This document shows positions 1 through 64,000 of a stretch of DNA of 64,000 bases, in pieces. The position numbers and the translations under genes were made by a program. How positions within the stretch are numbered: position 1 is the stretch's first letter; the number at the start of each line of letters is the position of its first letter. A model generated the notes under the pieces. That model did no database searches and was not told the origin of the DNA. It saw nothing but the letters and a program-made list of their open reading frames with translations. The stretch lies in sequence record PP793740.1; one strand, 5' to 3'.

Positions 1-565
1 CGTCCAGATGTTCATCAATAGCATTCCACATACGGATGATGTCAACTTTCTCGTGCAGACTAAGTTTACGATCGCTCTTGATATCTTCGTGATAGTTTTT
101 ATAACCGAATTCTTTCTTATCGGTATACATAACTCCATCCATCACGCGGCGATAATCAAACTGTCGTTCACCTACAGCATCACCTTGGATGTTATTATAA
201 GAACCACCATATCCATCAACTTCATTATTAAGATACATAGTTCTTAGACGCTCATGCGCCATAACCCAACGTTGCATAATTGGACCAGCTGTTTGTAGTT
301 CAGCTAATGTCTCAAGATACACAATGTTGTTCGACTGCCATAAGTTATCTTTCTTTGTGGTCAGATTCCGCAGTGCTTGAACAGCAGCTGATTCACTAAT
401 CATACTGTACATATTTTGAGCAGTATTAAAAAAGCTAGCAGCAGCAGTTGACATAGTTGAACGAAGTGCCTGACTACGCTCACCCAACCATTGAGTTGTT
501 TGCTGTGTAAGATGGCCACCTGCACAGATGTCCAAGAGGTCTACACCATGTGCATCTACAATCAT
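1..565 (-). CDS. Conserved jumbo-phage core protein, 3'-truncated by the window edge; syntenic with phiKZ gp59 (nuclear import factor Imp3 candidate)
   Basis: Missing from the ORF track. Hand translation from ATG at 565 (RBS GAGGTG) is open to position 1: MIVDAHGVDLLDICAGGHL...QRWVMAHERLR...HEKVDIIRMWNAIDEHLD. Third gene after the gp55/56/56.1 locus. Confidence 0.7.
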   Translation of the reverse strand, partial: MIVDAHGVDLLDICAGGHLTQQTTQWLGERSQALRSTMSTAAASFFNTAQNMYSMISESAAVQALRNLTTKKDNLWQSNNIVYLETLAELQTAGPIMQRWVMAHERLRTMYLNNEVDGYGGSYNNIQGDAVGERQFDYRRVMDGVMYTDKKEFGYKNYHEDIKSDRKLSLHEKVDIIRMWNAIDEHLD

Positions 566-573
566 TATACACC

Positions 574-999
574 TCAGTTATTGGCCGTATATGACCAGCA
601 TAGATTAAACGGATGTTGCATAGGTAAGTTAAATGTATTTAGTTCCTGACCGATCCAATTGACAGCTTTTGTAACACCTTCAACAGTTACAGTTAATTCA
701 ACATGGATATCATGTTCAGGTGCAGTCACCACAATAGTGATTGGATCATCATGTTTAATACGGAATCCAAACTTAGGATGATGGAATCCAGTATATTCAC
801 CTTTAGTATTTTCTAGAATACATTCAAATAGATTAGTTTCTTTATTAAGTTTAAATGTAACTAGTTTATCTGAATCTTTAAGTAAACCATTATCCCCAAA
901 TACATTGAATCGATAATGCTTATGGCAGATACCAAGTGTTTTTGGTACATCATGGGAATTATCGATTTGCTTAGTACATTCGTTGCATTTACTATTCAT
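574..999 (-). CDS. Hypothetical protein (gp58 position)
   Basis: 141-aa ORF in a co-oriented operon; N-terminal CxxC...C..H; no family recognised. Confidence 0.7.
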   Translation of the reverse strand: MNSKCNECTKQIDNSHDVPKTLGICHKHYRFNVFGDNGLLKDSDKLVTFKLNKETNLFECILENTKGEYTGFHHPKFGFRIKHDDPITIVVTAPEHDIHVELTVTVEGVTKAVNWIGQELNTFNLPMQHPFNLCWSYTANN

Positions 1000-1011
1000 C
1001 TTTATTTACCT

Positions 1012-1395
1012 TTAATAGATTTGTTTATCAAAAGAACAATTGATTGGAATAGTGATAACTTCATTAGTAATTACATGTTTACCTGTCTTTTTAAAGAATT
1101 GTGCAAATTTTGAAGTAGCTGGAATTACAAGGGTATCATCCCGATCATTATTTGACATATTGTAAAAAGTAAACTTACCGTCTAGGTTAAACCTAATGCA
1201 CCACTTAATATTTCGTATTTTGAAATCTATACCAAATCTTAAATGACCATCAATCAATTCAGAACCACCGTATTCATAAGCTCCGGTGAAATTCCAATTA
1301 ATTTCTGATAATTGGAAAGTTACAGGATGTTCGCCATATTCATCTTGTATGTAGTAACCATCATGAGCTTTCCAATAGATAACTAAATCATGCAT
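1012..1395 (-). CDS. Hypothetical protein (gp57 position)
   Basis: 127-aa ORF, RBS GAGG upstream, co-oriented with neighbours. Confidence 0.7.
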   Translation of the reverse strand: MHDLVIYWKAHDGYYIQDEYGEHPVTFQLSEINWNFTGAYEYGGSELIDGHLRFGIDFKIRNIKWCIRFNLDGKFTFYNMSNNDRDDTLVIPATSKFAQFFKKTGKHVITNEVITIPINCSFDKQIY

Positions 1396-1411
1396 ACTAC
1401 TAGCCTCAAAG

Positions 1412-1444
1412 AATTAATAGGGGATTCAAACTCCCCTATTAATT
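1412..1444 (-). terminator. Intrinsic terminator-like hairpin
   Basis: 13-bp stem AATTAATAGGGGA/TCCCCTATTAATT. Confidence 0.6.
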
Positions 1445-1454
1445 TATTTTGCTT

Positions 1455-1643
1455 TTAATCATTAAGCTTAGAGATCATTTCGACATATGCATCGACAAAC
1501 CTTCTGTTTACCACTACATCACCATTCCCGCAAGTAATATATCTCTTAGTGAATACGGCTACCGATCTGGCTTCACGTTCATCTCATTCGACTTGTGATA
1601 AACATTCCGGGTTACGTCGAATAATTTCACGAATATTAGACAT
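1455..1643 (-). pseudogene. 62-codon ORF interrupted by one in-frame TGA
   Basis: RBS AAGGGG, then MSNIREIIRRNPECLSQVE*DEREARSVAVFTKRYITCGNGDVVVNRRFVDAYVEMISKLND*; TGA at 1584-1586. Confidence 0.5.
1534..1541 (-). promoter_or_regulatory. Possible phiKZ early promoter core TATATTAC
   Basis: Exact TATATTAC on minus strand, but it lies inside the broken ORF. Confidence 0.35.
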
Positions 1644-1747
1644 TGGGTATTCCCCTTATCACTATTGCATCTTAGTGATATAAATCTGAAATTAAATCCA
1701 GTGGAACTTTACATCCATGGTTAGTCGCCGCCATAACAGGAAATAAA

Positions 1748-1774
1748 GCCCCCTACTACATAAATAGTAGGGGT
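1748..1774 (-). terminator. Terminator after RNAP exon 2
   Basis: CCCCTACTA/TAGTAGGGG stem followed by a T-rich run on minus strand. Confidence 0.7.
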
Positions 1775-1784
1775 AAGTTTATTA

Positions 1785-1985
1785 TTACGACTTCAACCAT
1801 TCTTCTAATGGCGGTAAATACTTCTCATGCGCCCAGTTAATAATTGTTTCTACAACAGGACCCTGTAATTCAAGGTTACCTGAGATTTCATGTGGTTCAT
1901 CAATAGATAGAACCCATGTATGTGGAGCAATGCGTTCAGTTGCTTTGGTTAAATACACATCAGGCATTAACGTTAAATTAAGTTG
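1785..1985 (-). CDS. Non-virion RNA polymerase beta'-like subunit, exon 2 (phiKZ gp56.1)
   Basis: Begins CAA (Q) right after the intron terminal G, giving spliced NADFDGD|QLNLTLMP; 66 aa plus stop. Confidence 0.9.
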   Translation of the reverse strand, partial: QLNLTLMPDVYLTKATERIAPHTWVLSIDEPHEISGNLELQGPVVETIINWAHEKYLPPLEEWLKS

Positions 1986-3509
1986 CACTATCTTCATACA
2001 GCATCGTCAGCGACATGTCTAAAAATCATCTGGGTCATTTTCATATTTAAAAATGAACCCATTAATTGGTCGACGGTCTTTCTTTTTGAGTTTGCTAGTT
2101 ACTACTTTCTTTGATAATCCAAGATCGAGATATGCCTGCTTGGCTGATTTGTATTTCAAAATCTCGCCAGTTTCCACATTTTTCACAAGTGTGGTCTTAT
2201 TTTTAGCCTGACTATACTCAATGGATTCATCCCAGGTTGGCCATTCTGAACCAACCCGACGTACAATGTACCTATCCATAATGACTGGATAAATTGCATG
2301 TCCGCTAACTTTCAAAGAAATCGTACCTACACTAACCCCTATCGCCTCACTTGCTTTCTTTTGCGAGTCATATTTCCTGATTTCACCCGTAACGATATCC
2401 TTTATCTCAATACCGTCGTGCTCAAGAACAATTCCGTCCGTGTTAATTCCGCGATTTTTCAACATTCTCATGATCGCGGTATTCTTTGCTGATCCAATAT
2501 AACCGGTTTTGATTGCATTTCCATGCAACACATTTTCACTCTGGGTTACCCATTCTAGGTTATCGGGTACTGTATTGTCACGATCACCATCTATGTGGTT
2601 GACCACTTTCTCATTGATGGTGTTATCGTATTCAATAAATGTCAGTGCAGCTACACGGTGTAAATTCGTTCCTACATAGGTGCCATCATCTCGACGCAAT
2701 CCAAGATCTCTGTATCCAGTTGTCGCCAAACTTGTTAATTTAGCTGAACCTTCAAAAAGACTTATGACCTTGAGTTCATCATTGATTGCATAGCAGGTAA
2801 AACTAGGGATGAAATAATATCCTGGGAAGGTGGGAACCTCCAATCCTTCTTCCGGGAATTTCCAAATCAAGTTTCTAGGATGAATATTGTCTTCATCTCC
2901 ATCAGAAAACAATATTTCGCAGCGGCTAACAAACTCTAATGGCGCATGCCAGCCTTTAAAACACACTGCTATCAACTTAGTAACATGAATGGGTAGTCTA
3001 TGCCATGGTAATTCAAGAACGTAATGTCGGTTTATTGGATCTATCAATTTATCCAAAAATCGATCATAGACTAACCCATCCAGAGTCAGTCTATAACGCC
3101 CGAATGTACCGGGAATCACAATTTCTCTCGATTTGGGTATACGACTGTAAATAAACACATATCCTCCATTGGAAGACATGTCGCTGCTGTACCGTCCACT
3201 TAATATCTCCCGACATTAAGTAACTGCTCTAGCTTTCACTAGATGGTGAGACTATATCTTCTTCCCAGAGGGAAGCCTTCTATTTCGGACCACTTGGCCC
3301 TACTCTACTCCCTTGGCTGCTTTCGCAGTGGTTTCGATAGTCGTTGAACGTTCTTCCTATCTCGCCTCACGGCAATACGTAGAAGCTTCGCTGCTGATTG
3401 TCCAATCCTAACACTTTTCAAACCGTTACATTTTAGCTTTCGCTATCTGCTTTGGTAGTTAGGCTCTAAGGAGGTTCCAGCAATTAAGAAGGTTAGGAGA
3501 CCAATTAAA
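1986..3509 (-). mobile_element. Group I self-splicing intron with homing endonuclease
   Basis: P AATTGCTGGAAC (3474-3485), Q AATCAGCAGC (3390-3399), R GTTCAACGACTATCG (3335-3349), S AAGATATAGTCTC (3248-3260). P1 is exon GGAGAU paired with intron GUCUCC, with U.G at the splice site. Terminal G at 1986. Confidence 0.93.
2019..3179 (-). CDS. Intron-encoded HNH homing endonuclease (phiKZ gp56-like)
   Basis: HNH motif VVNHIDGDRDNTVPDNLEWVTQSENVLH; two C-terminal NUMOD1/IENR1-like repeats (KDIVTGEIRKYDSQKKASEAIG; KNVETGEILKYKSAKQAYLDLG). Confidence 0.9.
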   Translation of the reverse strand: MSSNGGYVFIYSRIPKSREIVIPGTFGRYRLTLDGLVYDRFLDKLIDPINRHYVLELPWHRLPIHVTKLIAVCFKGWHAPLEFVSRCEILFSDGDEDNIHPRNLIWKFPEEGLEVPTFPGYYFIPSFTCYAINDELKVISLFEGSAKLTSLATTGYRDLGLRRDDGTYVGTNLHRVAALTFIEYDNTINEKVVNHIDGDRDNTVPDNLEWVTQSENVLHGNAIKTGYIGSAKNTAIMRMLKNRGINTDGIVLEHDGIEIKDIVTGEIRKYDSQKKASEAIGVSVGTISLKVSGHAIYPVIMDRYIVRRVGSEWPTWDESIEYSQAKNKTTLVKNVETGEILKYKSAKQAYLDLGLSKKVVTSKLKKKDRRPINGFIFKYENDPDDF

Positions 3510-4772
3510 ATCTCCGTCGAAATCTGCGTTTGGAGCCTTAAGGCATAAAACTGACATGCTGATAGAATTATCATTAATGTCATCTTTTACTTTAGTAATA
3601 AAGAACTGCTGCGTAGATCCACGTTGAAGCGTTGGATTTCGGTGAAAAGTACAACCCATCCCTTTATAAGGGGCTGCTTCTGCAATTAGCTCTTTAAATA
3701 GATCTGCAATGATTTGGTTATATTGAAGTACATTCTCATATACAAATGAGAATGCTTCACGAGTTGTCATGTTAAACTTTGCTTTTAGTTTATTGGTTAG
3801 ATGATACTTTAATAATTGACAACCTACCCCCCAAGGGATATGTAGTTCATCATAATCATGCGGGTCACTAATAGAAGTGATTACTGCACGTGCCGTAGCG
3901 TTGAGACGAGCACCAAACATGTGACGCCGAGCAAGACCAGGCTTTTGAGCAATTCGTGATTTTGCGTAGATCTCGTAGAACTGGCCATATAGTCTTAGTC
4001 CTCGCATAGTCCTATTCTGAGCTTTAATTGGACTAAGTGGTACAGATGATGCATCAATACTAGCGAAGGTTAAGGTAGCATCAATTGCTGCTTCAATTGG
4101 TTTATCTAAGTAAGTACCAGATGTGGTTGATTCTGCTACGAAACAGAGTTTAGAAGGAACTGGTAAATATTTAGGGAATAACTTATCTTTATTCTGAGCA
4201 ACGAATTGAGCGAATTCGGATTTATTATTAGAGATAATATTTGCATCTAGTAGGAATTGGAAGATCTCATTGAAATTATCAATGAAGTGATTTAATCCTC
4301 TTTCAAATCCTCGATGCAGTAGCCTATCTACTTTCCTGCGTGTTTCCTTAGAACCAATAGATTCTACATCGTATCGATAAGAAGTATCAGTTAGATATGC
4401 TAAGAAATCGAATTCTTTAGTTACTAGATATCCGGTTAGCATAATGATTAAACGTGGGTTAATTAGGCTACGTACATGTTTTGGTGTACGAACCCACATT
4501 GATGGTTCGATAGGGCGGCTAGAAGTATTGACAACTGGAGTATTACAAATATCACAGATTACTCCGAGTTTATGTGCGTCTTCGATTGCTCGACAATCAC
4601 AGCTTACACTACTTTCAATTGCTTCTGAATCTTGGAAATGAGAATAGAAATGTCTATCAAATTCTTCTTTCTCATCTGAGTTACTCGTATTGTAATCATT
4701 GGCATAAATTCGTTTACCCGTAAATTGATCATGTACTTCATCATGATCAACAACTTTGGCATAAAGACCCAT
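3510..4772 (-). CDS. Non-virion RNA polymerase beta'-like subunit, exon 1 (phiKZ gp55)
   Basis: Zn-binding CDC...CDIC, RLNATARAVIT, RNPTL and catalytic NADFDGD at the exon end; spliced product about 487 aa. Confidence 0.93.
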
Positions 4773-4807
4773 ACCAAACTCCTATTTATCGATTAACAAA
4801 AAAAGGA

Positions 4808-4840
4808 GATATAAGCGGCCCCCGAAGGAGCCGCTATATC
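4808..4840 (-). terminator. Terminator of the chimallin transcript
   Basis: GATATA-AGCGGC stem, UUCG loop on minus strand, T-run follows. Confidence 0.75.
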
Positions 4841-4844
4841 AGTT

Positions 4845-5165
4845 TTTACAATGGACCACCAACGGAGCCTGGCTCGGTCCTAGTGTCGTCTACAAAGCTT
4901 AACCTCCGCTCTTCTCTGTAGCACTCTGGCACTAGGACCTTTTACCATCCATTGTAGTTTTTGATCACACGTCACCTTTTGAGTAACTCCTTTCGGTTAA
5001 GTGATCTATCATCCTCGTGTAGTGAGAGGTCGGCCTAGACTAAGTCCACTAGCCGATTACTTCACGGAACCTACTCCTAACCGTTGTCACCGAAGTGAAC
5101 CAGGTTCGCAGTATTAGAATTGGGATGTTACTTATTTAACATCCCTATCTACCGAGGTATTTCCT
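4845..5165 (-). ncRNA. Candidate structured RNA or 3' UTR downstream of chimallin
   Basis: Nested inverted repeats 4847-4855/4948-4956, 4876-4885/4930-4939, 4963-4968/5001-5006, 5030-5034/5052-5056, 5122-5130/5137-5145; no long ORF. Confidence 0.4.
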
Positions 5166-5166
5166 A

Positions 5167-7047
5167 TTAGTACCAGGTACCCGGTGCATTATAGGAAGGA
5201 GCGCCGTAGGTTTGACCCATGCTGCCAGCCATACCAACTTGTGCACTACCAGAAACAGCCATGTTACCCATACCGGTGTAACCAGCGAAGCGCTGTTGAC
5301 CGAAGTTGGTAATTAGGTTTTCCATGGTTACAGTTACACCAGCTGCTGCTGCTGCGGCATCCATTGCGGTGATGAATTTCGGGTTAAAGGTTAGACGACG
5401 AGCACGACCAGTATAGGTAACGTTACCTAGGTACATCTTGTCGAAGCCTTTACTGTTATTCATACGACGCACAATGTGGTCATTACCTACTTGAGTAGCA
5501 TACCAGGTCTTCCACTCTTGATCGTTACCTTCAGACATGTTCATGGCACCTAGAACGTCAAGATCACGACGGTCACTTAGTTCGCCATGCTCATCAGTGT
5601 AGTGACCGAGGTCTACTTCATGATGGTTGTCAAAGATGATCGGACCAGCTTCAGCTAGGTTATAGAACTGACGGAAATCAGTGCCATATAGGTTAGTTAG
5701 AGCTTGGAAGATCAGGCTAACTGCACGAGCTTGGTTTACGCCACCAGCTGCATCTAGGACTACTTGCTCAAGAGCAGAGTTGTCACCCATCGGATCGATA
5801 TCGATCTGGAATGCAGGGTTCTGGTTAACCATCTTGTTCATTAGCATTACGAAGTTGCTGTCGTCTGCCATGAATGCTTCGGTGCGAGTTTCAATCGCTT
5901 TACCTAGCTCTGAGTAATAACCAAGTGCACCAATATCACGCATCTTGCTGGTAGCGATCTTCGGCATTAGGGTACGAGCCCATGCCTGGGATGCAGTTGC
6001 ACGATACGCATTACCAAGTGCGAACAGCCACATTTCTAGAGTCCATGCTTGGATCCAGGAAGCCTTACGAACGTCAGTGATAACGATGTAAGGAGTGAAC
6101 TGCGGAGGTAGAACTGCACCAGGTAGAGTTACGCCGAACATACCTTGTTGCTGGCCAGTGGTCGGAGTCCAATGTAGGTCTACGAATAGACTAACTTGGT
6201 TTAGCTGGCTATCGGTATCATAGAACTCGTTCTCAGGTACGTTGGTTTTCTTACCACGGCTAGTGGAGATAACCAGGTCAGAACGAATCGGATTACCGCA
6301 GCTATCTTTAACCGGAATACCATTGTAGTCTAGGTTGCAGGTAAGCTGTTCGTTTTCTGCTTTGATGTGGGTCGCAATAGAGAACGGAGTCTCATTGTTA
6401 CGACGTGCGATAGCATCTTCACAGATATTAACAGATTCAACTAGTAGGTTCTTAACAGCTAGTTCATCTTTGAAGTCGAAGTCAGCATACACTGCACGGG
6501 GACCGGCAGATAGTACTTCTAGACCAGGGATGTTGTAACGGTTCCGTAGGAATTCGCCGATCTTGCTCCAGTATTGAGCAGTGAATACATCACGCGGTAG
6601 TACCTTCTCTTCAATGATGTCGTCAGTTAGACCATTGTTGATCTTGTGGGTACGGGGACGGATGCGAGTACCAGGTAGGTTATCGAGTACTAGAGTACGA
6701 ACGAATGCCTTCATGGAACCATTGATATCTTTAGCTAGTTTAACAATTAGTAGACCAGCCATACCAACTTGTTGCGCATCGCGATCGAAACGATGGATAT
6801 CGAAATCATCAGGTAGGTCCTGATGGCGGATTGCTTCTTCTTTTACTTTAGTGAATACTTGTAGGGCATCTGCTGAACGAGCATCAGAACCATCTAGCCG
6901 CCCAGAGCGACGCATTAGATGGTTAATGCCAGTAGTAGACCCAGGCGCGCCAGTAGGACGTTGAGCTTGACGCTGTGCAGTGGGTTGCGGAGCAGGAGCA
7001 GTAGCTTGAGTTTGAACGGTGCCGATTTCGTTTTCGTTAACAGCCAT
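5167..7047 (-). CDS. chmA: Chimallin, major phage-nucleus shell protein (phiKZ gp54)
   Basis: 626 aa with flexible Q/A/P-rich N-terminus and G/M-rich C-terminal tail; lies immediately upstream of the nvRNAP gp55 gene; early promoter; strongly biased codon usage; resembles recalled gp54. Confidence 0.9.
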
Positions 7048-7119
7048 TTTAAATACCTTTACGATTATGGTTTCTTGATCAAGAAGAACCTAAGTACTTA
7101 GTATACTAGATTCAATTTA

Positions 7120-7140
7120 GTAATATAAATCTCAAATTTT
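7120..7140 (-). promoter_or_regulatory. Early promoter (TATATTAC) of chimallin
   Basis: TTTGAGATTTATATTAC on minus strand, about 70 nt upstream of the ATG; matches the phiKZ early consensus. Confidence 0.8.
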
Positions 7141-7358
7141 TTTCATTACAACATAGACGCTATAATCTGCTATCAGCAGATCGTAACGAACACTATGTTC
7201 ACTACATATTATTACAATCTGAGTATTATTTATTTTTCATTTTACAATTTCCATATCTTCTTTTTTGAGTTTATGGGTATAAAGTTTGAATCCAGAAACT
7301 AATTTACGTCAGTCCTGTATTAAATAATAACTATCAGTATTTTTATAAAATGCAGTTA

Positions 7359-7724
7359 TCATTTACTTTGCATATATTTACGAACTGTTCCAAAAAGAGA
7401 ATGGTACAGTTTGTATAGTTTACTAACTGGATCAACTTTATTATTATCAGTTGTGTCAAATTTAGCAACAAATGGTGAATGTGCTGAAGCAGATGTTTCA
7501 TTTACTTTAACTACACTACCAAATCGATGCGCGACTAATAGCTTAACTAATTCCTCATGGAGTTTAGTAGCAGTTGCTAATGGATTGGGGTCATTAGGAT
7601 CTATCTTAACTCTACGCTCTACATTGAAAAAGTTAACTACAATTTCTTTGCTAGTCATGTATACGGTAAGATCTTTGTTATTACCTAAATATAGTGGCGG
7701 GTCTTCAACATTATTTTTAGCCAT
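7359..7724 (-). CDS. Hypothetical protein (gp53 position)
   Basis: 121-aa ORF with RBS AGGA. Confidence 0.7.
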   Translation of the reverse strand: MAKNNVEDPPLYLGNNKDLTVYMTSKEIVVNFFNVERRVKIDPNDPNPLATATKLHEELVKLLVAHRFGSVVKVNETSASAHSPFVAKFDTTDNNKVDPVSKLYKLYHSLFGTVRKYMQSK

Positions 7725-7805
7725 TGTATATTCCTATTTGTAATTACTACTGTTGTTACCAAACTATGATATAGATCTCAATTAATTTTTAATCGGATAA
7801 TAACC

Positions 7806-8897
7806 ATGTATAATTTATTTAAGAATGCTCCGTCACGTAAATTGGGGCAGGTGGTTGATCCTAACATCCATTATATCCGACGAATCTACGCTGAGCAAAT
7901 TAGGGACGTTAAAAGTTATTATAGACGGGCACCGAAGTATGTTGAATCTAAAAATATATTAGCACAAATGATTCGACATTTTAACGTAGAGTTACTAAGT
8001 GATGATGCTACTTTTATAAAGAACGTGGACGATCGTTCACGTGCTATTATTCGTTCATTTGGTATTACATCATCTTTAAATAAAGGTAAGGTTCATGTAG
8101 GTGGTGTTACACTTGGCCCTCAGACTGAAGAAGTTTTAGTATCCACATCAGAGAGCTTTGATCTAAAAGATCTAAATAAAACATGGTATAAACTTTCCCC
8201 TGTTACGTATCTGTATCATACACGTACTGATACTAATTTACCTATCATGAACAATACCACGCAGGGTAGAGGCTATGGTGTAACTCTAGTAAATATACCA
8301 ATGCTTCTTGTGATGTACCGTTACTGGTATCGATGGCAAGTTGAGAAGAATCCTGATGAAGTTGAAGATACATATAGGTTTATAGGATCATTTGTATTGC
8401 CAAATATGGTTGACTCTTATTTAGATATTTCTTTCTTTAACAGGTTAGCAAGGAATGCTTTAGATATTAAAAATCCAACATTCCCTATACCGCATCCATT
8501 TTACATCACTGATATGAATCCACGTATTGATAAACTATGTACAACTATCAATAGAGAATCCATATTAAAGGGTGTAGACATGGAAGGTTTATCATGGATA
8601 ACACCAGCTATCGTACAATCTAATTTGTTCGATATGATGCGACTCCCACGAGAACCTATTAATAGGAATAATGAATGGGCTTATGTATTGGCTCGCACAC
8701 CCTTCATTAAGTATCTTGTAGGACAGCTTTTAAAGAACACTGGTTATGATCAATCTTCTGTTAACGCTGTATTAATTGATCTTATAGAAGCATCTAATGA
8801 TCAAGCATTTAAGCAACAAGCAAATAGCGAGTTTGTAAAAGCTCAACAGGCACAAGTTGATTGGATGATAGATGCACTTAAAAGAAAAGAAATGTGA
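7806..8897 (+). CDS. Conserved jumbo-phage protein (gp52 position), probably virion-associated
   Basis: 363-aa ORF, divergent from gp53, followed by a bidirectional hairpin. Confidence 0.7.
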   Translation: MYNLFKNAPSRKLGQVVDPNIHYIRRIYAEQIRDVKSYYRRAPKYVESKNILAQMIRHFNVELLSDDATFIKNVDDRSRAIIRSFGITSSLNKGKVHVGGVTLGPQTEEVLVSTSESFDLKDLNKTWYKLSPVTYLYHTRTDTNLPIMNNTTQGRGYGVTLVNIPMLLVMYRYWYRWQVEKNPDEVEDTYRFIGSFVLPNMVDSYLDISFFNRLARNALDIKNPTFPIPHPFYITDMNPRIDKLCTTINRESILKGVDMEGLSWITPAIVQSNLFDMMRLPREPINRNNEWAYVLARTPFIKYLVGQLLKNTGYDQSSVNAVLIDLIEASNDQAFKQQANSEFVKAQQAQVDWMIDALKRKEM

Positions 8898-8932
8898 CAT
8901 AAACCCCCTCCTAAATTGGAGGGGGTTATATG
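8898..8932. terminator. Bidirectional terminator
   Basis: AACCCCCTCC-TAAATT-GGAGGGGGTT between convergent genes. Confidence 0.8.
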
Positions 8933-8940
8933 CCGTTTTA

Positions 8941-9666
8941 TTAGAAATTACCTTTCTTCATTTTAGAAAGTAATTTTCTACGTTCAGCTCGGTTAATTCC
9001 TGGGATAGCTGGCAATAGCATTTTATTACTAAACTTACCTGGTCGACGGTCATGATTTAGTAATTGATCAACTACAGCTTGGTCGCTGCTTTTAACTCCA
9101 TTATCCATTTCATCTAATGGATCCATAATAGTTTTAGCAGTTAGCCTTAGATGCGTAACCAGTTCATCGAATGAACTATCAGTATTAATAAGTTGTTTAT
9201 CAACACCTTCTTTAAGAGCTTGTTTAATAGTTACGTCTTTTACTAGAATATTATCACATTCCCAAAGAGTTGTATGATGGGTATTTAGCATTAATTCAAG
9301 TGAGACATTATTGTAATCATTGTCAGCACTTGAGTGCCAATTGAATTCATCGATATAGTCATTTAGACTATTTAACTTTGGTGGTTCGTTATTAGAGGTA
9401 ATTAAACCAATTGGTTGAACATCATCTAGTGAACTTTTATCACTAGTAATTGCAGTTGTTTCAGTAGTAACATCAGCTTCTTTTAATTCATTAGAATAAG
9501 TTACATATACCAATTCCTCAGTACCATCATCCAAAAGAACATAGGCTGTTGCTTTGGTGGAATCATCAGGGGCTAATCCATGGATCCTAATACGATTATC
9601 ATTTACTAATTTACTATAATCATTCCAAGTGATTACACGAACTTCATTAGTCTTTTCCATTATCAT
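8941..9666 (-). CDS. Hypothetical protein (gp51 position)
   Basis: 241-aa ORF ending in the NRAERRK basic motif common in phage proteins. Confidence 0.7.
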   Translation of the reverse strand: MIMEKTNEVRVITWNDYSKLVNDNRIRIHGLAPDDSTKATAYVLLDDGTEELVYVTYSNELKEADVTTETTAITSDKSSLDDVQPIGLITSNNEPPKLNSLNDYIDEFNWHSSADNDYNNVSLELMLNTHHTTLWECDNILVKDVTIKQALKEGVDKQLINTDSSFDELVTHLRLTAKTIMDPLDEMDNGVKSSDQAVVDQLLNHDRRPGKFSNKMLLPAIPGINRAERRKLLSKMKKGNF

Positions 9667-9823
9667 CTACCTCTTTTAATTTATCTTTAATATATTTTCG
9701 GATAAAAGCTCGTTTCTCTTCACGAGTTAATCCCGATGGTACTGTTGGTAATGTGATAGTGCCGCTATTAATTGCCTTCTTCATCCGATCTAAGTCAAAA
9801 TTAAATTCGGTATGATTTGTCAT
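9647..9823 (-). CDS. Small hypothetical protein
   Basis: Likely start MTNHTEF at 9823; GLTREEKRAFI motif; overlaps the next gene. Confidence 0.55.
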   Translation of the reverse strand: MTNHTEFNFDLDRMKKAINSGTITLPTVPSGLTREEKRAFIRKYIKDKLKEVDDNGKD

Positions 9824-9893
9824 TATATTGAACCATATTAAGTTAGTAATTGGCAATCAGACTATATAAATCTTAATTATTTTTTAGTATATA

Positions 9894-9914
9894 AGCCTCC
9901 CACTAGGGGAGGCT
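9894..9914 (-). terminator. Terminator after DNA polymerase
   Basis: AGCCTCCC/GGGAGGCT stem. Confidence 0.7.
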
Positions 9915-9921
9915 ATATTTC

Positions 9922-12117
9922 TTAATAGAAGTCGGAGATGAGTCGATCGTTATTTTTATCAATAAGGAAAATACCTAGGGACTCTAAGGTTAGATAGAAT
10001 ACACCCATAGTATTTCCAATGATAGTTCTAACGTCAGCAACACGCGTAATAACTTCTGGAATACGACCAGTTTCTACTACTGTACTCGGGATATGGAAAT
10101 CACCAATACTGGTTTTATTTTCTTCAGTAACCCATGCTTGAATACGAGCAGCTAATTTCTTATCTTCGATACCATCAATCCATTCTTTGATCGCAGTTTT
10201 ATTATTAAGAGTAACTGAGATCTTTACATGTGAATAAGGTGGATCACCAGCGTCACCAAATGATGGAGCAAATACAGTCTTCCACACTAATCCCTTTTTA
10301 TGGGTTGAGTTATCTTCAGATTTATAAGACTCAGGTCGTTTAGTTTGACCACTTGTCAGATACTCAGCTTTACCACTTCTAACAGACTCAATAATTTCTC
10401 TTTCGATATCACCAACTTCTTTTAGAATTGAAGCCAAGTCGATTTTCTCTTCAGTCTTTACAGTTTTAATGATATCTTCCATGAGTGTTTTAGCACGACT
10501 ATTAATCTTCTTAGGTACTTTACTATCCCTTAGTCCTACACCCTTGATCTCCATTCGTGACTCATTAAACATTACCCCTTCTTGGGCATCCTGTGATGCA
10601 AAGTAATGTTTAGAACGAGTAGTTAAGGCCAGTACTGCGAAATAATATTCGTTCTTCATTGCAAATAGACGAAGCTTATCTTTAGATACACCCATATTAG
10701 CGGATTGAATCGCCAAGATATGCATAACTACTTCAGACACTAGAAACACTAGTGCGAATACTAGTCGCTTAGCTTCATTGCTAAAAGTTACTTTACCAAA
10801 GAATTCCTCAACCCACCATTGTAATGTAAACATAGTGGAGTCAGTATCTGAAATAACAGCAGCTCGTCTATACACAGTTGGAAAAGCATGAATGCTTGAT
10901 GGTACACATTTAGTCAAGAAGAAAGCTTCAATCAATAGACGATATTCATTAAGAGTTTCAGCGATATTTCGACCAGTGGCATAAACTTGGTTTAATGTAT
11001 CTGGATCTGACTCTTTTAGTTTAGCTTTAGATCGACCTTTAACAGTATCAAAGCAAATAAAGCTAGCCAATAGATCCATATCACCATCATAAGTTGAATA
11101 TTCTTCTTCAGTGATGATTTGTTCTTTTGTTCCAACCTGGCTTAATTTAATTAGAAAGCTCTTGATTAATTCTTTATTGTATTTATATAAGTGATATAGA
11201 TCACCTACGTACATAACTGCTGCTCGTTCGACTGGTGTCATCCCAGTAGCTAGTTTTAAAATCTGCGCCGTGTAGTACTTATTTTGCCAATAGTGTTTAG
11301 TTGAATAAAGAACCATATCAACTACTTCTTCTGGCGTTGGGCAATGTAGATTAAAATTAGTTACTGCTTTTTGAATTAACTCCATATCAGCTACATTAAT
11401 AGTGTTTACTAAATTAGCTTTTGTGATTTCTGGAGTATAATAATGCCTATTACCCATAATGAATTTTTCATTATTTGAGTTAGCATAAGAGGTACCAGTT
11501 CTACAGGTAGATGTTAAACTAGAGTGTGTGGACTTATAATAAAGAATAGTGGCAGCAGATACAGTACCGCCTGAATATGAGTTATTGTTAATTTTGAAGT
11601 TTTCTTGCTCACCTTTACGTACTTGTGCAAGTTCTGTTTTAATTTGTGAATTCTCTTTATCGCCGGCCTGTAGGAAAGCAGCTGCTTCACGTTCAGCCTG
11701 CATCTGTTCACCTTTAACACGCTTACGGTTTTTCACACCTTCGGCAATATAGATGGAGTGCGTCGACTGTCTAACAGACTCTGGTAAATATGCGGTCATT
11801 GATGGAGATAATAATAGATTCTGTTTCTTAACACGGTTAAGAAAAGCCATAAATGAAACCGTCTTTAATTCCCTATCACCAAACTTATTTTTATCTAGAA
11901 TAGTTGCTAATGGATTACGAAGTGCATATTCGCCATTTTGACGTAATTGTTCTTTAACAAATTCTTTACATTCTTCTAAACTAATATTTAATTCATCTTT
12001 TGTCATTAATTGAAGATATTTGGCATTATCATCAAGACATGCATTAATGATATCAATATCACGATGGTAATCATTGACATCTTTTAAAAACGGATTTGGT
12101 TGGGCAAATGCGGTCAT
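9922..12117 (-). CDS. Family B DNA polymerase, catalytic part of a split enzyme (phiKZ gp50)
   Basis: Motif B-like KINNNSYSG, motif C SDTDS, KNEY..KHY and EIKGVG; no exonuclease or motif A recognisable. Confidence 0.85.
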   Translation of the reverse strand: MTAFAQPNPFLKDVNDYHRDIDIINACLDDNAKYLQLMTKDELNISLEECKEFVKEQLRQNGEYALRNPLATILDKNKFGDRELKTVSFMAFLNRVKKQNLLLSPSMTAYLPESVRQSTHSIYIAEGVKNRKRVKGEQMQAEREAAAFLQAGDKENSQIKTELAQVRKGEQENFKINNNSYSGGTVSAATILYYKSTHSSLTSTCRTGTSYANSNNEKFIMGNRHYYTPEITKANLVNTINVADMELIQKAVTNFNLHCPTPEEVVDMVLYSTKHYWQNKYYTAQILKLATGMTPVERAAVMYVGDLYHLYKYNKELIKSFLIKLSQVGTKEQIITEEEYSTYDGDMDLLASFICFDTVKGRSKAKLKESDPDTLNQVYATGRNIAETLNEYRLLIEAFFLTKCVPSSIHAFPTVYRRAAVISDTDSTMFTLQWWVEEFFGKVTFSNEAKRLVFALVFLVSEVVMHILAIQSANMGVSKDKLRLFAMKNEYYFAVLALTTRSKHYFASQDAQEGVMFNESRMEIKGVGLRDSKVPKKINSRAKTLMEDIIKTVKTEEKIDLASILKEVGDIEREIIESVRSGKAEYLTSGQTKRPESYKSEDNSTHKKGLVWKTVFAPSFGDAGDPPYSHVKISVTLNNKTAIKEWIDGIEDKKLAARIQAWVTEENKTSIGDFHIPSTVVETGRIPEVITRVADVRTIIGNTMGVFYLTLESLGIFLIDKNNDRLISDFY

Positions 12118-12289
12118 TTCACATATCTCTCAGTATACTTATTTTTAATTATAGTGAATGATTTCTCTCTCTTTAACTAAAAAAGAAAAGGAAAGAATGG
12201 GTACCCTATACGGGCACCCTAAATTGAGAGGTAGCACATCAACTTACATTCACATTAGATGATGTAAGCAAGTAAAAATAAAACAACAT

Positions 12290-12314
12290 AAAAGGAGCCA
12301 TAATGGCTCCTTTA
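12290..12314 (-). terminator. Terminator hairpin
   Basis: TAAAGGAGCCA/TGGCTCCTTTA. Confidence 0.75.
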
Positions 12315-12317
12315 TAG

Positions 12318-12743
<426 letters not shown>

Positions 12744-12768
12744 CTAAAATAGTTGGTTACATAGGGTA

Positions 12769-13152
12769 TTACTCATCTAGTAATACTACTACACCAAACA
12801 GACCTTTCGTATCCATTGGTACTGTAATGAGTACATGTCCATCTGGATACTTTTCTTTAAAGCTATTGATAAAGTCGGTGCAATATTCAATAACATATCC
12901 TTTAGTAGAATAATTCTCTAACTCAATATCTTCATCAGGATCATCAAATGAGTCATGTCCATACATCAGCATATGGATGTATATGTCATTATTAAGCGTA
13001 TCCATATAACTTAACTTACGTGATTCTTCAAATAAATCAAGTGGTGTTGGACAATCTGGATATATCATTCGTTTTGTATATTCACGAAGCAAATGTTGCG
13101 AATATACTTCTGACTCTTTAGATTTAAATACGATAAATACTCGTTTTTCCAT
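12769..13152 (-). CDS. Hypothetical protein, probable paralogue array member
   Basis: 127-aa ORF, RBS AGGAA. Confidence 0.7.
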   Translation of the reverse strand: MEKRVFIVFKSKESEVYSQHLLREYTKRMIYPDCPTPLDLFEESRKLSYMDTLNNDIYIHMLMYGHDSFDDPDEDIELENYSTKGYVIEYCTDFINSFKEKYPDGHVLITVPMDTKGLFGVVVLLDE

Positions 13153-13224
13153 ATCGGTTCCTAGTAGGAAGCCTATGTGAACCGATAGGCTTTCCTATTT
13201 GCGTCAATTGTTAATATGTGTCAC

Positions 13225-13761
13225 TTAATCCACATCATTGTAACAGTCCATACCAAAGTCTTCACCTTCTAGAATATAACCCTGATTATGTTGATCAACT
13301 GCTATTGATTGGATTCTTTCTACACCATATCCATTTTGATAGAGATGTGCTATTTCAGATTGTAGTTTGCTAGCCAATGTTTTACACACGGTCGCAAACC
13401 ACATATTAAGAATACTCAATGCATATTTATCTTGCATAATCACAGGTGCTGCCGATGGAAAGTATTCTTGTAAATAATAGTCAACCCCTATAATTGGTTG
13501 AGTAGGCTGTTGCGCTAGAAATTCAATATATGAATTAATTGCCTGATACCATAATTGTTCTATAGACTGGTGTTCAGTATATGGGTAAGGGGTATTGTAA
13601 GATTTATTGACAACTACATCAGCCATTTTATTAACAATGGGCCAGATATCACTGATGTTAATAACTACGAAACTCGTCATTCCTTGTTGACCTGGAGTTA
13701 TGTTATTAGCATCATTTATCCGCTGCATTTCTTGTTGTCTATAAAGAAGTGGATGCATCAT
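13225..13761 (-). CDS. Hypothetical protein, probable paralogue array member
   Basis: 178-aa ORF, ATGA coupling with the upstream gene. Confidence 0.75.
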   Translation of the reverse strand: MMHPLLYRQQEMQRINDANNITPGQQGMTSFVVINISDIWPIVNKMADVVVNKSYNTPYPYTEHQSIEQLWYQAINSYIEFLAQQPTQPIIGVDYYLQEYFPSAAPVIMQDKYALSILNMWFATVCKTLASKLQSEIAHLYQNGYGVERIQSIAVDQHNQGYILEGEDFGMDCYNDVD

Positions 13762-14192
13762 GTTTGAGACCTCATAACTAATTTAGTTACCATCTTATAT
13801 TTATCTACTTCTATACATTTAAGACTAGTAATAAGATTACCTGCTTGAATAACTTGTTTTTGGATTATCTCTAGGAAATCAGTTCCAAATAAATCCAATA
13901 CCCTTTCGATAATCTCAGCAGATCTTAAGTGCCAATTGATGGTATTAGGATTTCCCTGATGATCAAATACCATCATGCTCATCGGTCTATCTGGTTCTAT
14001 ATAGGTATCGCTTAAGTAATCTTCTAACCATTGCTCTAAAAAGGTAGGCCAATCTAATCTCTGCCAGTGGTTAAAGTATTCTACATATGCTGCTAGAAGT
14101 CTATTGATACACCACAGTACAAAGTCAGTCGGTTCATCTACACCTAGCTCTTCCGTAAAAGAACGCGGTTTCAAAATTAGCAACAATTGCAT
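13758..14192 (-). CDS. Hypothetical protein, probable paralogue array member
   Basis: 144-aa ORF, RBS GGAG. Confidence 0.75.
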   Translation of the reverse strand: MQLLLILKPRSFTEELGVDEPTDFVLWCINRLLAAYVEYFNHWQRLDWPTFLEQWLEDYLSDTYIEPDRPMSMMVFDHQGNPNTINWHLRSAEIIERVLDLFGTDFLEIIQKQVIQAGNLITSLKCIEVDKYKMVTKLVMRSQT

Positions 14193-14574
14193 ATTGACTC
14201 CACTCTTTACCAGTGACTATAGTTAATAGAACAACTTTGTTATCTATTACACTAATGAACTTATAGTCTATTAAATTCTTCGGTGTTCTATGTAGTAATT
14301 GGATTCCAGTTGTATAGAACAAATTAATGAACTCATCCCAATCTGGACCATTTCCTAGTTGTATTGATATATCCACAAAAGGAATAACCGTATTATCCTG
14401 TTGTAATTTAGACATCATCTTAACAACCCATTGAGTTAATAAGACGATGACTGTAGCTTCATCTTTATTTGTTAGGTAAGTAAATTTCTTTATCAATGTG
14501 ATTAATTGTGGGAATACCACTTCGATTGGCAATACATATACCAGACGTTGTACTTCCTCCGATGTACAATCCAT
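14134..14574 (-). CDS. Hypothetical protein, probable paralogue array member
   Basis: Likely start MDCTSEE at 14574; track start 14649 is probably overextended; start uncertain. Confidence 0.6.
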   Translation of the reverse strand: MDCTSEEVQRLVYVLPIEVVFPQLITLIKKFTYLTNKDEATVIVLLTQWVVKMMSKLQQDNTVIPFVDISIQLGNGPDWDEFINLFYTTGIQLLHRTPKNLIDYKFISVIDNKVVLLTIVTGKEWSQYAIVANFETAFFYGRARCR

Positions 14575-14917
14575 CTCGTGCTTCTGTTTCATACCACAGT
14601 TCCTTAGTATTTGTTGGAATGAGGTGCATGATCTGCTCAGCACCCTCATCGAGAAGTTCTATTAGTTTATGCATGAAATGAATGTCTTTAGCATATTCAT
14701 AGAACATTTCTTCTTTAACGACCATTTGCATAAGCTTCTGTTCTGCCAATGCAACAAGCAAATGCATTGCTTCGATATAACTAATATCTAAAAAGTCCAA
14801 TACAAATCTTAGATAGTTATCATCTTTAATAAGTTTACTTTTAGTCGCTCTTAGTAAAAAACGAGGTTGTGGTGTGGGTAATGGTGACGTATAGATCTTC
14901 TGGTTTCTCAGTATCAT
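14465..14917 (-). CDS. Hypothetical protein
   Basis: 150-aa ORF, RBS AGGG; C-terminus overlaps the downstream gene by about 110 nt. Confidence 0.6.
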   Translation of the reverse strand: MILRNQKIYTSPLPTPQPRFLLRATKSKLIKDDNYLRFVLDFLDISYIEAMHLLVALAEQKLMQMVVKEEMFYEYAKDIHFMHKLIELLDEGAEQIMHLIPTNTKELWYETEARDGLYIGGSTTSGICIANRSGIPTINHIDKEIYLPNK

Positions 14918-15230
14918 AAATAACCCTATTTAACTGGATGTTACCAGCTGATGGTAGAACTACCCGGTTAGAACAATTATACAGATAAGTTGTTAAATTA
15001 ATATCACAAATATCCCTATAACCCAGCATCTGATTAATTAGTTCTATGACATCATTAGATGTGCTACCCGATGCCCTCTCAGACGCTGCTGCCAATACAA
15101 TTGTTAATGCATATTCTGCACCAATACTATTTTTTATAGATTTCCAAATATCAGAATGTTGATCTTGTACAAAAGATCTTACTTCCATTCTGATACACAT
15201 TGATGTGTCTTTATCATTAGATATGTTCAT
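14841..15230 (-). CDS. Hypothetical protein, probable paralogue array member
   Basis: 129-aa ORF. Confidence 0.7.
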   Translation of the reverse strand: MNISNDKDTSMCIRMEVRSFVQDQHSDIWKSIKNSIGAEYALTIVLAAASERASGSTSNDVIELINQMLGYRDICDINLTTYLYNCSNRVVLPSAGNIQLNRVIYDTEKPEDLYVTITHTTTSFFTKSD

Positions 15231-15251
15231 TATAAAAACCTTATAATCGGT

Positions 15252-15279
15252 ATAAAGCCCCCCATAAGGAGGGCTTTAT
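15252..15279 (-). terminator. Terminator hairpin
   Basis: ATAAAGCCC..CC/GG..GGGCTTTAT. Confidence 0.7.
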
Positions 15280-16353
15280 TTAGTATAGATTATTTTCTAA
15301 AATGTATCGCTCAGCTTGCGCTCGCTGATCATCAGGTAAATAATCACCACGTTGATATTCAAATACTAATTTCTCAATAGGATAAGTTGCATTCTTATTC
15401 TTGTATACAGAAATTACATAGCTATGATACTCTAGTTCATACTTAACGTCATGCTCAATTCTGGTTGAAAAATATGCCATGTTAATAGAACTAACTAGAG
15501 GGCTAATATATTTCTCTTCAAATAGTAATAAATTATCAAGTCCTAAACTTGCAAAGAAATCATGGTTAACCTTAGGTATTAGATAAGATACTTTAATATT
15601 ACTATATTGTTTAACAATTACACCAATAAGTAATGCAGTTAACTGTTCTTGAATATATTCTACTGCGATGTTATATGCATGGTTAGTGGTGATGTGGTCT
15701 TTATTTAAAGTATAGCTACCACCATTAGCAAGAGATAGCTGAGTTTTACGCCTAGATTCGTAGATACTATAACCTAATGTTTGTAAATTAATTCTGTCAA
15801 AGCCATGGAAGAATGTACGGAGAAATTCACTAAATAAATAGTTTAATGGGTTCAGTAGGTTAAGTGATACCACTGCATGATCATCACCATTATCAATCCC
15901 ATGGACACGATCATATTCCGCGATACGATAATCTTTGCCACTGATTAAAGTTATAACTGAACCAGCTTTAACTACATCCCATTGGATCCATGTACCGCTA
16001 TCGATATATTTAGCTACTTGTTTATAGATATCTAGATAGATAGTTTCTAGATAAGGTAGTTTCATTAGATTTTCTACCCAAGCAACTTTATTACTATCTA
16101 CGTCAGTTACAGCACAATTAAAAATAGCTGCTGCCATCTTAAGATTGGTGTACTGGTCTTTGGCTGTTTTATATGAAACTAAACTCTCTACTATATTTTC
16201 AACCATTAGATGTAAAAACTGTTGAGCCACATCTTTACTCAATTTCACCCCAATCGCTTCATCAATTGAAGCTGAAGCTGTAAGCTGACCTAGTAAATCG
16301 TATATTGCTTTTTCTTGGTGGCGCGTATCAAGTACAATGAGCTTATTCGACAT
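15280..16353 (-). CDS. Hypothetical protein, probably two-domain
   Basis: 357-aa ORF, RBS GGAG. Confidence 0.75.
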   Translation of the reverse strand: MSNKLIVLDTRHQEKAIYDLLGQLTASASIDEAIGVKLSKDVAQQFLHLMVENIVESLVSYKTAKDQYTNLKMAAAIFNCAVTDVDSNKVAWVENLMKLPYLETIYLDIYKQVAKYIDSGTWIQWDVVKAGSVITLISGKDYRIAEYDRVHGIDNGDDHAVVSLNLLNPLNYLFSEFLRTFFHGFDRINLQTLGYSIYESRRKTQLSLANGGSYTLNKDHITTNHAYNIAVEYIQEQLTALLIGVIVKQYSNIKVSYLIPKVNHDFFASLGLDNLLLFEEKYISPLVSSINMAYFSTRIEHDVKYELEYHSYVISVYKNKNATYPIEKLVFEYQRGDYLPDDQRAQAERYILENNLY

Positions 16354-16366
16354 TATATTTCTCCAA

Positions 16367-16795
16367 TTAATTTTTTGGAATAGCGATCCAAACTGTGTTC
16401 TTTAACCGATAAAATATTACAAACTTACCTGCATTTACTCTAGGTATAATTTTTAATATATCCCAAAGATCAGATGCGGCCTCATGATTATCATGAAACC
16501 ATTGGATTTCTTGAGGGGTGTTATTTATTGGATTATATCCAGTAGTATACATGAATTCAAAAGAGTCAATAGAATATTTAAAGAAGTCATCAATTAAGCT
16601 GTCCTCTACTGATTTAAATATATGCTCTAATGTACCATAGTCATCTGGATGTATTCCAAAGCTTTGGCACCTAATTGCTAAACGAGCATTTATTAGCTCT
16701 TTTGGCGATCTTGGTACTAACTTGGCTATCACCCTCGTTACATCTATTACATACAGGTCAGCTACTTGGGGAGTAGTCACAGTACAATCTCTCAT
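16367..16795 (-). CDS. Hypothetical protein, probable paralogue array member
   Basis: 142-aa ORF; early-promoter-like TATATCAT upstream near 16811. Confidence 0.7.
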   Translation of the reverse strand: MRDCTVTTPQVADLYVIDVTRVIAKLVPRSPKELINARLAIRCQSFGIHPDDYGTLEHIFKSVEDSLIDDFFKYSIDSFEFMYTTGYNPINNTPQEIQWFHDNHEAASDLWDILKIIPRVNAGKFVIFYRLKNTVWIAIPKN

Positions 16796-16922
16796 TAAAT
16801 GTTCAGGAACATGATATAGATCTAAAAATATTTTTAGTCAAATCTGTTCGTGGTAAGCCGATGTATATTATACCTTAGTTGGGTATTATCTCCATCGAAA
16901 AAACGCGTACAGCGCATTATAG

Positions 16923-17732
<810 letters not shown>

Positions 17733-17750
17733 AAAAAAATAAAAAAAAGA

Positions 17751-17782
17751 CATAATGCCCTCCCATTGCGGGAGGGCTTATG
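17751..17782. terminator. Bidirectional terminator
   Basis: CATAATGCCCTCCC-ATTGC-GGGAGGGCTTATG. Confidence 0.8.
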
Positions 17783-17840
17783 CCATTAAGATAATATCTA
17801 AATAACACTATATTTAAAAACATACTGGTATAACCCATCA

Positions 17841-18068
17841 TCAATTAATACTGTTGAGAATCTTTTTGATGAGATCACCAGGTGCAATACCAATACCTGA
17901 ACAATACCGTCTAAAGTTATTACACGGTTGACATGCTTTCTTTTCAACGATATTTAATTCAAAGCAAATATTGCCACGTGAATCTAGAATGGATATAAAT
18001 GCTTTGTTACCTGTTACGCGATATGTCTTACCGAATACAACAGTTGTTTTATATGCAAGGCTATTCAT
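17841..18068 (-). CDS. Small early hypothetical protein
   Basis: True start probably MNSLAYK at 18068 (RBS AAAGGA); the track extension contains an early promoter. Confidence 0.6.
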   Translation of the reverse strand: MNSLAYKTTVVFGKTYRVTGNKAFISILDSRGNICFELNIVEKKACQPCNNFRRYCSGIGIAPGDLIKKILNSIN

Positions 18069-18102
18069 GATTATTCCTTTAACATGGATTATTATCATGT
18101 TT

Positions 18103-18120
18103 GTAATATAGCCTTTAAAT
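18103..18120 (-). promoter_or_regulatory. Early promoter
   Basis: ATTTAAAGGCTATATTAC matches TTTAAA-N3-TATATTAC. Confidence 0.75.
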
Positions 18121-18135
18121 GTATTTAAATATTTA

Positions 18136-18423
18136 TTAAACCCCATAGCGATGAGCTATATATGTTTTTAATACCTCATATGCCTTATCAGTTGCCATGG
18201 AACTATTGACAAAATCAGAATGATCAATCTTAATAATCTTACCGAATGAATCATAATCGATAGTTGTAACTGCTATTCGATCACTATCACGGATCAATAG
18301 TTTATTTTTATTTAAAACAAAAATATTCCATTTCTCGCCATCGGCTAAAATAACATCCTCATCTTTAAGATTAAGACGAACAAACTGTTTTACATAAATA
18401 CTTAACTGAGCAACTGTTGACAT
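18136..18423 (-). CDS. Hypothetical protein
   Basis: 95-aa ORF in a coupled operon. Confidence 0.65.
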   Translation of the reverse strand: MSTVAQLSIYVKQFVRLNLKDEDVILADGEKWNIFVLNKNKLLIRDSDRIAVTTIDYDSFGKIIKIDHSDFVNSSMATDKAYEVLKTYIAHRYGV

Positions 18424-18734
18424 AATGATTTCTCGATATCTGTTAATGAAATAATCATATCTTGGACATTGATGGTAATAACATTTTTATAAGTTAAATA
18501 AGTTGGATATGAACCCATAAATGTAATAGTCCCACAGATATGATTTTTATATCTAATATCAACACATCCGTCATATCTCCAGATAAAATCAAATGATCCT
18601 TTAGTGTGGTGTTCAAGTGAAAGAATAGAACCACTAACTAATTTAGGATATTGTTCAAATTCAGACATTACATAATCTGCCAGTTCCTTAACCTCAGGAT
18701 AATCAATCAATAATAGCATATACGTAAATCTCAA
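18402..18734 (-). CDS. Hypothetical protein
   Basis: 110-aa ORF overlapping both neighbours. Confidence 0.65.
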   Translation of the reverse strand: MRFTYMLLLIDYPEVKELADYVMSEFEQYPKLVSGSILSLEHHTKGSFDFIWRYDGCVDIRYKNHICGTITFMGSYPTYLTYKNVITINVQDMIISLTDIEKSLCQQLLS

Positions 18735-19204
18735 TTAGTTAATATAACACCCCATCCAGGGTGGACTCTTTCGAAAAATGGTAATGTATTATTTCGTATA
18801 CTGTCTGCATCAATATTTGGAATGTGGATGGTACAACAGTGGGGGTTACTGTCAATCTTGAAATAGAAATTATCTTTTAAATCTTCAACCTTGGATGTTT
18901 GTAATGGATATAAAATACCATTCCCCCAAACATACCAACGTCTATACAGCTTATCGTTTAACCGCTTCTCAATAACCGAATGCGATTTGAAACGAGGAAC
19001 TCGCAAACGCATCCCGTTTACTTCAGCCCATTTGTCTACCCGATCATAGCTAATAATTCCATCCTTAACCATTACAAAGATAAATCCCTCAACTATGTTG
19101 GGGAGACGAACTACGTGTTTCAGAACCATAGTAAACGGAGATAACGTCAGATCAAGTTCAGCTGCCATTTGCTCGTCGAGCTTTTTAGCAGTGTTCTTTG
19201 CCAT
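18731..19204 (-). CDS. Hypothetical protein
   Basis: 157-aa ORF, RBS AGGAG. Confidence 0.7.
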   Translation of the reverse strand: MAKNTAKKLDEQMAAELDLTLSPFTMVLKHVVRLPNIVEGFIFVMVKDGIISYDRVDKWAEVNGMRLRVPRFKSHSVIEKRLNDKLYRRWYVWGNGILYPLQTSKVEDLKDNFYFKIDSNPHCCTIHIPNIDADSIRNNTLPFFERVHPGWGVILTN

Positions 19205-19243
19205 CGGTTATCTCCTAATATACAGATTATTAATTATCGCTAG

Positions 19244-19726
19244 TTATTTAATATCTGCAAAATTCTGATTTACTTTACCCATAAAAATACCATCGGCTCT
19301 ATCGTCATAATAAAGCTTCCCTGCTTTAGCATTACATAAAACTCCATAAATGTGACCATTGTAACCATCAAAATTAAATAAAGATGGATTATGCGGTACA
19401 TGAATGAATCCCATTTTATCGCACAGAAACTTAGCTACAGCAGCCGATCGGCTAATACCTGCCTCACAGTGTACGAATAGGTGTTGACCCTTACCAAGAG
19501 CTTCACAGAAGGAAATAATACGTTGTGCATGCCGATGATCAAATAGATCATAAGAAGAATCAACATAATCCTCAATGTCATCAACATTGATACGTAAATA
19601 ATTAAGATGTTTTGCTGAATAAAGTGGGACTCTACCTTTCTCCAGTAGACAGATCATATTTCTAGGGGAATAAAATGATTCAGCTACATGCAAAGGAATA
19701 TAAGTAACTGTATTTACTGGCTTCAT
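19244..19726 (-). CDS. Protein-tyrosine/dual-specificity phosphatase-like protein
   Basis: Intact CX5R loop VHCEAGISRSAAVA; upstream acidic DD; RBS GAGGTG. Confidence 0.8.
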   Translation of the reverse strand: MKPVNTVTYIPLHVAESFYSPRNMICLLEKGRVPLYSAKHLNYLRINVDDIEDYVDSSYDLFDHRHAQRIISFCEALGKGQHLFVHCEAGISRSAAVAKFLCDKMGFIHVPHNPSLFNFDGYNGHIYGVLCNAKAGKLYYDDRADGIFMGKVNQNFADIK

Positions 19727-19754
19727 ATTACACCTCGTTACAAAAAAAATAAAA

Positions 19755-19772
19755 GGAGCCCCGAAGGGCTCC
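19755..19772 (-). terminator. Terminator after phuZ
   Basis: GGAGCCC-UUCG-GGGCTCC followed by a U-run on minus strand. Confidence 0.85.
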
Positions 19773-19780
19773 AGTATAGG

Positions 19781-20764
19781 TTAATCGAATACAAGACCAC
19801 TACTAGTTGCTTGGTCATCCACATCTAGAGTAGACTGACGCTTACGCATATTAGCTTTGGCTCGATTCATCATTTCACGACGTTCTTCTAATCGTTTACG
19901 AATATCTTCAACAGATAGACTAGTGATCACAAAATGCATTTGATCGAAATCATATTTCTCGGGATCAGCATAACCAGTGGTACGAGTTAAAACAGTGTTA
20001 ATGGATACTTCGCGATCAGGATCAGTGTATAGTGAAGCAATAGAAATTGGATCCAGAATAGCCTGAGCTTTTTGACGATCGAAACACACGTGTAATTGGA
20101 CAGTCTGTACAGGTACATCATGGTGCTTATGGAAGTGTGCCCAGTTAGTGATATCCATTAGATCAAGACTTTGGTGTTCTTGATTAAATAGAATTACTAG
20201 TGCATTTAGTACTTCAAGAATGTTTTGGTTCACCATTGATTGCGGTATACCTTCAACATTCTCATGATAGTTAATAATCATCGGAACTTTACTAACAGAG
20301 GAAACCCCTTCAAAAGTCTTAAGGCTACCACTGCTATTACGAAGACTAATATCACTGTCATAAGATCCAATGACCACACTTACAACTACTTCACCTTGTT
20401 GTTGTAGATGACTAACAAGAGAAGGACCAATGGTTGAACCAGAAGCACCACCCATTGAGTATACCACGATGTTAGTATCCCCTGCTGGGAAATGATGGGC
20501 AATGGCAGGAATATGTGCAGAGATTAGTTCTGCGGCTGCCTTACGATCTTTACCCATACCGATAGCACGTTTACGTGCAGTCTGGTCAGCTAGCTTAGTA
20601 TCCGCTTCAATAATGATCGTATTATCGTCAGTATTGTGTTTGTGTTTATTCTGTACACTGGTATCAATGTAGCAAACATCCTCATGATAACCATGGAATA
20701 GTTCACCAATACGGAAACCAGCACCACCACAAAAGTAAATTCGAGTTTTTACTTTAGACATCAT
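19781..20764 (-). CDS. phuZ: Phage tubulin PhuZ/TubZ (phiKZ gp39)
   Basis: CGGAG, DTS and tubulin signature SMGGASGSTIG; C-terminal tail ending SSGLVFD; 327 aa. Confidence 0.93.
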   Translation of the reverse strand: MMSKVKTRIYFCGGAGFRIGELFHGYHEDVCYIDTSVQNKHKHNTDDNTIIIEADTKLADQTARKRAIGMGKDRKAAAELISAHIPAIAHHFPAGDTNIVVYSMGGASGSTIGPSLVSHLQQQGEVVVSVVIGSYDSDISLRNSSGSLKTFEGVSSVSKVPMIINYHENVEGIPQSMVNQNILEVLNALVILFNQEHQSLDLMDITNWAHFHKHHDVPVQTVQLHVCFDRQKAQAILDPISIASLYTDPDREVSINTVLTRTTGYADPEKYDFDQMHFVITSLSVEDIRKRLEERREMMNRAKANMRKRQSTLDVDDQATSSGLVFD

Positions 20765-20814
20765 TACACCTCATTGTGATTAATATAATTTCATATACCA
20801 ACTTGTAAATGGTA

Positions 20815-21327
20815 TCAGTGCTTAAAAGTAACGATCTCTTCATGAGTTCGTTCTTGATGAACAATTAATTCATTAACCACTTTACCAGTATCAGATTTAA
20901 ATTCGATTACCATCTTATCTCGACACATGTATGTTTGCCAAGTACCACCAGACTTAACACAATCAATAATCATGTTAAGTACATTCTTAACTTCAATCTT
21001 ACTAACTTTATAACGATAAACGTTTAGAAGTTCAGTAAGCCATTTCGTTTTTGGGATTTTGGCATTTTTACGTTCTTTTGAAATATCAAAAGGAATTAGT
21101 GCAATGATCTCACCATCTTTGTTGGTGAATTCAAATACCATTCCTTTTGAGTTAGCTAAAGGACGAATGTTATAATTACCTTTAACACTGCATACTTCTT
21201 CAGATAACTTAACTAACCTATCTAGTTGAACATCAGATGCATGAATGTTATCTTCTTTAAATGCTTTCTTTAGTTCATCATGAGTTAGTGGAGTACGTAC
21301 TAGAGTGTAATCTTTCTGTTCAGTCAT
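20815..21327 (-). CDS. Hypothetical protein (gp38 position) with apparent internal duplication
   Basis: 170 aa; two halves ending MVFEFTNKDGEII and MVIEFKSDTGKVV. Confidence 0.7.
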   Translation of the reverse strand: MTEQKDYTLVRTPLTHDELKKAFKEDNIHASDVQLDRLVKLSEEVCSVKGNYNIRPLANSKGMVFEFTNKDGEIIALIPFDISKERKNAKIPKTKWLTELLNVYRYKVSKIEVKNVLNMIIDCVKSGGTWQTYMCRDKMVIEFKSDTGKVVNELIVHQERTHEEIVTFKH

Positions 21328-21465
21328 TTTTCATTTTTTCCAATTTTTCTATTTTCAAATTAAACGGTATTGGCTTTTTATAGCCAATCCCTTATTACTA
21401 AAAGTAATAGATTCTCGAACTAAGGATGGGTTATACCCCTTCTCTAATAATAAGGAATATTATAT

Positions 21466-21486
21466 GGGACCCCCCCAAAGGGTCCC
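21466..21486 (-). terminator. Terminator-like hairpin after dip
   Basis: GGGACCC/GGGTCCC. Confidence 0.55.
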
Positions 21487-21574
21487 CCCCACATAATATA
21501 CTATTTATATAATTTTCTTTTTAGAAGAAAAGAGATAAATAAGAGAAATACAGTCTATTAAAGTAATGAATTTC

Positions 21575-22396
21575 TCAAAAATTAAATAGTACACCGCGCG
21601 TCCGTTGCGTCGGATTGGCCTGCCGGACGATGGTCCGGATGTGCGGTAATAGCGGGTTTTTCAAAAATACTTGCATCGCGGTTGAATTGAGCGGTTGATT
21701 ATAACGTGTGATCTTAATAGTAAATAGAACTTCTTCAACATCTGAATGACATCCTTCGAAACTAAAATATACTTCAGTCCGATCAATAAACTGATACATT
21801 TCTACAGCTGGTTCAGCTGGATCTTTAAAGGCCAGCTTATTAGCGAAATAATCAGTATGGGCTAGAATTAATTCTTTTACATTAATTGCATTCTTCTTAT
21901 CAACAAGGAATTCAAACTCTTCAAGGTTATCTGTTTTGAAAATACCTTGATAAGATGACGACTCGATTAGTTCATCACTGATATCATCAACATGAACGCC
22001 TGGCATAAATTCAATGACTGGTAGAATAAGCTTGTTACCTCCTACGCCGTCAGCGATATGAATTCCAATCACATTACCATCACTAATGTATTCGTCATTA
22101 CCGCAAATAACGGCACCAGCCGCTAGATATAAATTATCAACATATTTCAGATTATCGGCAATAATGCGAGATAGTACATATTCTCGCACCATGGCATCAT
22201 CTGGACTTGACTGCGGTTTAAAAGTATAGTGGGTGTTATGACTACTCATGGTCGCACATGTAACAAAAACTGAAATATCTACTGGATTAAATACCCAATG
22301 AACGGAGATATCCTCTAATTTATGTGGATGATGTAAACCATCTAGCTTAGATAGGGCTTGGAGTTGTTCTTCCCAGGTGATGTTAAATTGAGTCAT
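21575..22396 (-). CDS. dip: Degradosome-interacting protein Dip, RNase E inhibitor (phiKZ gp37)
   Basis: Recognised N-terminus MTQFNITWEEQLQALSKLDGLHHPHKLEDISVHWVFNP; 273 aa from the internal ATG; position relative to phuZ fits. Confidence 0.88.
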   Translation of the reverse strand: MTQFNITWEEQLQALSKLDGLHHPHKLEDISVHWVFNPVDISVFVTCATMSSHNTHYTFKPQSSPDDAMVREYVLSRIIADNLKYVDNLYLAAGAVICGNDEYISDGNVIGIHIADGVGGNKLILPVIEFMPGVHVDDISDELIESSSYQGIFKTDNLEEFEFLVDKKNAINVKELILAHTDYFANKLAFKDPAEPAVEMYQFIDRTEVYFSFEGCHSDVEEVLFTIKITRYNQPLNSTAMQVFLKNPLLPHIRTIVRQANPTQRTRGVLFNF

Positions 22397-22432
22397 TTTT
22401 TCTAACCTCTTCATTTATTAAAAATAATACAC

Positions 22433-23248
22433 TTATTTTACTTTAGCAGTTGATACTTCACATACATTAACTAATTGTTCAAATAACGGTTCATTATCTG
22501 GATCATTAACTAATTTTGATGTATTAATAATAATACCAGAATACAGCATATCAGCTGCATCTCGATCACTTGTTTTAATTCTGGTTACACCTTCCCACTT
22601 CCATCCATAGTAAATTAAATCAAATGATGAACCAATGTTAAAGGTTGATTGAATAAATTTGCATGTACCATTTTCTTTTAACCAATCAGGCCTATATGGT
22701 TCATTTTTATAAAATTCATGCATGAGTACTTTAAAATCAGTTTTAATGTTTTCATGAATAATGCAATCAATAGAATTAAGAGCTTCATCAAGAGCTGATT
22801 TAGACTCAATAATGATTTCTGATACATTGGCAGATTTTAGTGTAATCATACCTAGTTCATCTGAGTGTGCTCTTCCGATTTGAAATACATTGAGCTTACC
22901 AATTGGTAAGGTGGCTTTTAATGGCAGATTAGTATAGTGAGATACATCGCTTTTATAACTGTCTTCATATGACTCAATTAAATTAAGCCATGCTCTTTCA
23001 ATACGTGTATTCTCAAAATGTTGTTCTTCTTCTAGTAGTCTAGAAATTAGATGATTAATGTATTGAACATTATGGCCAGTACCGGTAATTGAATTATATT
23101 TCGTATTACCGGTAATTCCCCATTTATTATTTTCTTTATTTATCCAACCGTAGATTACACTGTTTTTAGGATATTTATTTTTAAAATTATCGTATATTTC
23201 TTTTAGATGTGGATTAGGGGTAAAACTAAAAGTAGTTGATTCAGTCAT
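22433..23248 (-). CDS. Hypothetical protein (gp36 position)
   Basis: 271-aa ORF downstream of an early promoter. Confidence 0.75.
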   Translation of the reverse strand: MTESTTFSFTPNPHLKEIYDNFKNKYPKNSVIYGWINKENNKWGITGNTKYNSITGTGHNVQYINHLISRLLEEEQHFENTRIERAWLNLIESYEDSYKSDVSHYTNLPLKATLPIGKLNVFQIGRAHSDELGMITLKSANVSEIIIESKSALDEALNSIDCIIHENIKTDFKVLMHEFYKNEPYRPDWLKENGTCKFIQSTFNIGSSFDLIYYGWKWEGVTRIKTSDRDAADMLYSGIIINTSKLVNDPDNEPLFEQLVNVCEVSTAKVK

Positions 23249-23288
23249 TATAGATACCTATTTGAATATTGTTTATTATTGCAAATTA

Positions 23289-23306
23289 GTAATATAGATC
23301 TTAAAC
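23289..23306 (-). promoter_or_regulatory. Early promoter of the gp36-dip unit
   Basis: TTTAAGATCTATATTAC on minus strand. Confidence 0.75.
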
Positions 23307-23320
23307 TTTTTTTAACTCAG

Positions 23321-23350
23321 CATAAAGCCTCCCCTAGGGGAGGCGATATG
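23321..23350 (-). terminator. Terminator hairpin
   Basis: CATAAAGCCTCCCC-TA-GGGGAGGCGATATG. Confidence 0.75.
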
Positions 23351-23351
23351 T

Positions 23352-24167
23352 TCATTTATCTATTTCAGCGTTTGGATCATACCAAGGTAATAAACTTAGT
23401 AGTGCCGGTTGTTGTTTCTTCATATCCTCTAAGATTGTTGCTTCACTTGCACCTTCTAACATAGTGGTGAAAGTAATCATGTTCTTAGAGTTATATATCG
23501 GACGTAGACCATTACCAAAGAATTTCACTTGTTGAACCATTATTTTGAAATCAGGGTTATCGACTACATCTGGGATATAGATACCAGGTGGCGCACTGAA
23601 ATAACGTTTAATTAACTCAATAGCCCAATACGTTGGTAAATCACCAAACTGTGATTTCACTGTAGCTAGGTTTAATTGGAATGCTTTAGGTTCTTCAGGC
23701 GGCGGTTCCACCGGATCAATTGGATCAGTGGGTTCTTCAGGGCCAGTAGGTTCAGTAGGCTCTTCAGGATCCTCTGGATCGCCTTCTGTTGGCTTTTCTT
23801 CAGATGTGCCACCATCAGGGTCACTTGAACCATCATCATCTTCAACGGGCTCCTCAGGCGTTTCTATAGGCTCCTTCGGATCTTCCTGATTCTCCGATAG
23901 ATCGGGCTCTTCTGATTCCCCATCTCCATTTGCTTCAGTAGAAGACGTGTCTTCTGATTCTTCATCTGTTGTCGAGTCAGTTGTGGCTGTGTTTTCTGAA
24001 TCGGCAGTGGTATTTTCATTTTCACTTGATTCAGTAGAAACAATTTCAGTAGGAGTGGTTTCAAGTTCATTGACACTATCCTCTGCATTAGTTACTTCAT
24101 TAGGGATTTCACTAATTTCTGATAATGTTACCGGTGCACTTACTGCGCGAGCTTTTCGTTTAGCCAT
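23352..24167 (-). CDS. Virion protein with long acidic E/D/P/T-rich linker (gp35 position, reported capsid decoration protein)
   Basis: About 150-aa low-complexity region with EEP/EPT/DP repeats and a compact C-terminal domain; role from synteny. Confidence 0.65.
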   Translation of the reverse strand: MAKRKARAVSAPVTLSEISEIPNEVTNAEDSVNELETTPTEIVSTESSENENTTADSENTATTDSTTDEESEDTSSTEANGDGESEEPDLSENQEDPKEPIETPEEPVEDDDGSSDPDGGTSEEKPTEGDPEDPEEPTEPTGPEEPTDPIDPVEPPPEEPKAFQLNLATVKSQFGDLPTYWAIELIKRYFSAPPGIYIPDVVDNPDFKIMVQQVKFFGNGLRPIYNSKNMITFTTMLEGASEATILEDMKKQQPALLSLLPWYDPNAEIDK

Positions 24168-24176
24168 GGTTGTACC

Positions 24177-24956
<780 letters not shown>

Positions 24957-25008
24957 CTACAATTATATTTGAGTTATTGTACTACAGATGATAAAAGAGA
25001 AAATACAT

Positions 25009-25040
25009 CATAAGCCCTCTCCTTATGGAGAGGGCATTAT
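25009..25040 (-). terminator. Terminator hairpin
   Basis: GCCCTCTCC/GGAGAGGGC. Confidence 0.75.
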
Positions 25041-25042
25041 AT

Positions 25043-25246
25043 TTACATAGTGTTAAAACACGCATTAAATTTAGATAATGAGCAGCCAGTATAAATTAAT
25101 GATTGCTCTAGTTGTATGATGACATCGCCATTACTATCAAAATCAGCAGCAATAAAAGTAGATTCAGTTATCTTAAAAGTAGATGGCAGCATTTCTAAAT
25201 AATTAAATATTGCTTGATTATCGATGTCATGAGGATTTAAATCCAT
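25043..25246 (-). CDS. Small hypothetical protein
   Basis: 67-aa ORF, RBS AGGT. Confidence 0.55.
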   Translation of the reverse strand: MDLNPHDIDNQAIFNYLEMLPSTFKITESTFIAADFDSNGDVIIQLEQSLIYTGCSLSKFNACFNTM

Positions 25247-25253
25247 ATGTTAC

Positions 25254-26123
25254 CTATACATGGATAGTTATGGACCAAATATTAACAGGACTGCATAAGA
25301 CAATTGTGATTAAATCTCTATGAGTTCTTTGATAATGATTGGAACACATAACTTTGATTAACTTTAATTTTTTAGTTTCTTTATTTTGAATTTCTTTGAT
25401 AAGCGATTCAATAAGCTCATTAGTAATAAGTGAATGTCCATCAATAAATGGTTTTATACTTACTAGCGAATCTTTGTTAAATAGAATTGCATCATCATAT
25501 TCGCATGTAGCTGCGGTCTTGTATATGGATGCAACTTTATTAACTTTGTCATTAGTGACTATAGAAAAATTAAATTCACTCTTAGTTTTACTTAACGATG
25601 TTTCAAATAATTTATATTTATCAATAATAGTTTTATTATCAATAAATGATTTCATCCCAATATTTAAATCTATGTCCAGTGTGTAAGAATCATGTATTAA
25701 ACCAATTGATAGTTGAGTCTCATTACCACTATTGTTAAACTTAATATTATTAACTGAACATATCTGATTATTAATAAACGATAATAATAGTTTAGAAATA
25801 GTTTTAATAACATTAACTTCATAATCATTATTAGTACAAGCAAGTGCAGTTGTCATGTATCGACTAACTTGACTAACATCTAGTTTCTGATAGTTACTAC
25901 CACTATCTACCCATGGGTCAATATTTAAAAAAATCCTTAGACTAGCTAGAATATCAGAAGATGTTTCAGAATAAATGAAAAACACATTATTATTAAGATC
26001 ATCTTTTAGCCAACCACTAGTTCTAAGATTTTCTAGATCTTTTTCATTAGATACCGATTGACTTAATTGCTGAATTAAACTAGGGTTAGCTAGGTTTAAT
26101 AAACTAATCATTTTATAAACCAT
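25254..26123 (-). CDS. Hypothetical protein (gp33 position)
   Basis: 289-aa very AT-rich ORF, RBS GAGG. Confidence 0.7.
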   Translation of the reverse strand: MVYKMISLLNLANPSLIQQLSQSVSNEKDLENLRTSGWLKDDLNNNVFFIYSETSSDILASLRIFLNIDPWVDSGSNYQKLDVSQVSRYMTTALACTNNDYEVNVIKTISKLLLSFINNQICSVNNIKFNNSGNETQLSIGLIHDSYTLDIDLNIGMKSFIDNKTIIDKYKLFETSLSKTKSEFNFSIVTNDKVNKVASIYKTAATCEYDDAILFNKDSLVSIKPFIDGHSLITNELIESLIKEIQNKETKKLKLIKVMCSNHYQRTHRDLITIVLCSPVNIWSITIHV

Positions 26124-26177
26124 TTTATTATCCTCTAATTTATGTAATTACATGGAATAAATAACATAAGTACTTTT

Positions 26178-27452
26178 ATGACTTATGATTTGATTCTCCA
26201 GGAGGTTTTCCCAATGGCAACTATTAAAGAAGTCCTTGATAGAAATTTTAAGGATGTTCAATTTGATCGCGATTTATGTAAAAGAATTATTGACTTTACT
26301 ATCAGTTTTATGAATAGGAATGCTGATCACTCTGCTTTCTTTGGTGGTGTATTACTAGGTGTACAACAAGTTAAATTCTTCGATACGGATCGTGAGATTT
26401 GGTATGATGATGTTTTACGAATTGATGAAGCGCTGTTAGTCCAAGATTTTAAGTCAGTTGAATTCATTGACCCTAACCATCGTGTAATGTCAGATGTATT
26501 CAATCATCTTCCTGCCTATATTTGTTCTAGGCTTTTAAAAACAACTAATGTTCCTTTGAATATTAGACATGAAGCAATGGTTAGTTGTTTCATGGTGTTG
26601 CATTTTAAATATCTAACATCTTTACTTGTACCACGCTTTAAATATCCTGCACGTAAAGAAGTAGCCGAAGCTGCATTCGCCGCACTCAATTATCGATTTG
26701 ACATTAAGACAATTGGGTCATGGGAGAAACTATTTAGGCAACGGGCTGAAGGTATCATTGCACCTGATTCTATTTATGCACCTTTCTTAACTGGTAAAAC
26801 ACAAGAACTGGATTATTGGTCTGGTCGTGTGGTATCTGATACTCAAACACGTCTACGTGAATTAATCAACAAGTACTATGATGTTTATATCAGAACACTG
26901 CAATCAGGTGGTAAATTAGTTATTTCATCGGATATGGCTGTTAATTCTGATGGTGAGCAGATTCTACGCGATAAGTCTACTGGGTATCGCTCATATCTTA
27001 CTTATATCCATCAAGTTGCGCAACAAGAACAAAATTTCATTAGACCTGAGCTAGTCGGTATTATTGAAAAGATAATGCCCACAATGCCTCCAGAAATGTT
27101 CATGGCAACGCTTAGACACCTTTCCCGTAACATCGGTCAACCTAGAGCACAAAAGCTTGAGAAACTCGTAGATGAGTGCTTATTGTATGCTTTCGATTAT
27201 ATGCAATCACTCCGTACAATGGTTGCTAGAAATAATGATCTACAAACATTGCTTGTAAAAATACGAGCAAAGATAATGGCATCTAAAACAGAAAATGCTC
27301 AAGTTATTTTCATGCGTGAAGAAGGTGAGAAGTTAGTTAGGGATGCGACTAATTCTAGGGTACCTGCATATATCGCAGCAACTAGGACTGGGTTGATGTT
27401 GTATTTAATTCTACGTGCTATGACTAAGAATTACTATACAAAAACAAAATAA
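26178..27452 (+). CDS. Conserved jumbo-phage core protein (gp32 position)
   Basis: 424-aa ORF; likely start MATIKEV after GGAGG. Confidence 0.75.
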   Translation: MTYDLILQEVFPMATIKEVLDRNFKDVQFDRDLCKRIIDFTISFMNRNADHSAFFGGVLLGVQQVKFFDTDREIWYDDVLRIDEALLVQDFKSVEFIDPNHRVMSDVFNHLPAYICSRLLKTTNVPLNIRHEAMVSCFMVLHFKYLTSLLVPRFKYPARKEVAEAAFAALNYRFDIKTIGSWEKLFRQRAEGIIAPDSIYAPFLTGKTQELDYWSGRVVSDTQTRLRELINKYYDVYIRTLQSGGKLVISSDMAVNSDGEQILRDKSTGYRSYLTYIHQVAQQEQNFIRPELVGIIEKIMPTMPPEMFMATLRHLSRNIGQPRAQKLEKLVDECLLYAFDYMQSLRTMVARNNDLQTLLVKIRAKIMASKTENAQVIFMREEGEKLVRDATNSRVPAYIAATRTGLMLYLILRAMTKNYYTKTK

Positions 27453-27453
27453 A

Positions 27454-27485
27454 CATAATGCCCTCCCGCAATGGGAGGGCTTATG
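27454..27485. terminator. Bidirectional terminator
   Basis: CATAATGCCCTCCC-GCAAT-GGGAGGGCTTATG. Confidence 0.8.
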
Positions 27486-27498
27486 CTGTTAAGTAACA

Positions 27499-27861
27499 TT
27501 AGCTAGATTGATCATTACATAAATTTTTCAGAGCATCGTAAATAGCCACATAAGTAAAAATAGTTAAACTATCTTTAATTTCCTTACGTGGGGTGCCACT
27601 GAATCCACCCCATGATACATTTGTATTACTAACACATACAGTGCTAATAGCTGGCTCATGATAGCCACCATCTACTTTACGCTTTGCATAAACCTTAGCC
27701 GTAATTTCTCCACGTAACTTTTTGAAGAAAACTAGAGCACCCGGAACGACTATACGTTTATTACCAATCTTCGTAATAAATTCTTTACGATTAGTAAAGT
27801 GCTCTTTTAATAAATCATTAATAATTTTAGTTAAACTATCAATTTCATTCTTCATCGACAC
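27499..27861 (-). CDS. Hypothetical protein
   Basis: 120-aa ORF coupled to the upstream gene. Confidence 0.65.
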   Translation of the reverse strand: MSMKNEIDSLTKIINDLLKEHFTNRKEFITKIGNKRIVVPGALVFFKKLRGEITAKVYAKRKVDGGYHEPAISTVCVSNTNVSWGGFSGTPRKEIKDSLTIFTYVAIYDALKNLCNDQSS

Positions 27862-29048
27862 GTTGTTAGTTCCTTACAAATAAACTTGATAACGTGATCA
27901 CTTACAAATTTCAATGGACCAGAACAATTAGATTTCTCAATAGCGGTTTCAGTGTATGAAATTATTTGATTTCCACTTAAGGATAATGAATCAAATAATT
28001 CATAAGAGTTATTATTTTTATTCTTAAAGGATACTGCATATTGACTATTTTCACTATTGATGCAAAATAGGTTAATAGCTGGGATAGATACAGAGTTATC
28101 TGAAGTATGGCTATTTTCCGTAATATTCCAATTACTGTATACAGTGAAAATATTTGCAGCTAGTAAAAGGTTGGCATTAACCGTTTCTAAACTAACATAC
28201 TCCACAGAAGTACCTTTATGCCAATATAGTTCAATTGGATTAACCCAAGTATACCCAATGGTTTTATAGAAGGCATGCATTACATATTCTCGCCAACGTG
28301 TGGGTTTCTTATTATCAGTTAAAACACACGTAATATTGCCTGACGGATAAATGTGGTGGATACTACATGCATTAATTTCATCTCTAACATTAGTTGTTTC
28401 AGTAATATTAGAATGATCCTGTTTGAATAGCCATTTTAAATGACTATTAGTTGTGTCATCACCTTCCCCATTTGCAATGTCATTTTCTAACCACTTTTCA
28501 AATGTAGCTTGTCTATCAGGTGTTGGCATTCCCCAATAGGTAGCTAAAATGAAACGATAATAGTATCGAATAATATCATCATCGTTAAGAATATTTTTAT
28601 CCAGTTTCCAGTGATGTTGATACTCGTATACTTCGCTTGGAATATTATTTACTTGATACCATGTATTAATTAATACTTGAATTGTTAATTGCCGAATACT
28701 CTCACTTGTTAGAGTGTAATATTCCCTGCTATGCGGCTCTTCAATTGTCACTTCTTGATCAGTATAACCAATGTATTTAGGTTTACCATCGATGAGTGCA
28801 AAATTAACATTCCATGATGTATCATTACTAAAAGTGATATTAATAAAACCTTGTTCAAAGCTAGGCTTCACTACGAAACTGACATCATCCTTCTGATATG
28901 TCATTTGCGTTAGAATACCAAAATTAATTTTAGATGTAAATTCTTTATCGAAGTTATGTTTATAAAGTAATCCTAGTAAACAATCAATTTTATTAATAGT
29001 GTGGTTTTCTAATAATAAATCAGTATTTGTAAGTTCATTAATTTTCAT
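27852..29048 (-). CDS. Hypothetical protein (gp31 position)
   Basis: 398-aa ORF, RBS GAGG, early promoter upstream. Confidence 0.75.
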   Translation of the reverse strand: MKINELTNTDLLLENHTINKIDCLLGLLYKHNFDKEFTSKINFGILTQMTYQKDDVSFVVKPSFEQGFINITFSNDTSWNVNFALIDGKPKYIGYTDQEVTIEEPHSREYYTLTSESIRQLTIQVLINTWYQVNNIPSEVYEYQHHWKLDKNILNDDDIIRYYYRFILATYWGMPTPDRQATFEKWLENDIANGEGDDTTNSHLKWLFKQDHSNITETTNVRDEINACSIHHIYPSGNITCVLTDNKKPTRWREYVMHAFYKTIGYTWVNPIELYWHKGTSVEYVSLETVNANLLLAANIFTVYSNWNITENSHTSDNSVSIPAINLFCINSENSQYAVSFKNKNNNSYELFDSLSLSGNQIISYTETAIEKSNCSGPLKFVSDHVIKFICKELTTCR

Positions 29049-29101
29049 TTTAACCTCTCTAAAATTTACAATCTAGTTTTACTTATTGAATAAGCAAACA
29101 T

Positions 29102-29120
29102 GTAATATATATCTTAATTA
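29102..29120 (-). promoter_or_regulatory. Early promoter
   Basis: TAATTAAGATATATATTAC on minus strand. Confidence 0.7.
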
Positions 29121-29143
29121 TTTTTTAGCATAGTTTTTAACAA

Positions 29144-29173
29144 CATAAAGCCTCCCCGAAGGGAGGCGATATG
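29144..29173 (-). terminator. Terminator of the tail operon
   Basis: GCCTCCC-UUCG-GGGAGGC plus U-run on minus strand. Confidence 0.8.
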
Positions 29174-29175
29174 CT

Positions 29176-29357
29176 TTAGCTTTTTTGGTTAGTACCGACA
29201 GTCTGCTCATTCTTTTCAGTTTGAGCATTTCGCCGAAGTTGACTAACCAGACCATTGCCAGCCGCAACTACATCGGGAGAAAAGAATGCATTGATATCAA
29301 AGTTCTGATCTTGGTTGCGAGTCTTCCCAGGTGGGACCATCGGATATACTTTTGCCA

Positions 29358-29358
<1 letters not shown>
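29176..29358 (-). CDS. Small hypothetical protein after tail tube
   Basis: 60-aa ORF whose ATG overlaps the tube stop codon (TAATG). Confidence 0.55.
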
Positions 29359-30242
<884 letters not shown>

Positions 30243-30270
30243 ACTTTTCCTCATTCTGAAAGCCACCCAC

Positions 30271-32409
<2,139 letters not shown>

Positions 32410-32486
32410 CTAACAGTCAATCATAGATATTAATCATAGTTGACCATACTAGTTATTTTTTACTATCCATTTAAGGAGTAGCGGTA

Positions 32487-37817
<5,331 letters not shown>

Positions 37818-37818
37818 A

Positions 37819-37855
37819 TATAAAGCCCCCTAGGAACCACCTAGGGGGCTTTATA
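37819..37855 (+). terminator. Terminator, 16-bp perfect stem
   Basis: TATAAAGCCCCCTAGG-AACCA-CCTAGGGGGCTTTATA. Confidence 0.85.
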
Positions 37856-37956
37856 ACGTCTTTTAACACATTATCCATATGAGACTATACTTTACAATTG
37901 CCGTTCAATACGGCTTTATTATGGCACATTAAAATAAGTACCTTAAAGGGCAGTGT

Positions 37957-40110
37957 ATGGACGTTATACTTTTCAATAGTGATTGGGATAAATACTACAG
38001 CGCTAGTGTTGATCTTACTACTAAAAATAAATCTTTTATAAAGTTAGCCTTGACTTATAAAAAGATGGGTATTAAAAATTACAAATTTATACTAGCTATA
38101 TTGGACCAAGGTTTAATTGGGGTGGATCCATATGACCCTAATCTTAGCGAAGAAATGAAGTTTCGTATTAACATGGAATGCAAATATAATCCTTGGTATT
38201 TTTTTAGGGAAGTGGCAAGAATCCCCCCTAACTCGGGTAATAACCCAATTCCATTCCAAGCTAACCGTGGTAATATTGCTTTATTCTGGTGTTATTTCAA
38301 TCACGTAGATTTTGGTTTATTACAGCCTCGTCAGACAGGTAAGTCCGTATCAACTGACGTGCTCAATACAGGCATGATGTATATCTGGGGTGAGAACACT
38401 AAGATTAACCTTATTACTAAAGATAACAAACTACGCAATGCTAACATCGAGCGTCTAAAAGTAATGCGTGATTTGTTACCAGAGTATATCCACTATACTG
38501 ATCCATTAGATGCGGATAACTCCGAATTGATGACATGTATTAGATTAGGTAATAGGTATCTAACAGCTGTTGGTCGAAATGATGTTAACGCAGCTGATAA
38601 ATTAGGTCGTGGTCTTACAGTACCAAATATGCACTTTGACGAACTTGCATATATTAATTTAATTGGTGTTTCACTACCTGTTGCACTTGCGTCAGGTTCA
38701 GCAGCTCGTGATGAAGCTCGCCGTGAGAACCAGCCTTATGGTAACATCTATACAACTACAGCTGGTAACATCACTACCCGTGATGGTGAATTTGCATATC
38801 ACTTCTTAACAGGTGGCTGCCCATGGTCAGAGGAATTCTTTGATCTACCAGATCAGAAAACTCTACATCGTGTTGTAGAAAAAGGCACTACTGGAAAGAA
38901 ACCTCTAGTTTATGGTGCATTTAACCACCGTCAATTAGGACGTACCGATGAGTGGTTATATAACACACTTCGTGAATCAGGTTCATTCGGTGAAATTGCC
39001 GATAGGGACTTCTTCAATATTTGGACAGTTGGTGGTGAAGGTTCACCCTTATCACCAGATGAGAAAGATAAACTTAAAAACAATATGCGTGAGCCAAGCT
39101 GGACAGAAATCACGGATGATGGTTATACACTTCGTTGGTATATACCAAAAGATGAAGTAGCCTCACGGATGATGAAGGGTAGGTTCGTTATGGGTACCGA
39201 CCCATCTGAACTTCTTGGTGAAGATAATGACGCCACTGGCACAGTTGTAGTTGACGTAGAAACACATGAGGTTATGTGTGTTGGTAGATACAATGAATCA
39301 TCAGTGCCATCAATGGGTAATTTCTTTGCAACAATGCTATTGAGATATCCTAATATTCTTTGGATACCAGAACGTAAATCAATAGGTATATCGTTAATTG
39401 ACCATGTTATCTTGATTCTACATACTAAAGGAGTAGATCCATTCCGGCGTATCTTTAACAGAATTGTCAATGAATCATCAGAAAGAGAAAATGATTTCAG
39501 AGACATTCAAACTCCGTTATCAACAAGACAACCATCGTTCTATGATAGGTTTAAACGTTATTTTGGCTATGCAACGTCAGGTACTGGCGAGTATTCTCGT
39601 GATAATCTATTTAAGGTGGCATTACCATCAGCAATGCATTATGGGGTAAGGACCATCTATGATAAACCACTTAGCACGGAGTTATTAGCACTTACTATCC
39701 GTAATGGTAGAATTGACCATGCTAAGGGGAACCATGATGACTTAGTGGTATCATTATTATTAGCTCATTGGTTATTAATACAAGGTAAGAATTTATCTTA
39801 TTATGGTATCAATGTTCCCATCTTAGGTAAATCAAAATTACGTGATAAAGAACCAAGTCAACTTGAAAAATATCATGAAGAGAAAGAACAGCAAGGTCGC
39901 AAAGAATTTGAAGAGATAATTGAACAGCTTCGCGGTGAAAAGAACCCGATGATTGCAGCTAAATTAGAAATGCGTTTGAAACAATTGTCTAAACGTGTTA
40001 ATATTGATGATAGCAGTGGTGTAGGTATTGATGCCATGTTAAATCAAGCTCGTACAGAGCGTACACGTAGAGTGCGTATTAACAGATATTCTAGAAATAG
40101 TTGGTATTAA
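37957..40110 (+). CDS. terL: Terminase large subunit (phiKZ gp25)
   Basis: Walker A PRQTGKS, Walker B MHFDE, nuclease GTDPS and HDDLVVS; 717 aa. Confidence 0.93.
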   Translation: MDVILFNSDWDKYYSASVDLTTKNKSFIKLALTYKKMGIKNYKFILAILDQGLIGVDPYDPNLSEEMKFRINMECKYNPWYFFREVARIPPNSGNNPIPFQANRGNIALFWCYFNHVDFGLLQPRQTGKSVSTDVLNTGMMYIWGENTKINLITKDNKLRNANIERLKVMRDLLPEYIHYTDPLDADNSELMTCIRLGNRYLTAVGRNDVNAADKLGRGLTVPNMHFDELAYINLIGVSLPVALASGSAARDEARRENQPYGNIYTTTAGNITTRDGEFAYHFLTGGCPWSEEFFDLPDQKTLHRVVEKGTTGKKPLVYGAFNHRQLGRTDEWLYNTLRESGSFGEIADRDFFNIWTVGGEGSPLSPDEKDKLKNNMREPSWTEITDDGYTLRWYIPKDEVASRMMKGRFVMGTDPSELLGEDNDATGTVVVDVETHEVMCVGRYNESSVPSMGNFFATMLLRYPNILWIPERKSIGISLIDHVILILHTKGVDPFRRIFNRIVNESSERENDFRDIQTPLSTRQPSFYDRFKRYFGYATSGTGEYSRDNLFKVALPSAMHYGVRTIYDKPLSTELLALTIRNGRIDHAKGNHDDLVVSLLLAHWLLIQGKNLSYYGINVPILGKSKLRDKEPSQLEKYHEEKEQQGRKEFEEIIEQLRGEKNPMIAAKLEMRLKQLSKRVNIDDSSGVGIDAMLNQARTERTRRVRINRYSRNSWY

Positions 40111-40132
40111 ACAAAAAAAAATAATAATACGT

Positions 40133-40157
40133 TACCCTCTTCGCAATGAAGAGGGTA
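40133..40157. terminator. Bidirectional terminator
   Basis: TACCCTCTTC-GCAAT-GAAGAGGGTA. Confidence 0.8.
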
Positions 40158-40164
40158 TTTGAAG

Positions 40165-40449
40165 TTAAGCAACTCTAGCGAACAAAAGATTACTGGAGTT
40201 AGAATTAATATGATAGTTAGACGATCCGTCAATCCATTTAGCATCGGAAATCTTGTTTACAAGCTGACCATCGCCAATGTAACCTAGGAAAGTTTTATTA
40301 TCATATACAGCAATTTTGATTAGCTCATTTCGTCCGTAGACTAGTGGCTTACCATTGAATGCTGTTACTTCTAAACCAGACATGTATCCATAAATTGGAT
40401 CAGGTCTGGAACTTGTTTCAAAGACTTTCATTCGAAGTCTCCTCTGCAA
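40165..40449 (-). CDS. Hypothetical protein
   Basis: 94-aa ORF; likely start MKVFETSS after GAGG. Confidence 0.6.
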   Translation of the reverse strand: MQRRLRMKVFETSSRPDPIYGYMSGLEVTAFNGKPLVYGRNELIKIAVYDNKTFLGYIGDGQLVNKISDAKWIDGSSNYHINSNSSNLLFARVA

Positions 40450-40497
40450 GAAAGCCCATTTTGGGCAAAAATGTCAAGCTTAAACTTGACGACATAT

Positions 40498-40523
40498 AGC
40501 CCTCCTGGTGCGACAGGAGGGCT
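40498..40523 (-). terminator. Terminator hairpin
   Basis: AGCCCTCCTG/CAGGAGGGCT. Confidence 0.75.
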
Positions 40524-40714
40524 AATCTTTTCAGAACGTACGGTGTTGTTATAATACTGCTAGCGAAAATACCCATGATAGGTAAGTAGCTAATCCGCAG
40601 TTCTCTTGGATGATACCTACTGACAGTGTAGTCGCGAATGCGCTGTTTGGAACCCCACTGGTTTAGCGGCCAGTGGGAATTCCTTTTATGCCGTCTCGAC
40701 CTTCTTTACTGAGT

Positions 40715-40930
40715 TTAGGAAAAATTGAAAACGATTTCATTATCATGCCATTCCCAGGTGGCCACAATGATAGATTCATCACTCCGCTTCAACAGCTTAC
40801 CCTGACCAAGTACATGTTGGTCGATCCACGTCAGTGGTCGACCTTCTTGTTCGGCCAATGCATTTAATACGGCTCCATAAGTACCAGCCTTATAATTACC
40901 ATAAGGACCATTATACATTTTCATTGACAT
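40715..40930 (-). CDS. Small hypothetical protein
   Basis: 71 aa, RBS AAAGGA. Confidence 0.6.
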   Translation of the reverse strand: MSMKMYNGPYGNYKAGTYGAVLNALAEQEGRPLTWIDQHVLGQGKLLKRSDESIIVATWEWHDNEIVFNFS

Positions 40931-41007
40931 GAGTTAATTTCCTTTAACAGCTACAAATGGTCTTGTTACTGAACTCGAAGATTGAATGCATCTTGTCCAT
41001 GATGACC

Positions 41008-41343
41008 TCAGATATTTACCATGTTCATGAATTCGGCGTAGTTATAGCCAGTATTCATGTCGAGGTAGTCTTGTTCGACCATGTCGTCATTCAGGTACTT
41101 GACGTAAGCCTCGGCGTGAGCAGTGGCTACCGACTTGGTGAAGAAGTAACGAGCGTGTTGACGGTTCTGTTCGAATCGACGCAGATTAGTAGTGGCCTGA
41201 CCGCCGAAACCATTGACCTCCATTACCCCGTAAACAGTACGATCATCCAAAGTAGTGATCTGTGCAATCACTACACGAGAAGCATTTTCCGAATGGTCGA
41301 TGAACGTCATACTGTAAATCTCGATTTCTTTGAAGTCTTCCAT
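41008..41343 (-). CDS. Hypothetical protein
   Basis: 111 aa, RBS AGGA. Confidence 0.7.
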   Translation of the reverse strand: MEDFKEIEIYSMTFIDHSENASRVVIAQITTLDDRTVYGVMEVNGFGGQATTNLRRFEQNRQHARYFFTKSVATAHAEAYVKYLNDDMVEQDYLDMNTGYNYAEFMNMVNI

Positions 41344-41489
41344 TAGAATTTCCTGTTAAGAAATGAATAGACAATCCCTACCCGAAGGGAGGGGCCTTAT
41401 ATCGTTACTTGCTGTGAAGATTTTTCTCGCGTACAGCGTCTGTTAACTGACGTGGCGGGTTGAGTTGATCTGACAGGAGCTTCCGGAGG

Positions 41490-41747
41490 TTATCCAGACC
41501 GATTACTTTCTTCTTGGATATTGAGATTATTCTCTTTAAGTAATTTGTTGAGGTGGTATTTAACCTCCACCCATTCTAACCTACCCACGTCAATCCACTT
41601 CCGATAACCAGGAGCAGCAGGTTTGAGGACCTGGGTTTTCCAGCGCTGAAATCGGAAGTTGCCGACACGGATATCGGTGCTCTCAACAAAGCGAGGTGGG
41701 AGTATACCGAGGTCAGTCAGTATCCCTCGTAGCTTGTTAGAGTTCAT
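41490..41747 (-). CDS. Hypothetical protein
   Basis: 85 aa, coupled start. Confidence 0.6.
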   Translation of the reverse strand: MNSNKLRGILTDLGILPPRFVESTDIRVGNFRFQRWKTQVLKPAAPGYRKWIDVGRLEWVEVKYHLNKLLKENNLNIQEESNRSG

Positions 41748-41887
41748 CAGTAAGAACGCCTTGAGTTTCGAACACCGAAATGATCGATCATTCGTTGGAA
41801 CAACTTGCCAAACGAGAACTTTTCATACTCGCAGTCGATATGGAGGACATCAACGGTGTCCACCGGTGGATTATAACTACTGCTCAT
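41747..41887 (-). CDS. Small hypothetical protein
   Basis: Likely start MSSSYNPP after AAGGAG; 46 aa. Confidence 0.5.
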   Translation of the reverse strand: MSSSYNPPVDTVDVLHIDCEYEKFSFGKLFQRMIDHFGVRNSRRSY

Positions 41888-42215
41888 TGGCCATCTCCTT
41901 ACGTTTGTTTTTGGCCCAGTTCTTTTCATAATCGGAACGGATGAACTTAGCGCCGTTGGCATTTAGCCAGTAACGCTCCCCTTTGAAATAACGTTCTCGT
42001 TTAGCACGGGTCAAGCGAAGAGGATCGAACATATCTTGTTCCTGACACATGAATCGATTACGCAAGAAGCAGTTATCATTCAGGATTCGAACCGAGTACA
42101 GTTGACCAAGCCGGCAGTTAGCCAACTCAGCTTTCTCGGTACGTAGCCGAGTTTCGTATTTCTTTGCATCTTCGTGATGATTGCGAGGATGTTTCTTTCC
42201 AAGTTTCCTAGACAT
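41877..42215 (-). CDS. Basic hypothetical protein
   Basis: 112 aa, very K/R-rich. Confidence 0.65.
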   Translation of the reverse strand: MSRKLGKKHPRNHHEDAKKYETRLRTEKAELANCRLGQLYSVRILNDNCFLRNRFMCQEQDMFDPLRLTRAKRERYFKGERYWLNANGAKFIRSDYEKNWAKNKRKEMANEQ

Positions 42216-42226
42216 TATGTTTTTTC

Positions 42227-42532
42227 CTATTCTGTTGTTTTACGAAAAATCTTATCATGGAACGTCATTGCCAACACGACGCCTATCGAACCACCTAGAC
42301 CGCTGGATATGATAGCAGGAAGACCCACTATTACAAATAGTCCAATGGTGGTCAACTCAAGGGTACTGATACCCCATGAGGTGAAGAAAGCAGCTTTTTT
42401 GTACCCATGAAAGATGTTTCTTTGTTGAAAGGTTTTTACAAAGGCGTAGATGAATGATGTAGCTGTACTTAACAGTAGTAATATCCAGATAGGTAGATCA
42501 TGATTAATGTTAATCACTTCTCTTGTTCCCAC
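42227..42532 (-). CDS. Small multi-pass membrane protein
   Basis: Three to four hydrophobic segments and SGLGGSIGV glycine motif; start uncertain. Confidence 0.7.
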   Translation of the reverse strand: MGTREVININHDLPIWILLLLSTATSFIYAFVKTFQQRNIFHGYKKAAFFTSWGISTLELTTIGLFVIVGLPAIISSGLGGSIGVVLAMTFHDKIFRKTTE

Positions 42533-42582
42533 ACGGTGGGCTCACATTTAGTATGTTGGACATTATGATTATCTTCCAGTTG

Positions 42583-42870
42583 TTAGATATTGTGTTCCTT
42601 CGTATCGATGGCCGCCAGTGCCAAGATTTCGACATGATAAGGATGATCCACATTATGGCTGATACATGCCTCGCATTTGAAGATACGCCACATTCCATAC
42701 GAAGGCAGCTCGCGGTTTTTCACATAAACGTAGTCGTGCGCTGCCACGAGGTATTTTTGTTGAATCGAGAATTCACAAGTGATGTAACCTTTTTCACGGA
42801 TGAATTCTTGAGTCATCTGATCAAAAGTCTGTTTGAGTTCATCAGTAAGAGCGACTTGAGTTTCGAACAT
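42583..42870 (-). CDS. Hypothetical protein
   Basis: 95 aa, RBS AAAGGA. Confidence 0.7.
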   Translation of the reverse strand: MFETQVALTDELKQTFDQMTQEFIREKGYITCEFSIQQKYLVAAHDYVYVKNRELPSYGMWRIFKCEACISHNVDHPYHVEILALAAIDTKEHNI

Positions 42871-42927
42871 TGAAATATTCCTTTTGATATATTAAATAGT
42901 TTTGATTATTTCGGAGTTATTGAATAT

Positions 42928-43146
42928 TTAGGTTACCATCTGCTCTATATAGACTCGGCTGATTTCATTTAAGTAAGCGAGTGCCAATAGAATACCAGCC
43001 CAAATAACAATTTTTCGAGTAGTCTGTTTTTCTATTACACCTGGGTGTGATTCACGAATACTACGGTGACAAAATACATAAAACAGACATAGACTCATTG
43101 TAACAAAGATAATGGTAAACCATCCCAGATAGATCATTTTCTTCAC
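42928..43146 (-). CDS. Small two-TM membrane protein
   Basis: 72 aa with two hydrophobic helices. Confidence 0.65.
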   Translation of the reverse strand: MKKMIYLGWFTIIFVTMSLCLFYVFCHRSIRESHPGVIEKQTTRKIVIWAGILLALAYLNEISRVYIEQMVT

Positions 43147-43166
43147 CTATTTTTTATAAATAGAGT

Positions 43167-43496
43167 TTATAGTTTAGTTAGGCGGATGATTTCTTCTAAA
43201 GCTGCATCAACTTGATAATACGGCCATGAATCAACACGAGGTTCGTTATCAAAGTATGTCCAAAGTTGAATACCTTGGAGTTTATTGTAGAATACATTGA
43301 TTCTGATTCCTTCATGGCCAACAAGACCTTCAATGTAAGCTGCACCATGCACATACGTAACATGTAGTGCGTACTCGCTATCTTCACCAATGTATTGTAT
43401 AGGTCTGGAGTAGATGAAGGAATAAGGATTAAATGGATCAGCCTGAGTGATATGTTCGAAGAATTCTTTCAAACTAGATTTTTTCATATTGGACAT
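43167..43496 (-). CDS. Hypothetical protein
   Basis: 109 aa, RBS GAGGA. Confidence 0.7.
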   Translation of the reverse strand: MSNMKKSSLKEFFEHITQADPFNPYSFIYSRPIQYIGEDSEYALHVTYVHGAAYIEGLVGHEGIRINVFYNKLQGIQLWTYFDNEPRVDSWPYYQVDAALEEIIRLTKL

Positions 43497-43558
43497 TATA
43501 TTTTCCTCATGATTTATTAAGTATACCTCCTAGAAGATAGACTTAATACTATTCGATG

Positions 43559-43951
43559 TTATTTTAAGACACCTGCCTTGTAACCTTTAACAACAGTTCT
43601 AGCTTCTAATGCACTGATTTCGCCAATGTGTTTACGCAGTGCTTTAATAGCGTTGATGGTAGGTTCATTATCCGCGATATGTCGCCAGTTTCCCTTACCC
43701 TTAATGAGTTCAACATCCTGGACATATAGACCATCTTTAACTAGATCCATTGTTTCTACCAACTTTTCGACTTCTTTAGTTAGATGCGTATGAAGACTGG
43801 CGAGGGACATGTCAGTCATTTGATGCACATCATAGAGAAAATCCCTATTATCAGAAGACGATAAAATTTCTTTGGTGAGTTTATTTACAGTGTCAATGTT
43901 TGCTGCAATTGAAACTAGCAGTGCGGCATATTTCTCTGCATTATAATTCAT
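43559..43951 (-). CDS. Hypothetical protein with L7/L12 C-terminal-like tail
   Basis: 130 aa; INAIKALRKHIGEISALEARTVV resembles the L7/L12 C-terminal signature (KI.AIK..R...G..L.EAK..V). Confidence 0.65.
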   Translation of the reverse strand: MNYNAEKYAALLVSIAANIDTVNKLTKEILSSSDNRDFLYDVHQMTDMSLASLHTHLTKEVEKLVETMDLVKDGLYVQDVELIKGKGNWRHIADNEPTINAIKALRKHIGEISALEARTVVKGYKAGVLK

Positions 43952-43979
43952 TAATACGTATTCCTATTTAAAATTGGAT

Positions 43980-44123
43980 TTAGTGTAATGCGGTAATACT
44001 GCGAATATCTAATTCATGTAAATCATATTTCTTTAGGAACTCATTCACCGCTTGCTGAATGGTGTACCCACTCGGAGATTCCCACTGAGTACCATTAAAA
44101 GCAATAATACGATAACCTACCAT
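43980..44123 (-). CDS. Small hypothetical protein (47 aa, not in ORF track)
   Basis: RBS AGAGGA; MVGYRIIAFNGTQWESPSGYTIQQAVNEFLKKYDLHELDIRSITALH. Confidence 0.6.
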   Translation of the reverse strand: MVGYRIIAFNGTQWESPSGYTIQQAVNEFLKKYDLHELDIRSITALH

Positions 44124-44147
44124 TTTTTATTCCTCTAATCACAAAAT

Positions 44148-44173
44148 AAATACCCTCCCGAAGGAGGGTATTT
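44148..44173 (-). terminator. Terminator
   Basis: AAATACCCTCC-UUCG-GGAGGGTATTT. Confidence 0.8.
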
Positions 44174-44179
44174 ATATCG

Positions 44180-44659
44180 TTACCAATTGATTACAGCGAC
44201 AAACTCAAATACCCGACACAATTCTTTATCACGATGGGCATGATGAAAAGATTTACCTTCAATACCGCAATACGGATAAAACAATTTTCGGTGTTCCGTG
44301 TCGCCGAACCAGAAGGTGGTGTTATTGGAATCAACCACACCATGGATAGCCACATCACGAATGTACTGAAATACATGAACTGCCTTATCAGTGATCACTC
44401 GCAGTTCTACACCGTGTTCCTTCATCATAGCCAGGATGTCTTCCTTGGTGTAATCTGCTTGTTCAGCATTGGTCATGATCTTGTGAGTCAGAGAACGCTT
44501 TTCCTTGTCACCGAAACAGATACAGACCAATTGCACCAACTGACCTTCTACCTTGAGACCACTGGTCGGTTTTAGTAGAACGAACTCATCATATTTGTAA
44601 TCATTGGTGACAATCAGTGCCGACTTATTGCGAGTGACAATACCTAAGCTATACGACAT
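44180..44659 (-). CDS. Hypothetical protein
   Basis: 159 aa, RBS AAGGA. Confidence 0.7.
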   Translation of the reverse strand: MSYSLGIVTRNKSALIVTNDYKYDEFVLLKPTSGLKVEGQLVQLVCICFGDKEKRSLTHKIMTNAEQADYTKEDILAMMKEHGVELRVITDKAVHVFQYIRDVAIHGVVDSNNTTFWFGDTEHRKLFYPYCGIEGKSFHHAHRDKELCRVFEFVAVINW

Positions 44660-44671
44660 AATTAATTTTCC

Positions 44672-45673
44672 TTATTTTAGAGTATGTTGGACCTTGTGGA
44701 TGTCTTCCAGGCTAGTACCCAGACCAGAAGCCATGTAGATATGTTCCTGGCCTACACGCTTGTGGAAACCAAGCAGAGCATCTACCGGATTTTCAATGGG
44801 GAAGTATTCGGTATTGTTGCAGTCCCAAGCAAACTCCCATTCTCCATCACGAATCTCTATTTTGTTAGCACTGAGGTAAGTGATATTGATGGTATTTACA
44901 GTGGCATTACCACCAATGAGGTAGTACGATCCTTCATTGCTACGAACATCGATCCTACCGCCATCGATAGTGTCCTGATAGTAGAAACCACGGTCGAAGA
45001 ATAACTTCAGCATCGAAGTGAAGTAGCTGTTCAATACAGCTTGAGCATCTTTCTCTTCGACCACCCATTTTCCATCAACGATGTTATTCAGGTAATTACG
45101 ATCATGATTGATCCCGACATTATCCACGATGTCAGCGTAGTTCTTATGGAACTTAGCAATCTCGTACAAACGTTCCAGAGTAGCAAAACGGAAAGGACTG
45201 GTGGGATGCAGAGCCAGAATGATCCGACCTACGCTCCACAAACCGGTCCCGTTGACCTCGTAACTTTCTTCGAGGTAACCTTTGATACCACAGTTAACTT
45301 CAAGTTCATCTGCTGGGAAACCGGTGCGGAGCCGCCTACGGATAGCCAATAGTACCGATTCGGATTCTTCCGGATCGAACAGATCTATGCCGAAAGTAAT
45401 CCAGCTACCACGTACTTTGTGCTGGTATGCCAGGCGTACAGTATCACCGAATGGAGAAATGAACCAGCGTTCGTCTTCCGATACGACCAAATGGCAACCA
45501 CATTGCCACAGGGTACTTAGAGGATCATTAGAGGCGAGAATGCGCTTGGTGTCGTTCATATCCGACGAAGTAGCATCTGGACTGCCATGTAGGTGTGTCA
45601 GAATAAACAGAAGCGATGATTCTGTAGTTTGAGCACTCAACATTGCGCGAGTGATGGTTGCATTGATGATCAT
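44672..45673 (-). CDS. Hypothetical protein
   Basis: 333 aa, RBS AAGGAAG. Confidence 0.75.
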   Translation of the reverse strand: MIINATITRAMLSAQTTESSLLFILTHLHGSPDATSSDMNDTKRILASNDPLSTLWQCGCHLVVSEDERWFISPFGDTVRLAYQHKVRGSWITFGIDLFDPEESESVLLAIRRRLRTGFPADELEVNCGIKGYLEESYEVNGTGLWSVGRIILALHPTSPFRFATLERLYEIAKFHKNYADIVDNVGINHDRNYLNNIVDGKWVVEEKDAQAVLNSYFTSMLKLFFDRGFYYQDTIDGGRIDVRSNEGSYYLIGGNATVNTINITYLSANKIEIRDGEWEFAWDCNNTEYFPIENPVDALLGFHKRVGQEHIYMASGLGTSLEDIHKVQHTLK

Positions 45674-45744
45674 GAGATATCTTCCTTTTTACAGTTTATG
45701 AATATATTGCTAAATAAAAAAATATTACGATGTAGAAAATAAAA

Positions 45745-45762
45745 GGGAGTCCGAAGACTCCC
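45745..45762 (-). terminator. Terminator
   Basis: GGGAGTC-UUCG-GACTCCC plus U-run on minus strand. Confidence 0.85.
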
Positions 45763-45777
45763 ATTATTGCGTGTAAT

Positions 45778-46890
45778 CTATTTGATGATAACCGCTTTAG
45801 AAAGAGTTTCCATACTTCCAATAACTAATTTGGATTTCTCTTCTTCAGGGTTCTCCATTGCTTCACGCAGGAGTTCACCAATAGTTTTGGGTTGAACATC
45901 ATCACTGATTTCACGCGAGCATGCCGAGTCGTCGTACATATCAAACACATTCAGATCATCATCATCCAGGGGCGTGCTGTCATTCCATGAATAGCTTGAT
46001 TCATCCGAGGTATCATCAGACTCACCATACTGTTCACTGAGGTCACGGTCCAGTTCAGCCTCATACATCTCGCTAATTGCTTTATCGTCTTCTTCTTGCG
46101 CCTTACGACGAGAAGTCTTGTAGAACGGAAGCAGGCGTTGCAGGACTTTATGGAACTTCTTCTTGCTGATCAACCAGCTAACAGAGTAGCGAGACAGCTT
46201 TACTTCAGCTGCTTTGATAGTCGGATCGGAGTACAGCGCCATGACTAGCTTGTCCAGTTTGTGCAGATGATCTTTAAACGAGTTTGCATAAGCAGGATGT
46301 TCCCGAAGAGTGAACATCACAAACGAACGCATGTCAGTGATATAGTACTGACTGTGATGTTTGTTGATTTCGATGTATACCGGATCTACTGCGCGGTTAT
46401 AATCGAATTCCTCTGCCCAGGTAAGGCTACGTACTTTAGTAGGACGAGGACCTTCTGCCCAACGAACAGTCGGATGTTTCTCACGGATGTTCCAACCATG
46501 ATTGCGATCATACTCGGTTGACTCTTCTTTGAACCAGGTGAAATTACCTTCACCGCGCGATACAATACCACGGCACCAACTGACGTTGATTGCCTTGTTA
46601 CGGCTTTCAGTAAGATCACAGGGCATGTCCAGAATAGCGACATAACTGTTATGACCATTGGCCACAACGCCGAGAACAGTAGCTTCGAATGTCTCGTAGC
46701 GCTGTCCAGGATACACACGTTCATTCTCATCCAGGTAACGGAGAGAACAGGACTCGAAGATTGCACGGGTACCAGCAGGGAAATGAGCGCGGCCGAAGGG
46801 GCTCTCGGCTTTACGTTCCTTGCGACGTTCGATAACCCATTCCAGTTTTTCTTTGGTCAGACGGGTGGTGGGTTCGCGATATTGTTTCAT
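45778..46890 (-). CDS. Early protein with acidic disordered tail; candidate orthologue of ribosome-binding phiKZ014
   Basis: 370 aa from MKQYRE (RBS AAGGA); basic core plus D/E/S-rich C-terminus; identity from size and position only. Confidence 0.55.
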   Translation of the reverse strand: MKQYREPTTRLTKEKLEWVIERRKERKAESPFGRAHFPAGTRAIFESCSLRYLDENERVYPGQRYETFEATVLGVVANGHNSYVAILDMPCDLTESRNKAINVSWCRGIVSRGEGNFTWFKEESTEYDRNHGWNIREKHPTVRWAEGPRPTKVRSLTWAEEFDYNRAVDPVYIEINKHHSQYYITDMRSFVMFTLREHPAYANSFKDHLHKLDKLVMALYSDPTIKAAEVKLSRYSVSWLISKKKFHKVLQRLLPFYKTSRRKAQEEDDKAISEMYEAELDRDLSEQYGESDDTSDESSYSWNDSTPLDDDDLNVFDMYDDSACSREISDDVQPKTIGELLREAMENPEEEKSKLVIGSMETLSKAVIIK

Positions 46891-46962
46891 GGTAATTTCC
46901 TTTTTACATTTGGGTTTAGTTGAGTACATCTCAATGCATCCTTTCCAAGACACATTGAGATG

Positions 46963-46980
46963 GGGTCTCCGAAGAGACCC
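46963..46980 (-). terminator. Terminator
   Basis: GGGTCTC-UUCG-GAGACCC. Confidence 0.75.
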
Positions 46981-46985
46981 ATCTA

Positions 46986-47588
46986 TTATTCCTGGGTCAG
47001 TTCCCCAAGACGACCTTCAGCTTTCATACGGCGGATTTCCGAAATGGACTTACCGTATTTTTCAGCCAGTTCCTTTACGGTGCCTTCAGGGGCAGGTTTA
47101 CTCATGTTGCGAAAGTTTTGCTTGGCGATGTTGTAGTTTTGAGCTTGAAGAGTTCTCAGCTCAGAACGAACCAGAGCATTGCCAATGCACTGAGAGGTGA
47201 AAGTGACCATGAAAGACTTCAGCTTATCACGGTACGTATTGACCCATGCACAGGATTCATCCACGTGCGTGCACATGTACTCGGCGGCTTTGGCATATTC
47301 CAACAAGCCGACTGCATCGGGACCTTCGTCCTGATAGACCATCTTGTTGAACAGGCCCAGGGCGATATCGGAGGAACGCTCACCTTTTATGAAGGCGATG
47401 GCGTCTTCGATGATCTTGGTTTCCAGGTCTTTGTACTTGACCGGGTCGTTCTTGATCAACAGTAGCATGGCGTCGACCTTAACAGTCAAACCCATGTCGG
47501 CACCGCGTCGATCGATCAACTCGTTGTGCTGTTTCTGCGTGAACACGGGATCCATGTTCTTGAAAGCTTTCAGGAGACGCTGTTCCAT
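46986..47588 (-). CDS. Hypothetical early protein with C-terminal short HTH-like segment
   Basis: 200 aa ending TVKELAEKYGKSISEIRRMK. Confidence 0.75.
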   Translation of the reverse strand: MEQRLLKAFKNMDPVFTQKQHNELIDRRGADMGLTVKVDAMLLLIKNDPVKYKDLETKIIEDAIAFIKGERSSDIALGLFNKMVYQDEGPDAVGLLEYAKAAEYMCTHVDESCAWVNTYRDKLKSFMVTFTSQCIGNALVRSELRTLQAQNYNIAKQNFRNMSKPAPEGTVKELAEKYGKSISEIRRMKAEGRLGELTQE

Positions 47589-47765
47589 TTACTTGTCCTC
47601 TTTGACGTTGAATGCGTACATGGTGCATTTCGGCTTAGCCGGGTGTTGGCACCACTCTTTAGATACATTGCCCTCAGGTTTAGTGAGATCGTAATAGAAC
47701 TCACCACCTGCGGCAGCGATACCCATCAGTACTGCAATGAATCCCATTCCGATCTTTACTTTCAT
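47589..47765 (-). CDS. Small membrane/exported protein (58 aa, not in ORF track)
   Basis: MKVKIGMGFIAVLMGIAAAGGEFYYDL...WCQHPAKPKCTMY; coupled to both neighbours. Confidence 0.65.
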   Translation of the reverse strand: MKVKIGMGFIAVLMGIAAAGGEFYYDLTKPEGNVSKEWCQHPAKPKCTMYAFNVKEDK

Positions 47766-48160
47766 TTGGCAATGATCCGTTGTACGAAGTGTTGAAGGTT
47801 GGCTACCAGGCGTTCGAATTCTTCTTCGGTTACCTGGTCACGATGCGATTCCAGAAGTACTTCTACTTCCGGCAGGACGTTCATGGCGATATCCAACTGG
47901 ATACGGCTGATGAACTCTTCCGTTGTGATATTGCGATCACGACGAATACGACTTACCAGCTTGCGATGTTGTTCGCTGTTGCGGTAGGTCGAGATCTTAT
48001 CGATCAGGATGTCCGAGATACTGTTTTCGATCTGTTGTACTTCGGTCGGGCCTTCCTCTTTGTAAGTTGCCTTTACTGCCAGAATAGCTGCTACTGCGGT
48101 AGAGGTAACAGCAACTACAATGAGACCGAGTCCCAGTGCATTTTCTTTAATGAAGTTCAT
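47762..48160 (-). CDS. N-terminally membrane-anchored protein
   Basis: 132 aa; hydrophobic LGLGLIVVAVTSTAVAAILAV followed by helical domain. Confidence 0.7.
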   Translation of the reverse strand: MNFIKENALGLGLIVVAVTSTAVAAILAVKATYKEEGPTEVQQIENSISDILIDKISTYRNSEQHRKLVSRIRRDRNITTEEFISRIQLDIAMNVLPEVEVLLESHRDQVTEEEFERLVANLQHFVQRIIAK

Positions 48161-48165
48161 GATTA

Positions 48166-48507
48166 TTACCCTTTCAGAGTAGCATCCGAATTGAAGACAT
48201 CGGGACCAACCGAGAGACTTCCCAGAAGATCCGGAGCAAGGTAAACGGAGTTGAGGGTTTCGTATACACCGGTAACAGTATCTACGTTAACCAGACTAGA
48301 ACTACGCAGGGGTACCCATTCACCGTTAAGGAAGGTTTCGCCGACCAGTACACGAACACCATCTACGTCAGTGCGGTTCGGCCATAGATCCTTACCTTCT
48401 ACTATTTCTACGTTACGAGCATGGTAGACTAGTTTACCATTCATGCGAGCAACGATATTCGGACGGCGCAAGTCGTCGACTACTTTAATTGCTACGGACT
48501 CTTCCAT
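48166..48507 (-). CDS. Hypothetical protein
   Basis: 113 aa; LRSSSLVNVD...YETLNSVYL resembles a common phage beta-rich family (TS.V...ET.NT.Y.L). Confidence 0.7.
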   Translation of the reverse strand: MEESVAIKVVDDLRRPNIVARMNGKLVYHARNVEIVEGKDLWPNRTDVDGVRVLVGETFLNGEWVPLRSSSLVNVDTVTGVYETLNSVYLAPDLLGSLSVGPDVFNSDATLKG

Positions 48508-48521
48508 TTTTATACCCTTAT

Positions 48522-48872
48522 TTACACTAAATAATTTACAACACGCAGATTATCTTCAGAAGAATAGTTCCAAAGAATTTTACCATAGGTAATTCCATCT
48601 AACCATATTTCAATATGTTCTTTCTTAAGATCTGGAATACCCTGATTTATTTCTTCACCAATAATATCTCTATCGGCAGTAAGGTGATATAATGGTGTGC
48701 CGTCGCAATCACGTCCATACCCAAAAACATAAAGACGGGCGCCTGAATGCACATCTTCTACCAACTCACCAATAGCGATATTATGGTTTTTAGCCAAATT
48801 ATTCTCACGTACAGTTTTGCCATTTTCTTCAACAAGATCGCAGACGAGGATGACTACATTATCTTTAAGCAT
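48522..48872 (-). CDS. Hypothetical protein
   Basis: 116 aa; NIAIGELVE...RLYVFGYGRDCDGTPLY; RBS GGAG. Confidence 0.7.
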   Translation of the reverse strand: MLKDNVVILVCDLVEENGKTVRENNLAKNHNIAIGELVEDVHSGARLYVFGYGRDCDGTPLYHLTADRDIIGEEINQGIPDLKKEHIEIWLDGITYGKILWNYSSEDNLRVVNYLV

Positions 48873-48898
48873 AATTATTCTCCATTTAATAGCGGTGA

Positions 48899-49054
48899 TT
48901 ATTTGGTAACGAGAATTTCAACGCCATTAGGGGCGATGCGATGACCCAGTACAACTTCTTCTTGAGCAGTAGTCTTAGAACCATTGTCATAGTTGGCATT
49001 GATGAACAGACCACCGAATACCATACCAACGACAACCAGGGCAATTGCTTTCAT
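48899..49054 (-). CDS. Small membrane-anchored protein (51 aa, not in ORF track)
   Basis: RBS AAAGGA; MKAIALVVVGMVFGGLFINANYDNGSKTTAQEEVVLGHRIAPNGVEILVTK. Confidence 0.6.
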   Translation of the reverse strand: MKAIALVVVGMVFGGLFINANYDNGSKTTAQEEVVLGHRIAPNGVEILVTK

Positions 49055-49107
49055 GATGATTTCCTTTGATTAGACTGCTTCGAGGTTATTGAGATAAGCT
49101 ATCGGTA

Positions 49108-49368
49108 TTACATATCGTGCAGATAGGTCTCATCAACGATGGCACGGGCCAGCTCAATGAGGCTATCTTCATCAACAACAATGTTACCATCTTTCCAAGT
49201 AGCACTATGGGACAACCAGTTACGGTAATCTTGACCTCGTACAGGATTGATGCATACCTGACGAGTAGCTGCATCACGGTCACCACGGAAACCCATGATA
49301 GCACGTGCACGGCGGATTGCTTCTTTCTCCAAGTCTTCGTCAGATTTGAAAGTCAGGAAAGTTGCCAT
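49108..49368 (-). CDS. Hypothetical early protein
   Basis: 86 aa, first gene after the early promoter at 49414. Confidence 0.7.
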   Translation of the reverse strand: MATFLTFKSDEDLEKEAIRRARAIMGFRGDRDAATRQVCINPVRGQDYRNWLSHSATWKDGNIVVDEDSLIELARAIVDETYLHDM

Positions 49369-49399
49369 GGTTTGATTCCTTTTTACTAATTTAATAGGT

Positions 49400-49441
49400 T
49401 TAATTACACTTTTGTAATATACTGTTTAAATAGGTTTGAAT
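49400..49441 (-). promoter_or_regulatory. Early promoter, repeat copy 1
   Basis: ATTCAAACCTATTTAAA-CAG-TATATTACAAAAGTGTAATTA. Confidence 0.85.
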
Positions 49442-49448
49442 GTATTTT

Positions 49449-49793
49449 TTATTTCCATATCCGACAATAGTCATCTACATGTCGAGTGATTTCAGCAACA
49501 GCACGTAGTCGCCTACGACCTGTCAATTTAGAACAATGTTTATTAATTAGTGAATCAACAGCCTTGCGCAGTTTAACACAACGTTCTTCATTGGGTATAT
49601 CTTGTTCGATAAACGTGCTGGTTAGTTTTTGAATCTCTACATGTATTTTTTTACATGCATCTGTAGCAGCTCTTTCTTCACTTAACTTGTCATATGCCTC
49701 TACTAATTTAATTATAGCAGTGGTAACAGTGGTGGCGGTTACAAGAATTTGAATACCATTGATAAAGTTCTTATTAAACATTATAAACTCCAA
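49449..49793 (-). CDS. Hypothetical protein with hydrophobic N-terminus
   Basis: 114 aa; likely start MFNKN. Confidence 0.65.
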   Translation of the reverse strand: MEFIMFNKNFINGIQILVTATTVTTAIIKLVEAYDKLSEERAATDACKKIHVEIQKLTSTFIEQDIPNEERCVKLRKAVDSLINKHCSKLTGRRRLRAVAEITRHVDDYCRIWK

Positions 49794-49830
49794 TTACTAT
49801 ATTAAAAAAATATGTGCGTATTAATAATAA

Positions 49831-49852
49831 AGCCCTCCCCGAAGGGAGGGTG
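49831..49852 (-). terminator. Terminator
   Basis: CCCTCCC-UUCG-GGGAGGG. Confidence 0.8.
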
Positions 49853-49859
49853 TATTTCA

Positions 49860-50069
49860 TTAGGCGGAACCATACATTCTTTCAAAGTTGTTTACATCAC
49901 AACCTGAGTAGTGTGTTGCTGAACCACCTGAGTTATTATCTATAATCTTGACTATCACCTCATCAGATTCGACATAAACGTGCATCGTATCACGAATGGA
50001 ACAAACATGATCGCCCCGAGAACGTATAAATGCAGATACAGCTTCACTACTAATCTTTTGCTCAGTCAT
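49860..50069 (-). CDS. Small hypothetical protein
   Basis: 69 aa in operon. Confidence 0.6.
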   Translation of the reverse strand: MTEQKISSEAVSAFIRSRGDHVCSIRDTMHVYVESDEVIVKIIDNNSGGSATHYSGCDVNNFERMYGSA

Positions 50070-50071
50070 TA

Positions 50072-50329
50072 TTATTTACTCGATTTATTCCAGTTAAAAT
50101 TATCTTTTGCATTTTTAGTGAAGAACCCGTCACCCCAACCAAACGAGTATCTAAAGTCCTTGACTACACCAGCATCTGAATCGATAACTTTATATTCGAT
50201 GACTTTATCGCTATTTTCCAGAATGACTAAGATTGCGATAAGATCTTTAGGATTACCTACAGTCAGTTCATGTCTTTCAGACTCGTCTCTGTGGATAACT
50301 ATATACATGGTATTTAATTCTCCATTCAT
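50072..50329 (-). CDS. Small hypothetical protein
   Basis: 85 aa, ATGA coupling. Confidence 0.6.
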   Translation of the reverse strand: MNGELNTMYIVIHRDESERHELTVGNPKDLIAILVILENSDKVIEYKVIDSDAGVVKDFRYSFGWGDGFFTKNAKDNFNWNKSSK

Positions 50330-50841
50330 TCCCAGCTAGTTACAGGGAGTTCGAAGGTTTCACACAAGTCGAGTACCTTCCGATGTTCTAGGTTATTTTC
50401 AGGATAGAAGGTAATAAGTGTAGTCGGACTACCCCAATTAACACGACATCCAGTTTCTTTATGGATTTCACCAAGTGCAACATACGCACCTGCCCCATCT
50501 GCATAACCCATTTGATTAGGGTTAATGCAGATTTGAGTAAAGCGCTCCACCAATACTCGATTAATAGTGACGGTCAAGAGACGAACGAACTCACGGGTCT
50601 TTTCGATATCATCTACCCAGAATTCCAGAAGGATCCATTTCCCATGAGGGTTATCATGTCCACCCTGGAAGAATACACTGAAACCTTCTTTTGCTTTATA
50701 AAACTCGTGATTGGTGATGTTGCATTCAACCATTTGTTTCACTGCATGCCATACACGCTCGGTGACATAATCACCATAAAGTTCGATGCAGTGACCACGG
50801 CCAGGAAATTGTTCTTTTTTAGCAAATTTAATTTCGAACAT
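50326..50841 (-). CDS. Hypothetical early protein
   Basis: 171 aa, RBS AAGGA, first gene after an early promoter. Confidence 0.75.
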   Translation of the reverse strand: MFEIKFAKKEQFPGRGHCIELYGDYVTERVWHAVKQMVECNITNHEFYKAKEGFSVFFQGGHDNPHGKWILLEFWVDDIEKTREFVRLLTVTINRVLVERFTQICINPNQMGYADGAGAYVALGEIHKETGCRVNWGSPTTLITFYPENNLEHRKVLDLCETFELPVTSWE

Positions 50842-50887
50842 GGTATAGATTCCTTTTTACATTAATTAAAGGTTTAATATCAAGTTT

Positions 50888-50916
50888 GTAATATACGCTT
50901 TAAAATGGTTTGAATG
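50888..50916 (-). promoter_or_regulatory. Early promoter, repeat copy 2
   Basis: ATTCAAACCATTTTAAA-GCG-TATATTAC. Confidence 0.85.
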
Positions 50917-50935
50917 TATTATCAGTAGGGAAGGG

Positions 50936-51340
50936 TTACCCTTTTAACTTTTTAATACTATTGGATAAGTACATGACACTACGGAAAATTTTGAATCTTG
51001 AAAAGTATTCACGTACTTCTTTTTTAGTCAATACAAGTCTTCCATCTTTGTTTACATTATCACCAAAGACAATTTCCTGAGTATTTTTCCATAAAGATCT
51101 ATAAAGATAACATCCGTGTGGTGCATCATACCAATCATAGATCTTAAGTTCAAATTCAACTTTGTCGACAATATCGTTATCAAATAAAATAATATTTCCT
51201 TTACTATTTAATTCCATTAACTCATTTGCACAACTTATTGCAAACTCAACCGCTGCCCAGGTCCTACTACCACTGAACATATCTTTATTTAATTTACTTA
51301 GATCGATAGCATTATAAGTTGTTTTCTTAGGTTTCTTCAT
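50936..51340 (-). CDS. Hypothetical early protein
   Basis: 134 aa, RBS GGAGAG. Confidence 0.7.
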   Translation of the reverse strand: MKKPKKTTYNAIDLSKLNKDMFSGSRTWAAVEFAISCANELMELNSKGNIILFDNDIVDKVEFELKIYDWYDAPHGCYLYRSLWKNTQEIVFGDNVNKDGRLVLTKKEVREYFSRFKIFRSVMYLSNSIKKLKG

Positions 51341-51379
51341 GGACTGTACTCTCCAATAATAAATAGAATAATCTATATT

Positions 51380-51420
51380 TAATTACACTTTTGTAATATA
51401 CCCTTTAAATAGGTTTGAAT
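51380..51420 (-). promoter_or_regulatory. Early promoter, repeat copy 3
   Basis: ATTCAAACCTATTTAAA-GGG-TATATTACAAAAGTGTAATTA. Confidence 0.85.
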
Positions 51421-51431
51421 ACATGACATAA

Positions 51432-51453
51432 AGCCTTCCCATTAGGGAAGGCT
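51432..51453 (-). terminator. Terminator after DHFR
   Basis: AGCCTTCCC/GGGAAGGCT. Confidence 0.8.
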
Positions 51454-51457
51454 ATTA

Positions 51458-51982
51458 TTATGTTTTAATCCAACGTGTATATTTACACAAATCTGTTTCT
51501 TTAATAATGGTTGATTTCCATTTATCCCATTTAATGATTTCTTTAGGGAAATAAACACAACTACTATTATCGATTTCCATCTTGACAGTAGTAATGTACA
51601 TTTCGTCTAAAATATCCTTTTTAATGGCTTCTTTATAAAGTTGAGAACCACCAATGGCCCATACATCCTTTTTAGTTTCTTTACTAAAATGATCAGCATA
51701 TACAAGAGCCGCATCTAGATTAGGGAGTACACCTAATTTATTATCACAGGATACTGGGTAATTACCGTTACGATATAAACTTGATGATACAACAATGTTA
51801 TTACGATTAGGTAACGGTTTACTACCTAAGGATAAGAAAGTATTTTTACCCATGATAACACAGCAACCAGTTGTCATTTCTTTAAAGAAAGCTAAATCCT
51901 CAGGTATATGCCAAGGTAATAGATTATTATACCCGATGACACCATTTAGGTCATGGGCAACGATTAATTTAATAGCCATCAA
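51458..51982 (-). CDS. folA: Dihydrofolate reductase (phiKZ gp4)
   Basis: IVAHDLNGVIG, LPWHIPEDLAFFK, VIMGKNTF, KPLPNRNNIVVSS, IGGSQLY. Confidence 0.96.
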   Translation of the reverse strand: MMAIKLIVAHDLNGVIGYNNLLPWHIPEDLAFFKEMTTGCCVIMGKNTFLSLGSKPLPNRNNIVVSSSLYRNGNYPVSCDNKLGVLPNLDAALVYADHFSKETKKDVWAIGGSQLYKEAIKKDILDEMYITTVKMEIDNSSCVYFPKEIIKWDKWKSTIIKETDLCKYTRWIKT

Positions 51983-52485
51983 TTTTCCTTAGGCCAGAAT
52001 TTACAAGATACTTCATTATCTTTAAATTCAATAGCCCAACTACAGCAAGTGAAATTAGTTTTAAACTTAAATGTAGACGCTAATAGGTAATTAATTTGAG
52101 CCATTTGTAGTAGCGTTAATTCACCATACACTTTCTCATCAATTAATACACCAGGTCTTTTATGTTTAATAACCAATTCATTAAGCTTGATATCTTGTTC
52201 AATATAAAGGTATTCCACTTCGCCTTTTTCTAGTATAGGCATGTCCCAAAGAATCAGACTAATCTGTTGTGTGAATTCCTCAATACTAGTTGTAATATCT
52301 AGTCCTTCATAACCTATCAATAGATTTATAAGTACTTGTAGACTAATCAGATTAACAGGTAAGTCTTTTAAATCGTCTTCTTTAATAGTTGTTCTAAAAT
52401 AAACAGTGCCATCTAAGTTTTTAACTAATAATCTATTTAATAGATGATTGACTTCTGATTTAATCTGATAATCCAGTTTGATCAT
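51979..52485 (-). CDS. Hypothetical protein (gp3 position)
   Basis: 168 aa overlapping both neighbours. Confidence 0.7.
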   Translation of the reverse strand: MIKLDYQIKSEVNHLLNRLLVKNLDGTVYFRTTIKEDDLKDLPVNLISLQVLINLLIGYEGLDITTSIEEFTQQISLILWDMPILEKGEVEYLYIEQDIKLNELVIKHKRPGVLIDEKVYGELTLLQMAQINYLLASTFKFKTNFTCCSWAIEFKDNEVSCKFWPKEN

Positions 52486-53044
52486 TAGCTAACTCCTTAA
52501 GTCTAGTCATGCCATTACTAACTTCAATAATGTAACTAAAGTCAAAACTATATTTCATCATTTTGAATTCTTCTTTAAAGTTAGCGATATTTCCAGACAG
52601 AGCAATTTGTTCAAATCGACTAAAATCAGTAATAGTTTCATCGAACATTAGTTCTCTTGCGGTAATATCTGGATCATAGTTAGGATGATCAATTACAGTA
52701 CCTTCGTGATTTAAAGTACCTTGAAAATTCAAAGTCTTTTTAACATGGTCTACAGTTATTTTCCAACTAGTTGCAATATACCGAGCTTTAACTAAATTAG
52801 GAGCATACCTGTAAATACACCATTGTAATGGAGTGCCAACAGTTTGCGTATCATGCGTGGCTTTTATAACTTTAATAAAATTCTCAAGTTGATCAAATGT
52901 AACATTCCTAGTTACACCATCATTAGTGGTTATATTAAGAGATGGTCGAAGACCAGTACCAAGATCATTGGTGATGATTATATCCTCAACTAAAGCTTCA
53001 TATAACTTTAGTCCTTCTTTTCTGGATCCAACATCATTACCCAT
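52460..53044 (-). CDS. Hypothetical protein at gp2 position; candidate chimallin-binding protein ChmB
   Basis: 194 aa, two genes upstream of DHFR gp4; functional call by synteny and size only. Confidence 0.5.
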   Translation of the reverse strand: MGNDVGSRKEGLKLYEALVEDIIITNDLGTGLRPSLNITTNDGVTRNVTFDQLENFIKVIKATHDTQTVGTPLQWCIYRYAPNLVKARYIATSWKITVDHVKKTLNFQGTLNHEGTVIDHPNYDPDITARELMFDETITDFSRFEQIALSGNIANFKEEFKMMKYSFDFSYIIEVSNGMTRLKELANDQTGLSD

Positions 53045-53397
53045 TGTTTAGCTTCCTCTTTTGTTACCAGTTGATAAAGTTTATTAAATTCACGTTGACG
53101 CATTAATTTGTAATCTAGTATACGCCCATTATTTTTACGAATTAAAATAATAAAATCACCCGGACAGACAATTTTATCTTTATCTGAACCCACACGTAAA
53201 ATACCATGACTAGATTCAGTTAGATTACATAATGGACAAATCGTATTACTAAGAGTAGACTCTTTAGTAGGTATGACATAACCAACAATAGCACCTTGAT
53301 TGATATTGTTGATAACGCCATCACCAGGTATATCACCGTTCTTTTTCCATTCGATTGCTTCAATTGGATCGGTGTATCTCGGTAGATAAAAAGACAT
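53008..53397 (-). CDS. PGDYG-like phage protein with CxxC insert (gp1 position)
   Basis: IEAIEW...CPLC...HGIL...IVCPGDFII...F.KLY pattern. Confidence 0.65.
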   Translation of the reverse strand: MSFYLPRYTDPIEAIEWKKNGDIPGDGVINNINQGAIVGYVIPTKESTLSNTICPLCNLTESSHGILRVGSDKDKIVCPGDFIILIRKNNGRILDYKLMRQREFNKLYQLVTKEEAKQWVMMLDPEKKD

Positions 53398-53741
53398 TCT
53401 TAATTAACTCCGATAAATAATAGTAGTATAGTAAAAAGCACTTAGGTATATTTCTATTTTAAGCTATATTGCGGATAAAATAAAACCTAAGGGTACATAG
53501 CGGGTTATTGTTTAAAGCTCTTAAATAGCGTGGTAGAACGATATTGGACTATATGGCTGTAACCCTTAAGACACTAAGGCTACAAGGATTTTTAAGATAA
53601 AGATATCCAATGTACCATAGTATGCTTTTACAATAGATCAACTAAATTCATTTAAAATGGGTCGTAAAAATACTAAGTTGATCTAAAGATATGTTGAATA
53701 CTTTTTCACATGAACTTACGACTCACAATTGGAAATTAACA

Positions 53742-56030
53742 ATGTTAAAAACTATCATTAAACTAGACGGTACTGAAGAAGCATACTCACCTGCTAAGAT
53801 CAATGGTTGGGGTGAATGGGCAGCCCAACATCTTGGTGATAAGGTAGATTGGAGCAGTGTTGTAATGGATGCTGTTCAAGCTCTTGGCGATAAAACTTCA
53901 TCACAAGAACTACAATTACAACTTATTGAAGAATGTCTAAATCGCAAGACCTGGTCATATTACCTGATGGCGGGCCGACTGTATGCTATTTATCTTCGCA
54001 AAAAGTTTTATGGTCTAAATGGTATCCCAACTGTTAAAGCGCTTCAAACTAGAATGCGCAAAGATGGTATCATTGTTAAACTAGATTATAGTAGTAAAGA
54101 ATATGCACAAATTGAAAAGATCATTGATCACGACCTTGACCTACTTTGTCCACATTTCTCACTTCACCATATTCGTGGAAAGTATGCTCTACGTAATCGT
54201 AAAACTGGTCAAGAATATGAAACTGCACAATTTGTGTACATGCGTATGGCAATGGCATTAGCTGAAAAAGAGCCAGCTGAAACTCGCATGACTCATGTGG
54301 AGAATTACTATAAACTACTTTCTAATAAAATTCTTAGTGCGCCAACACCTAACTACGTTAACCTAGGTACTAAGCTTCGTGGTTTTGCATCATGTTGCCT
54401 ATTTGCTTCTGGTGATAATGGTGTATCACTGGCAATGGGCGATTATATTGCTAACATCATGACCCAATCATCAGCAGGCATTGGTGTTAACTTAATGACT
54501 AGGTCAATTGGTGATCCTATCCGTAATGGCCTAATCATTCACCAAGGTAAGAAACCATACATCGATGTAATTGGTAAAGCAGTAAGGGCTAACCTACAAA
54601 ATGGTCGAGGTGGTGCTGTTACGTGTTACTACAGTGCTTTCGATCCTGAAGCAGATATGATTACTCAGCTACGTAATCCACGTTCTACTGAGGATAGGAA
54701 GAACCGTGATCTTCACTATGCATTCCTAAGTAATAAGTTCTTTGCTAAGAAAGCGGCTCAGAAAGATGGCATGATCTTTGTATTCAATCCATTTACTGCT
54801 CCAGATCTACATGATGCTTTCTATAGTGGTGATATTGATAAGTTTATTAAGCTTTATGAAAAATATGAAGCGGATCCTAAATTTGAGAAAACTTATGTAA
54901 ATGCTCGGGATCTTCTCAAATCAATGCTAGTTGAAGCATATGAGACTGGAACCATCTATTCAGCTCAAATTGATGAACTCAATCATCATACACCATTTAA
55001 AGAACCTATTTACAGTTCTAACCTATGCCTTGAAATCGCAGAACCCACTAAGCCTTACTATCGAATGGAAGATCTTTATTCTAGTGAGGATCACGGGCGC
55101 GGTGAGATTGCTACTTGTTCACTGGCTGCTATTGCAGTGGATAACGTTCCTGATAAGCAAACTTATGAAATGGCGGCTTACTACGCACTTAAGATGATTG
55201 ACTATTGTATCCTTAATGCAGAGTATGCTTTCCCACACCTTGCACTAACCGCTAAGAATCGAATGAGTGCTGGTGTTGGTATCATGGGTCTAGCCACACA
55301 TATGGCACGTGCTGGCCTTAAATATAGTAGTGATGCTGGTAAAGCTGAAATCCACTTCATTGCTGAACGGCATATGTACTTCCTTATCAAGGCGTCACTT
55401 AAGATTTCTAAAGAACGCGGGAATGCGCCTTGGATTCATAAGACTAAATGGCCAGAGGGATGGACTCCACGTAAGACTTATAATAAGTCAGTAGATACTA
55501 TCATTGAAGGTGGCTTTGAAGAACTTTATCCATGGGATGAGCTAGAGAAAGAAATTAAGGAGAATGGTGGTATTGCACACTCCGTACTAGCTGCATACAT
55601 GCCTGGTGAAGCATCATCTAAGGCACTAGGGTCAACTAATGGTCCATACCCGGTACGTCGCCTAATTCTTAATAAGACTGATAATGGTGCACGTGTGCTA
55701 TGGGCTGCTCCATATGGAGATGATGACTCCTATGTGTATGAATCAGCTTATGATATCCCCACTAAAGATCTTATTGATTGCTATGCCATTATTCAAAAGT
55801 GGACTGATCAAACAATCAGTGCGGACCTCTACCGACGCATTGTAGGTTCTGAAAAGATCTCTTCTAATGAAATGCTAGGTGATCACTTCTACATGGTGAA
55901 ACGTGGAATGAAAACCCGGTATTATGTAAATCTAGAAACAGCAGCAGGACTTGATATTAAATCACTTGAACGTGCTGTTGAGGTAACTAATACTGAAGTT
56001 GGGTGTGCAGGCGGTTCGTGCACTCTTTAA
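53742..56030 (+). CDS. nrdA: Ribonucleotide reductase class Ia alpha subunit
   Basis: N-terminal ATP-cone-like region, ASCCL, SSNLCLEI, GVGIMGL, MPGEASS, C-terminal GCAGGSCTL; start MLKTII after GGAAA. Confidence 0.95.
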   Translation: MLKTIIKLDGTEEAYSPAKINGWGEWAAQHLGDKVDWSSVVMDAVQALGDKTSSQELQLQLIEECLNRKTWSYYLMAGRLYAIYLRKKFYGLNGIPTVKALQTRMRKDGIIVKLDYSSKEYAQIEKIIDHDLDLLCPHFSLHHIRGKYALRNRKTGQEYETAQFVYMRMAMALAEKEPAETRMTHVENYYKLLSNKILSAPTPNYVNLGTKLRGFASCCLFASGDNGVSLAMGDYIANIMTQSSAGIGVNLMTRSIGDPIRNGLIIHQGKKPYIDVIGKAVRANLQNGRGGAVTCYYSAFDPEADMITQLRNPRSTEDRKNRDLHYAFLSNKFFAKKAAQKDGMIFVFNPFTAPDLHDAFYSGDIDKFIKLYEKYEADPKFEKTYVNARDLLKSMLVEAYETGTIYSAQIDELNHHTPFKEPIYSSNLCLEIAEPTKPYYRMEDLYSSEDHGRGEIATCSLAAIAVDNVPDKQTYEMAAYYALKMIDYCILNAEYAFPHLALTAKNRMSAGVGIMGLATHMARAGLKYSSDAGKAEIHFIAERHMYFLIKASLKISKERGNAPWIHKTKWPEGWTPRKTYNKSVDTIIEGGFEELYPWDELEKEIKENGGIAHSVLAAYMPGEASSKALGSTNGPYPVRRLILNKTDNGARVLWAAPYGDDDSYVYESAYDIPTKDLIDCYAIIQKWTDQTISADLYRRIVGSEKISSNEMLGDHFYMVKRGMKTRYYVNLETAAGLDIKSLERAVEVTNTEVGCAGGSCTL

Positions 56031-56036
56031 GTGTAT

Positions 56037-56062
56037 ACACCCTCCCTTAATTGGGAGGGTGT
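56037..56062 (+). terminator. Terminator
   Basis: ACACCCTCCC-TTAATT-GGGAGGGTGT. Confidence 0.8.
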
Positions 56063-56130
56063 TATTCCCAATTTATACTAACCTCTATTATTTATTGTAA
56101 GAAATATTTTTAAATTGTAAAGGAACTGAT

Positions 56131-57294
56131 ATGTCTACTAAATCTCAACTACCAAAGAAAATCTTCAATGTTGCTAAGAGTGATTATCATCTACCGGAAA
56201 TTATTCTTGGAGATGATCCAGGTCTACTAGATTCAATCCACACTCATTATCCTAAAATGTGGGAGCTATATAAGCGTCTAAAGATGCTTGATTGGGATGA
56301 GCTAGAATTTGACTTTTCCACTTGTCTAGTAGAATTTGAAACGTGTGATAAATCAACTTATGACATGATGATTAAGACACTGGCCTGGCAATGGGAAGCT
56401 GACTCTGTAGCCAGTCGTTCCATTGTTAATATTCTATCACCTGTCATGACAGATTCACGAGTATGGGCGGGATATGTACGTATTAATGATAATGAAGACG
56501 TACATGCTTTAACTTATTCTGAAATTGTACGTAATAGCTTTAAAGATCCTAAAGTTATTCTAGACGAAATTCTTAGGGTAGAAGAAGCACAAGAACGAAT
56601 GGTTGCAGTAGCCCGCACTATGGGTGAAGCACATGACGCAGTTCATGCGTATGCTCTTAATCAGGTACCCAATGATCAAGAACTTTACAATAAAGTATTC
56701 ATGTTCTTCATCGCTCTATATTTCCTAGAACGTATCCAGTTCATGGCATCCTTTGCAGTAACCTTTGCTATTGGTCGTACTGGTGCATTCCAGCAAATTG
56801 CAGCCGCTGTTAAGAAAATTGCCCAAGACGAATTCGAAATCCATGCACAATATGGACAAGAAGTTATTCGTGCACTACTGGCAACTGAACGCGGTAAACT
56901 CGCTTACAGTCAATGTAAAGATAAAATCATTGAACTACTATGGGAAATTGTAAAGACTGAAGTTACCTGGGTTAATTATCTATTCTCTGAAGGTCGTGAA
57001 CTAACTGGTGTTAATGCGACTAAACTTATTAACTGGGTACTTTTCAATGCTAATGCCGCAGCAACATTCCTAAGTATTGAAAATGATGTTGTAGAACAGT
57101 ATCAAGTGGAGTTTAAAGAATCAGCTGGATTTGATTTTGTTTGGCCAGAGAAGAACCCACTTCTTTATATGGAAGACTACCTAGATATTTCATCAACCCA
57201 AGCATCTCCTCAGGAAGAAGAGAAGCCTGATTACATGGTCAACGTTGTAAATGATGTTGGTGAAGAAGAAGAATTTGAGGTTGACTTCTTATGA
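56131..57294 (+). CDS. nrdB: Ribonucleotide reductase class Ia beta subunit
   Basis: WEADS, EDVHALTY, LERIQFMASF and DEFEIH di-iron/tyrosyl motifs. Confidence 0.95.
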   Translation: MSTKSQLPKKIFNVAKSDYHLPEIILGDDPGLLDSIHTHYPKMWELYKRLKMLDWDELEFDFSTCLVEFETCDKSTYDMMIKTLAWQWEADSVASRSIVNILSPVMTDSRVWAGYVRINDNEDVHALTYSEIVRNSFKDPKVILDEILRVEEAQERMVAVARTMGEAHDAVHAYALNQVPNDQELYNKVFMFFIALYFLERIQFMASFAVTFAIGRTGAFQQIAAAVKKIAQDEFEIHAQYGQEVIRALLATERGKLAYSQCKDKIIELLWEIVKTEVTWVNYLFSEGRELTGVNATKLINWVLFNANAAATFLSIENDVVEQYQVEFKESAGFDFVWPEKNPLLYMEDYLDISSTQASPQEEEKPDYMVNVVNDVGEEEEFEVDFL

Positions 57295-57704
57295 TTAAGA
57301 TTATCGCATTCGTAGTTTTAATGTGGTCCACTGTCCTATTTGCAGCAACTGAAGTAAAATCAACTACAGATGGTATTATTGCACATTCAGAATGTCAGCT
57401 AGTTGCTAAAGATAGTAGTGTTGTCGGCACTACTGTTGGAGGTGCGGTTGGAGCCACCGCAGGCGCTGTGTTAGGTCGAGCAATCTTTGGTAAATCTGGA
57501 GGTTGGGTAGGTGGTTTAATCGGTGGTGCCGCAGGCGGCGCAGTCGGTAATAATGTTAGTGCTACTGAAACATTTCAATGTAAACTGATTGTTAATACAG
57601 ATGGCAAGCAGTACATGGTTCAAACAGTTACCAATGAAAAACCAAAGGTTGGTGATAAAGTCACTGTTGTTGAAATGAATGATGGTACACGAGATATAAT
57701 GTAG
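57291..57704 (+). CDS. Exported glycine-zipper protein
   Basis: Signal peptide; GTTVGGAVGATAGAVLG...GGWVGGLIGGAAGGAVG; C-terminal beta domain; ATGA-coupled to nrdB. Confidence 0.8.
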   Translation: MIKIIAFVVLMWSTVLFAATEVKSTTDGIIAHSECQLVAKDSSVVGTTVGGAVGATAGAVLGRAIFGKSGGWVGGLIGGAAGGAVGNNVSATETFQCKLIVNTDGKQYMVQTVTNEKPKVGDKVTVVEMNDGTRDIM

Positions 57705-57705
57705 A

Positions 57706-57739
57706 CATAATGACCCTCCCTTAATTGGGAGGGTTTATG
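57706..57739 (+). terminator. Terminator
   Basis: ACCCTCCC-TTAATT-GGGAGGGT, same core as the 56037 hairpin. Confidence 0.8.
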
Positions 57740-57789
57740 CTAACAATTCTATAGCACTCTTATTAACAGTCATCAACGAGAGAGTAGAC

Positions 57790-59673
57790 ATGAATAAAAT
57801 GCTAAACTTCCTAAACCGTACGCTATATAGCGGTACTGAAAAAGTATCTTCAAAAGCTACACCAAGTCTAGAACACTTTAAAACAAATGTTGAACAAGTA
57901 GATAAAAAGATTCTACAACCCTTTAGTACTAAATTTAAAACCATTCTAAAAGAATGTTACAGTAATGAAGAGTGGGTTGAAGAACAATCATTTATTGAAG
58001 AACCTATTGATCTTGGTTCAGCTGCACGCGGTCTTACCGAGCGCGGTATTATGCGTGGTGATTGGGGACGCTTAGCGCATTCCACTATTAAAGAAGCAGA
58101 AGGTATGATGCGTACTTATAGTGGTCGTCTAAATGAAGATATGGAGGCATCTGAAATTAATGAAGTAATTCAAGATATGCCTTATAACTTCACAGCTGGC
58201 TCAGCTAATACTAGCCGTTTAGAAGAAGATGACTCTATTTTTGTTGAAGCAGATACAACTGTAGTTGAACCTCTGTCTAAGCAGACTCTGCCAAAAGTAG
58301 CAGAGCTTACTAATCAATTAGTGGAAGTCTATAACCGAATTACTGAAGAATTTACAGAAACTGGTATTGCTAAAGTTGAACAAGTTGAACAGCCAGCAGT
58401 TCTTGTAGCACTTGGTGAGATCATTAGTAGTTTTAATAAACTAATTGATGCTTCATGTGGTGCTCTACCAGTGGAAGAAACTGTTATTGTAGAGGAGGAT
58501 CCGTTACCTGCCATTGTTACTGGTCCAACTACTGAACCCATTGATGGTGAAATTCCACCTGTTGATGCTATTAATAATTCTGCGGCATTAGAAGAGTTTA
58601 TTGAAGAAGTACTAAGTACTAATCCAGAATTCATTAAATACCAAAGTATGAATGATAGTAATATTGATTCATATCTAACTGGAGATGACTGGATTATACT
58701 AAAATTTAAAGATGGTTCTTATTATTTATACAATGCCCAGAGTGCTGGTGAAACAAATATAGAAATCATGAAAGATATGGCCGAAACTGGTAGTGGTCTT
58801 AATGGTTTTATAAATCGAGTTATTCGTGGCGGGTATGTAGAGAAGTCCATCATTAATACTCCCGGTTTTATACAAGTCTCAAATGAAGGTCTTATCGACA
58901 CCATTAAGAGTATCTTCGACTCTGGCCCTGAGATCAATCTTGATAAAAAGAAGAAAGCTATTGCTACACTGAAAAGTACCTATGGTGATGCCAAATGGGT
59001 GGCAGAAGCAAAGCTTAAAACCGGCGAAGTAAAAGTATCGAGTTACGAGACGTTCGCGTCTAATGATCCTAAGACCGCAAAAGCCAATATCACTAATGCT
59101 GTAGCTAAAGCTGATCGTCACAACCAGAAAGTTCTGGATGAGAACAGTAAGATACTAGCCCCCGTGGTTAATCTGTTCAAAGGGAATGATTGGCAAGACC
59201 CTAAGAAAGTCGCTACTCTTCTGGCTGAATGGAAACCCAATGTAAAGACAAACTTCCAAGAACCAAAATGGCCAGATAATGCTGGTGCTAAGATTAAGTT
59301 GCTTGATGCTACCGGTATTGTGGAAGCAGCTAACGTTATCATTGACGTTCTGTCTAACAACACTAAGACTATTGCGGACACTTGGGTAGCCCAGTATCCT
59401 GACCTATCTGTCAATGGGGATATCTACAAACATAAGCTATCCACTATTAAAGATAAAGATGCTCTTGAGGATGTATATCTGCTGGCTAAAAGGGCCGATA
59501 ATGCCATTCTTAACATTCATGCATCGTACGACGACGCTAAGGTTGAATCTACATATCGAGTATTTGCTATCGACATGTTGAAACTAATGCAAGCATCTGT
59601 CAGTAGCTTCCCAAGTGGTTCAACCGTAGAGAACACCAATGAACGCAATACGGTCATTGGTATTGAAGAATAA
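57790..59673 (+). CDS. Internal head protein with acidic propeptide (gp303 position)
   Basis: 627 aa; S/A-x-E motifs (SLE, ALE268, SNE366-G) typical of phiKZ head-protease substrates. Confidence 0.7.
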   Translation: MNKMLNFLNRTLYSGTEKVSSKATPSLEHFKTNVEQVDKKILQPFSTKFKTILKECYSNEEWVEEQSFIEEPIDLGSAARGLTERGIMRGDWGRLAHSTIKEAEGMMRTYSGRLNEDMEASEINEVIQDMPYNFTAGSANTSRLEEDDSIFVEADTTVVEPLSKQTLPKVAELTNQLVEVYNRITEEFTETGIAKVEQVEQPAVLVALGEIISSFNKLIDASCGALPVEETVIVEEDPLPAIVTGPTTEPIDGEIPPVDAINNSAALEEFIEEVLSTNPEFIKYQSMNDSNIDSYLTGDDWIILKFKDGSYYLYNAQSAGETNIEIMKDMAETGSGLNGFINRVIRGGYVEKSIINTPGFIQVSNEGLIDTIKSIFDSGPEINLDKKKKAIATLKSTYGDAKWVAEAKLKTGEVKVSSYETFASNDPKTAKANITNAVAKADRHNQKVLDENSKILAPVVNLFKGNDWQDPKKVATLLAEWKPNVKTNFQEPKWPDNAGAKIKLLDATGIVEAANVIIDVLSNNTKTIADTWVAQYPDLSVNGDIYKHKLSTIKDKDALEDVYLLAKRADNAILNIHASYDDAKVESTYRVFAIDMLKLMQASVSSFPSGSTVENTNERNTVIGIEE

Positions 59674-59685
59674 CTTACTGAGTAT

Positions 59686-59836
59686 GTAATGATATGTAGA
59701 AATGATCCCTCCCCCTCGTTTCTACATTAGTCATAATAAATCGGAGCCAGTCCCCCTTCCAACTGGCTCCCAGAGAGTAAAACTCTTTGCTGGGCATTAA
59801 TGACGATATATCGCCTCCCTTCGGGGAGGCTTTATA
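59686..59836 (+). ncRNA. Candidate small structured RNA
   Basis: TATG promoter-like motif shared with the tRNA-Asp leader, three stems, C/U-rich loops, UUCG terminator; no ORF noticed. Confidence 0.4.
59813..59830 (+). terminator. Terminator
   Basis: GCCTCCC-TTCG-GGGAGGC-TTT. Confidence 0.85.
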
Positions 59837-59893
59837 TTTTGTTTTTACGTATGTATATTAAAATATGTATAAACAACATAGAGTAATTATAAA

Positions 59894-60346
59894 ATGATCA
59901 AAAATGAACTTTTACCAGGGCTAATCTATGCCCAAAAAGAATTTGATAAAATTGCAGCTAATGTAAAAGACTATGATAAGTATAAAAGACGCGAAGCTGG
60001 TAGGGCAAGTGCCGTTTTAAGAAGTCTAGTGAGCAATATTGTAAATCAGAATAAACCATCCTCACTTGAACATGAAGGCAAAGTTAGTACTACTAATACT
60101 AATGAATATTTAGAAGAAGTTAATAATTACTTCTTTAACATTAATAATATTAAATTAATTTCTCCTAAACTCATAAAAGAGAAATTAACAATTGATCTAA
60201 TGAATATTTATGTTAAATGGAATATGATTGGAGTGGCTGGCCGAAATGATGTTCCAATTATTGAACACAGAATTAATGATTGGTGCGAAGTGACCGATGT
60301 CTACATTAATGGTAATAAGATAACTTCTTTACAATGGCCACGTTGA
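59894..60346 (+). CDS. Hypothetical protein
   Basis: 150-aa ORF. Confidence 0.65.
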   Translation: MIKNELLPGLIYAQKEFDKIAANVKDYDKYKRREAGRASAVLRSLVSNIVNQNKPSSLEHEGKVSTTNTNEYLEEVNNYFFNINNIKLISPKLIKEKLTIDLMNIYVKWNMIGVAGRNDVPIIEHRINDWCEVTDVYINGNKITSLQWPR

Positions 60347-60404
60347 ATTTAAAATAAGTTGTAATAAAATACCTAGCATTACATGTTATGTATTGAAGCA
60401 CAAT

Positions 60405-60489
60405 GCCCGAATGGTGAAATTGGTAAACACAGAAGACTTAAAATCTTCCGGCTACGGTCTTGTCGGTTCGAATCCGACTTCGGGCACCA
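60405..60489 (+). tRNA. tRNA-Leu (UAA)
   Basis: GCCCGAA acceptor, GAAGA-CT TAA AA-TCTTC, long variable arm, GGTTCGAATCC, encoded CCA. Confidence 0.95.
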
Positions 60490-60498
60490 ATTTAAATA

Positions 60499-60574
60499 CG
60501 GAGTGTAGCGCAGTTGGTAGCGCGCCTGCTTTGGGAGCAGGATGTCGGGAGTTCGAGTCTCCCCACTCCGACCA
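60499..60574 (+). tRNA. tRNA-Pro (UGG)
   Basis: CCTGC-TT TGG GA-GCAGG, GTTCGAG T-loop, encoded CCA. Confidence 0.95.
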
Positions 60575-60595
60575 TTTTAATAATAGGTAAATAGG

Positions 60596-60889
60596 ATGGA
60601 TAATAAATGGATATCATGGGAACATCAAATTATAGGAACAGCTCTTTACGCTATTCTTAGTGACCCTGAATTAACTAATATTCAATTAGCTCAAGGCTTA
60701 CACTATCTAACAGAAGCAAAGTCTTCTGTATTACATGTTTGTAATAACCATATTACATTCACTGTAACCTATCCACATGGCACATTTAGAACCAATGTAA
60801 TTAGAGAGTGCCCTGCTAGTGATACAAATACATTCAAATGGTCAGGTGTATTAGTCCGTCAAAAAGATGGAACATTCTTACCAGAATAA
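60596..60889 (+). CDS. Hypothetical protein
   Basis: 97 aa, RBS AGG. Confidence 0.65.
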   Translation: MDNKWISWEHQIIGTALYAILSDPELTNIQLAQGLHYLTEAKSSVLHVCNNHITFTVTYPHGTFRTNVIRECPASDTNTFKWSGVLVRQKDGTFLPE

Positions 60890-60896
60890 ATAAAAA

Positions 60897-60973
60897 GGGC
60901 CTATAGCTCAGTTGGTTAGAGCAGGCGACTCATAATCGCTTGGTCGCAGGTTCAAGTCCTGCTGGGCCCACCA
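60897..60973 (+). tRNA. tRNA-Ile2 (CAU, lysidine type); often mis-called Met
   Basis: GGCGA-CT CAT AA-TCGCT; closely resembles enterobacterial ileX as recalled; C4-G69 and C5-G68 TilS determinants. Confidence 0.85.
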
Positions 60974-60979
60974 TATACT

Positions 60980-61001
60980 AGCCTCCCACTTGGGGGAGGT
61001 T
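60980..61001 (+). terminator. Terminator
   Basis: GCCTCCC/GGGAGGT followed by TTTT. Confidence 0.7.
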
Positions 61002-61025
61002 TTATACTGTCTCATTGAGGAAAAC

Positions 61026-61247
61026 ATGAATACAGTAATAATGTTGGTATTATCTATCAAAGTTGGATTATTTGGTTTCATTTCGACTAATGAAAGTAAT
61101 ATCCTATTTGAAAATAGGGAACAGTGTATTTCTCATCTGGATATTCTGGAACATAAATACAAGTCTCTTGAAGTTATTCGAAATGAGAATACTCTAAAGA
61201 TAACCGAAAGAGATAACCATTCTATTTATATTTTTAAATGTCTCTAG
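61026..61247 (+). CDS. Small protein with hydrophobic N-terminus
   Basis: Start MNTVIMLVL after GAGGA. Confidence 0.6.
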   Translation: MNTVIMLVLSIKVGLFGFISTNESNILFENREQCISHLDILEHKYKSLEVIRNENTLKITERDNHSIYIFKCL

Positions 61248-61543
61248 GAAAATACATGGAACATCAAGAACAAAAAGAACTATTGAGACAACCATTACAA
61301 ACACTTTATAATCTTACTTTTAGTCCCCGTTTACGTAATGGAGCGAAGGCTCCCGATTGGATTCACCTGACCGATGAAGTAACCCTATTCCCAAACGGAT
61401 TAGATATTACAATCAACGCTGTTACACGTTGCATCAAATGGGAACTTATCGGCGAGGATGTAAGTAACATTACTTATGTTGAAGCTATGTTCTTTAATAA
61501 AGGTCTTAAAGCAGTTAAAGCCTATCTCAAACATACGGAGTAA
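61238..61543 (+). CDS. Hypothetical protein
   Basis: 101 aa; probable start MEHQEQ after AGGA. Confidence 0.65.
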   Translation: MSLGKYMEHQEQKELLRQPLQTLYNLTFSPRLRNGAKAPDWIHLTDEVTLFPNGLDITINAVTRCIKWELIGEDVSNITYVEAMFFNKGLKAVKAYLKHTE

Positions 61544-61545
61544 AT

Positions 61546-61893
61546 ATGGATCATCTAACCCCAACGCAGAGCGCTGTATATTTCACATTTATTAGCCCTG
61601 AGTTTATAAAGCTAACTCTTGTTGAATCTTTTGTAGTGATCCACAAGAAACATCCAGAAGTAAAGCATTGCGTTAAGAAAAAGATTAGTGCTAATGAAAC
61701 GCAGTTTATCTTTATCTTCAAAGATGGGACTGATAATTTAATCATTACACGTAAAACTGAACCTTGCCCTGAACTGGATAGCCCAGTAGGCGATAGTATT
61801 AAGTTGTCCGGCGAAGAACTTAAAAATATTCTTGCTAAGTACGATCGTCCCAAGGATGGTAACTATTTCAAGCACTGGACTGATCGCCCGTAA
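61546..61893 (+). CDS. Hypothetical protein
   Basis: 115 aa, RBS GGAG. Confidence 0.7.
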   Translation: MDHLTPTQSAVYFTFISPEFIKLTLVESFVVIHKKHPEVKHCVKKKISANETQFIFIFKDGTDNLIITRKTEPCPELDSPVGDSIKLSGEELKNILAKYDRPKDGNYFKHWTDRP

Positions 61894-61945
61894 TAAAATA
61901 TTACTGGTTATGTAATACTATGTAGGAAGACATGTCCATACGTTT

Positions 61946-62022
61946 GCGCTCATAGTTCAGTTGGTTAGAATACCCGCCTGTCACGCGGGTGGTCAGGGGT
62001 TCGAGTCCCCTTGGGCGCGCCA
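61946..62022 (+). tRNA. tRNA-Asp (GUC)
   Basis: CCCGC-CT GTC AC-GCGGG, G73 discriminator, CCA. Confidence 0.95.
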
Positions 62023-62028
62023 TTTAAT

Positions 62029-62104
<76 letters not shown>

Positions 62105-62110
62105 TATTCT

Positions 62111-62134
62111 AAAGAGTAGCTTCGGCTACTCTTT
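62111..62134 (+). terminator. Terminator
   Basis: AAAGAGTAGC-TTCG-GCTACTCTTT-T. Confidence 0.85.
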
Positions 62135-62188
62135 TATGTTGCCATGGGTTATCTTATGAATTAAAATGATTTACTTGAGAGCACACTC

Positions 62189-63196
62189 ATGTTTGAATTA
62201 CTATTATCACCAGATATAGGCGAAGAGTTACCCTTGGTTGGATTTAATGAAATTATTAAATTAGGTGATCTACCTGTAGCGTTAGCTGGTACAATGTCAT
62301 ATGTGGATGGAAATACACTGTATGTTGGATCTGGTCATCATACTGAAGGACAAACAGCTGCAACTGTGTTCAGACGTTTTACCATATCGCCATTTGCCGA
62401 TATAGGTGCAACTGCTTCTGGAACATTCTTACCAGGGGTATCTTTAGGATTTGGGACATTACATAAGAATAACTTTATTGTTTATGGTGGTATTACTGGA
62501 TGGAACTCGGCTGGTAATGGTGGTACGGGAACATCTAACTTTATACAACATTTTGATATAGCTACAGGCAATAGGGTTGAGCGATATAGTGGTCCCGTAC
62601 CACTTTGGGGCACAGCCTCCGCATCAGATGGTAATGATCTTATTCTATGCGTTAACCCAATTGGCGTAAACGCAATGCGATTAAAACCATCAAGTAAGTC
62701 TTGGCTTAGCGGGCAAGACTATTCAGGTGGTGCTCGTTCAGGTCAACAGTTATTCTTTTATAATGGTTACTTTTACCATTTTGGTGGTTGGGATAATACA
62801 AAGAACATACCTAATCTTGAAGTTTATCGATATAATGCAACTACCTTAATATGGGAGCAAACACCTTGGATGATTATACCTGCTGATAAAGGAACAATCT
62901 GGCAAGGTAATGGTTATGTAGATGGGGACTATTTTAATTACCTTAACGCTGTTGATGTCGGCGGTGTAACTAAAATGTTTGCACAACGTTTTAATATTAG
63001 GCGCCGGAAATGGGCTGAACCATTTGAACTAGGTATCGGATTCCTTAATATTTCATCTATAGCTAAAGGTCCGGATAATAGCATGATCATTGTAGGTGGA
63101 TCTAAAATGCCAGTTGGTGGTGGAGCATATATGTTGAAAAGCCAATTGTTATCAGGTATCTATCAGGTAAAACTAGCACCATTAATCATTGATTAA
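62189..63196 (+). CDS. Kelch-like beta-propeller protein, probably virion-associated
   Basis: Repeated GG...Y/W blades (FIVYGG, FYHFGGWD, IIVGG); MFELLL N-terminus. Confidence 0.7.
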   Translation: MFELLLSPDIGEELPLVGFNEIIKLGDLPVALAGTMSYVDGNTLYVGSGHHTEGQTAATVFRRFTISPFADIGATASGTFLPGVSLGFGTLHKNNFIVYGGITGWNSAGNGGTGTSNFIQHFDIATGNRVERYSGPVPLWGTASASDGNDLILCVNPIGVNAMRLKPSSKSWLSGQDYSGGARSGQQLFFYNGYFYHFGGWDNTKNIPNLEVYRYNATTLIWEQTPWMIIPADKGTIWQGNGYVDGDYFNYLNAVDVGGVTKMFAQRFNIRRRKWAEPFELGIGFLNISSIAKGPDNSMIIVGGSKMPVGGGAYMLKSQLLSGIYQVKLAPLIID

Positions 63197-63480
63197 AATA
63201 ATAATATTTATAACTATTTAGATAATTATACTGGCACGATGATATTATGTAAGAGTACTATAATAAAGTATTCTTAAATCTATCCACTAAACACACTCGG
63301 TGGTAGAACTTATTATAGAGTGTGTCTAAATGCCAGGGGTTTGCCACCCCTGGTTATATTCATTGTTACTATTATAAATTCATTTATAGATGAGAAAAGG
63401 TTTTATCACCTTTTCAAAATCGGCATTTAATTCCAGTTAAAAAACTGAATCTATGCTACATTGTAATAAAGGAGTCTATT

Positions 63481-63993
63481 ATGACTAACTCTAATCAGTT
63501 TGTAAGAACTATTGTAAAGTACCAAGATATCCTAGATGCTTTAATTCAAAAAACGAATGAGAACTGGGTTAATTATCGATCTAATTCTATTGGTCATATT
63601 GTTATTCGTGAATACAGGACTGTTGGATTATTTGTAGGTCGGCAATGTGGTAGTACAACTGCATTGATTGAGTTTGCTAATCGTCATCCTGGCGAATGTC
63701 TAGCTGTATTTGTAGAAGATAAAATTAAACAGGTTGTACTGGCTAAGTTCCAGAATGCTAAAGATAATATTGTTTCTTGTTTAATTACACACCAACTCCG
63801 TAAATATATTCATCAACCTGAGGAATCATCTATTCAAAAAGATATTAAAGAAGAATTAATATCGTCTGTAAAATATATTCTTGTTGACAATGCCTCATTT
63901 AATCTGAACCTACGCGGTATCACTGATAAAGAATTTAACCAGTGGGTTGCAGATACTTTTGGTACAGAGGTAATGGTGGTTCGTTTTAGTTAG
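63481..63993 (+). CDS. Hypothetical protein with degenerate P-loop
   Basis: 170 aa, RBS AAGGAG; VGRQCGSTT and YILVDNA. Confidence 0.7.
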   Translation: MTNSNQFVRTIVKYQDILDALIQKTNENWVNYRSNSIGHIVIREYRTVGLFVGRQCGSTTALIEFANRHPGECLAVFVEDKIKQVVLAKFQNAKDNIVSCLITHQLRKYIHQPEESSIQKDIKEELISSVKYILVDNASFNLNLRGITDKEFNQWVADTFGTEVMVVRFS

Positions 63994-64000
63994 AATTAGT

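Follow-up and report, generated by a model that had tools for sequence, protein, structure and literature searches.

A three-domain structured RNA in the 3' part of the chimallin transcript of Pseudomonas aeruginosa jumbo phages

Phage non-coding RNAs derived from 3' UTRs include 3'UTR_PHIKZ298 of phiKZ (~100 nt) and ncRNA1 and ncRNA2 of PAK_P3 (Gerovac 2021, PMC8545117; Putzeys 2024, PMC10914365). These RNAs, which were proven by Northern blotting, measure 90–210 nt and contain one or two hairpins. Like the element described here, they lie past a stop codon, have no TSS of their own, use the intrinsic terminator of the mRNA, are structured and are conserved within a genus. The element differs from them in its length (~330 nt), in its 16 helices and three closed domains and in its exchange across genera, and it is known here from sequence.

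Intercistronic attenuator and processing regions, such as the E. coli rplL-rpoB spacer and the RNase III sites of phage T7, provide another comparison. The rplL-rpoB spacer resembles our locus in that a long structured spacer and a leaky terminator separate a highly expressed gene from an RNA polymerase subunit gene, and in that its hairpins could leave a protective 3' end. However, neither this spacer nor the T7 sites share sequence or structure similarity with the element, and they possess neither conserved junctions and loops nor modular exchange; related phages use a bare terminator. The GOLLD and ROOL-like RNAs of Rfam are, like the element, multi-domain, backed by covariation and phage-borne; the element is smaller, sits within an mRNA 3' end rather than being free-standing, has a very narrow range and gives no Rfam match to them at E ≤ 10. 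A further comparison is the group I intron (RF00028) downstream in the same operon, also a structured RNA of ~300 nt and a lineage-variable insertion. Unlike this intron, the element shows no RF00028 similarity, lies outside any ORF and has no joined form in RNA contigs.

Among nucleus-forming jumbo phages, phiKZ serves as the model, and chmA is its most studied gene: it is essential, is already transcribed in the first minutes of infection and is the standard target for knock-down. The window analyzed here, a stretch of 64,000 nucleotides from record PP793740.1, belongs to a phiKZ-like jumbo phage and carries the chimallin-side genes on the minus strand; its chimallin is 99.4% identical at the protein level to phiKZ gp054 ('nuclear shell protein'). 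The order on this strand is chimallin, ~330 nt of non-coding sequence, a terminator with a UUCG loop and the nvRNAP beta' gene, with the following features:

5167–7047 (−): chimallin ORF (ChmA, phiKZ gp054 homologue), from the ORF list and protein identity
4798–4840 (−): intrinsic terminator, made of a 14-bp stem with a UUCG loop (4808–4840), UCC and U7 (4798–4804)
3459–4772 (−): N-terminal part of nvRNAP beta' (gp055 homologue), the downstream cistron, from the ORF list
3227–3531: group I intron (RF00028), 1.3 kb downstream of the element in the same operon, 74.8 bits

The chimallin stop codon (5167–5169) forms the 5' edge of the structured element. The corresponding region of phiKZ lies at 47,529–47,900 (+). 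The C-terminal Tyr was invariant in the seven chimallins compared, so the ORF is complete without splicing. Neither an ATG-started ORF nor a conserved ORF was found in the gap 4773–5166. The reading frames within the element encode 23–38 aa, start with GTG or TTG and are unconserved, and the 1–3-nt indels that distinguish the lineages break them. Judged from these frames, the element is non-coding.

Two TSSs, one early and one middle, serve chmA, which is part of a multi-gene operon (PMC8244752) and is co-transcribed with the nvRNAP cistron (PMC12571901). RNA-seq contigs from phiKZ-infected cells covered positions 4400–5900 in one piece, with no joints; they come from the two phiKZ-bearing runs, assembled contigs of flat depth that show contiguity with both flanking genes only. 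The phage was absent from the two raw-read RNA-seq runs examined. The start codon of gp055 lies 25 nt past the U-run of the terminator, and the gp055 homologue is reachable solely via terminator read-through. This gene, the next one after the element, contains a group I intron and its HNH endonuclease.

The terminator hairpin is present in both the MFE and the consensus folds, and no helix competes with it in the MFE fold of the full-length RNA or in the consensus fold. A simple terminator scan missed the hairpin at 4808–4840 because the U-run begins 3 nt past the stem. Every Pseudomonas chimallivirus examined has a homologous terminator: the PhiPA3 copy is 97.4% identical, and in 201phi2-1, Viktualia, Psa21, D6, Phabio, and Noxifer a related UUCG terminator follows the chimallin gene.

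The original prediction had described the gap between the chimallin stop codon and the terminator as longer and more GC-rich than the AT-rich spacers and as densely filled with nested helices, and both points held. The GC content of the element is 0.46–0.48, compared with 0.25–0.29 in the spacer upstream of chimallin. On the sense strand, the MFE of the element is −139.2 kcal/mol, against −104.3 ± 5.8 for shuffled sequences (z = −6.0, with none of the 100 shuffles as good), while the antisense strand reaches −117 (sense −139). A 150-nt sliding scan of the 64 kb placed the lowest MFE (−60.9) of 1278 segments at 4801–4950 (−), with a z of only −3.8; ~3% of the 1278 segments have z < −4. Taken as single sequences, the PA1C and PhiPA3 versions gave z values of only about −3. 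The element is not unique by thermodynamics alone, and covariation is the decisive evidence.

The RNAalifold consensus contains 114 pairs in 16 helices, arranged in three self-closed domains (A, B, and C). All five helices named in the original prediction were recovered in it and are marked in the following list:

5010–5159 (−): domain A, four-way junction (consensus fold, pair counts, and model R2)
5153–5157 with 5013–5017 (−): closing stem H1 of domain A (consensus)
5148–5151 with 5115–5118 (−): H2 of domain A (consensus)
5137–5145 with 5122–5130 (−): hairpin H3 of domain A (consensus; predicted)
5072–5113 (−): H4/H5 arm of domain A, with a UUCG loop (consensus)
5022–5065 (−): H6/H7 arm of domain A (consensus)
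5030–5041 with 5043–5056 (−): helix (consensus; predicted)
4963–5006 (−): domain B, 44-nt three-way junction (consensus fold)
4963–4968 with 5001–5006 (−): closing stem of domain B (consensus; predicted)
4847–4956 (−): domain C, three-way junction (consensus fold)
4876–4885 with 4930–4939 (−): helix (consensus; predicted)
4847–4856 with 4947–4956 (−): closing stem of domain C, 10 bp (consensus; predicted)
4841–4846 (−): A-rich linker that joins domain C to the terminator, single-stranded (unpaired in the consensus)

Similar A/U-rich linkers, also unpaired in the consensus fold, lie between domains A and B (5007–5012) and between B and C (4957–4962), and all three linkers could be processing sites.

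Across ten phages, 99.1% of the pairs are kept and nine pairs carry compensatory double changes, compared with 3.8 ± 1.4 in shuffles, none of 500 of which reached nine; the effective diversity behind these counts is low, namely three to four lineages and ~14 independent compensatory events. Slid controls gave 0–1 double-change pairs and 33–41% pairing. PhiPA3 adds independent compensations in H3, H6, H8, and H10. The three-domain fold is real and is maintained by selection. The chmA-sense strand holds 10–15 G-U pairs and 0–1 A-C pairs, which identifies the folded strand as that of the chimallin mRNA. The prediction of a multi-domain structured RNA on the chimallin-sense strand, between stop codon and terminator, is supported. 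In addition, several unpaired segments are invariant between the phiKZ-like and PA1C-like phages (GGUUC, UACA, UUAA, GAAA, GGUAAA, AAG/AAG, GGAG, and GCUCCG), and PhiPA3 retains the junction strands in domains A and B despite differing peripheral arms. Specific recognition of the element through these invariant segments is plausible.

The strands at the junction of domain A (GAUUCUAAU, UAGGUUCCGUG, and UACA) are kept even in PhiPA3, whose domain A was compared strand by strand and has the same junction with H7 expanded by ~170 nt. The covariance model of this domain (R2) matched the window with an E-value of 2e-49, PA1C with 1.5e-42, and PhiPA3 with 4.6e-9, and a search with this model indicated that domain A is absent from phiHQ. 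Domain B is the sole domain found in all four lineages (phiKZ-like, PA1C-like, phiHQ, and PhiPA3). It consists of a 6-bp closing stem, a UUAA junction, and two hairpins, of which one is the mini-hairpin CC-GAAA-GG and the other has 6 bp. PhiPA3 has AACCAC/GUGGUU in place of GAUCAC/GUGAUC in the closing stem, which amounts to two compensatory pairs, and one further compensatory pair in the hairpin.

In domain C, compensatory changes were found at four pairs. Its long arm H12–H14 (4876–4939), a ~20-bp interrupted duplex, includes a symmetric internal loop (AAG/AAG) and a loop with the sequence GGAG in it; its short hairpin bears a GCUCCG loop. Since the loop sequences GCGGAG and CUCCGU are complementary and invariant, they form a candidate loop-loop kissing contact. 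In the window, SL2, and T2P, the allele of the long arm is that of PA1C; phiKZ and KTN4 have a different one. PhiHQ possesses domain C, which is replaced or unrecognizable in PhiPA3.

Comparison with catalogued RNA families was negative. Rfam 15 gave no match at E ≤ 1 in 4000–6500, and a search of the whole window gave nothing at the gathering threshold in the element region. When a 386-nt stretch was searched, only noise at E 5–10 was obtained, mainly on the terminator hairpin, plus a weak ribosomal-protein-leader match on hairpin H3. No Rfam matches were found at the PA1C, phiHQ, PhiPA3, Psa21, and Phabio loci. A group I intron identity was rejected: there is no RF00028 match at E ≤ 10, while the true intron nearby is readily recognized at its 74.8 bits. 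A spliced intron was also rejected, as chimallin ends at the same invariant Tyr as in element-free phages and the RNA contigs lack joints. ARAGORN found no tRNA or tmRNA in 4000–6000 or in the homologous loci, and no RF00005 match was obtained.

The element does start directly after the stop codon and uses the Rho-independent terminator of the chmA mRNA on the same strand, as 3'UTR-derived sRNAs do. It does not correspond to an Hfq-type sRNA in size or seed, being ~330 nt long before the terminator where such sRNAs have 50–200 nt, and its invariant unpaired runs are at most 4–6 nt. An Rsm/CsrA sponge of the RsmY/RsmZ type was rejected, as a single GGA, that of the H14 loop (GGAG), is placed in a hairpin loop and the others lie in helices or at helix ends. 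A MITE or REP-like mobile repeat was rejected as well, with one copy each in the nearest phiKZ-like record, PA1C, phiHQ, and PhiPA3 and no second copy in the window. The published phiKZ ncRNA screens, whose methods favor TSS-bearing or small species, do not include the element (PMC8244752, PMC8545117, PMC10914365). In agreement with the original prediction, which knew of no description, neither Rfam 15 nor the phiKZ transcriptome and RNA papers examined hold one, and the element appears to be undescribed and to match no catalogued RNA family.

A total of 57 records matched, and 54 of them carry the element nearly full-length; the other three are a copy split by a record end, phiHQ, and PhiPA3. 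The element is retained in all phiKZ-like records and was seen solely in P. aeruginosa chimalliviruses. Searches of the whole genomes of Psa21, 201phi2-1, Phabio, Noxifer, and RP13 with covariance models R1 and R2 gave nothing significant. With exact degenerate patterns, the element was not found in the genomes of 185,579 species; metagenome contigs gave 20 pattern matches, all by chance and with no extended similarity, and a degenerate-pattern search of IMG/VR returned only PhiPA3 and one PA7-like record.

The element of the window is 85.8% identical to that of PA1C, whereas the chimallin proteins are 48.5% and the gp055 proteins 69% identical. The flanking genes of PA1C are nearer to those of PhiPA3 (65% and 85% at the amino acid level), yet the PhiPA3 element is far more diverged. 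In phiHQ, which is PA1C-like, an unrelated structured stretch takes the place of domain A. Compared with phiKZ, the window has 20 differences in the 317-nt element, 13 of them in 4874–4940, versus 14 in 731 nt of chmA. The 86% identity of the elements despite 48% identity of the chimallins, together with the swapped domains of phiHQ and PhiPA3, indicates lateral exchange among P. aeruginosa phages, with the domains apparently acting as modules. Co-conversion during intron homing was rejected as the cause of the transfer, as the intron is missing from PA1C-like phages and gp055, which lies in between, was not co-converted.

In D6 and Noxifer, only ~25 nt separate the chimallin stop codon from the homologous terminator. 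As these phages build the same nucleus, the element is no general requirement of shell assembly and is dispensable for the nucleus-based life cycle. The particular roles suggested in the original prediction (stability, localization or export at the nascent shell, scaffolding) gained no support here. Its modular, laterally exchanged, and host-restricted distribution makes the element look accessory rather than core. In Pseudomonas chimalliviruses beyond the P. aeruginosa set, the slot either holds a structured insert of unrelated sequence or is empty. The stretches that follow chimallin are long and structured in 201phi2-1 (z = −5.7), Phabio (−4.9), phiHQ (−7.1), and Psa21 (−3.0), and are unrelated in sequence. 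One of these inserts, designated module X and found in phiHQ and Psa21, also occurs beside tRNA-Leu among the clustered tRNAs of RP13, an unrelated Ralstonia phage, where it keeps a fully compensatory stem. Judged by its neighbors, this setting is the context of a free-standing RNA gene.

Any explanation has to start from a fold under selection on the mRNA strand, a single copy, a narrow distribution and lateral exchange, which we regard as established. Our preferred reading, held tentatively, is that the element is an uncatalogued modular RNA of ~330 nt in the 3' part of the chmA transcript that acts as an accessory binding platform or decoy; specific binding is a more probable role for it than mere stabilization. 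The element would be transcribed from the early and middle chmA promoters as the 3' part of the chmA mRNA, which would end at the conserved intrinsic terminator with partial read-through into the nvRNAP gene. The three autonomous domains, each with its own closing stem, would recombine among the nucleus-forming phages of P. aeruginosa, and accessory RNA modules would be expressed from the slot that separates the strongest early gene from its terminator. Such modules may persist as a nuclease-resistant 3' fragment that shares the mRNA terminator, and their conserved junctions and loops may bind or decoy a host or phage factor in P. aeruginosa. Any stabilization of the 3' end of chmA would come as a by-product.

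A purely cis-acting 3' UTR or intercistronic element is possible, although we consider it somewhat doubtful. The helices would guard the very abundant chmA mRNA from 3'-to-5' decay or endonuclease entry. Along with the leaky terminator, and perhaps aided by an RNase III-type cut in the long arm of domain C, they would set the ratio of ChmA to the nvRNAP subunit. The element invariably follows the chmA stop codon and precedes the shared terminator, which is in line with such a role. The fixed slot and the unrelated, equally structured inserts found there would fit a sequence-independent physical role, such as 3' protection or attenuation, equally well. The ~20-bp interrupted duplex of domain C is a further point in favor, as are the co-transcription of gp055 with chmA (PMC12571901) and the 25 nt past the U-run, which leave gp055 no room for a promoter of its own. 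The nearest analogues would be the rplL-rpoB attenuator with its RNase III site in E. coli and the RNase III sites in the early mRNA of T7.

However, the terminator alone suffices in D6 and Noxifer, and the invariant loops and junctions and the A and B cores kept in PhiPA3 exceed the needs of stabilization. The terminator hairpin is intact in the MFE and consensus structures and meets no rival pairing in these two folds. Complementarity of the element to the chmA 5' UTR is not significant (z = −0.6), and that to the gp055 start region is weak (z = −2.3). Module X also lies in a tRNA cluster, away from chimallin genes.

A bolder version of the binding platform reading, which we regard as unlikely, treats the post-chimallin stretch as a dedicated 'RNA accessory locus' of nucleus-forming phages, which each lineage would fill with its own large structured RNA, traded through recombination. 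The A-B-C RNA of phiKZ would then represent a new trans-acting class (a decoy, a scaffold, or possibly a catalyst) directed against a P. aeruginosa-specific factor, such as an RNA-binding regulator or a defense sensor, and delivered at very high dose from the first minutes of infection.

It seems quite improbable that the element is a neutral passenger, that is, the relic of a once-mobile or once-functional RNA (e.g., a decayed intron or ncRNA gene) that sits in a permissive non-coding slot and spreads solely by homologous recombination of co-infecting phages. Lateral exchange, module replacement, divergence faster than that of the flanking genes within a genus, and dispensability in relatives would all suit a passenger, and the locus does attract mobile RNA, as seen from the group I intron with its HNH endonuclease in the next gene. 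A relic would nevertheless gain helix-breaking changes, whereas compensatory changes keep 99% of the pairs here, and the element is full-length in every phiKZ-like genome though the other spacers are short and AT-rich. It is also single-copy, with no group I intron similarity even at E ≤ 10 and no spliced or joined form seen in the RNA contigs.

A role in replication or packaging at the nucleic-acid level, either as a persistent RNA-DNA hybrid priming replication (as with ColE1 RNA II or T4 R-loop origins) or as inverted repeats forming a DNA signal, is very improbable: chimalliviruses have no recognizable primase, R-loops were proposed as possible initiation sites (bioRxiv 10.64898/2026.10.01.755736), and the element lies downstream of a strong early promoter with a GC content above that of other spacers, but the 10–15 G-U pairs and the strand asymmetry point to a folded free RNA rather than duplex DNA, a strong terminator follows immediately, the local GC-skew profile has no turning point at the element, and related phages that replicate likewise lack it.

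A selection-held RNA of 330 nt and three domains rides on the chmA transcript. If it acts in trans, as the preferred binding platform reading supposes, it would be among the largest structured RNAs known from a lytic phage, and would show that the accessory cargo exchanged by jumbo phages includes RNA modules besides proteins. A cis-acting element would bear on the balance between ChmA and nvRNAP. The element is also relevant to the engineering or silencing of the chmA operon. It should be noted that in the phiKZ-type GenBank records inspected, it is either unannotated or mis-annotated as small 'hypothetical proteins'.

The element, a structured RNA of about 330 nt, is located inside the chmA transcription unit, before a leaky terminator. 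The relevant genes all lie on the minus strand, so the element (4845-5165) reads from 5165 to 4845 on the RNA. The features of the locus, in window coordinates, are as follows.

5167..7047, minus strand: chimallin/ChmA ORF, 99.4% amino acid identity to phiKZ gp054 'nuclear shell protein'
5167-5169, minus strand: chimallin stop codon
5010-5159, minus strand: domain A, a four-way junction with its own closing stem
4963-5006, minus strand: domain B, a three-way junction of 44 nt that includes a mini-hairpin capped by GAAA and has its own closing stem
4847-4956, minus strand: domain C, a long interrupted arm and a short hairpin with its own closing stem
4808-4840, minus strand: terminator hairpin with a UUCG loop, then UCC and U7 (4798-4804)
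3459..4772, minus strand: nvRNAP beta' N-part (gp055 homologue), 3' of the gap

The window comes from a phiKZ-type jumbo phage. Its 394-nt gap recurs with 100% identity in Pseudomonas phage vB_PaM_W10-2 and with 94-97% identity in about 50 Phikzvirus records, phiKZ among them (47,529-47,922). The gp055 start codon comes just 25 nt after the U-run, which makes gp055 dependent on read-through. Published data describe an early primary and a middle secondary TSS for chmA in a multi-gene operon (PMC8244752), place chmA in many transcription units (PMC10914365), and report that the downstream nvRNAP cistron is co-transcribed with it (PMC12571901). Assembled RNA-seq contigs of cells infected with phiKZ extend unbroken from chmA across the element into gp055. 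The element is not listed in the phiKZ ncRNA surveys consulted, and full-text literature searches returned no description of it.

From the stop codon to the U-run, the sense strand folds at -139.2 kcal/mol versus -104.3 +/- 5.8 for dinucleotide shuffles (z = -6.0; 0/100 shuffles as good), while the antisense fold is weaker (-117.3). The original prediction of a densely structured, multi-domain RNA between the chimallin stop codon and its terminator was borne out by a three-domain consensus fold, in which short A/U-rich stretches link the domains; all five helices it had named recur when ten phage sequences are folded to a consensus with RNAalifold. Taken alone, the thermodynamics are nothing exceptional within this phage genome. 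In a scan of 1278 windows of 150 nt, the lowest MFE was found at 4801-4950 (-), yet its z was only -3.8, and many terminator-containing windows had a lower z.

Pair statistics were computed on an alignment of eight phiKZ-like phages, PA1C, and PS119XW, with the terminator counted in and a spurious outer helix left out. The consensus fold comprises 114 pairs in 16 helices (numbered from H1), 99.1% of them paired. The covariation across chimallin 3' regions that the original prediction had proposed to look for was found: nine pairs changed on both sides, versus 3.8 +/- 1.4 with shuffled partners (a count reached in 0/500 shuffles), and sliding the partners by 1-3 columns left 0-1 such pairs and 33-41% pairing. 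The compensatory changes are located in H1, H2, H3, H6, H7, H11, H12 (two positions), and H13. The PhiPA3 copy is far more diverged and contributes further independent compensations. The strands of H3 are GGGAUGUUA/UAACAUCCC in phiKZ, GGGGUGUCAG/CUGGCAUCCC in PA1C, and GGGGUGUACG/CGUACAUCCC in PhiPA3, where the closing stem of domain B also changes from GAUCAC/GUGAUC to AACCAC/GUGGUU, H10 replaces U-A with C-G, and H6 retains pairing as GUGGUAG/CUAUCAC. Folded alone, domain A of PhiPA3 forms the identical four-way junction with unchanged junction strands; its H4/H5 arm is rewritten, with a GAAA loop replacing UUCG, and H7 carries an expansion of ~170 nt. Such a combination of a fixed core and a freely varying periphery is typical of specifically recognised RNAs. 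On the chmA-sense strand, G-U pairs number 10-15 and A-C pairs 0-1; the G-U pairs would be A-C mismatches on the opposite strand, so that the fold is a property of the chmA-sense strand. No conserved ORF is present in the element, and lineages differ by 1-3-nt indels. The chmA-sense three-domain fold, with its invariant loops and junctions, is under purifying selection.

As a structured RNA, the element is new and uncatalogued. Rfam 15 contained no family matching it at E <= 1, the isolated element gave only noise at E 5-10, and the homologous loci gave no Rfam matches. A search of the element ruled out a tRNA or tmRNA. A group I intron was rejected as well: there is no RF00028 similarity (the genuine intron in the window scores 74.8 bits), chimallin is complete without splicing, and the RNA contigs contain no joints. 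Nor is it a repeated element, with one copy per genome in a PA7-like record, PA1C, phiHQ, and PhiPA3, and no second copy elsewhere in the window. Two small 'hypothetical proteins' are annotated inside the element of KEN49 (L017:110-226 (-) and 286-381 (+)), and several recent GenBank records carry similar small ORFs, which are not conserved; these are most likely annotation artefacts.

This single-copy element is restricted to P. aeruginosa phages and undergoes lateral, modular exchange. It was found only in P. aeruginosa chimalliviruses: all phiKZ-like records have it, as does the group of PA1C, PS119XW, and BRkr, at 85.8% identity over the stretch that starts just past the stop codon and ends at the U-run. 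Phage phiHQ has domains B and C only. In PhiPA3, the core of domain A matches covariance model R2 at E 5e-9, domain B is also present, the terminator is 97% identical, and domain C is unrecognisable. Whole-genome searches of Psa21, 201phi2-1, Phabio, Noxifer, and RP13 showed the element to be absent there; it occurs in IMG/VR only in PhiPA3 and PA7-like phage types, and was not found by a pattern search of one genome each of 185,579 prokaryote species; all 20 pattern matches in metagenome contigs were due to chance. The flanking genes of PA1C are closer to those of PhiPA3 (chimallin 65%, gp055 85% amino acid identity) than to those of the window (48.5% and 69%), whereas its element matches the window's at 86% identity and can scarcely be aligned with that of PhiPA3. 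The flanking genes and the element have discordant histories. Between the window and phiKZ, 20/317 element positions differ, 13 of them clustered in 4874-4940, versus 14/731 in chmA and 4/373 in gp055; there, the allele found in the window, SL2, and T2P is that of PA1C. Recombination has therefore carried all or part of the element from one co-infecting lineage to another, and its high cross-genus identity reflects transfer, not extreme constraint.

A related UUCG-loop terminator lies 3' of chimallin in all Pseudomonas chimalliviruses examined. The slot between stop codon and terminator measures only about 25 nt in D6 and Noxifer, and holds 130-330 nt of other, strongly folding sequence in 201phi2-1 (z = -5.7), Viktualia, Phabio (-4.9), Psa21 (-3.0), and phiHQ (-7.1). 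The inserts, in coordinates local to each extracted locus, are listed here with module X, an unrelated structured RNA.

L006:4256-4483: strongly folding slot insert of 201phi2-1
L008:4250-4536: strongly folding slot insert of Phabio
L009:4259-4517: strongly folding slot insert of Viktualia
L002:2694-2998: module X of phiHQ
L005:4410-4554: module X of Psa21
L041:2501-2588: module X of RP13

A GGGAUC-GAAA-GGUCCC hairpin about 15 nt past the stop codon is common to 201phi2-1 and Phabio. The piece that takes the place of domain A in phiHQ has module X, of ~150 nt, in common with the Psa21 insert, in which the annotation makes it an antisense 'hypothetical protein'. The unrelated Ralstonia phage RP13 carries about 90 nt of this module inside a tRNA cluster, 10 nt upstream of tRNA-Leu(taa). 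One of its stems is fully compensatory (CCCAGU/ACUGGG in phiHQ, CUCGAU/AUCGAG in Psa21, CCAGAU/AUCUGG in RP13). It matches no Rfam family, is no tRNA, and was not found by pattern search in the 185,579 species' genomes. The tRNA-cluster context argues that module X, at least, is a free-standing RNA gene, and points to the chmA 3' slot as a probable site for parking and expressing such RNAs.

The element varies the theme of phage RNAs embedded in a 3'UTR, in a large and modular form. Our tentative reading, which falls somewhat short of an even chance, is that its RNA persists as a 3' fragment bearing the terminator and acts as a putative specific binding platform or decoy; the function would be accessory, and 3' protection of the chmA mRNA a by-product. 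The original prediction of a 3' UTR or processed ncRNA was right in kind, but the functions it proposed (stability, localisation or export at the nascent shell, scaffolding) are unsupported. The main rival, a purely cis role as decay barrier and attenuator balancing ChmA against nvRNAP, is rather unlikely: the fixed position and the unrelated structured inserts filling the same slot in other phages speak for it, but unpaired nucleotides are conserved, bare-terminator phages exist, and one module X copy sits in a tRNA cluster. Base-pairing of the element with the chmA 5' UTR and gp055 start region was negative or weak. That it is a neutral relic is improbable, given that 99% of pairs are retained and full-length retention is universal in the genus. 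A role at the level of DNA or an R-loop is very improbable, as it conflicts with the G-U asymmetry and the terminator follows immediately. The function of the element is directly testable in the phiKZ model.

Other strong folds in the 150-nt scan were 51401-51550 (-) and 63301-63450 (-), with z about -8 each, as well as 40301-40750 (+) and 1201-1550 (both strands), where consecutive windows all had z < -3. None of the four has an Rfam match at gathering threshold; terminators may account for some of them, and additional structured RNAs for others. A tRNA cluster lies at 60405-62104 (+), with Leu(taa), Pro(tgg), Met(cat), Asp(gtc), and Asn(gtt). Just downstream of the element, at 1794-3531 (-), a group I intron interrupts the nvRNAP beta' N-part gene, with an RF00028 match at 3227-3531 (74.8 bits, E 4e-17, Rfam) and an intron ORF at 2022-3179 encoding an HNH and NUMOD homing endonuclease. 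Similarity of exon 1 to the uninterrupted PA1C homologue ends directly after a DFDGD motif (3510), and the final 64 amino acids come from 1985-1794, a segment labelled 'PHIKZ056.1' in phiKZ; the 56 kDa measured for gp55 (Yakunina 2015) fits the spliced product. The gene has no intron in PA1C, phiHQ, and PhiPA3, and phiKZ carries another intron/endonuclease arrangement at the identical site.

Follow-up and report, generated by a model that had tools for sequence, protein, structure and literature searches.

The stretch of DNA analysed here (the window, 64,000 nt of record PP793740.1) almost certainly carries, in the minus-strand gene chmA, the code for ChmA (chimallin), the major shell protein of the phage nucleus, and the phage is with the same confidence a Pseudomonas aeruginosa jumbo phage of the phiKZ species. 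The identification of the chimallin is correct and already known; it is an ordinary result because phiKZ gp54 has already been well studied. The 394-nt spacer between chmA and gp55 contains, in addition, a conserved and apparently undescribed structured RNA. The features of the region are collected in Table 1.

Table 1. Positions of the features of the chmA region within the window (nt; all on the minus strand), with the basis for each.
Feature	Position	Strand	Basis
gp55 exon 2	1791..1985	-	tblastn to residues 421-485 of PhiPA3 gp054, 85% identity
Predicted group I intron in gp55	1986..3509	-	Exon alignment; boundaries approximate
HNH/NUMOD homing-endonuclease ORF, 386 aa	3179..2019	-	Pfam HNH_3, NUMOD1, I-HmuI_NUMOD-like
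Predicted ribozyme core of the gp55 intron	about 3531..3227	-	Rfam RF00028, 74.8 bits vs gathering score 50
gp55 exon 1, N-terminal beta'-like nvRNAP subunit, ends ...LKAPNADFDGD	3510..4772	-	PHROG 2987; tblastn
Intrinsic terminator, hairpin GAUAUAGCGGCUCC-UUCG-GGGGCCGCUUAUAUC (4840..4808), then UCC and seven U (4804..4798)	4798..4840	-	Read from sequence
Structured RNA, about 310 nt, within the 394-nt chmA-gp55 spacer	4846..5158	-	Fold statistics, covariation
Spacer RNA 3' domain	5009..4846	-	Consensus fold
Spacer RNA 5' domain, three-hairpin multibranch	5158..5013	-	Consensus fold
chmA (chimallin, major phage-nucleus shell protein, phiKZ gp54 orthologue)	5167..7047	-	Intact ORF, profile, fold
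Putative early promoter motif upstream of chmA (virion RNA polymerase), TTGAGATTTATATTACTAAATTG	7113..7135	-	In-window motif family
gp53 homologue, 121 aa, unknown function	7359..7724	-	Identical to PHIKZ053 at 121/122 positions
Divergent family-B DNA polymerase (gp50)	9922..12117	-	Pfam PF20286, 1041 bits; identical to PHIKZ050
gp48 homologue, Imp4	12769..13152	-	127/128 positions identical to PHIKZ048
gp47 homologue, Imp2	13225..13761	-	178/179 positions identical to PHIKZ047
PhuZ tubulin (gp39)	19781..20764	-	PHROG 4733 'tubulin PhuZ', 6e-118; 322/328 identical to PHIKZ039

The open reading frame of chmA starts with ATG and encodes 626 amino acids with no internal stops. The whole protein (residues 1-626) aligns to positions 1-627 of the 627-position Pfam model PF25677 Chimallin_Phikzvirus with 1120.5 bits, the cut-off being 27, and the match to PHROG 4795 'nuclear shell protein' has an E value of 1e-229. 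Sequence matches among solved structures are the chimallins 8fne (4e-164), 7sqq (8e-136) and 7sqt (2e-17). The gene is 98.1% identical at the nucleotide level to PHIKZ054, whose product RefSeq (NP_803620.1) names 'nuclear shell protein'; of the 36 differences, 32 fall at third codon positions. At the protein level 622 of 626 residues are shared with phiKZ gp54, which is equally long, and the four substitutions, from window to phiKZ, are conservative (L258M, V312A, L426I and V430I). The window shows 100% identity to a deposited Phikzvirus record, phage vB_PaM_W10-2, and contains a Chimalliviridae gene set made up of a fragment of the nvRNAP (non-virion RNA polymerase) beta' subunit, the divergent family-B DNA polymerase and PhuZ.

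The AF2 model of ChmA (pTM 0.76) has a confident core at residues 55-575 and floppy tails. The nine best PDB matches of the model in Foldseek were all chimallin chains, with E values of 3e-54 to 3e-32 and target-normalised TM scores of 0.77-0.95, and the next match, to GNAT toxins, had an E value of 0.18. The two-domain fold is shared with the solved chimallins of 201phi2-1 (gp105; 7sqq/7sqr/7sqs, 8igg), phiPA3 (PhuN/gp53; 8fne) and Goslar (7sqt-7sqv), the sequence identity being 41-47% to 201phi2-1 and phiPA3 and about 20% to Goslar. The segments NTS, CTS1 and CTS2 and their docking on neighbouring protomers were defined in PMC9365700. Mapped by alignment, they correspond to residues 39-52, 585-606 and 617-626 of ChmA, positioned as in the solved chimallins and with the anchor residues conserved. 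These anchors are 'RSGR' in NTS, 'QRFxG' in CTS1 and the C-terminal Tyr; R47, G49, Q585, R586, F587, G589, V598 and A602 are invariant in both chimallin alignments and Y626 in the 6-sequence alignment A4. The linkers and CTS2, except for the terminal Tyr, are in contrast poorly conserved between ChmA and the solved chimallins. Both tails have pLDDT below 50, as expected of extended segments, and their docking is therefore read from the alignment and not from the model. Judged by the alignment, ChmA keeps the lattice-forming NTS, CTS1 and CTS2.

The possibility that the gene encodes a chimallin-fold paralogue or an accessory shell component, the principal shell protein being another, arises since chimalliviruses also encode minor shell-associated proteins such as ChmB and ChmC. 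It is extremely improbable: only 4 of 626 residues differ from phiKZ gp54, which is the experimentally defined principal shell protein, tblastn gives a single match per phage genome and the Pfam model specific to chimallin is matched over its full length. The preliminary description of this DNA had proposed a 626-aa chimallin gene, established rather than new, at exactly these positions. Profiles, solved-chimallin sequence matches, the comparison with phiKZ gp54 and the fold all agree with that identity and none of the data speak against it, the sequence and Foldseek comparisons with ChmA structures that it had suggested were positive, and only the minus strand has to be added. The W10-2 record is under-annotated, as are many sister records in which the gene is labelled 'hypothetical protein'.

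The function of the protein is known from relatives. Knock-down of phiKZ ChmA by ASO, with imaging, abolished nucleus formation and plaques (PMC12571901), and the chimallins of 201phi2-1 and Goslar form a square-lattice shell by cryo-ET and cryo-EM (PMC9365700). Shell assembly and exclusion of nucleases by W10-2 ChmA are carried over from these relatives by analogy and would be expected to apply.

The putative early promoter motif of chmA lies 66 nt upstream of the ORF. It belongs to a family, TTNAR-N3-TATATTAC-N5-TG, with seven exact matches in the window against 0.18 expected by chance, all of them on the minus (coding) strand and upstream of ORFs; in a scan for sigma-70 promoters, promoter-like sites were at chance level. 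The TSS in phiKZ is 6 nt downstream of the consensus element (PMC5312081). The predicted TSS of chmA is the G at 7113, an inferred position that gives a 66-nt 5' UTR (7112..7048). By its motif the promoter falls in the phiKZ early (virion RNA polymerase) class, and its transcription would be that of PHIKZ054, for which dRNA-seq found a primary TSS with an early motif and a secondary TSS with a middle motif (PMC8244752), the gene therefore being both early and middle. The term 'early' in the preliminary description agrees with the motif and with the primary TSS, but is incomplete because of the middle promoter. Its term 'highly codon-biased' is borne out, since the codon-usage distance of chmA is the largest among the 27 ORFs in the window that have 250 aa or more. 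The gene has a GC content of 0.477, a GC3 of 0.417 (window median 0.266) and an Nc of 37.7; Leu is encoded by CTA in 78% vs 26%, and TTC, AAC, ATC and CGT are preferred.

The spacer RNA is characterized by strong structure and by compensatory evolution of its helices. Its fold has a z-score of -5.3, and RNAalifold gave 119 pairs in which 99.4% of cells are paired; slid controls reach 35-43%. In the 3' domain 98% of cells are paired and double (compensatory) changes occur in 26 of 50 pairs, compared with 8.7+-2.2 in shuffles and with 0-4 double-change pairs in slid controls. This domain has invariant hairpins with the loops GGAG and CUCCGU, of which GGAG and CUCC are mutually complementary, and in the copies from Pseudomonas phages it also has a GAAA tetraloop. 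Some records annotate small ORFs in the spacer; these were rejected as an explanation because the substitutions occur in base-paired couples. The intrinsic terminator that follows the RNA is included in the consensus fold of the spacer, and the aligned spacers of Pseudomonas chimalliviruses, PhiPA3, Psa21 and 201phi2-1 among them, keep its hairpin and T-run. The terminator was missed by a simple scan because the T-run begins 3 nt past the stem.

No known family accounts for the RNA in the searches made. Rfam gave nothing at E<=1 in 2.9 kb and noise alone (E 2.9-5.9, 13-15 bits) in a 421-nt stretch, and with Rfam 15 at gathering thresholds over the whole window the RNA matched no family. The adjoining group I intron in gp55 was detected by Rfam but nothing in the spacer, a canonical group I intron being therefore unlikely, and the standard group I intron was rejected as an identity. 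A T-box-like RNA, considered for a resemblance of UGGUGGUCC, had no support from Rfam. A bacterial origin was also rejected: the invariant 17-mer had 90 matches in 596 Gb of genomes, where about 70 are expected by chance, and none passed the covariance model. In metagenome contigs a strict two-motif pattern found no copies and a relaxed pattern 16 loci, one of them real, and a more diverse model (R3) added no new members. A search of literature full text, with limited search terms, turned up no account of an RNA in this place.

There is one copy of the RNA per genome, with no paralogous copies. Remote homologues are found at three loci (L034, L025 and L138) and in PhiPA3; the RNA is absent from Psa21, 201phi2-1, Noxifer and most metagenomic relatives. 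Between the genera Phikzvirus and Pawinskivirus it is about 84% identical, whereas the flanking genes are merely 57-66% identical.

The gp55 gene downstream is split. Its mechanical ORF (3459..4772), preceded by a Shine-Dalgarno sequence AGGAG at 4783..4779, ends in a 17-aa read-through tail into the insert. Exon 1 has a weak Pfam RNA_pol_Rpb1_2 match and, as far as residue 416, shares 99% identity with phiKZ gp55; in tblastn the uninterrupted PhiPA3 gp054 aligns with exon 1 over its residues 1-420 and with exon 2 over 421-485. The insert, which interrupts the NADFDGD catalytic motif, is on sequence grounds a group I intron with an HNH homing endonuclease. It resembles other phage group I introns with HNH (RF00028; predicted in phiKZ gp56, gp72 and gp179) in the ribozyme core, in the HNH and NUMOD ORF and in being inserted into an essential polymerase gene at its most conserved motif. 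It differs from the phiKZ gp56 element, for which spliced reads were not seen by ONT-cappable-seq (PMC10914365), in insertion site and in the endonuclease (26% identity), and is a different element. The Pawinskivirus PS119XW has this same intron at the identical site, but lacks its ORF.

The similarity of the spacer between Phikzvirus and Pawinskivirus could be due to recent recombination between co-infecting phages, as for the mobile group I intron that lies 1.3 kb away, the spacer not being a functional RNA in itself. The identity profile has just two conserved islands within DNA that is 50-68% identical, the spacer at 88-94% and the intron core at 90-94%; phiHQ has a chimeric spacer, and the PhiPA3 copy is far more diverged though its flanking genes are equally distant. 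Among phiKZ-like phages the spacer (94-97%) also varies more than chmA (97.7-99.5%). Transfer does not, however, explain the compensatory substitutions of the 3' domain, and distant metagenomic copies, in which ChmA is 44% identical, retain, in the same place, both the helices and the invariant loops. Transfer and function are moreover compatible, and recombination without function is considered improbable. The evidence shows that the RNA is embedded in the transcript of the most critical early gene of the phage, that its helices are kept by compensatory evolution and that it has been exchanged between phage genera. The reading favoured by a small margin of confidence is that it represents an undescribed structured RNA family specific to nucleus-forming Pseudomonas-type jumbo phages.

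The nearest precedents in phiKZ are the UTR-derived ncRNA candidates 5'UTR_p40 and 3'UTR_PHIKZ298 (PMC8545117, PMC10914365), and the spacer RNA is not among the ncRNA candidates named in the available portions of these two papers. It differs from them in length (about 310 nt vs 70-200 nt), in being multi-domain, in its covariation across genera and in having no Rfam family. The classes of known RNA closest to it are structured stabilisers of the 3' UTR and leader or attenuator RNAs that act in cis; the likeness lies in the location in the UTR of a highly expressed phage mRNA, in strong structure and in the intrinsic terminator at the end, directly before the Shine-Dalgarno of the next gene. 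The RNA could be a cis-regulator that sets the ratio of ChmA to polymerase or the stability of chmA mRNA, or could be processed into an RNA that acts in trans or binds ribosomes or proteins.

The preliminary description placed chmA in a 'core locus', flanked by the nvRNAP subunit and DNA polymerase and with PhuZ 13 kb away. The first neighbour is as described, the gp55 homologue starting 394 nt downstream of chmA, and PhuZ is 12.7 kb away; its Pfam matches are TubZ_C_2 (9e-36) and a sub-threshold Tubulin (30.8 bits, cutoff 33). The DNA polymerase is in the region on the upstream side but is no immediate neighbour, as it lies 2.9 kb from the chmA start with gp53, gp52 and gp51 between. The arrangement of gp53 upstream and gp55 downstream, the promoter motif and the spacer are all as in phiKZ; the gp55 of the window differs in carrying another intron/HNH element, inserted a few codons later. 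In phiKZ, gp53 is co-transcribed with chmA in transcription unit TU038 (PMC10914365), and chmA with the nvRNAP cistron (PMC12571901). The genes for Imp2 and Imp4, nuclear import factors in phiKZ for Nlp1 and for host TopA, respectively (bioRxiv 10.1101/2024.03.27.586873), are located between DNA polymerase and PhuZ.

These import factors and the co-transcription of gp53 point to a functional module. Opinion is evenly divided between this and a conserved early/middle synteny of chmA, nvRNAP, DNA polymerase and PhuZ, in which only the adjacency of chmA and gp55 is meaningful. About 20 unrelated ORFs separate PhuZ from chmA, gp52, a head protein gene on the opposite strand, stands between chmA and DNA polymerase, the core import factors Imp1 (gp69) and Imp6 (gp67) are outside the window and Imp3 (gp59) is within it only by its first ~200 nt. 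Across the 21 diverged loci examined only the order chmA then gp55 is retained. The 'core locus' is a loose notion, correct in that Imp2 and Imp4 are near but not for Imp1 and Imp6, and with unrelated genes interspersed.

Taken together, the following course of events is proposed. The injected virion RNA polymerase would start transcription of chmA at the AT-rich early promoter, as shown for phiKZ and suggested here by the motif, and the non-virion polymerase would later use the middle promoter, also shown for phiKZ. The mRNA, with strongly optimised codons, would be translated at a very high level. The core of ~520 residues, with an N-terminal alpha/beta and a GNAT-like C-terminal domain, would tetramerise via the NTS, and CTS1 and CTS2 would dock on neighbouring protomers to give a flexible square lattice of tetramers, as shown for 201phi2-1, phiPA3 and Goslar and suggested here by the conserved segments and the fold. 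The closed shell would surround the replicating phage DNA and exclude DNA-targeting nucleases, Imp2 and Imp4, encoded nearby, and other import factors encoded elsewhere would let selected proteins in, and PhuZ filaments would centre the compartment. As the first cistron of a chmA-gp55 transcript, chmA is separated from the second by the conserved structured RNA and the intrinsic terminator, and the RNA may tune the stability of chmA mRNA, read-through and translation of gp55, or both.

The different group I introns that split the nvRNAP NADFDGD motif in sister phages bear on how co-infecting jumbo phages compete by way of introns, and the intron found here also on the correct gene model of gp55. 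The spacer RNA, if it is what it appears to be, would be a rare case in phage biology of a large structured RNA and would provide a handle on how a shell protein of very high copy number is balanced against a far scarcer polymerase subunit.

The chimallin gene, chmA, is an intact reading frame on the minus strand, and the limits and 626-aa length assigned to it in the preliminary description were exact (see table). The GC content is 0.477, and the GC3 of 0.417 exceeds the median for 67 non-overlapping ORFs in the window, which is 0.266. Nc is 37.7, and the synonymous codon usage is the most deviant among the 27 window ORFs of at least 250 aa. CTA accounts for 78% of the leucine codons compared with 26% in the other window genes; TTC, AAC, ATC and CGT are strongly favoured, and TTA, CCA and ACA do not occur. 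The characterization of chmA as a long, highly codon-biased gene is therefore correct. Five phage tRNA genes are clustered at 60405..62104 on the plus strand (Leu-UAA, Pro-UGG, Met-CAU, Asp-GUC and Asn-GUU); the leucine tRNA has the anticodon UAA, and chmA prefers CTA. A raised GC3 (0.46-0.63), like that of chmA and unlike the AT-rich background, is also found in an ORF block at 40900..48300, where one ORF (46986..47588) reaches 0.625.

The DNA of chmA is 100% identical to that of Pseudomonas phage vB_PaM_W10-2 (PP793740.1), where the only label is 'hypothetical protein', and 97.7-99.5% identical to that of 46 other phiKZ-like phages, including phiKZ. Identity to the phiKZ orthologue PHIKZ054 (gp54; RefSeq 'nuclear shell protein') is 98.1%. 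The 36 nucleotide differences from gp54, 32 of them in the third position of a codon, change only four amino acids, all conservatively, a pattern indicating strong purifying selection. 'Hypothetical protein' is still the label for chimallin in most deposited phiKZ-like genomes (PP793740.1, OM718002.1, AF399011.1 and many others).

The Pfam model Chimallin_Phikzvirus spans the full length of the product with 1120 bits (cut-off 27), and there is a match at 1e-229 to PHROG 4795, 'nuclear shell protein'. Solved chimallins matched by sequence are phiPA3 PhuN (8fne, 4e-164), 201phi2-1 gp105 (7sqq, 8e-136) and that of Goslar (7sqt, 2e-17). An AlphaFold2 model from an alignment of 22 sequences, with relatives at 36-46% identity from viral contigs, had a pTM of 0.76, with a confident core at residues 55-575 and disordered termini (1-54 and 576-626). 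Foldseek gave nine significant matches in the PDB, with E from 3e-54 to 3e-32 and a target-normalised TM of 0.77-0.95, and every one is a chain of chimallin, so the possibility of a product without a chimallin fold match falls away. The next matches, GNAT-type toxins at E about 0.2, fit the GNAT-like C-terminal domain of chimallin (PMC9365700). In 201phi2-1 chimallin, deletion of the segments NTS (48-61), CTS1 (590-611) and CTS2 (622-631) abolishes self-assembly (Laughlin et al., PMC9365700). When these segments are mapped onto the window product, the anchor residues R47, G49, Q585-R586-F587, G589, V598 and A602 do not vary, either among six genera-level relatives or across the 22 aligned sequences. 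Tyr626, at the C-terminus, is constant in the alignment of six, and the linkers are weakly conserved, as flexible tethers would be.

Seven copies of the early promoter pattern TTNAR-N3-TATATTAC-N5-TG are present in the window, against a chance expectation of 0.18. All seven copies, one of them serving chmA, are on the coding strand 5' of ORFs and are preceded by an A-rich tract; a copy with one mismatch is found at 1668..1690. Early promoters of phiKZ, used by the virion RNA polymerase, are described in PMC5312081 and PMC10914365 as extended and AT-rich, transcription starting 6 nt downstream. Differential RNA-seq gave PHIKZ054 a primary start site with the early motif and a secondary one with the middle motif (PMC8244752); the earlier designation of chmA as early thus stands and is incomplete, the gene being both early and middle. 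In phiKZ, chmA shares a transcript with the downstream nvRNAP (non-virion RNA polymerase) cistron, and antisense knock-down of chmA results in no ChmA synthesis, no nucleus and no plaques (PMC12571901). As just 4 of 626 residues differ, the properties of phiKZ ChmA should, with high confidence, apply to the window gene.

Coordinates of features at the chimallin locus (window positions; residues for the protein segments)
Feature	Position	Strand	Remarks
chmA ORF	5167..7047	minus	ATG, 626 codons, one stop at the end, intact
Early promoter motif of chmA, TTGAGATTTATATTACTAAATTG	7135..7113	minus	66 nt 5' of ATG
Six other exact early-pattern copies	18096..18118, 23282..23304, 29095..29117, 49407..49429, 50881..50903, 51386..51408	minus	
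Lattice segments of chmA product	NTS 39-52, CTS1 585-606, CTS2 617-626		mapped from 201phi2-1
chmA-gp55 spacer	5166..4773	minus	394 nt, GC-rich; structured core of ~310 nt at 4846..5158
Intrinsic terminator	hairpin 4840..4808	minus	ends the spacer; followed by seven U
gp55 as split gene	1791..4772	minus	split just after the catalytic NADFDGD motif
gp55 exon 1	4772..3510	minus	homologue residues 1-420, ending with NADFDGD
gp55 exon 2	1985..1791	minus	homologue residues 421-485
HNH/NUMOD endonuclease ORF in gp55 intron	2019..3179	minus	386 aa

The nvRNAP subunit reported as a flanking gene is the homologue of phiKZ gp55, a beta'-like N-terminal subunit 394 nt downstream of chmA. The DNA polymerase is on the upstream side as described and is not an immediate neighbour: gp53, gp52 (a head protein, on the opposite strand) and gp51 come before the divergent family-B polymerase, 2.9 kb away. 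In phiKZ, gp53 and chmA are co-transcribed in unit TU038, according to the transcription-unit data in PMC10914365. The gp51 homologue (8941..9666, minus strand) has 241 aa compared with 239 in phiKZ, and only 13 of 240 positions are identical in an ungapped comparison, which points to an indel near the start or another start codon. The phage tubulin PhuZ is 12.7 kb from chmA, in agreement with the 13 kb first given. Between it and the DNA polymerase are homologues of gp48 and gp47, virtually identical to those of phiKZ, where they serve nuclear import as the factors Imp4 and Imp2 (bioRxiv 10.1101/2024.03.27.586873). The window does not extend to the core import factors Imp1 and Imp6, and it contains just the first ~200 nt of Imp3 (gp59). 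In 21 diverged chimallin loci the only constant neighbour of chmA is gp55, directly downstream, so 'core locus' is a fair and loose label. The chimallin observation and its interpretation are both correct, and the system is, as already remarked, established, with little new in the call itself. The unexpected items at the locus are a split gp55 and an RNA in the chmA-gp55 spacer.

A 437-aa window ORF has 99% identity to phiKZ gp55 through residue 416 and then diverges inside the universal beta' motif NADFDGD. Exon limits were set by alignment of uninterrupted homologues (PhiPA3 gp054, 201phi2-1 gp107 and Noxifer gp051), by which the annotated ORF is taken to be exon 1 with a read-through tail. 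A group I ribozyme core in the insert of ~1.5 kb scores 74.8 bits with Rfam RF00028, whose gathering score is 50, and the insert is a predicted group I intron. Its endonuclease is only 26% identical to phiKZ gp56, whose element is inserted a few codons earlier in gp55; for that element Putzeys et al. (PMC10914365) detected no splicing. The intron of the window recurs in PS119XW, at the same site and without an ORF, and Bobae has two inserts, both without ORFs; inserts in sister phages differ and are found at neighbouring codons.

The spacer folds far more stably than shuffled controls (z = -5.3). With blastn it was found in 57 P. aeruginosa jumbo-phage records, in a single copy per genome and always directly 3' of chmA; it is 94-97% identical among phiKZ-like phages, varying more than chmA there. 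Its identity is still about 84% when Phikzvirus copies are compared with those of Pawinskivirus (PS119XW, PA1C, HPP-Temi and others), the flanking chmA and gp55 having 57% and 66% at the nucleotide level, with third positions saturated at 41%. Sliding-window comparison over 5.4 kb gave just two conserved islands, the spacer (88-94%) and the gp55 group I intron (90-94%). From nine copies aligned with MAFFT, RNAalifold predicted 119 base pairs, with 99.4% of cells paired against 35-43% with slid partners; 10 pairs have double compensatory changes, where slid controls have 0-1. The 3' domain, as a covariance model of 163 positions, matches the phage phiHQ and three metagenomic jumbo-phage contigs (L034, 4e-18; L025, 1e-13; L138, 1e-17), which have a ChmA only about 44% identical and all keep the order chmA-RNA-gp55. 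In a ten-sequence alignment of this domain, double changes were found in 26 of 50 pairs (8.7±2.2 shuffled, 0-4 slid) with 98.3% pairing; the alignment was fitted to the covariance model and leans to structure, and an unfitted alignment agrees in direction. In two small hairpins neither stem nor loop varies, and because the two loops, GGAG and CUCCGU, are complementary, a loop-loop contact or mimicry of a Shine-Dalgarno/anti-Shine-Dalgarno pair is suggested. Tiny spurious ORFs are annotated within the structured spacer in several public records.

In PhiPA3 the 5' domain is diverged and retained (E 1e-7) with large insertions, and the 3' match is weak. The phiHQ spacer (L011:294-600) is chimeric, a Psa21-like 5' part being joined to a Pawinskivirus-type 3' domain. 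The similarity across genera and the phiHQ chimera show that the RNA is also passed between co-infecting phages by recombination, which alone does not account for the compensatory changes. The corresponding gap in Psa21 (L007:4756-5190) is filled by another kind of structured spacer, unrelated in appearance (fold z = -3.3); by eye, blocks of it recur in phiHQ, in the 5' half of its spacer, joined to the phiKZ-type 3' domain. The chmA-gp55 gap looks like a slot that takes modular RNA elements. The RNA is absent from many relatives, whose spacers are 80 nt.

No family in Rfam 15 matches the spacer RNA, and it was found in no bacterial genome of the collection searched, candidates being checked by covariance model. 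The accessible portions of the phiKZ transcriptome and Grad-seq literature make no mention of an RNA at this spacer. Of the items here, the spacer RNA alone might strike a specialist as new, and existing RNA-seq data are worth inspecting for it.

The spacer RNA is within the bicistronic early transcript, directly before the terminator and 25 nt upstream of the Shine-Dalgarno sequence of gp55, a site that the consensus fold pairs with CUCCU after the terminator. Three roles were considered. A processed stable RNA acting in trans is ranked least likely, and a 3'-UTR stabiliser of the very abundant terminated chmA mRNA comes second. The likeliest of the three is a cis-acting element, which might control read-through of the terminator, translation of gp55 or both, and hence the ratio of ChmA to polymerase.

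Follow-up and report, generated by a model that had tools for sequence, protein, structure and literature searches.

An abundant non-coding RNA with predicted anti-Shine-Dalgarno-like loops, shared among jumbo phages of Pseudomonas aeruginosa

Between the homologs of PHIKZ303 and PHIKZ302, a phiKZ-like jumbo phage encodes a discrete, abundant, non-coding RNA of about 141 nucleotides, which has its own promoter and its own terminator. Comparison of syntenic sequences indicates that this RNA (hereafter the sRNA) belongs to a structured RNA family common to three phage genera. The transcript itself was already published in 2024; what is described here for the first time is its predicted fold, the family across genera, the promoter class and the conservation of motifs resembling the anti-Shine-Dalgarno (anti-SD) sequence. 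As a tentative explanation, preferred here with less than even confidence, we propose a trans-acting sRNA whose anti-SD-like loops would pair with purine-rich ribosome-binding sites; that it acts in trans, what kind of target it has and in which direction it regulates are all inferred.

Genomic context

The window, that is, the whole 64,000-nucleotide stretch of record PP793740.1 that was analysed, derives on sequence grounds from a phiKZ-like Pseudomonas aeruginosa jumbo phage. Over about 1 kb around the sRNA, identity to numerous Phikzvirus genomes is 97–100%, reaching 100% for vB_PaeM_kmuB and several more. The sRNA gene (59696 to ~59836, or up to 59840; ~141–145 nt; + strand) is the homolog of the phiKZ TU237 transcript ending at T131. 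Its 5' neighbour is the gene of a 627-aa virion protein, the PHIKZ303 homolog (57790-59673), and its 3' neighbour is a 150-aa ORF, the PHIKZ302 homolog (59894-60346). All three lie on the + strand, and alignment to NC_004629 together with its annotation revealed the same order in phiKZ. The sRNA also heads a cluster of tRNA genes (tRNA-Leu, Pro, Met, Asp and Asn).

The sRNA stretch of the window is 97.2% identical to phiKZ 274152-273995(-), and downstream of the sRNA the two genomes are 100% identical. The PHIKZ303 homolog shares 98% identity with phiKZ over its first 1 kb and only ~62% in its 3' half (window 58790-59695), and the four sRNA differences from phiKZ adjoin this mosaic boundary in gp303. 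Judged by these identities, a mosaic or recombination boundary lies at the sRNA promoter and the first hairpin (SL1). Because the downstream sequence is 100% identical and the differences sit beside the mosaic boundary, conservation of the sRNA within the genus is uninformative. At the other end of the window, a group I catalytic intron was recognized at 3227-3531 (-) (Rfam RF00028, 74.8 bits).

Transcript length and abundance

The available text of Putzeys et al. (2024; microLife, PMC10914365) describes a 141-nt phiKZ RNA upstream of PHIKZ302 (TU237/T131), whose length and abundance were confirmed by northern blot, with a read-through form also seen. That text interprets the RNA as arising by conditional premature termination within a 5'UTR and suggests a regulatory role but assigns no function. 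The preliminary description of this locus, which knew of no earlier account of such an RNA, has to be corrected on this point. The discrete transcript that it predicted does exist, as evidenced by the northern blot in the available text of the same paper and by the read depth. The distance from G59696 to ~59836 is 141 nt, in agreement with the published phiKZ length. In public RNA runs from phiKZ-infected cells (nanopore cDNA), contig depth, which is a rough measure, was ~1050 over 59666-59887 versus 15.5 over PHIKZ302, and this nanopore run may be the Putzeys 2024 data set and is thus possibly not independent. Past the sRNA terminator the read depth drops ~70-fold. A literature search found no later paper assigning a function to the 141-nt phiKZ RNA.

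Predicted fold

The sRNA is predicted to fold with an MFE of -56.2 kcal/mol (z = -7.6 versus shuffles) into a 10-bp 5' hairpin, a closed domain holding a 9-bp and an 8-bp hairpin, and a UUCG terminator. The 5'-terminal hairpin, SL1 (59696..59725, +), pairs GUAGAAAUGA with UCGUUUCUAC (59696-59705 with 59716-59725), the expected first transcribed nucleotide being the G of TATG (59696). It corresponds to the ATGTAGA/TCTACAT stem that had been noticed beforehand, which is real but takes this register in the RNA. A branched central domain (59730..59804, +) is closed by GUCAU/AUGAC (59730-59734 with 59800-59804), a helix of the phiKZ type which is present in both the MFE and the centroid structures and is a prediction only. 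Enclosed in this domain are SL2 (59743..59770, +), a 9-bp hairpin of GGAGCCAGU and ACUGGCUCC (59743-59751 with 59762-59770), and SL3 (59771..59789, +), a short hairpin CAGAGAGU-AAA-ACUCUUUG (59771-59778 with 59782-59789). The SL2 stem is as first proposed, and it covaries. Of the third stem, the existence was right and the register was not: it is formed by CAGAGAGU/ACUCUUUG, and the suggested CCCAG/CTGGG overlaps the second stem and is not conserved.

Both loops singled out from the sequence are C/U-rich and predicted to be unpaired: UCCCUCCCCC of SL1 (59706-59715, +) with a probability of 0.84, and CCCCCUUCCA of SL2 (59752-59761, +) with 0.91. Apart from these two, no 10-nt pyrimidine stretch on the + strand of the window has 7 or more C, and their counterparts are the only such C-rich 10-mers on the whole corresponding strand of phiKZ. 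The unit is closed, as had been claimed, by the UUCG terminator, ~141 nt from G59696. The terminator scan placed its core, GCCUCCC-UUCG-GGGAGGC, at 59813-59830, and the complete intrinsic terminator with AU-rich extension and U-tract at 59805..59846 (+), corresponding to T131 in the available text of Putzeys et al. (2024).

Conservation and covariation across genera

Homologs were located by synteny (nrdA, nrdB, gp304-like, gp303-like, sRNA, tRNA cluster) in PhiPA3 (Miltoncavirus), in PS119XW and HPP-Temi, both filed under Pawinskivirus, and in phiLBG22, phiHQ, PA1C and BRkr. The flanking gp303 proteins of the three genera share just 27–40% identity, and the gene next downstream varies among lineages, being PHIKZ302, tRNA-Leu or PhiPA3 gp374. 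The covariation set comprised nine distinct sequences from ~5 lineages. In a MAFFT alignment read against the MFE structure of the window, 95.6% of the cells pair, versus at most 50% when the partners are slid by 1–3 columns. The check by covariation that the preliminary description had proposed came out in favour of the structure, with five pairs showing compensatory changes over SL1 (alignment columns 6/26 and 9/22), SL2 (56/69 and 57/68) and SL3 (80/92, which is AU, GC or UA depending on the phage). In SL2 all cells pair. RNAalifold independently gives the same four helices, and an analogous closing helix in the PS119XW/phiHQ group adds two more compensatory pairs.

The loops are conserved as well. 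CCCUUCCA in the SL2 loop is invariant in 9/9 distinct sequences, and CUCC is kept in the SL1 loop of every member, the rest of that loop varying in sequence among genera. With no more than CUCC shared among the SL1 loops, SL2 alone has a clear single conserved seed. In the PS119XW group, all 24 of the 24 variable columns fall in stems, in junctions, in the terminator loop and flank, or in the last column; no change is seen in the hairpin loops or in a C/U-rich linker of 54 nt. The loop motifs of the relatives are CACUCCU, CCCUUCCA and CCCCUCCUUUC. The PS119XW-group RNAs carry additional single-stranded CCCCUCCUUUC and UCUUUCUCCUU, and the PhiPA3 RNA has one linker motif only, UUCUCCUU, which is half paired in the predicted fold. 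Across members, the predicted probability of being unpaired is 0.82–1.0 for the SL1 and SL2 loops, with 0.91–1.0 for SL2 taken alone, and ~0.6 for the PS119XW-group linker motifs. Each molecule would thereby expose two similar motifs in the phiKZ type and three to four in the PhiPA3 and PS119XW types.

A search with a covariance model built on the family yielded no match in 201phi2-1, Phabio, Viktualia or Psa21, nor did it detect another copy of the sRNA within the window. A scan of IMG/VR with the promoter motif returned mostly chance matches, and a scan of IMG/VR and metagenomes with the SL2 pattern returned PhiPA3 and PA7 records only, together with a single fortuitous match to a GC-rich gene from a metagenome. 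As far as seen in these sequences, the family appears confined to P. aeruginosa jumbo phages. Separately, a BLAST match in PhiPA3 at 113 kb was rejected, as it is a terminator look-alike only.

Promoter

The sequence TTACTGAGTATGTAATGATATGTAG (59675-59699) equals TTACTGGTTATGTAATACTATGTAG (61901-61925) at 21 of 25 positions, and a degenerate 25-nt pattern has exactly two matches in the 64-kb window, where 0.01 would be expected. The idea that the sRNA shares a promoter motif with another RNA gene, tRNA-Asp, is supported. The twin motif (61901-61925, +; TATG at 61919-61922) lies 24 nt upstream of tRNA-Asp (61946-62022) and has its phiKZ counterpart at 271920(-). By motif resemblance, the putative sRNA promoter (59670..59696, +) would be used by the phage non-virion RNA polymerase (nvRNAP). 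It contains ATAACTTACT at 59670-59679, whose TTAC (59675-59678) occupies -21 to -18, and TATG at 59693-59696, with G59696 as the inferred +1. In phiKZ the counterpart of ATAACTTACT at the same place is AAAACTACC, and TTAC-N4-TATGTAATGNTATGTAGA is kept upstream of the sRNA in all relatives.

In phiKZ, late promoters consist of TATG with G as +1, and middle promoters carry AAanTTACc ~24 nt upstream, some of them with TATG too (Yakunina 2015). The sRNA promoter combines an AAanTTACc-like element roughly 20–25 nt before the start, a spacing that is approximate, with TATG and a G at +1 as in the late class, an element that some middle promoters also carry. Because some middle promoters have TATG as well, TATG alone does not mean late. 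Judged by sequence, the 25-nt motif resembles nvRNAP promoters of the middle class more than purely late ones. A third, diverged copy, ATACTCAGATTGTAATAATATGTAG (7202-7226, -; three mismatches), is situated 156 nt upstream of ORF 5167-7047 (-), the nuclear-shell protein gene (PHIKZ054 homolog), and for PHIKZ054 a secondary TSS with a middle motif was reported (Wicke 2021). The label "late" given in the preliminary description is therefore not retained, in view of the middle-class TTAC element ~20 nt before the TATG start and of the copy upstream of PHIKZ054 with its middle-type TSS. A further copy occurs in phiKZ at 269753 (-), ~100 nt upstream of the tRNA PHIKZ_t02. The distribution of the motif suggests a small putative regulon of middle-class promoters serving tRNAs, the sRNA and the shell gene. 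As a side observation, AAAATACCT is followed 13 nt later by TATG (60387-60390) in window 60366-60390 (+), 15 nt upstream of tRNA-Leu, and may represent another middle-type start, for the tRNA-Leu/Pro pair.

Target predictions

The proposed complementarity of the loops to ribosome-binding sites was borne out in pairing predictions, more so for SL1. Pairing of the SL1 loop to the 22 nt before predicted phage starts beats intragenic windows by -2.4 to -2.6 kcal/mol, and the same margin is -2.4 kcal/mol for the 16S anti-SD and -1.8 kcal/mol for the SL2 loop; as the start calls used SD motifs, the contrast with intragenic windows is partly built in, and only the comparison between probes is fair. 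By that comparison, SL1 is about as selective for ribosome-binding regions as the 16S anti-SD, and SL2 is less so. Typical phage SDs pair weakly with the sRNA loops (mean ~-5.5 kcal/mol). Within the phage genomes, the sites most complementary to the loops are 3' arms of the phages' own terminators, which are G-rich and held in hairpins. One set of arms, CCCUCCCC-UUCG-GGGGAGGG-CUUUAU, recurs in many intrinsic terminators of phiKZ (+ strand, e.g. 3744, 120612, 152948, 221812, 237251, 263276), so that the sRNA loops amount to terminator 5'-arm sequence, complementary to the 3' arms.

Predictions in phiKZ and PhiPA3 gave no convincing specific target among phage mRNAs and no general correlation of predicted targets between orthologs of the two phages. 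PHIKZ238.1/PhiPA3 gp279, the only ortholog pair scoring in both (permutation p ~0.03, uncorrected), was set aside, the site being the G-rich arm of a hairpin and the score probably an artefact. These two small orthologs are each preceded by a hairpin with a 5' arm resembling an sRNA loop (CCCUACUCC and CCCCACUCC) and a G-rich 3' arm; such a hairpin may terminate transcription of the gene before it or may act in translation.

As a proxy for the host, the 6.4-Mb genome of P. paraeruginosa ATCC 9027 was used. There, TGGAAGGG-N1-12-ATG occurs 33 times versus 12 for the reversed control. The 11-mer TGGAAGGGGGA, complementary to the phiKZ-type SL2 loop, has just two occurrences, both as SD: one for bacA/uppP (Pfam BacA, E = 2e-86) and one for the gene of a 43-aa membrane peptide. 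The bacA site was not found in 12 related genomes with up to 2 mismatches, and it matches just 8 nt of the PhiPA3-type loop. By their sequence, uppP/bacA and the 43-aa peptide gene can be regarded as weak leads for host targets. Near the 6S RNA gene of ATCC 9027, a 43-aa hydrophobic ORF is preceded by the hairpin TTGCC-TGGAAGGGGGA-GGCAA, whose loop has full complementarity to the SL2 loop of the phiKZ type and could be a loop-loop partner.

Proposed mechanism and alternative explanations

A trans-acting, base-pairing sRNA is favoured because of its own promoter, the hairpin at +1, the strong terminator, the covarying stems and the conserved, exposed pyrimidine motifs. In the proposed sequence of events, nvRNAP would start at G59696 of TATG, at a promoter of middle-class type, and most transcripts would end at the UUCG terminator ~141 nt on, giving an abundant and tightly folded RNA. 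The fold would display the C/U-rich loops UCCCUCCCCC and CCCCCUUCCA, to which the PhiPA3 and PS119XW relatives would add one or two single-stranded CCUCCUU/UCUCCUU motifs. These motifs would act as seeds for pairing in trans with purine-rich, SD-type mRNA sequences in host mRNAs, phage mRNAs or both. Such pairing would keep ribosomes from binding, a mode of action known from C-rich-loop sRNAs in other bacteria.

The alternative with the most weight behind it, which we consider unlikely though deserving of attention, is a cis-acting leader or attenuator, in which the terminator sets transcription into PHIKZ302 and the tRNA genes and the short RNA is a by-product with no role in trans. This would fit the classification in the available text of Putzeys et al. 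(2024; PMC10914365), namely premature termination in a 5'UTR with short and read-through modes, as well as the constant position of the sRNA at the head of a tRNA-containing cluster; moreover, seventeen such short RNAs were reported in phiKZ, suggesting a general transcriptional habit. However, the gene that would be controlled is not conserved, and PHIKZ302 has TATG motifs of its own past the terminator (59850-59853 and 59864-59867). Selection, moreover, keeps loops and covarying stems that are far from the terminator. The features of a riboswitch or attenuator are likewise missing, since the downstream gene varies and inspection of the aligned homologs showed no conserved pairing that competes with the terminator; the match between loop and terminator 3' arm is 7 bp in the window and 4–5 bp in PhiPA3-type RNAs.

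A role as decoy for a protein or ribosome factor appears rather improbable. Here the CCUCC/CUCCUU-type motifs would mimic the 16S 3' end or a C-rich protein site and, instead of pairing with mRNAs, titrate an RNA-binding protein, a nuclease or a factor on the ribosome, of host or phage origin, which is in keeping with the several similar exposed motifs per molecule, the abundance of the RNA and the outcome of the predictions, which yielded no convincing mRNA target. The invariant linker of the PS119XW group also contains CCUCCUU, which equals the core of the 16S 3' tail. Against this, there is no known candidate for a binding protein, GGA or A-rich motifs and not C-rich ones serve in the well-known sponge RNAs of Pseudomonas, and the motif varies between loops and genera more than is usual for a protein site. 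A more speculative proposal, to which we give a low probability, is that of an abundant mimic of the 16S anti-SD tail, with two to four CCUCC/CUCCUU-type motifs per molecule, biasing translation globally. Such a mimic would mask strong host SDs so that phage messages win ribosomes, or would decoy a factor acting on the 16S 3' end. If true, nucleus-forming jumbo phages would possess an RNA-based component of host take-over.

It is very unlikely that the RNA is a stable but functionless fragment that accumulates only through the protection from decay given by its 5' hairpin and terminator: the hairpin does start at +1 and the 3' terminator is strong, yet synteny, compensated structure and invariant unpaired segments are kept over three genera whose gp303 proteins are only 27–40% identical. 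That the locus encodes a small protein is essentially excluded, for although a 32-aa ORF (59702-59800, +) and a 40-aa ORF (59675-59797, -) overlap the sRNA and hypothetical proteins are annotated in 6B, ANB1 and HPP-Temi, the phiKZ sRNA region has no ORF of at least 20 aa because the window's ATG reads ATA there, the reading frames and their lengths differ between lineages with no SD, and the substitutions track base pairing and not codons. The hypothetical-protein CDSs over the sRNA in these three GenBank records (that of 6B on the - strand) lack conservation even among members of the genus and probably do not represent real genes.

Significance

To our knowledge, a function has been established for very few of the non-coding RNAs encoded by strictly lytic phages. 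The sRNA is abundant, apparently made by the phage polymerase, and covaries across three genera of P. aeruginosa jumbo phages that are therapeutic candidates, with motifs complementary to ribosome-binding sites. Should it prove to regulate translation, phiKZ-like phages would have an additional, RNA-based means of favouring their own protein synthesis, and the two loops of the sRNA offer a defined, mutable element. The finding also means that spurious "hypothetical protein" annotations can be taken out of several deposited genomes.

Comparison with known systems

The closest relative is phiKZ TU237/T131, which is the same RNA at the same locus, with 97.2% identity, an equal length from TATG to terminator, and an abundant short form accompanied by read-through. 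The fold, the C-rich loops, the promoter class and the PhiPA3- and PS119XW-type homologs do not appear in the available text of Putzeys et al. (2024; PMC10914365). Other non-coding RNAs of phiKZ include 3'UTR_PHIKZ298 and 5'UTR_gp40 (Gerovac 2021), and a gp182-leader sRNA that is conserved among jumbo phages (PMC11512511). Like the sRNA, these three are short, abundant and structured, running from a TATG-type start to an intrinsic terminator, and one of them shares with the sRNA family its conservation across genera; all are at different loci. Identity of the sRNA with the Grad-seq RNA 3'UTR_PHIKZ298 was rejected, as that RNA maps to window ~63248-63360. Its homolog in the window (63245-63360, +) lacks C/U-rich loops and comes with a TATG of its own (63245-63248) and a CCAGGGG/CCCCTGG terminator. 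An anti-CRISPR repeat mimic, a tRNA-like decoy and ToxI-like repeats were also dropped, there being no repeat or tRNA-like architecture in the sRNA.

The cuckoo/alpha-r14 RNAs (NfeR1, CcsR/RSs0680; RF02344) are alphaproteobacterial sRNAs with two to four hairpins, conserved anti-SD loops and variable stems, and they are proposed to act by occluding ribosome-binding sites. The phage sRNA shares with them the modular hairpins in which stems vary by compensatory changes while a C/U-rich, anti-SD-like motif stays. In contrast, their defining loop motif CCUCCUCCC is absent from the phage sRNA, whose loops are UCCCUCCCCC and CCCCCUUCCA; furthermore, the latter is phage-encoded, is assigned to a phage RNA polymerase, has a branched and not purely tandem fold, and is found in a gammaproteobacterial host. 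Membership in RF02344 (ar14) was rejected, with 19.9 bits against a gathering score of 58.8 (E = 0.14) and no match for the phiHQ homolog, and no Rfam family reaches threshold for the sRNA. The sRNA is thus an analog, and not a homolog, of cuckoo/alpha-r14.

In Gram-positive bacteria, C-rich-loop sRNAs of the RsaE/RoxS type pair with G-rich SD regions through exposed C-rich motifs in more than one loop. The exposed C-rich motifs of the phage sRNA are alike; its sequence, fold and phylogeny are unrelated, and its targets are putative. With its own promoter, a Rho-independent terminator, no coding function and a conserved accessible seed, the sRNA has the anatomy of a base-pairing sRNA, and by architecture it can be placed as a phage-encoded addition to the known class of C-rich-loop sRNAs.
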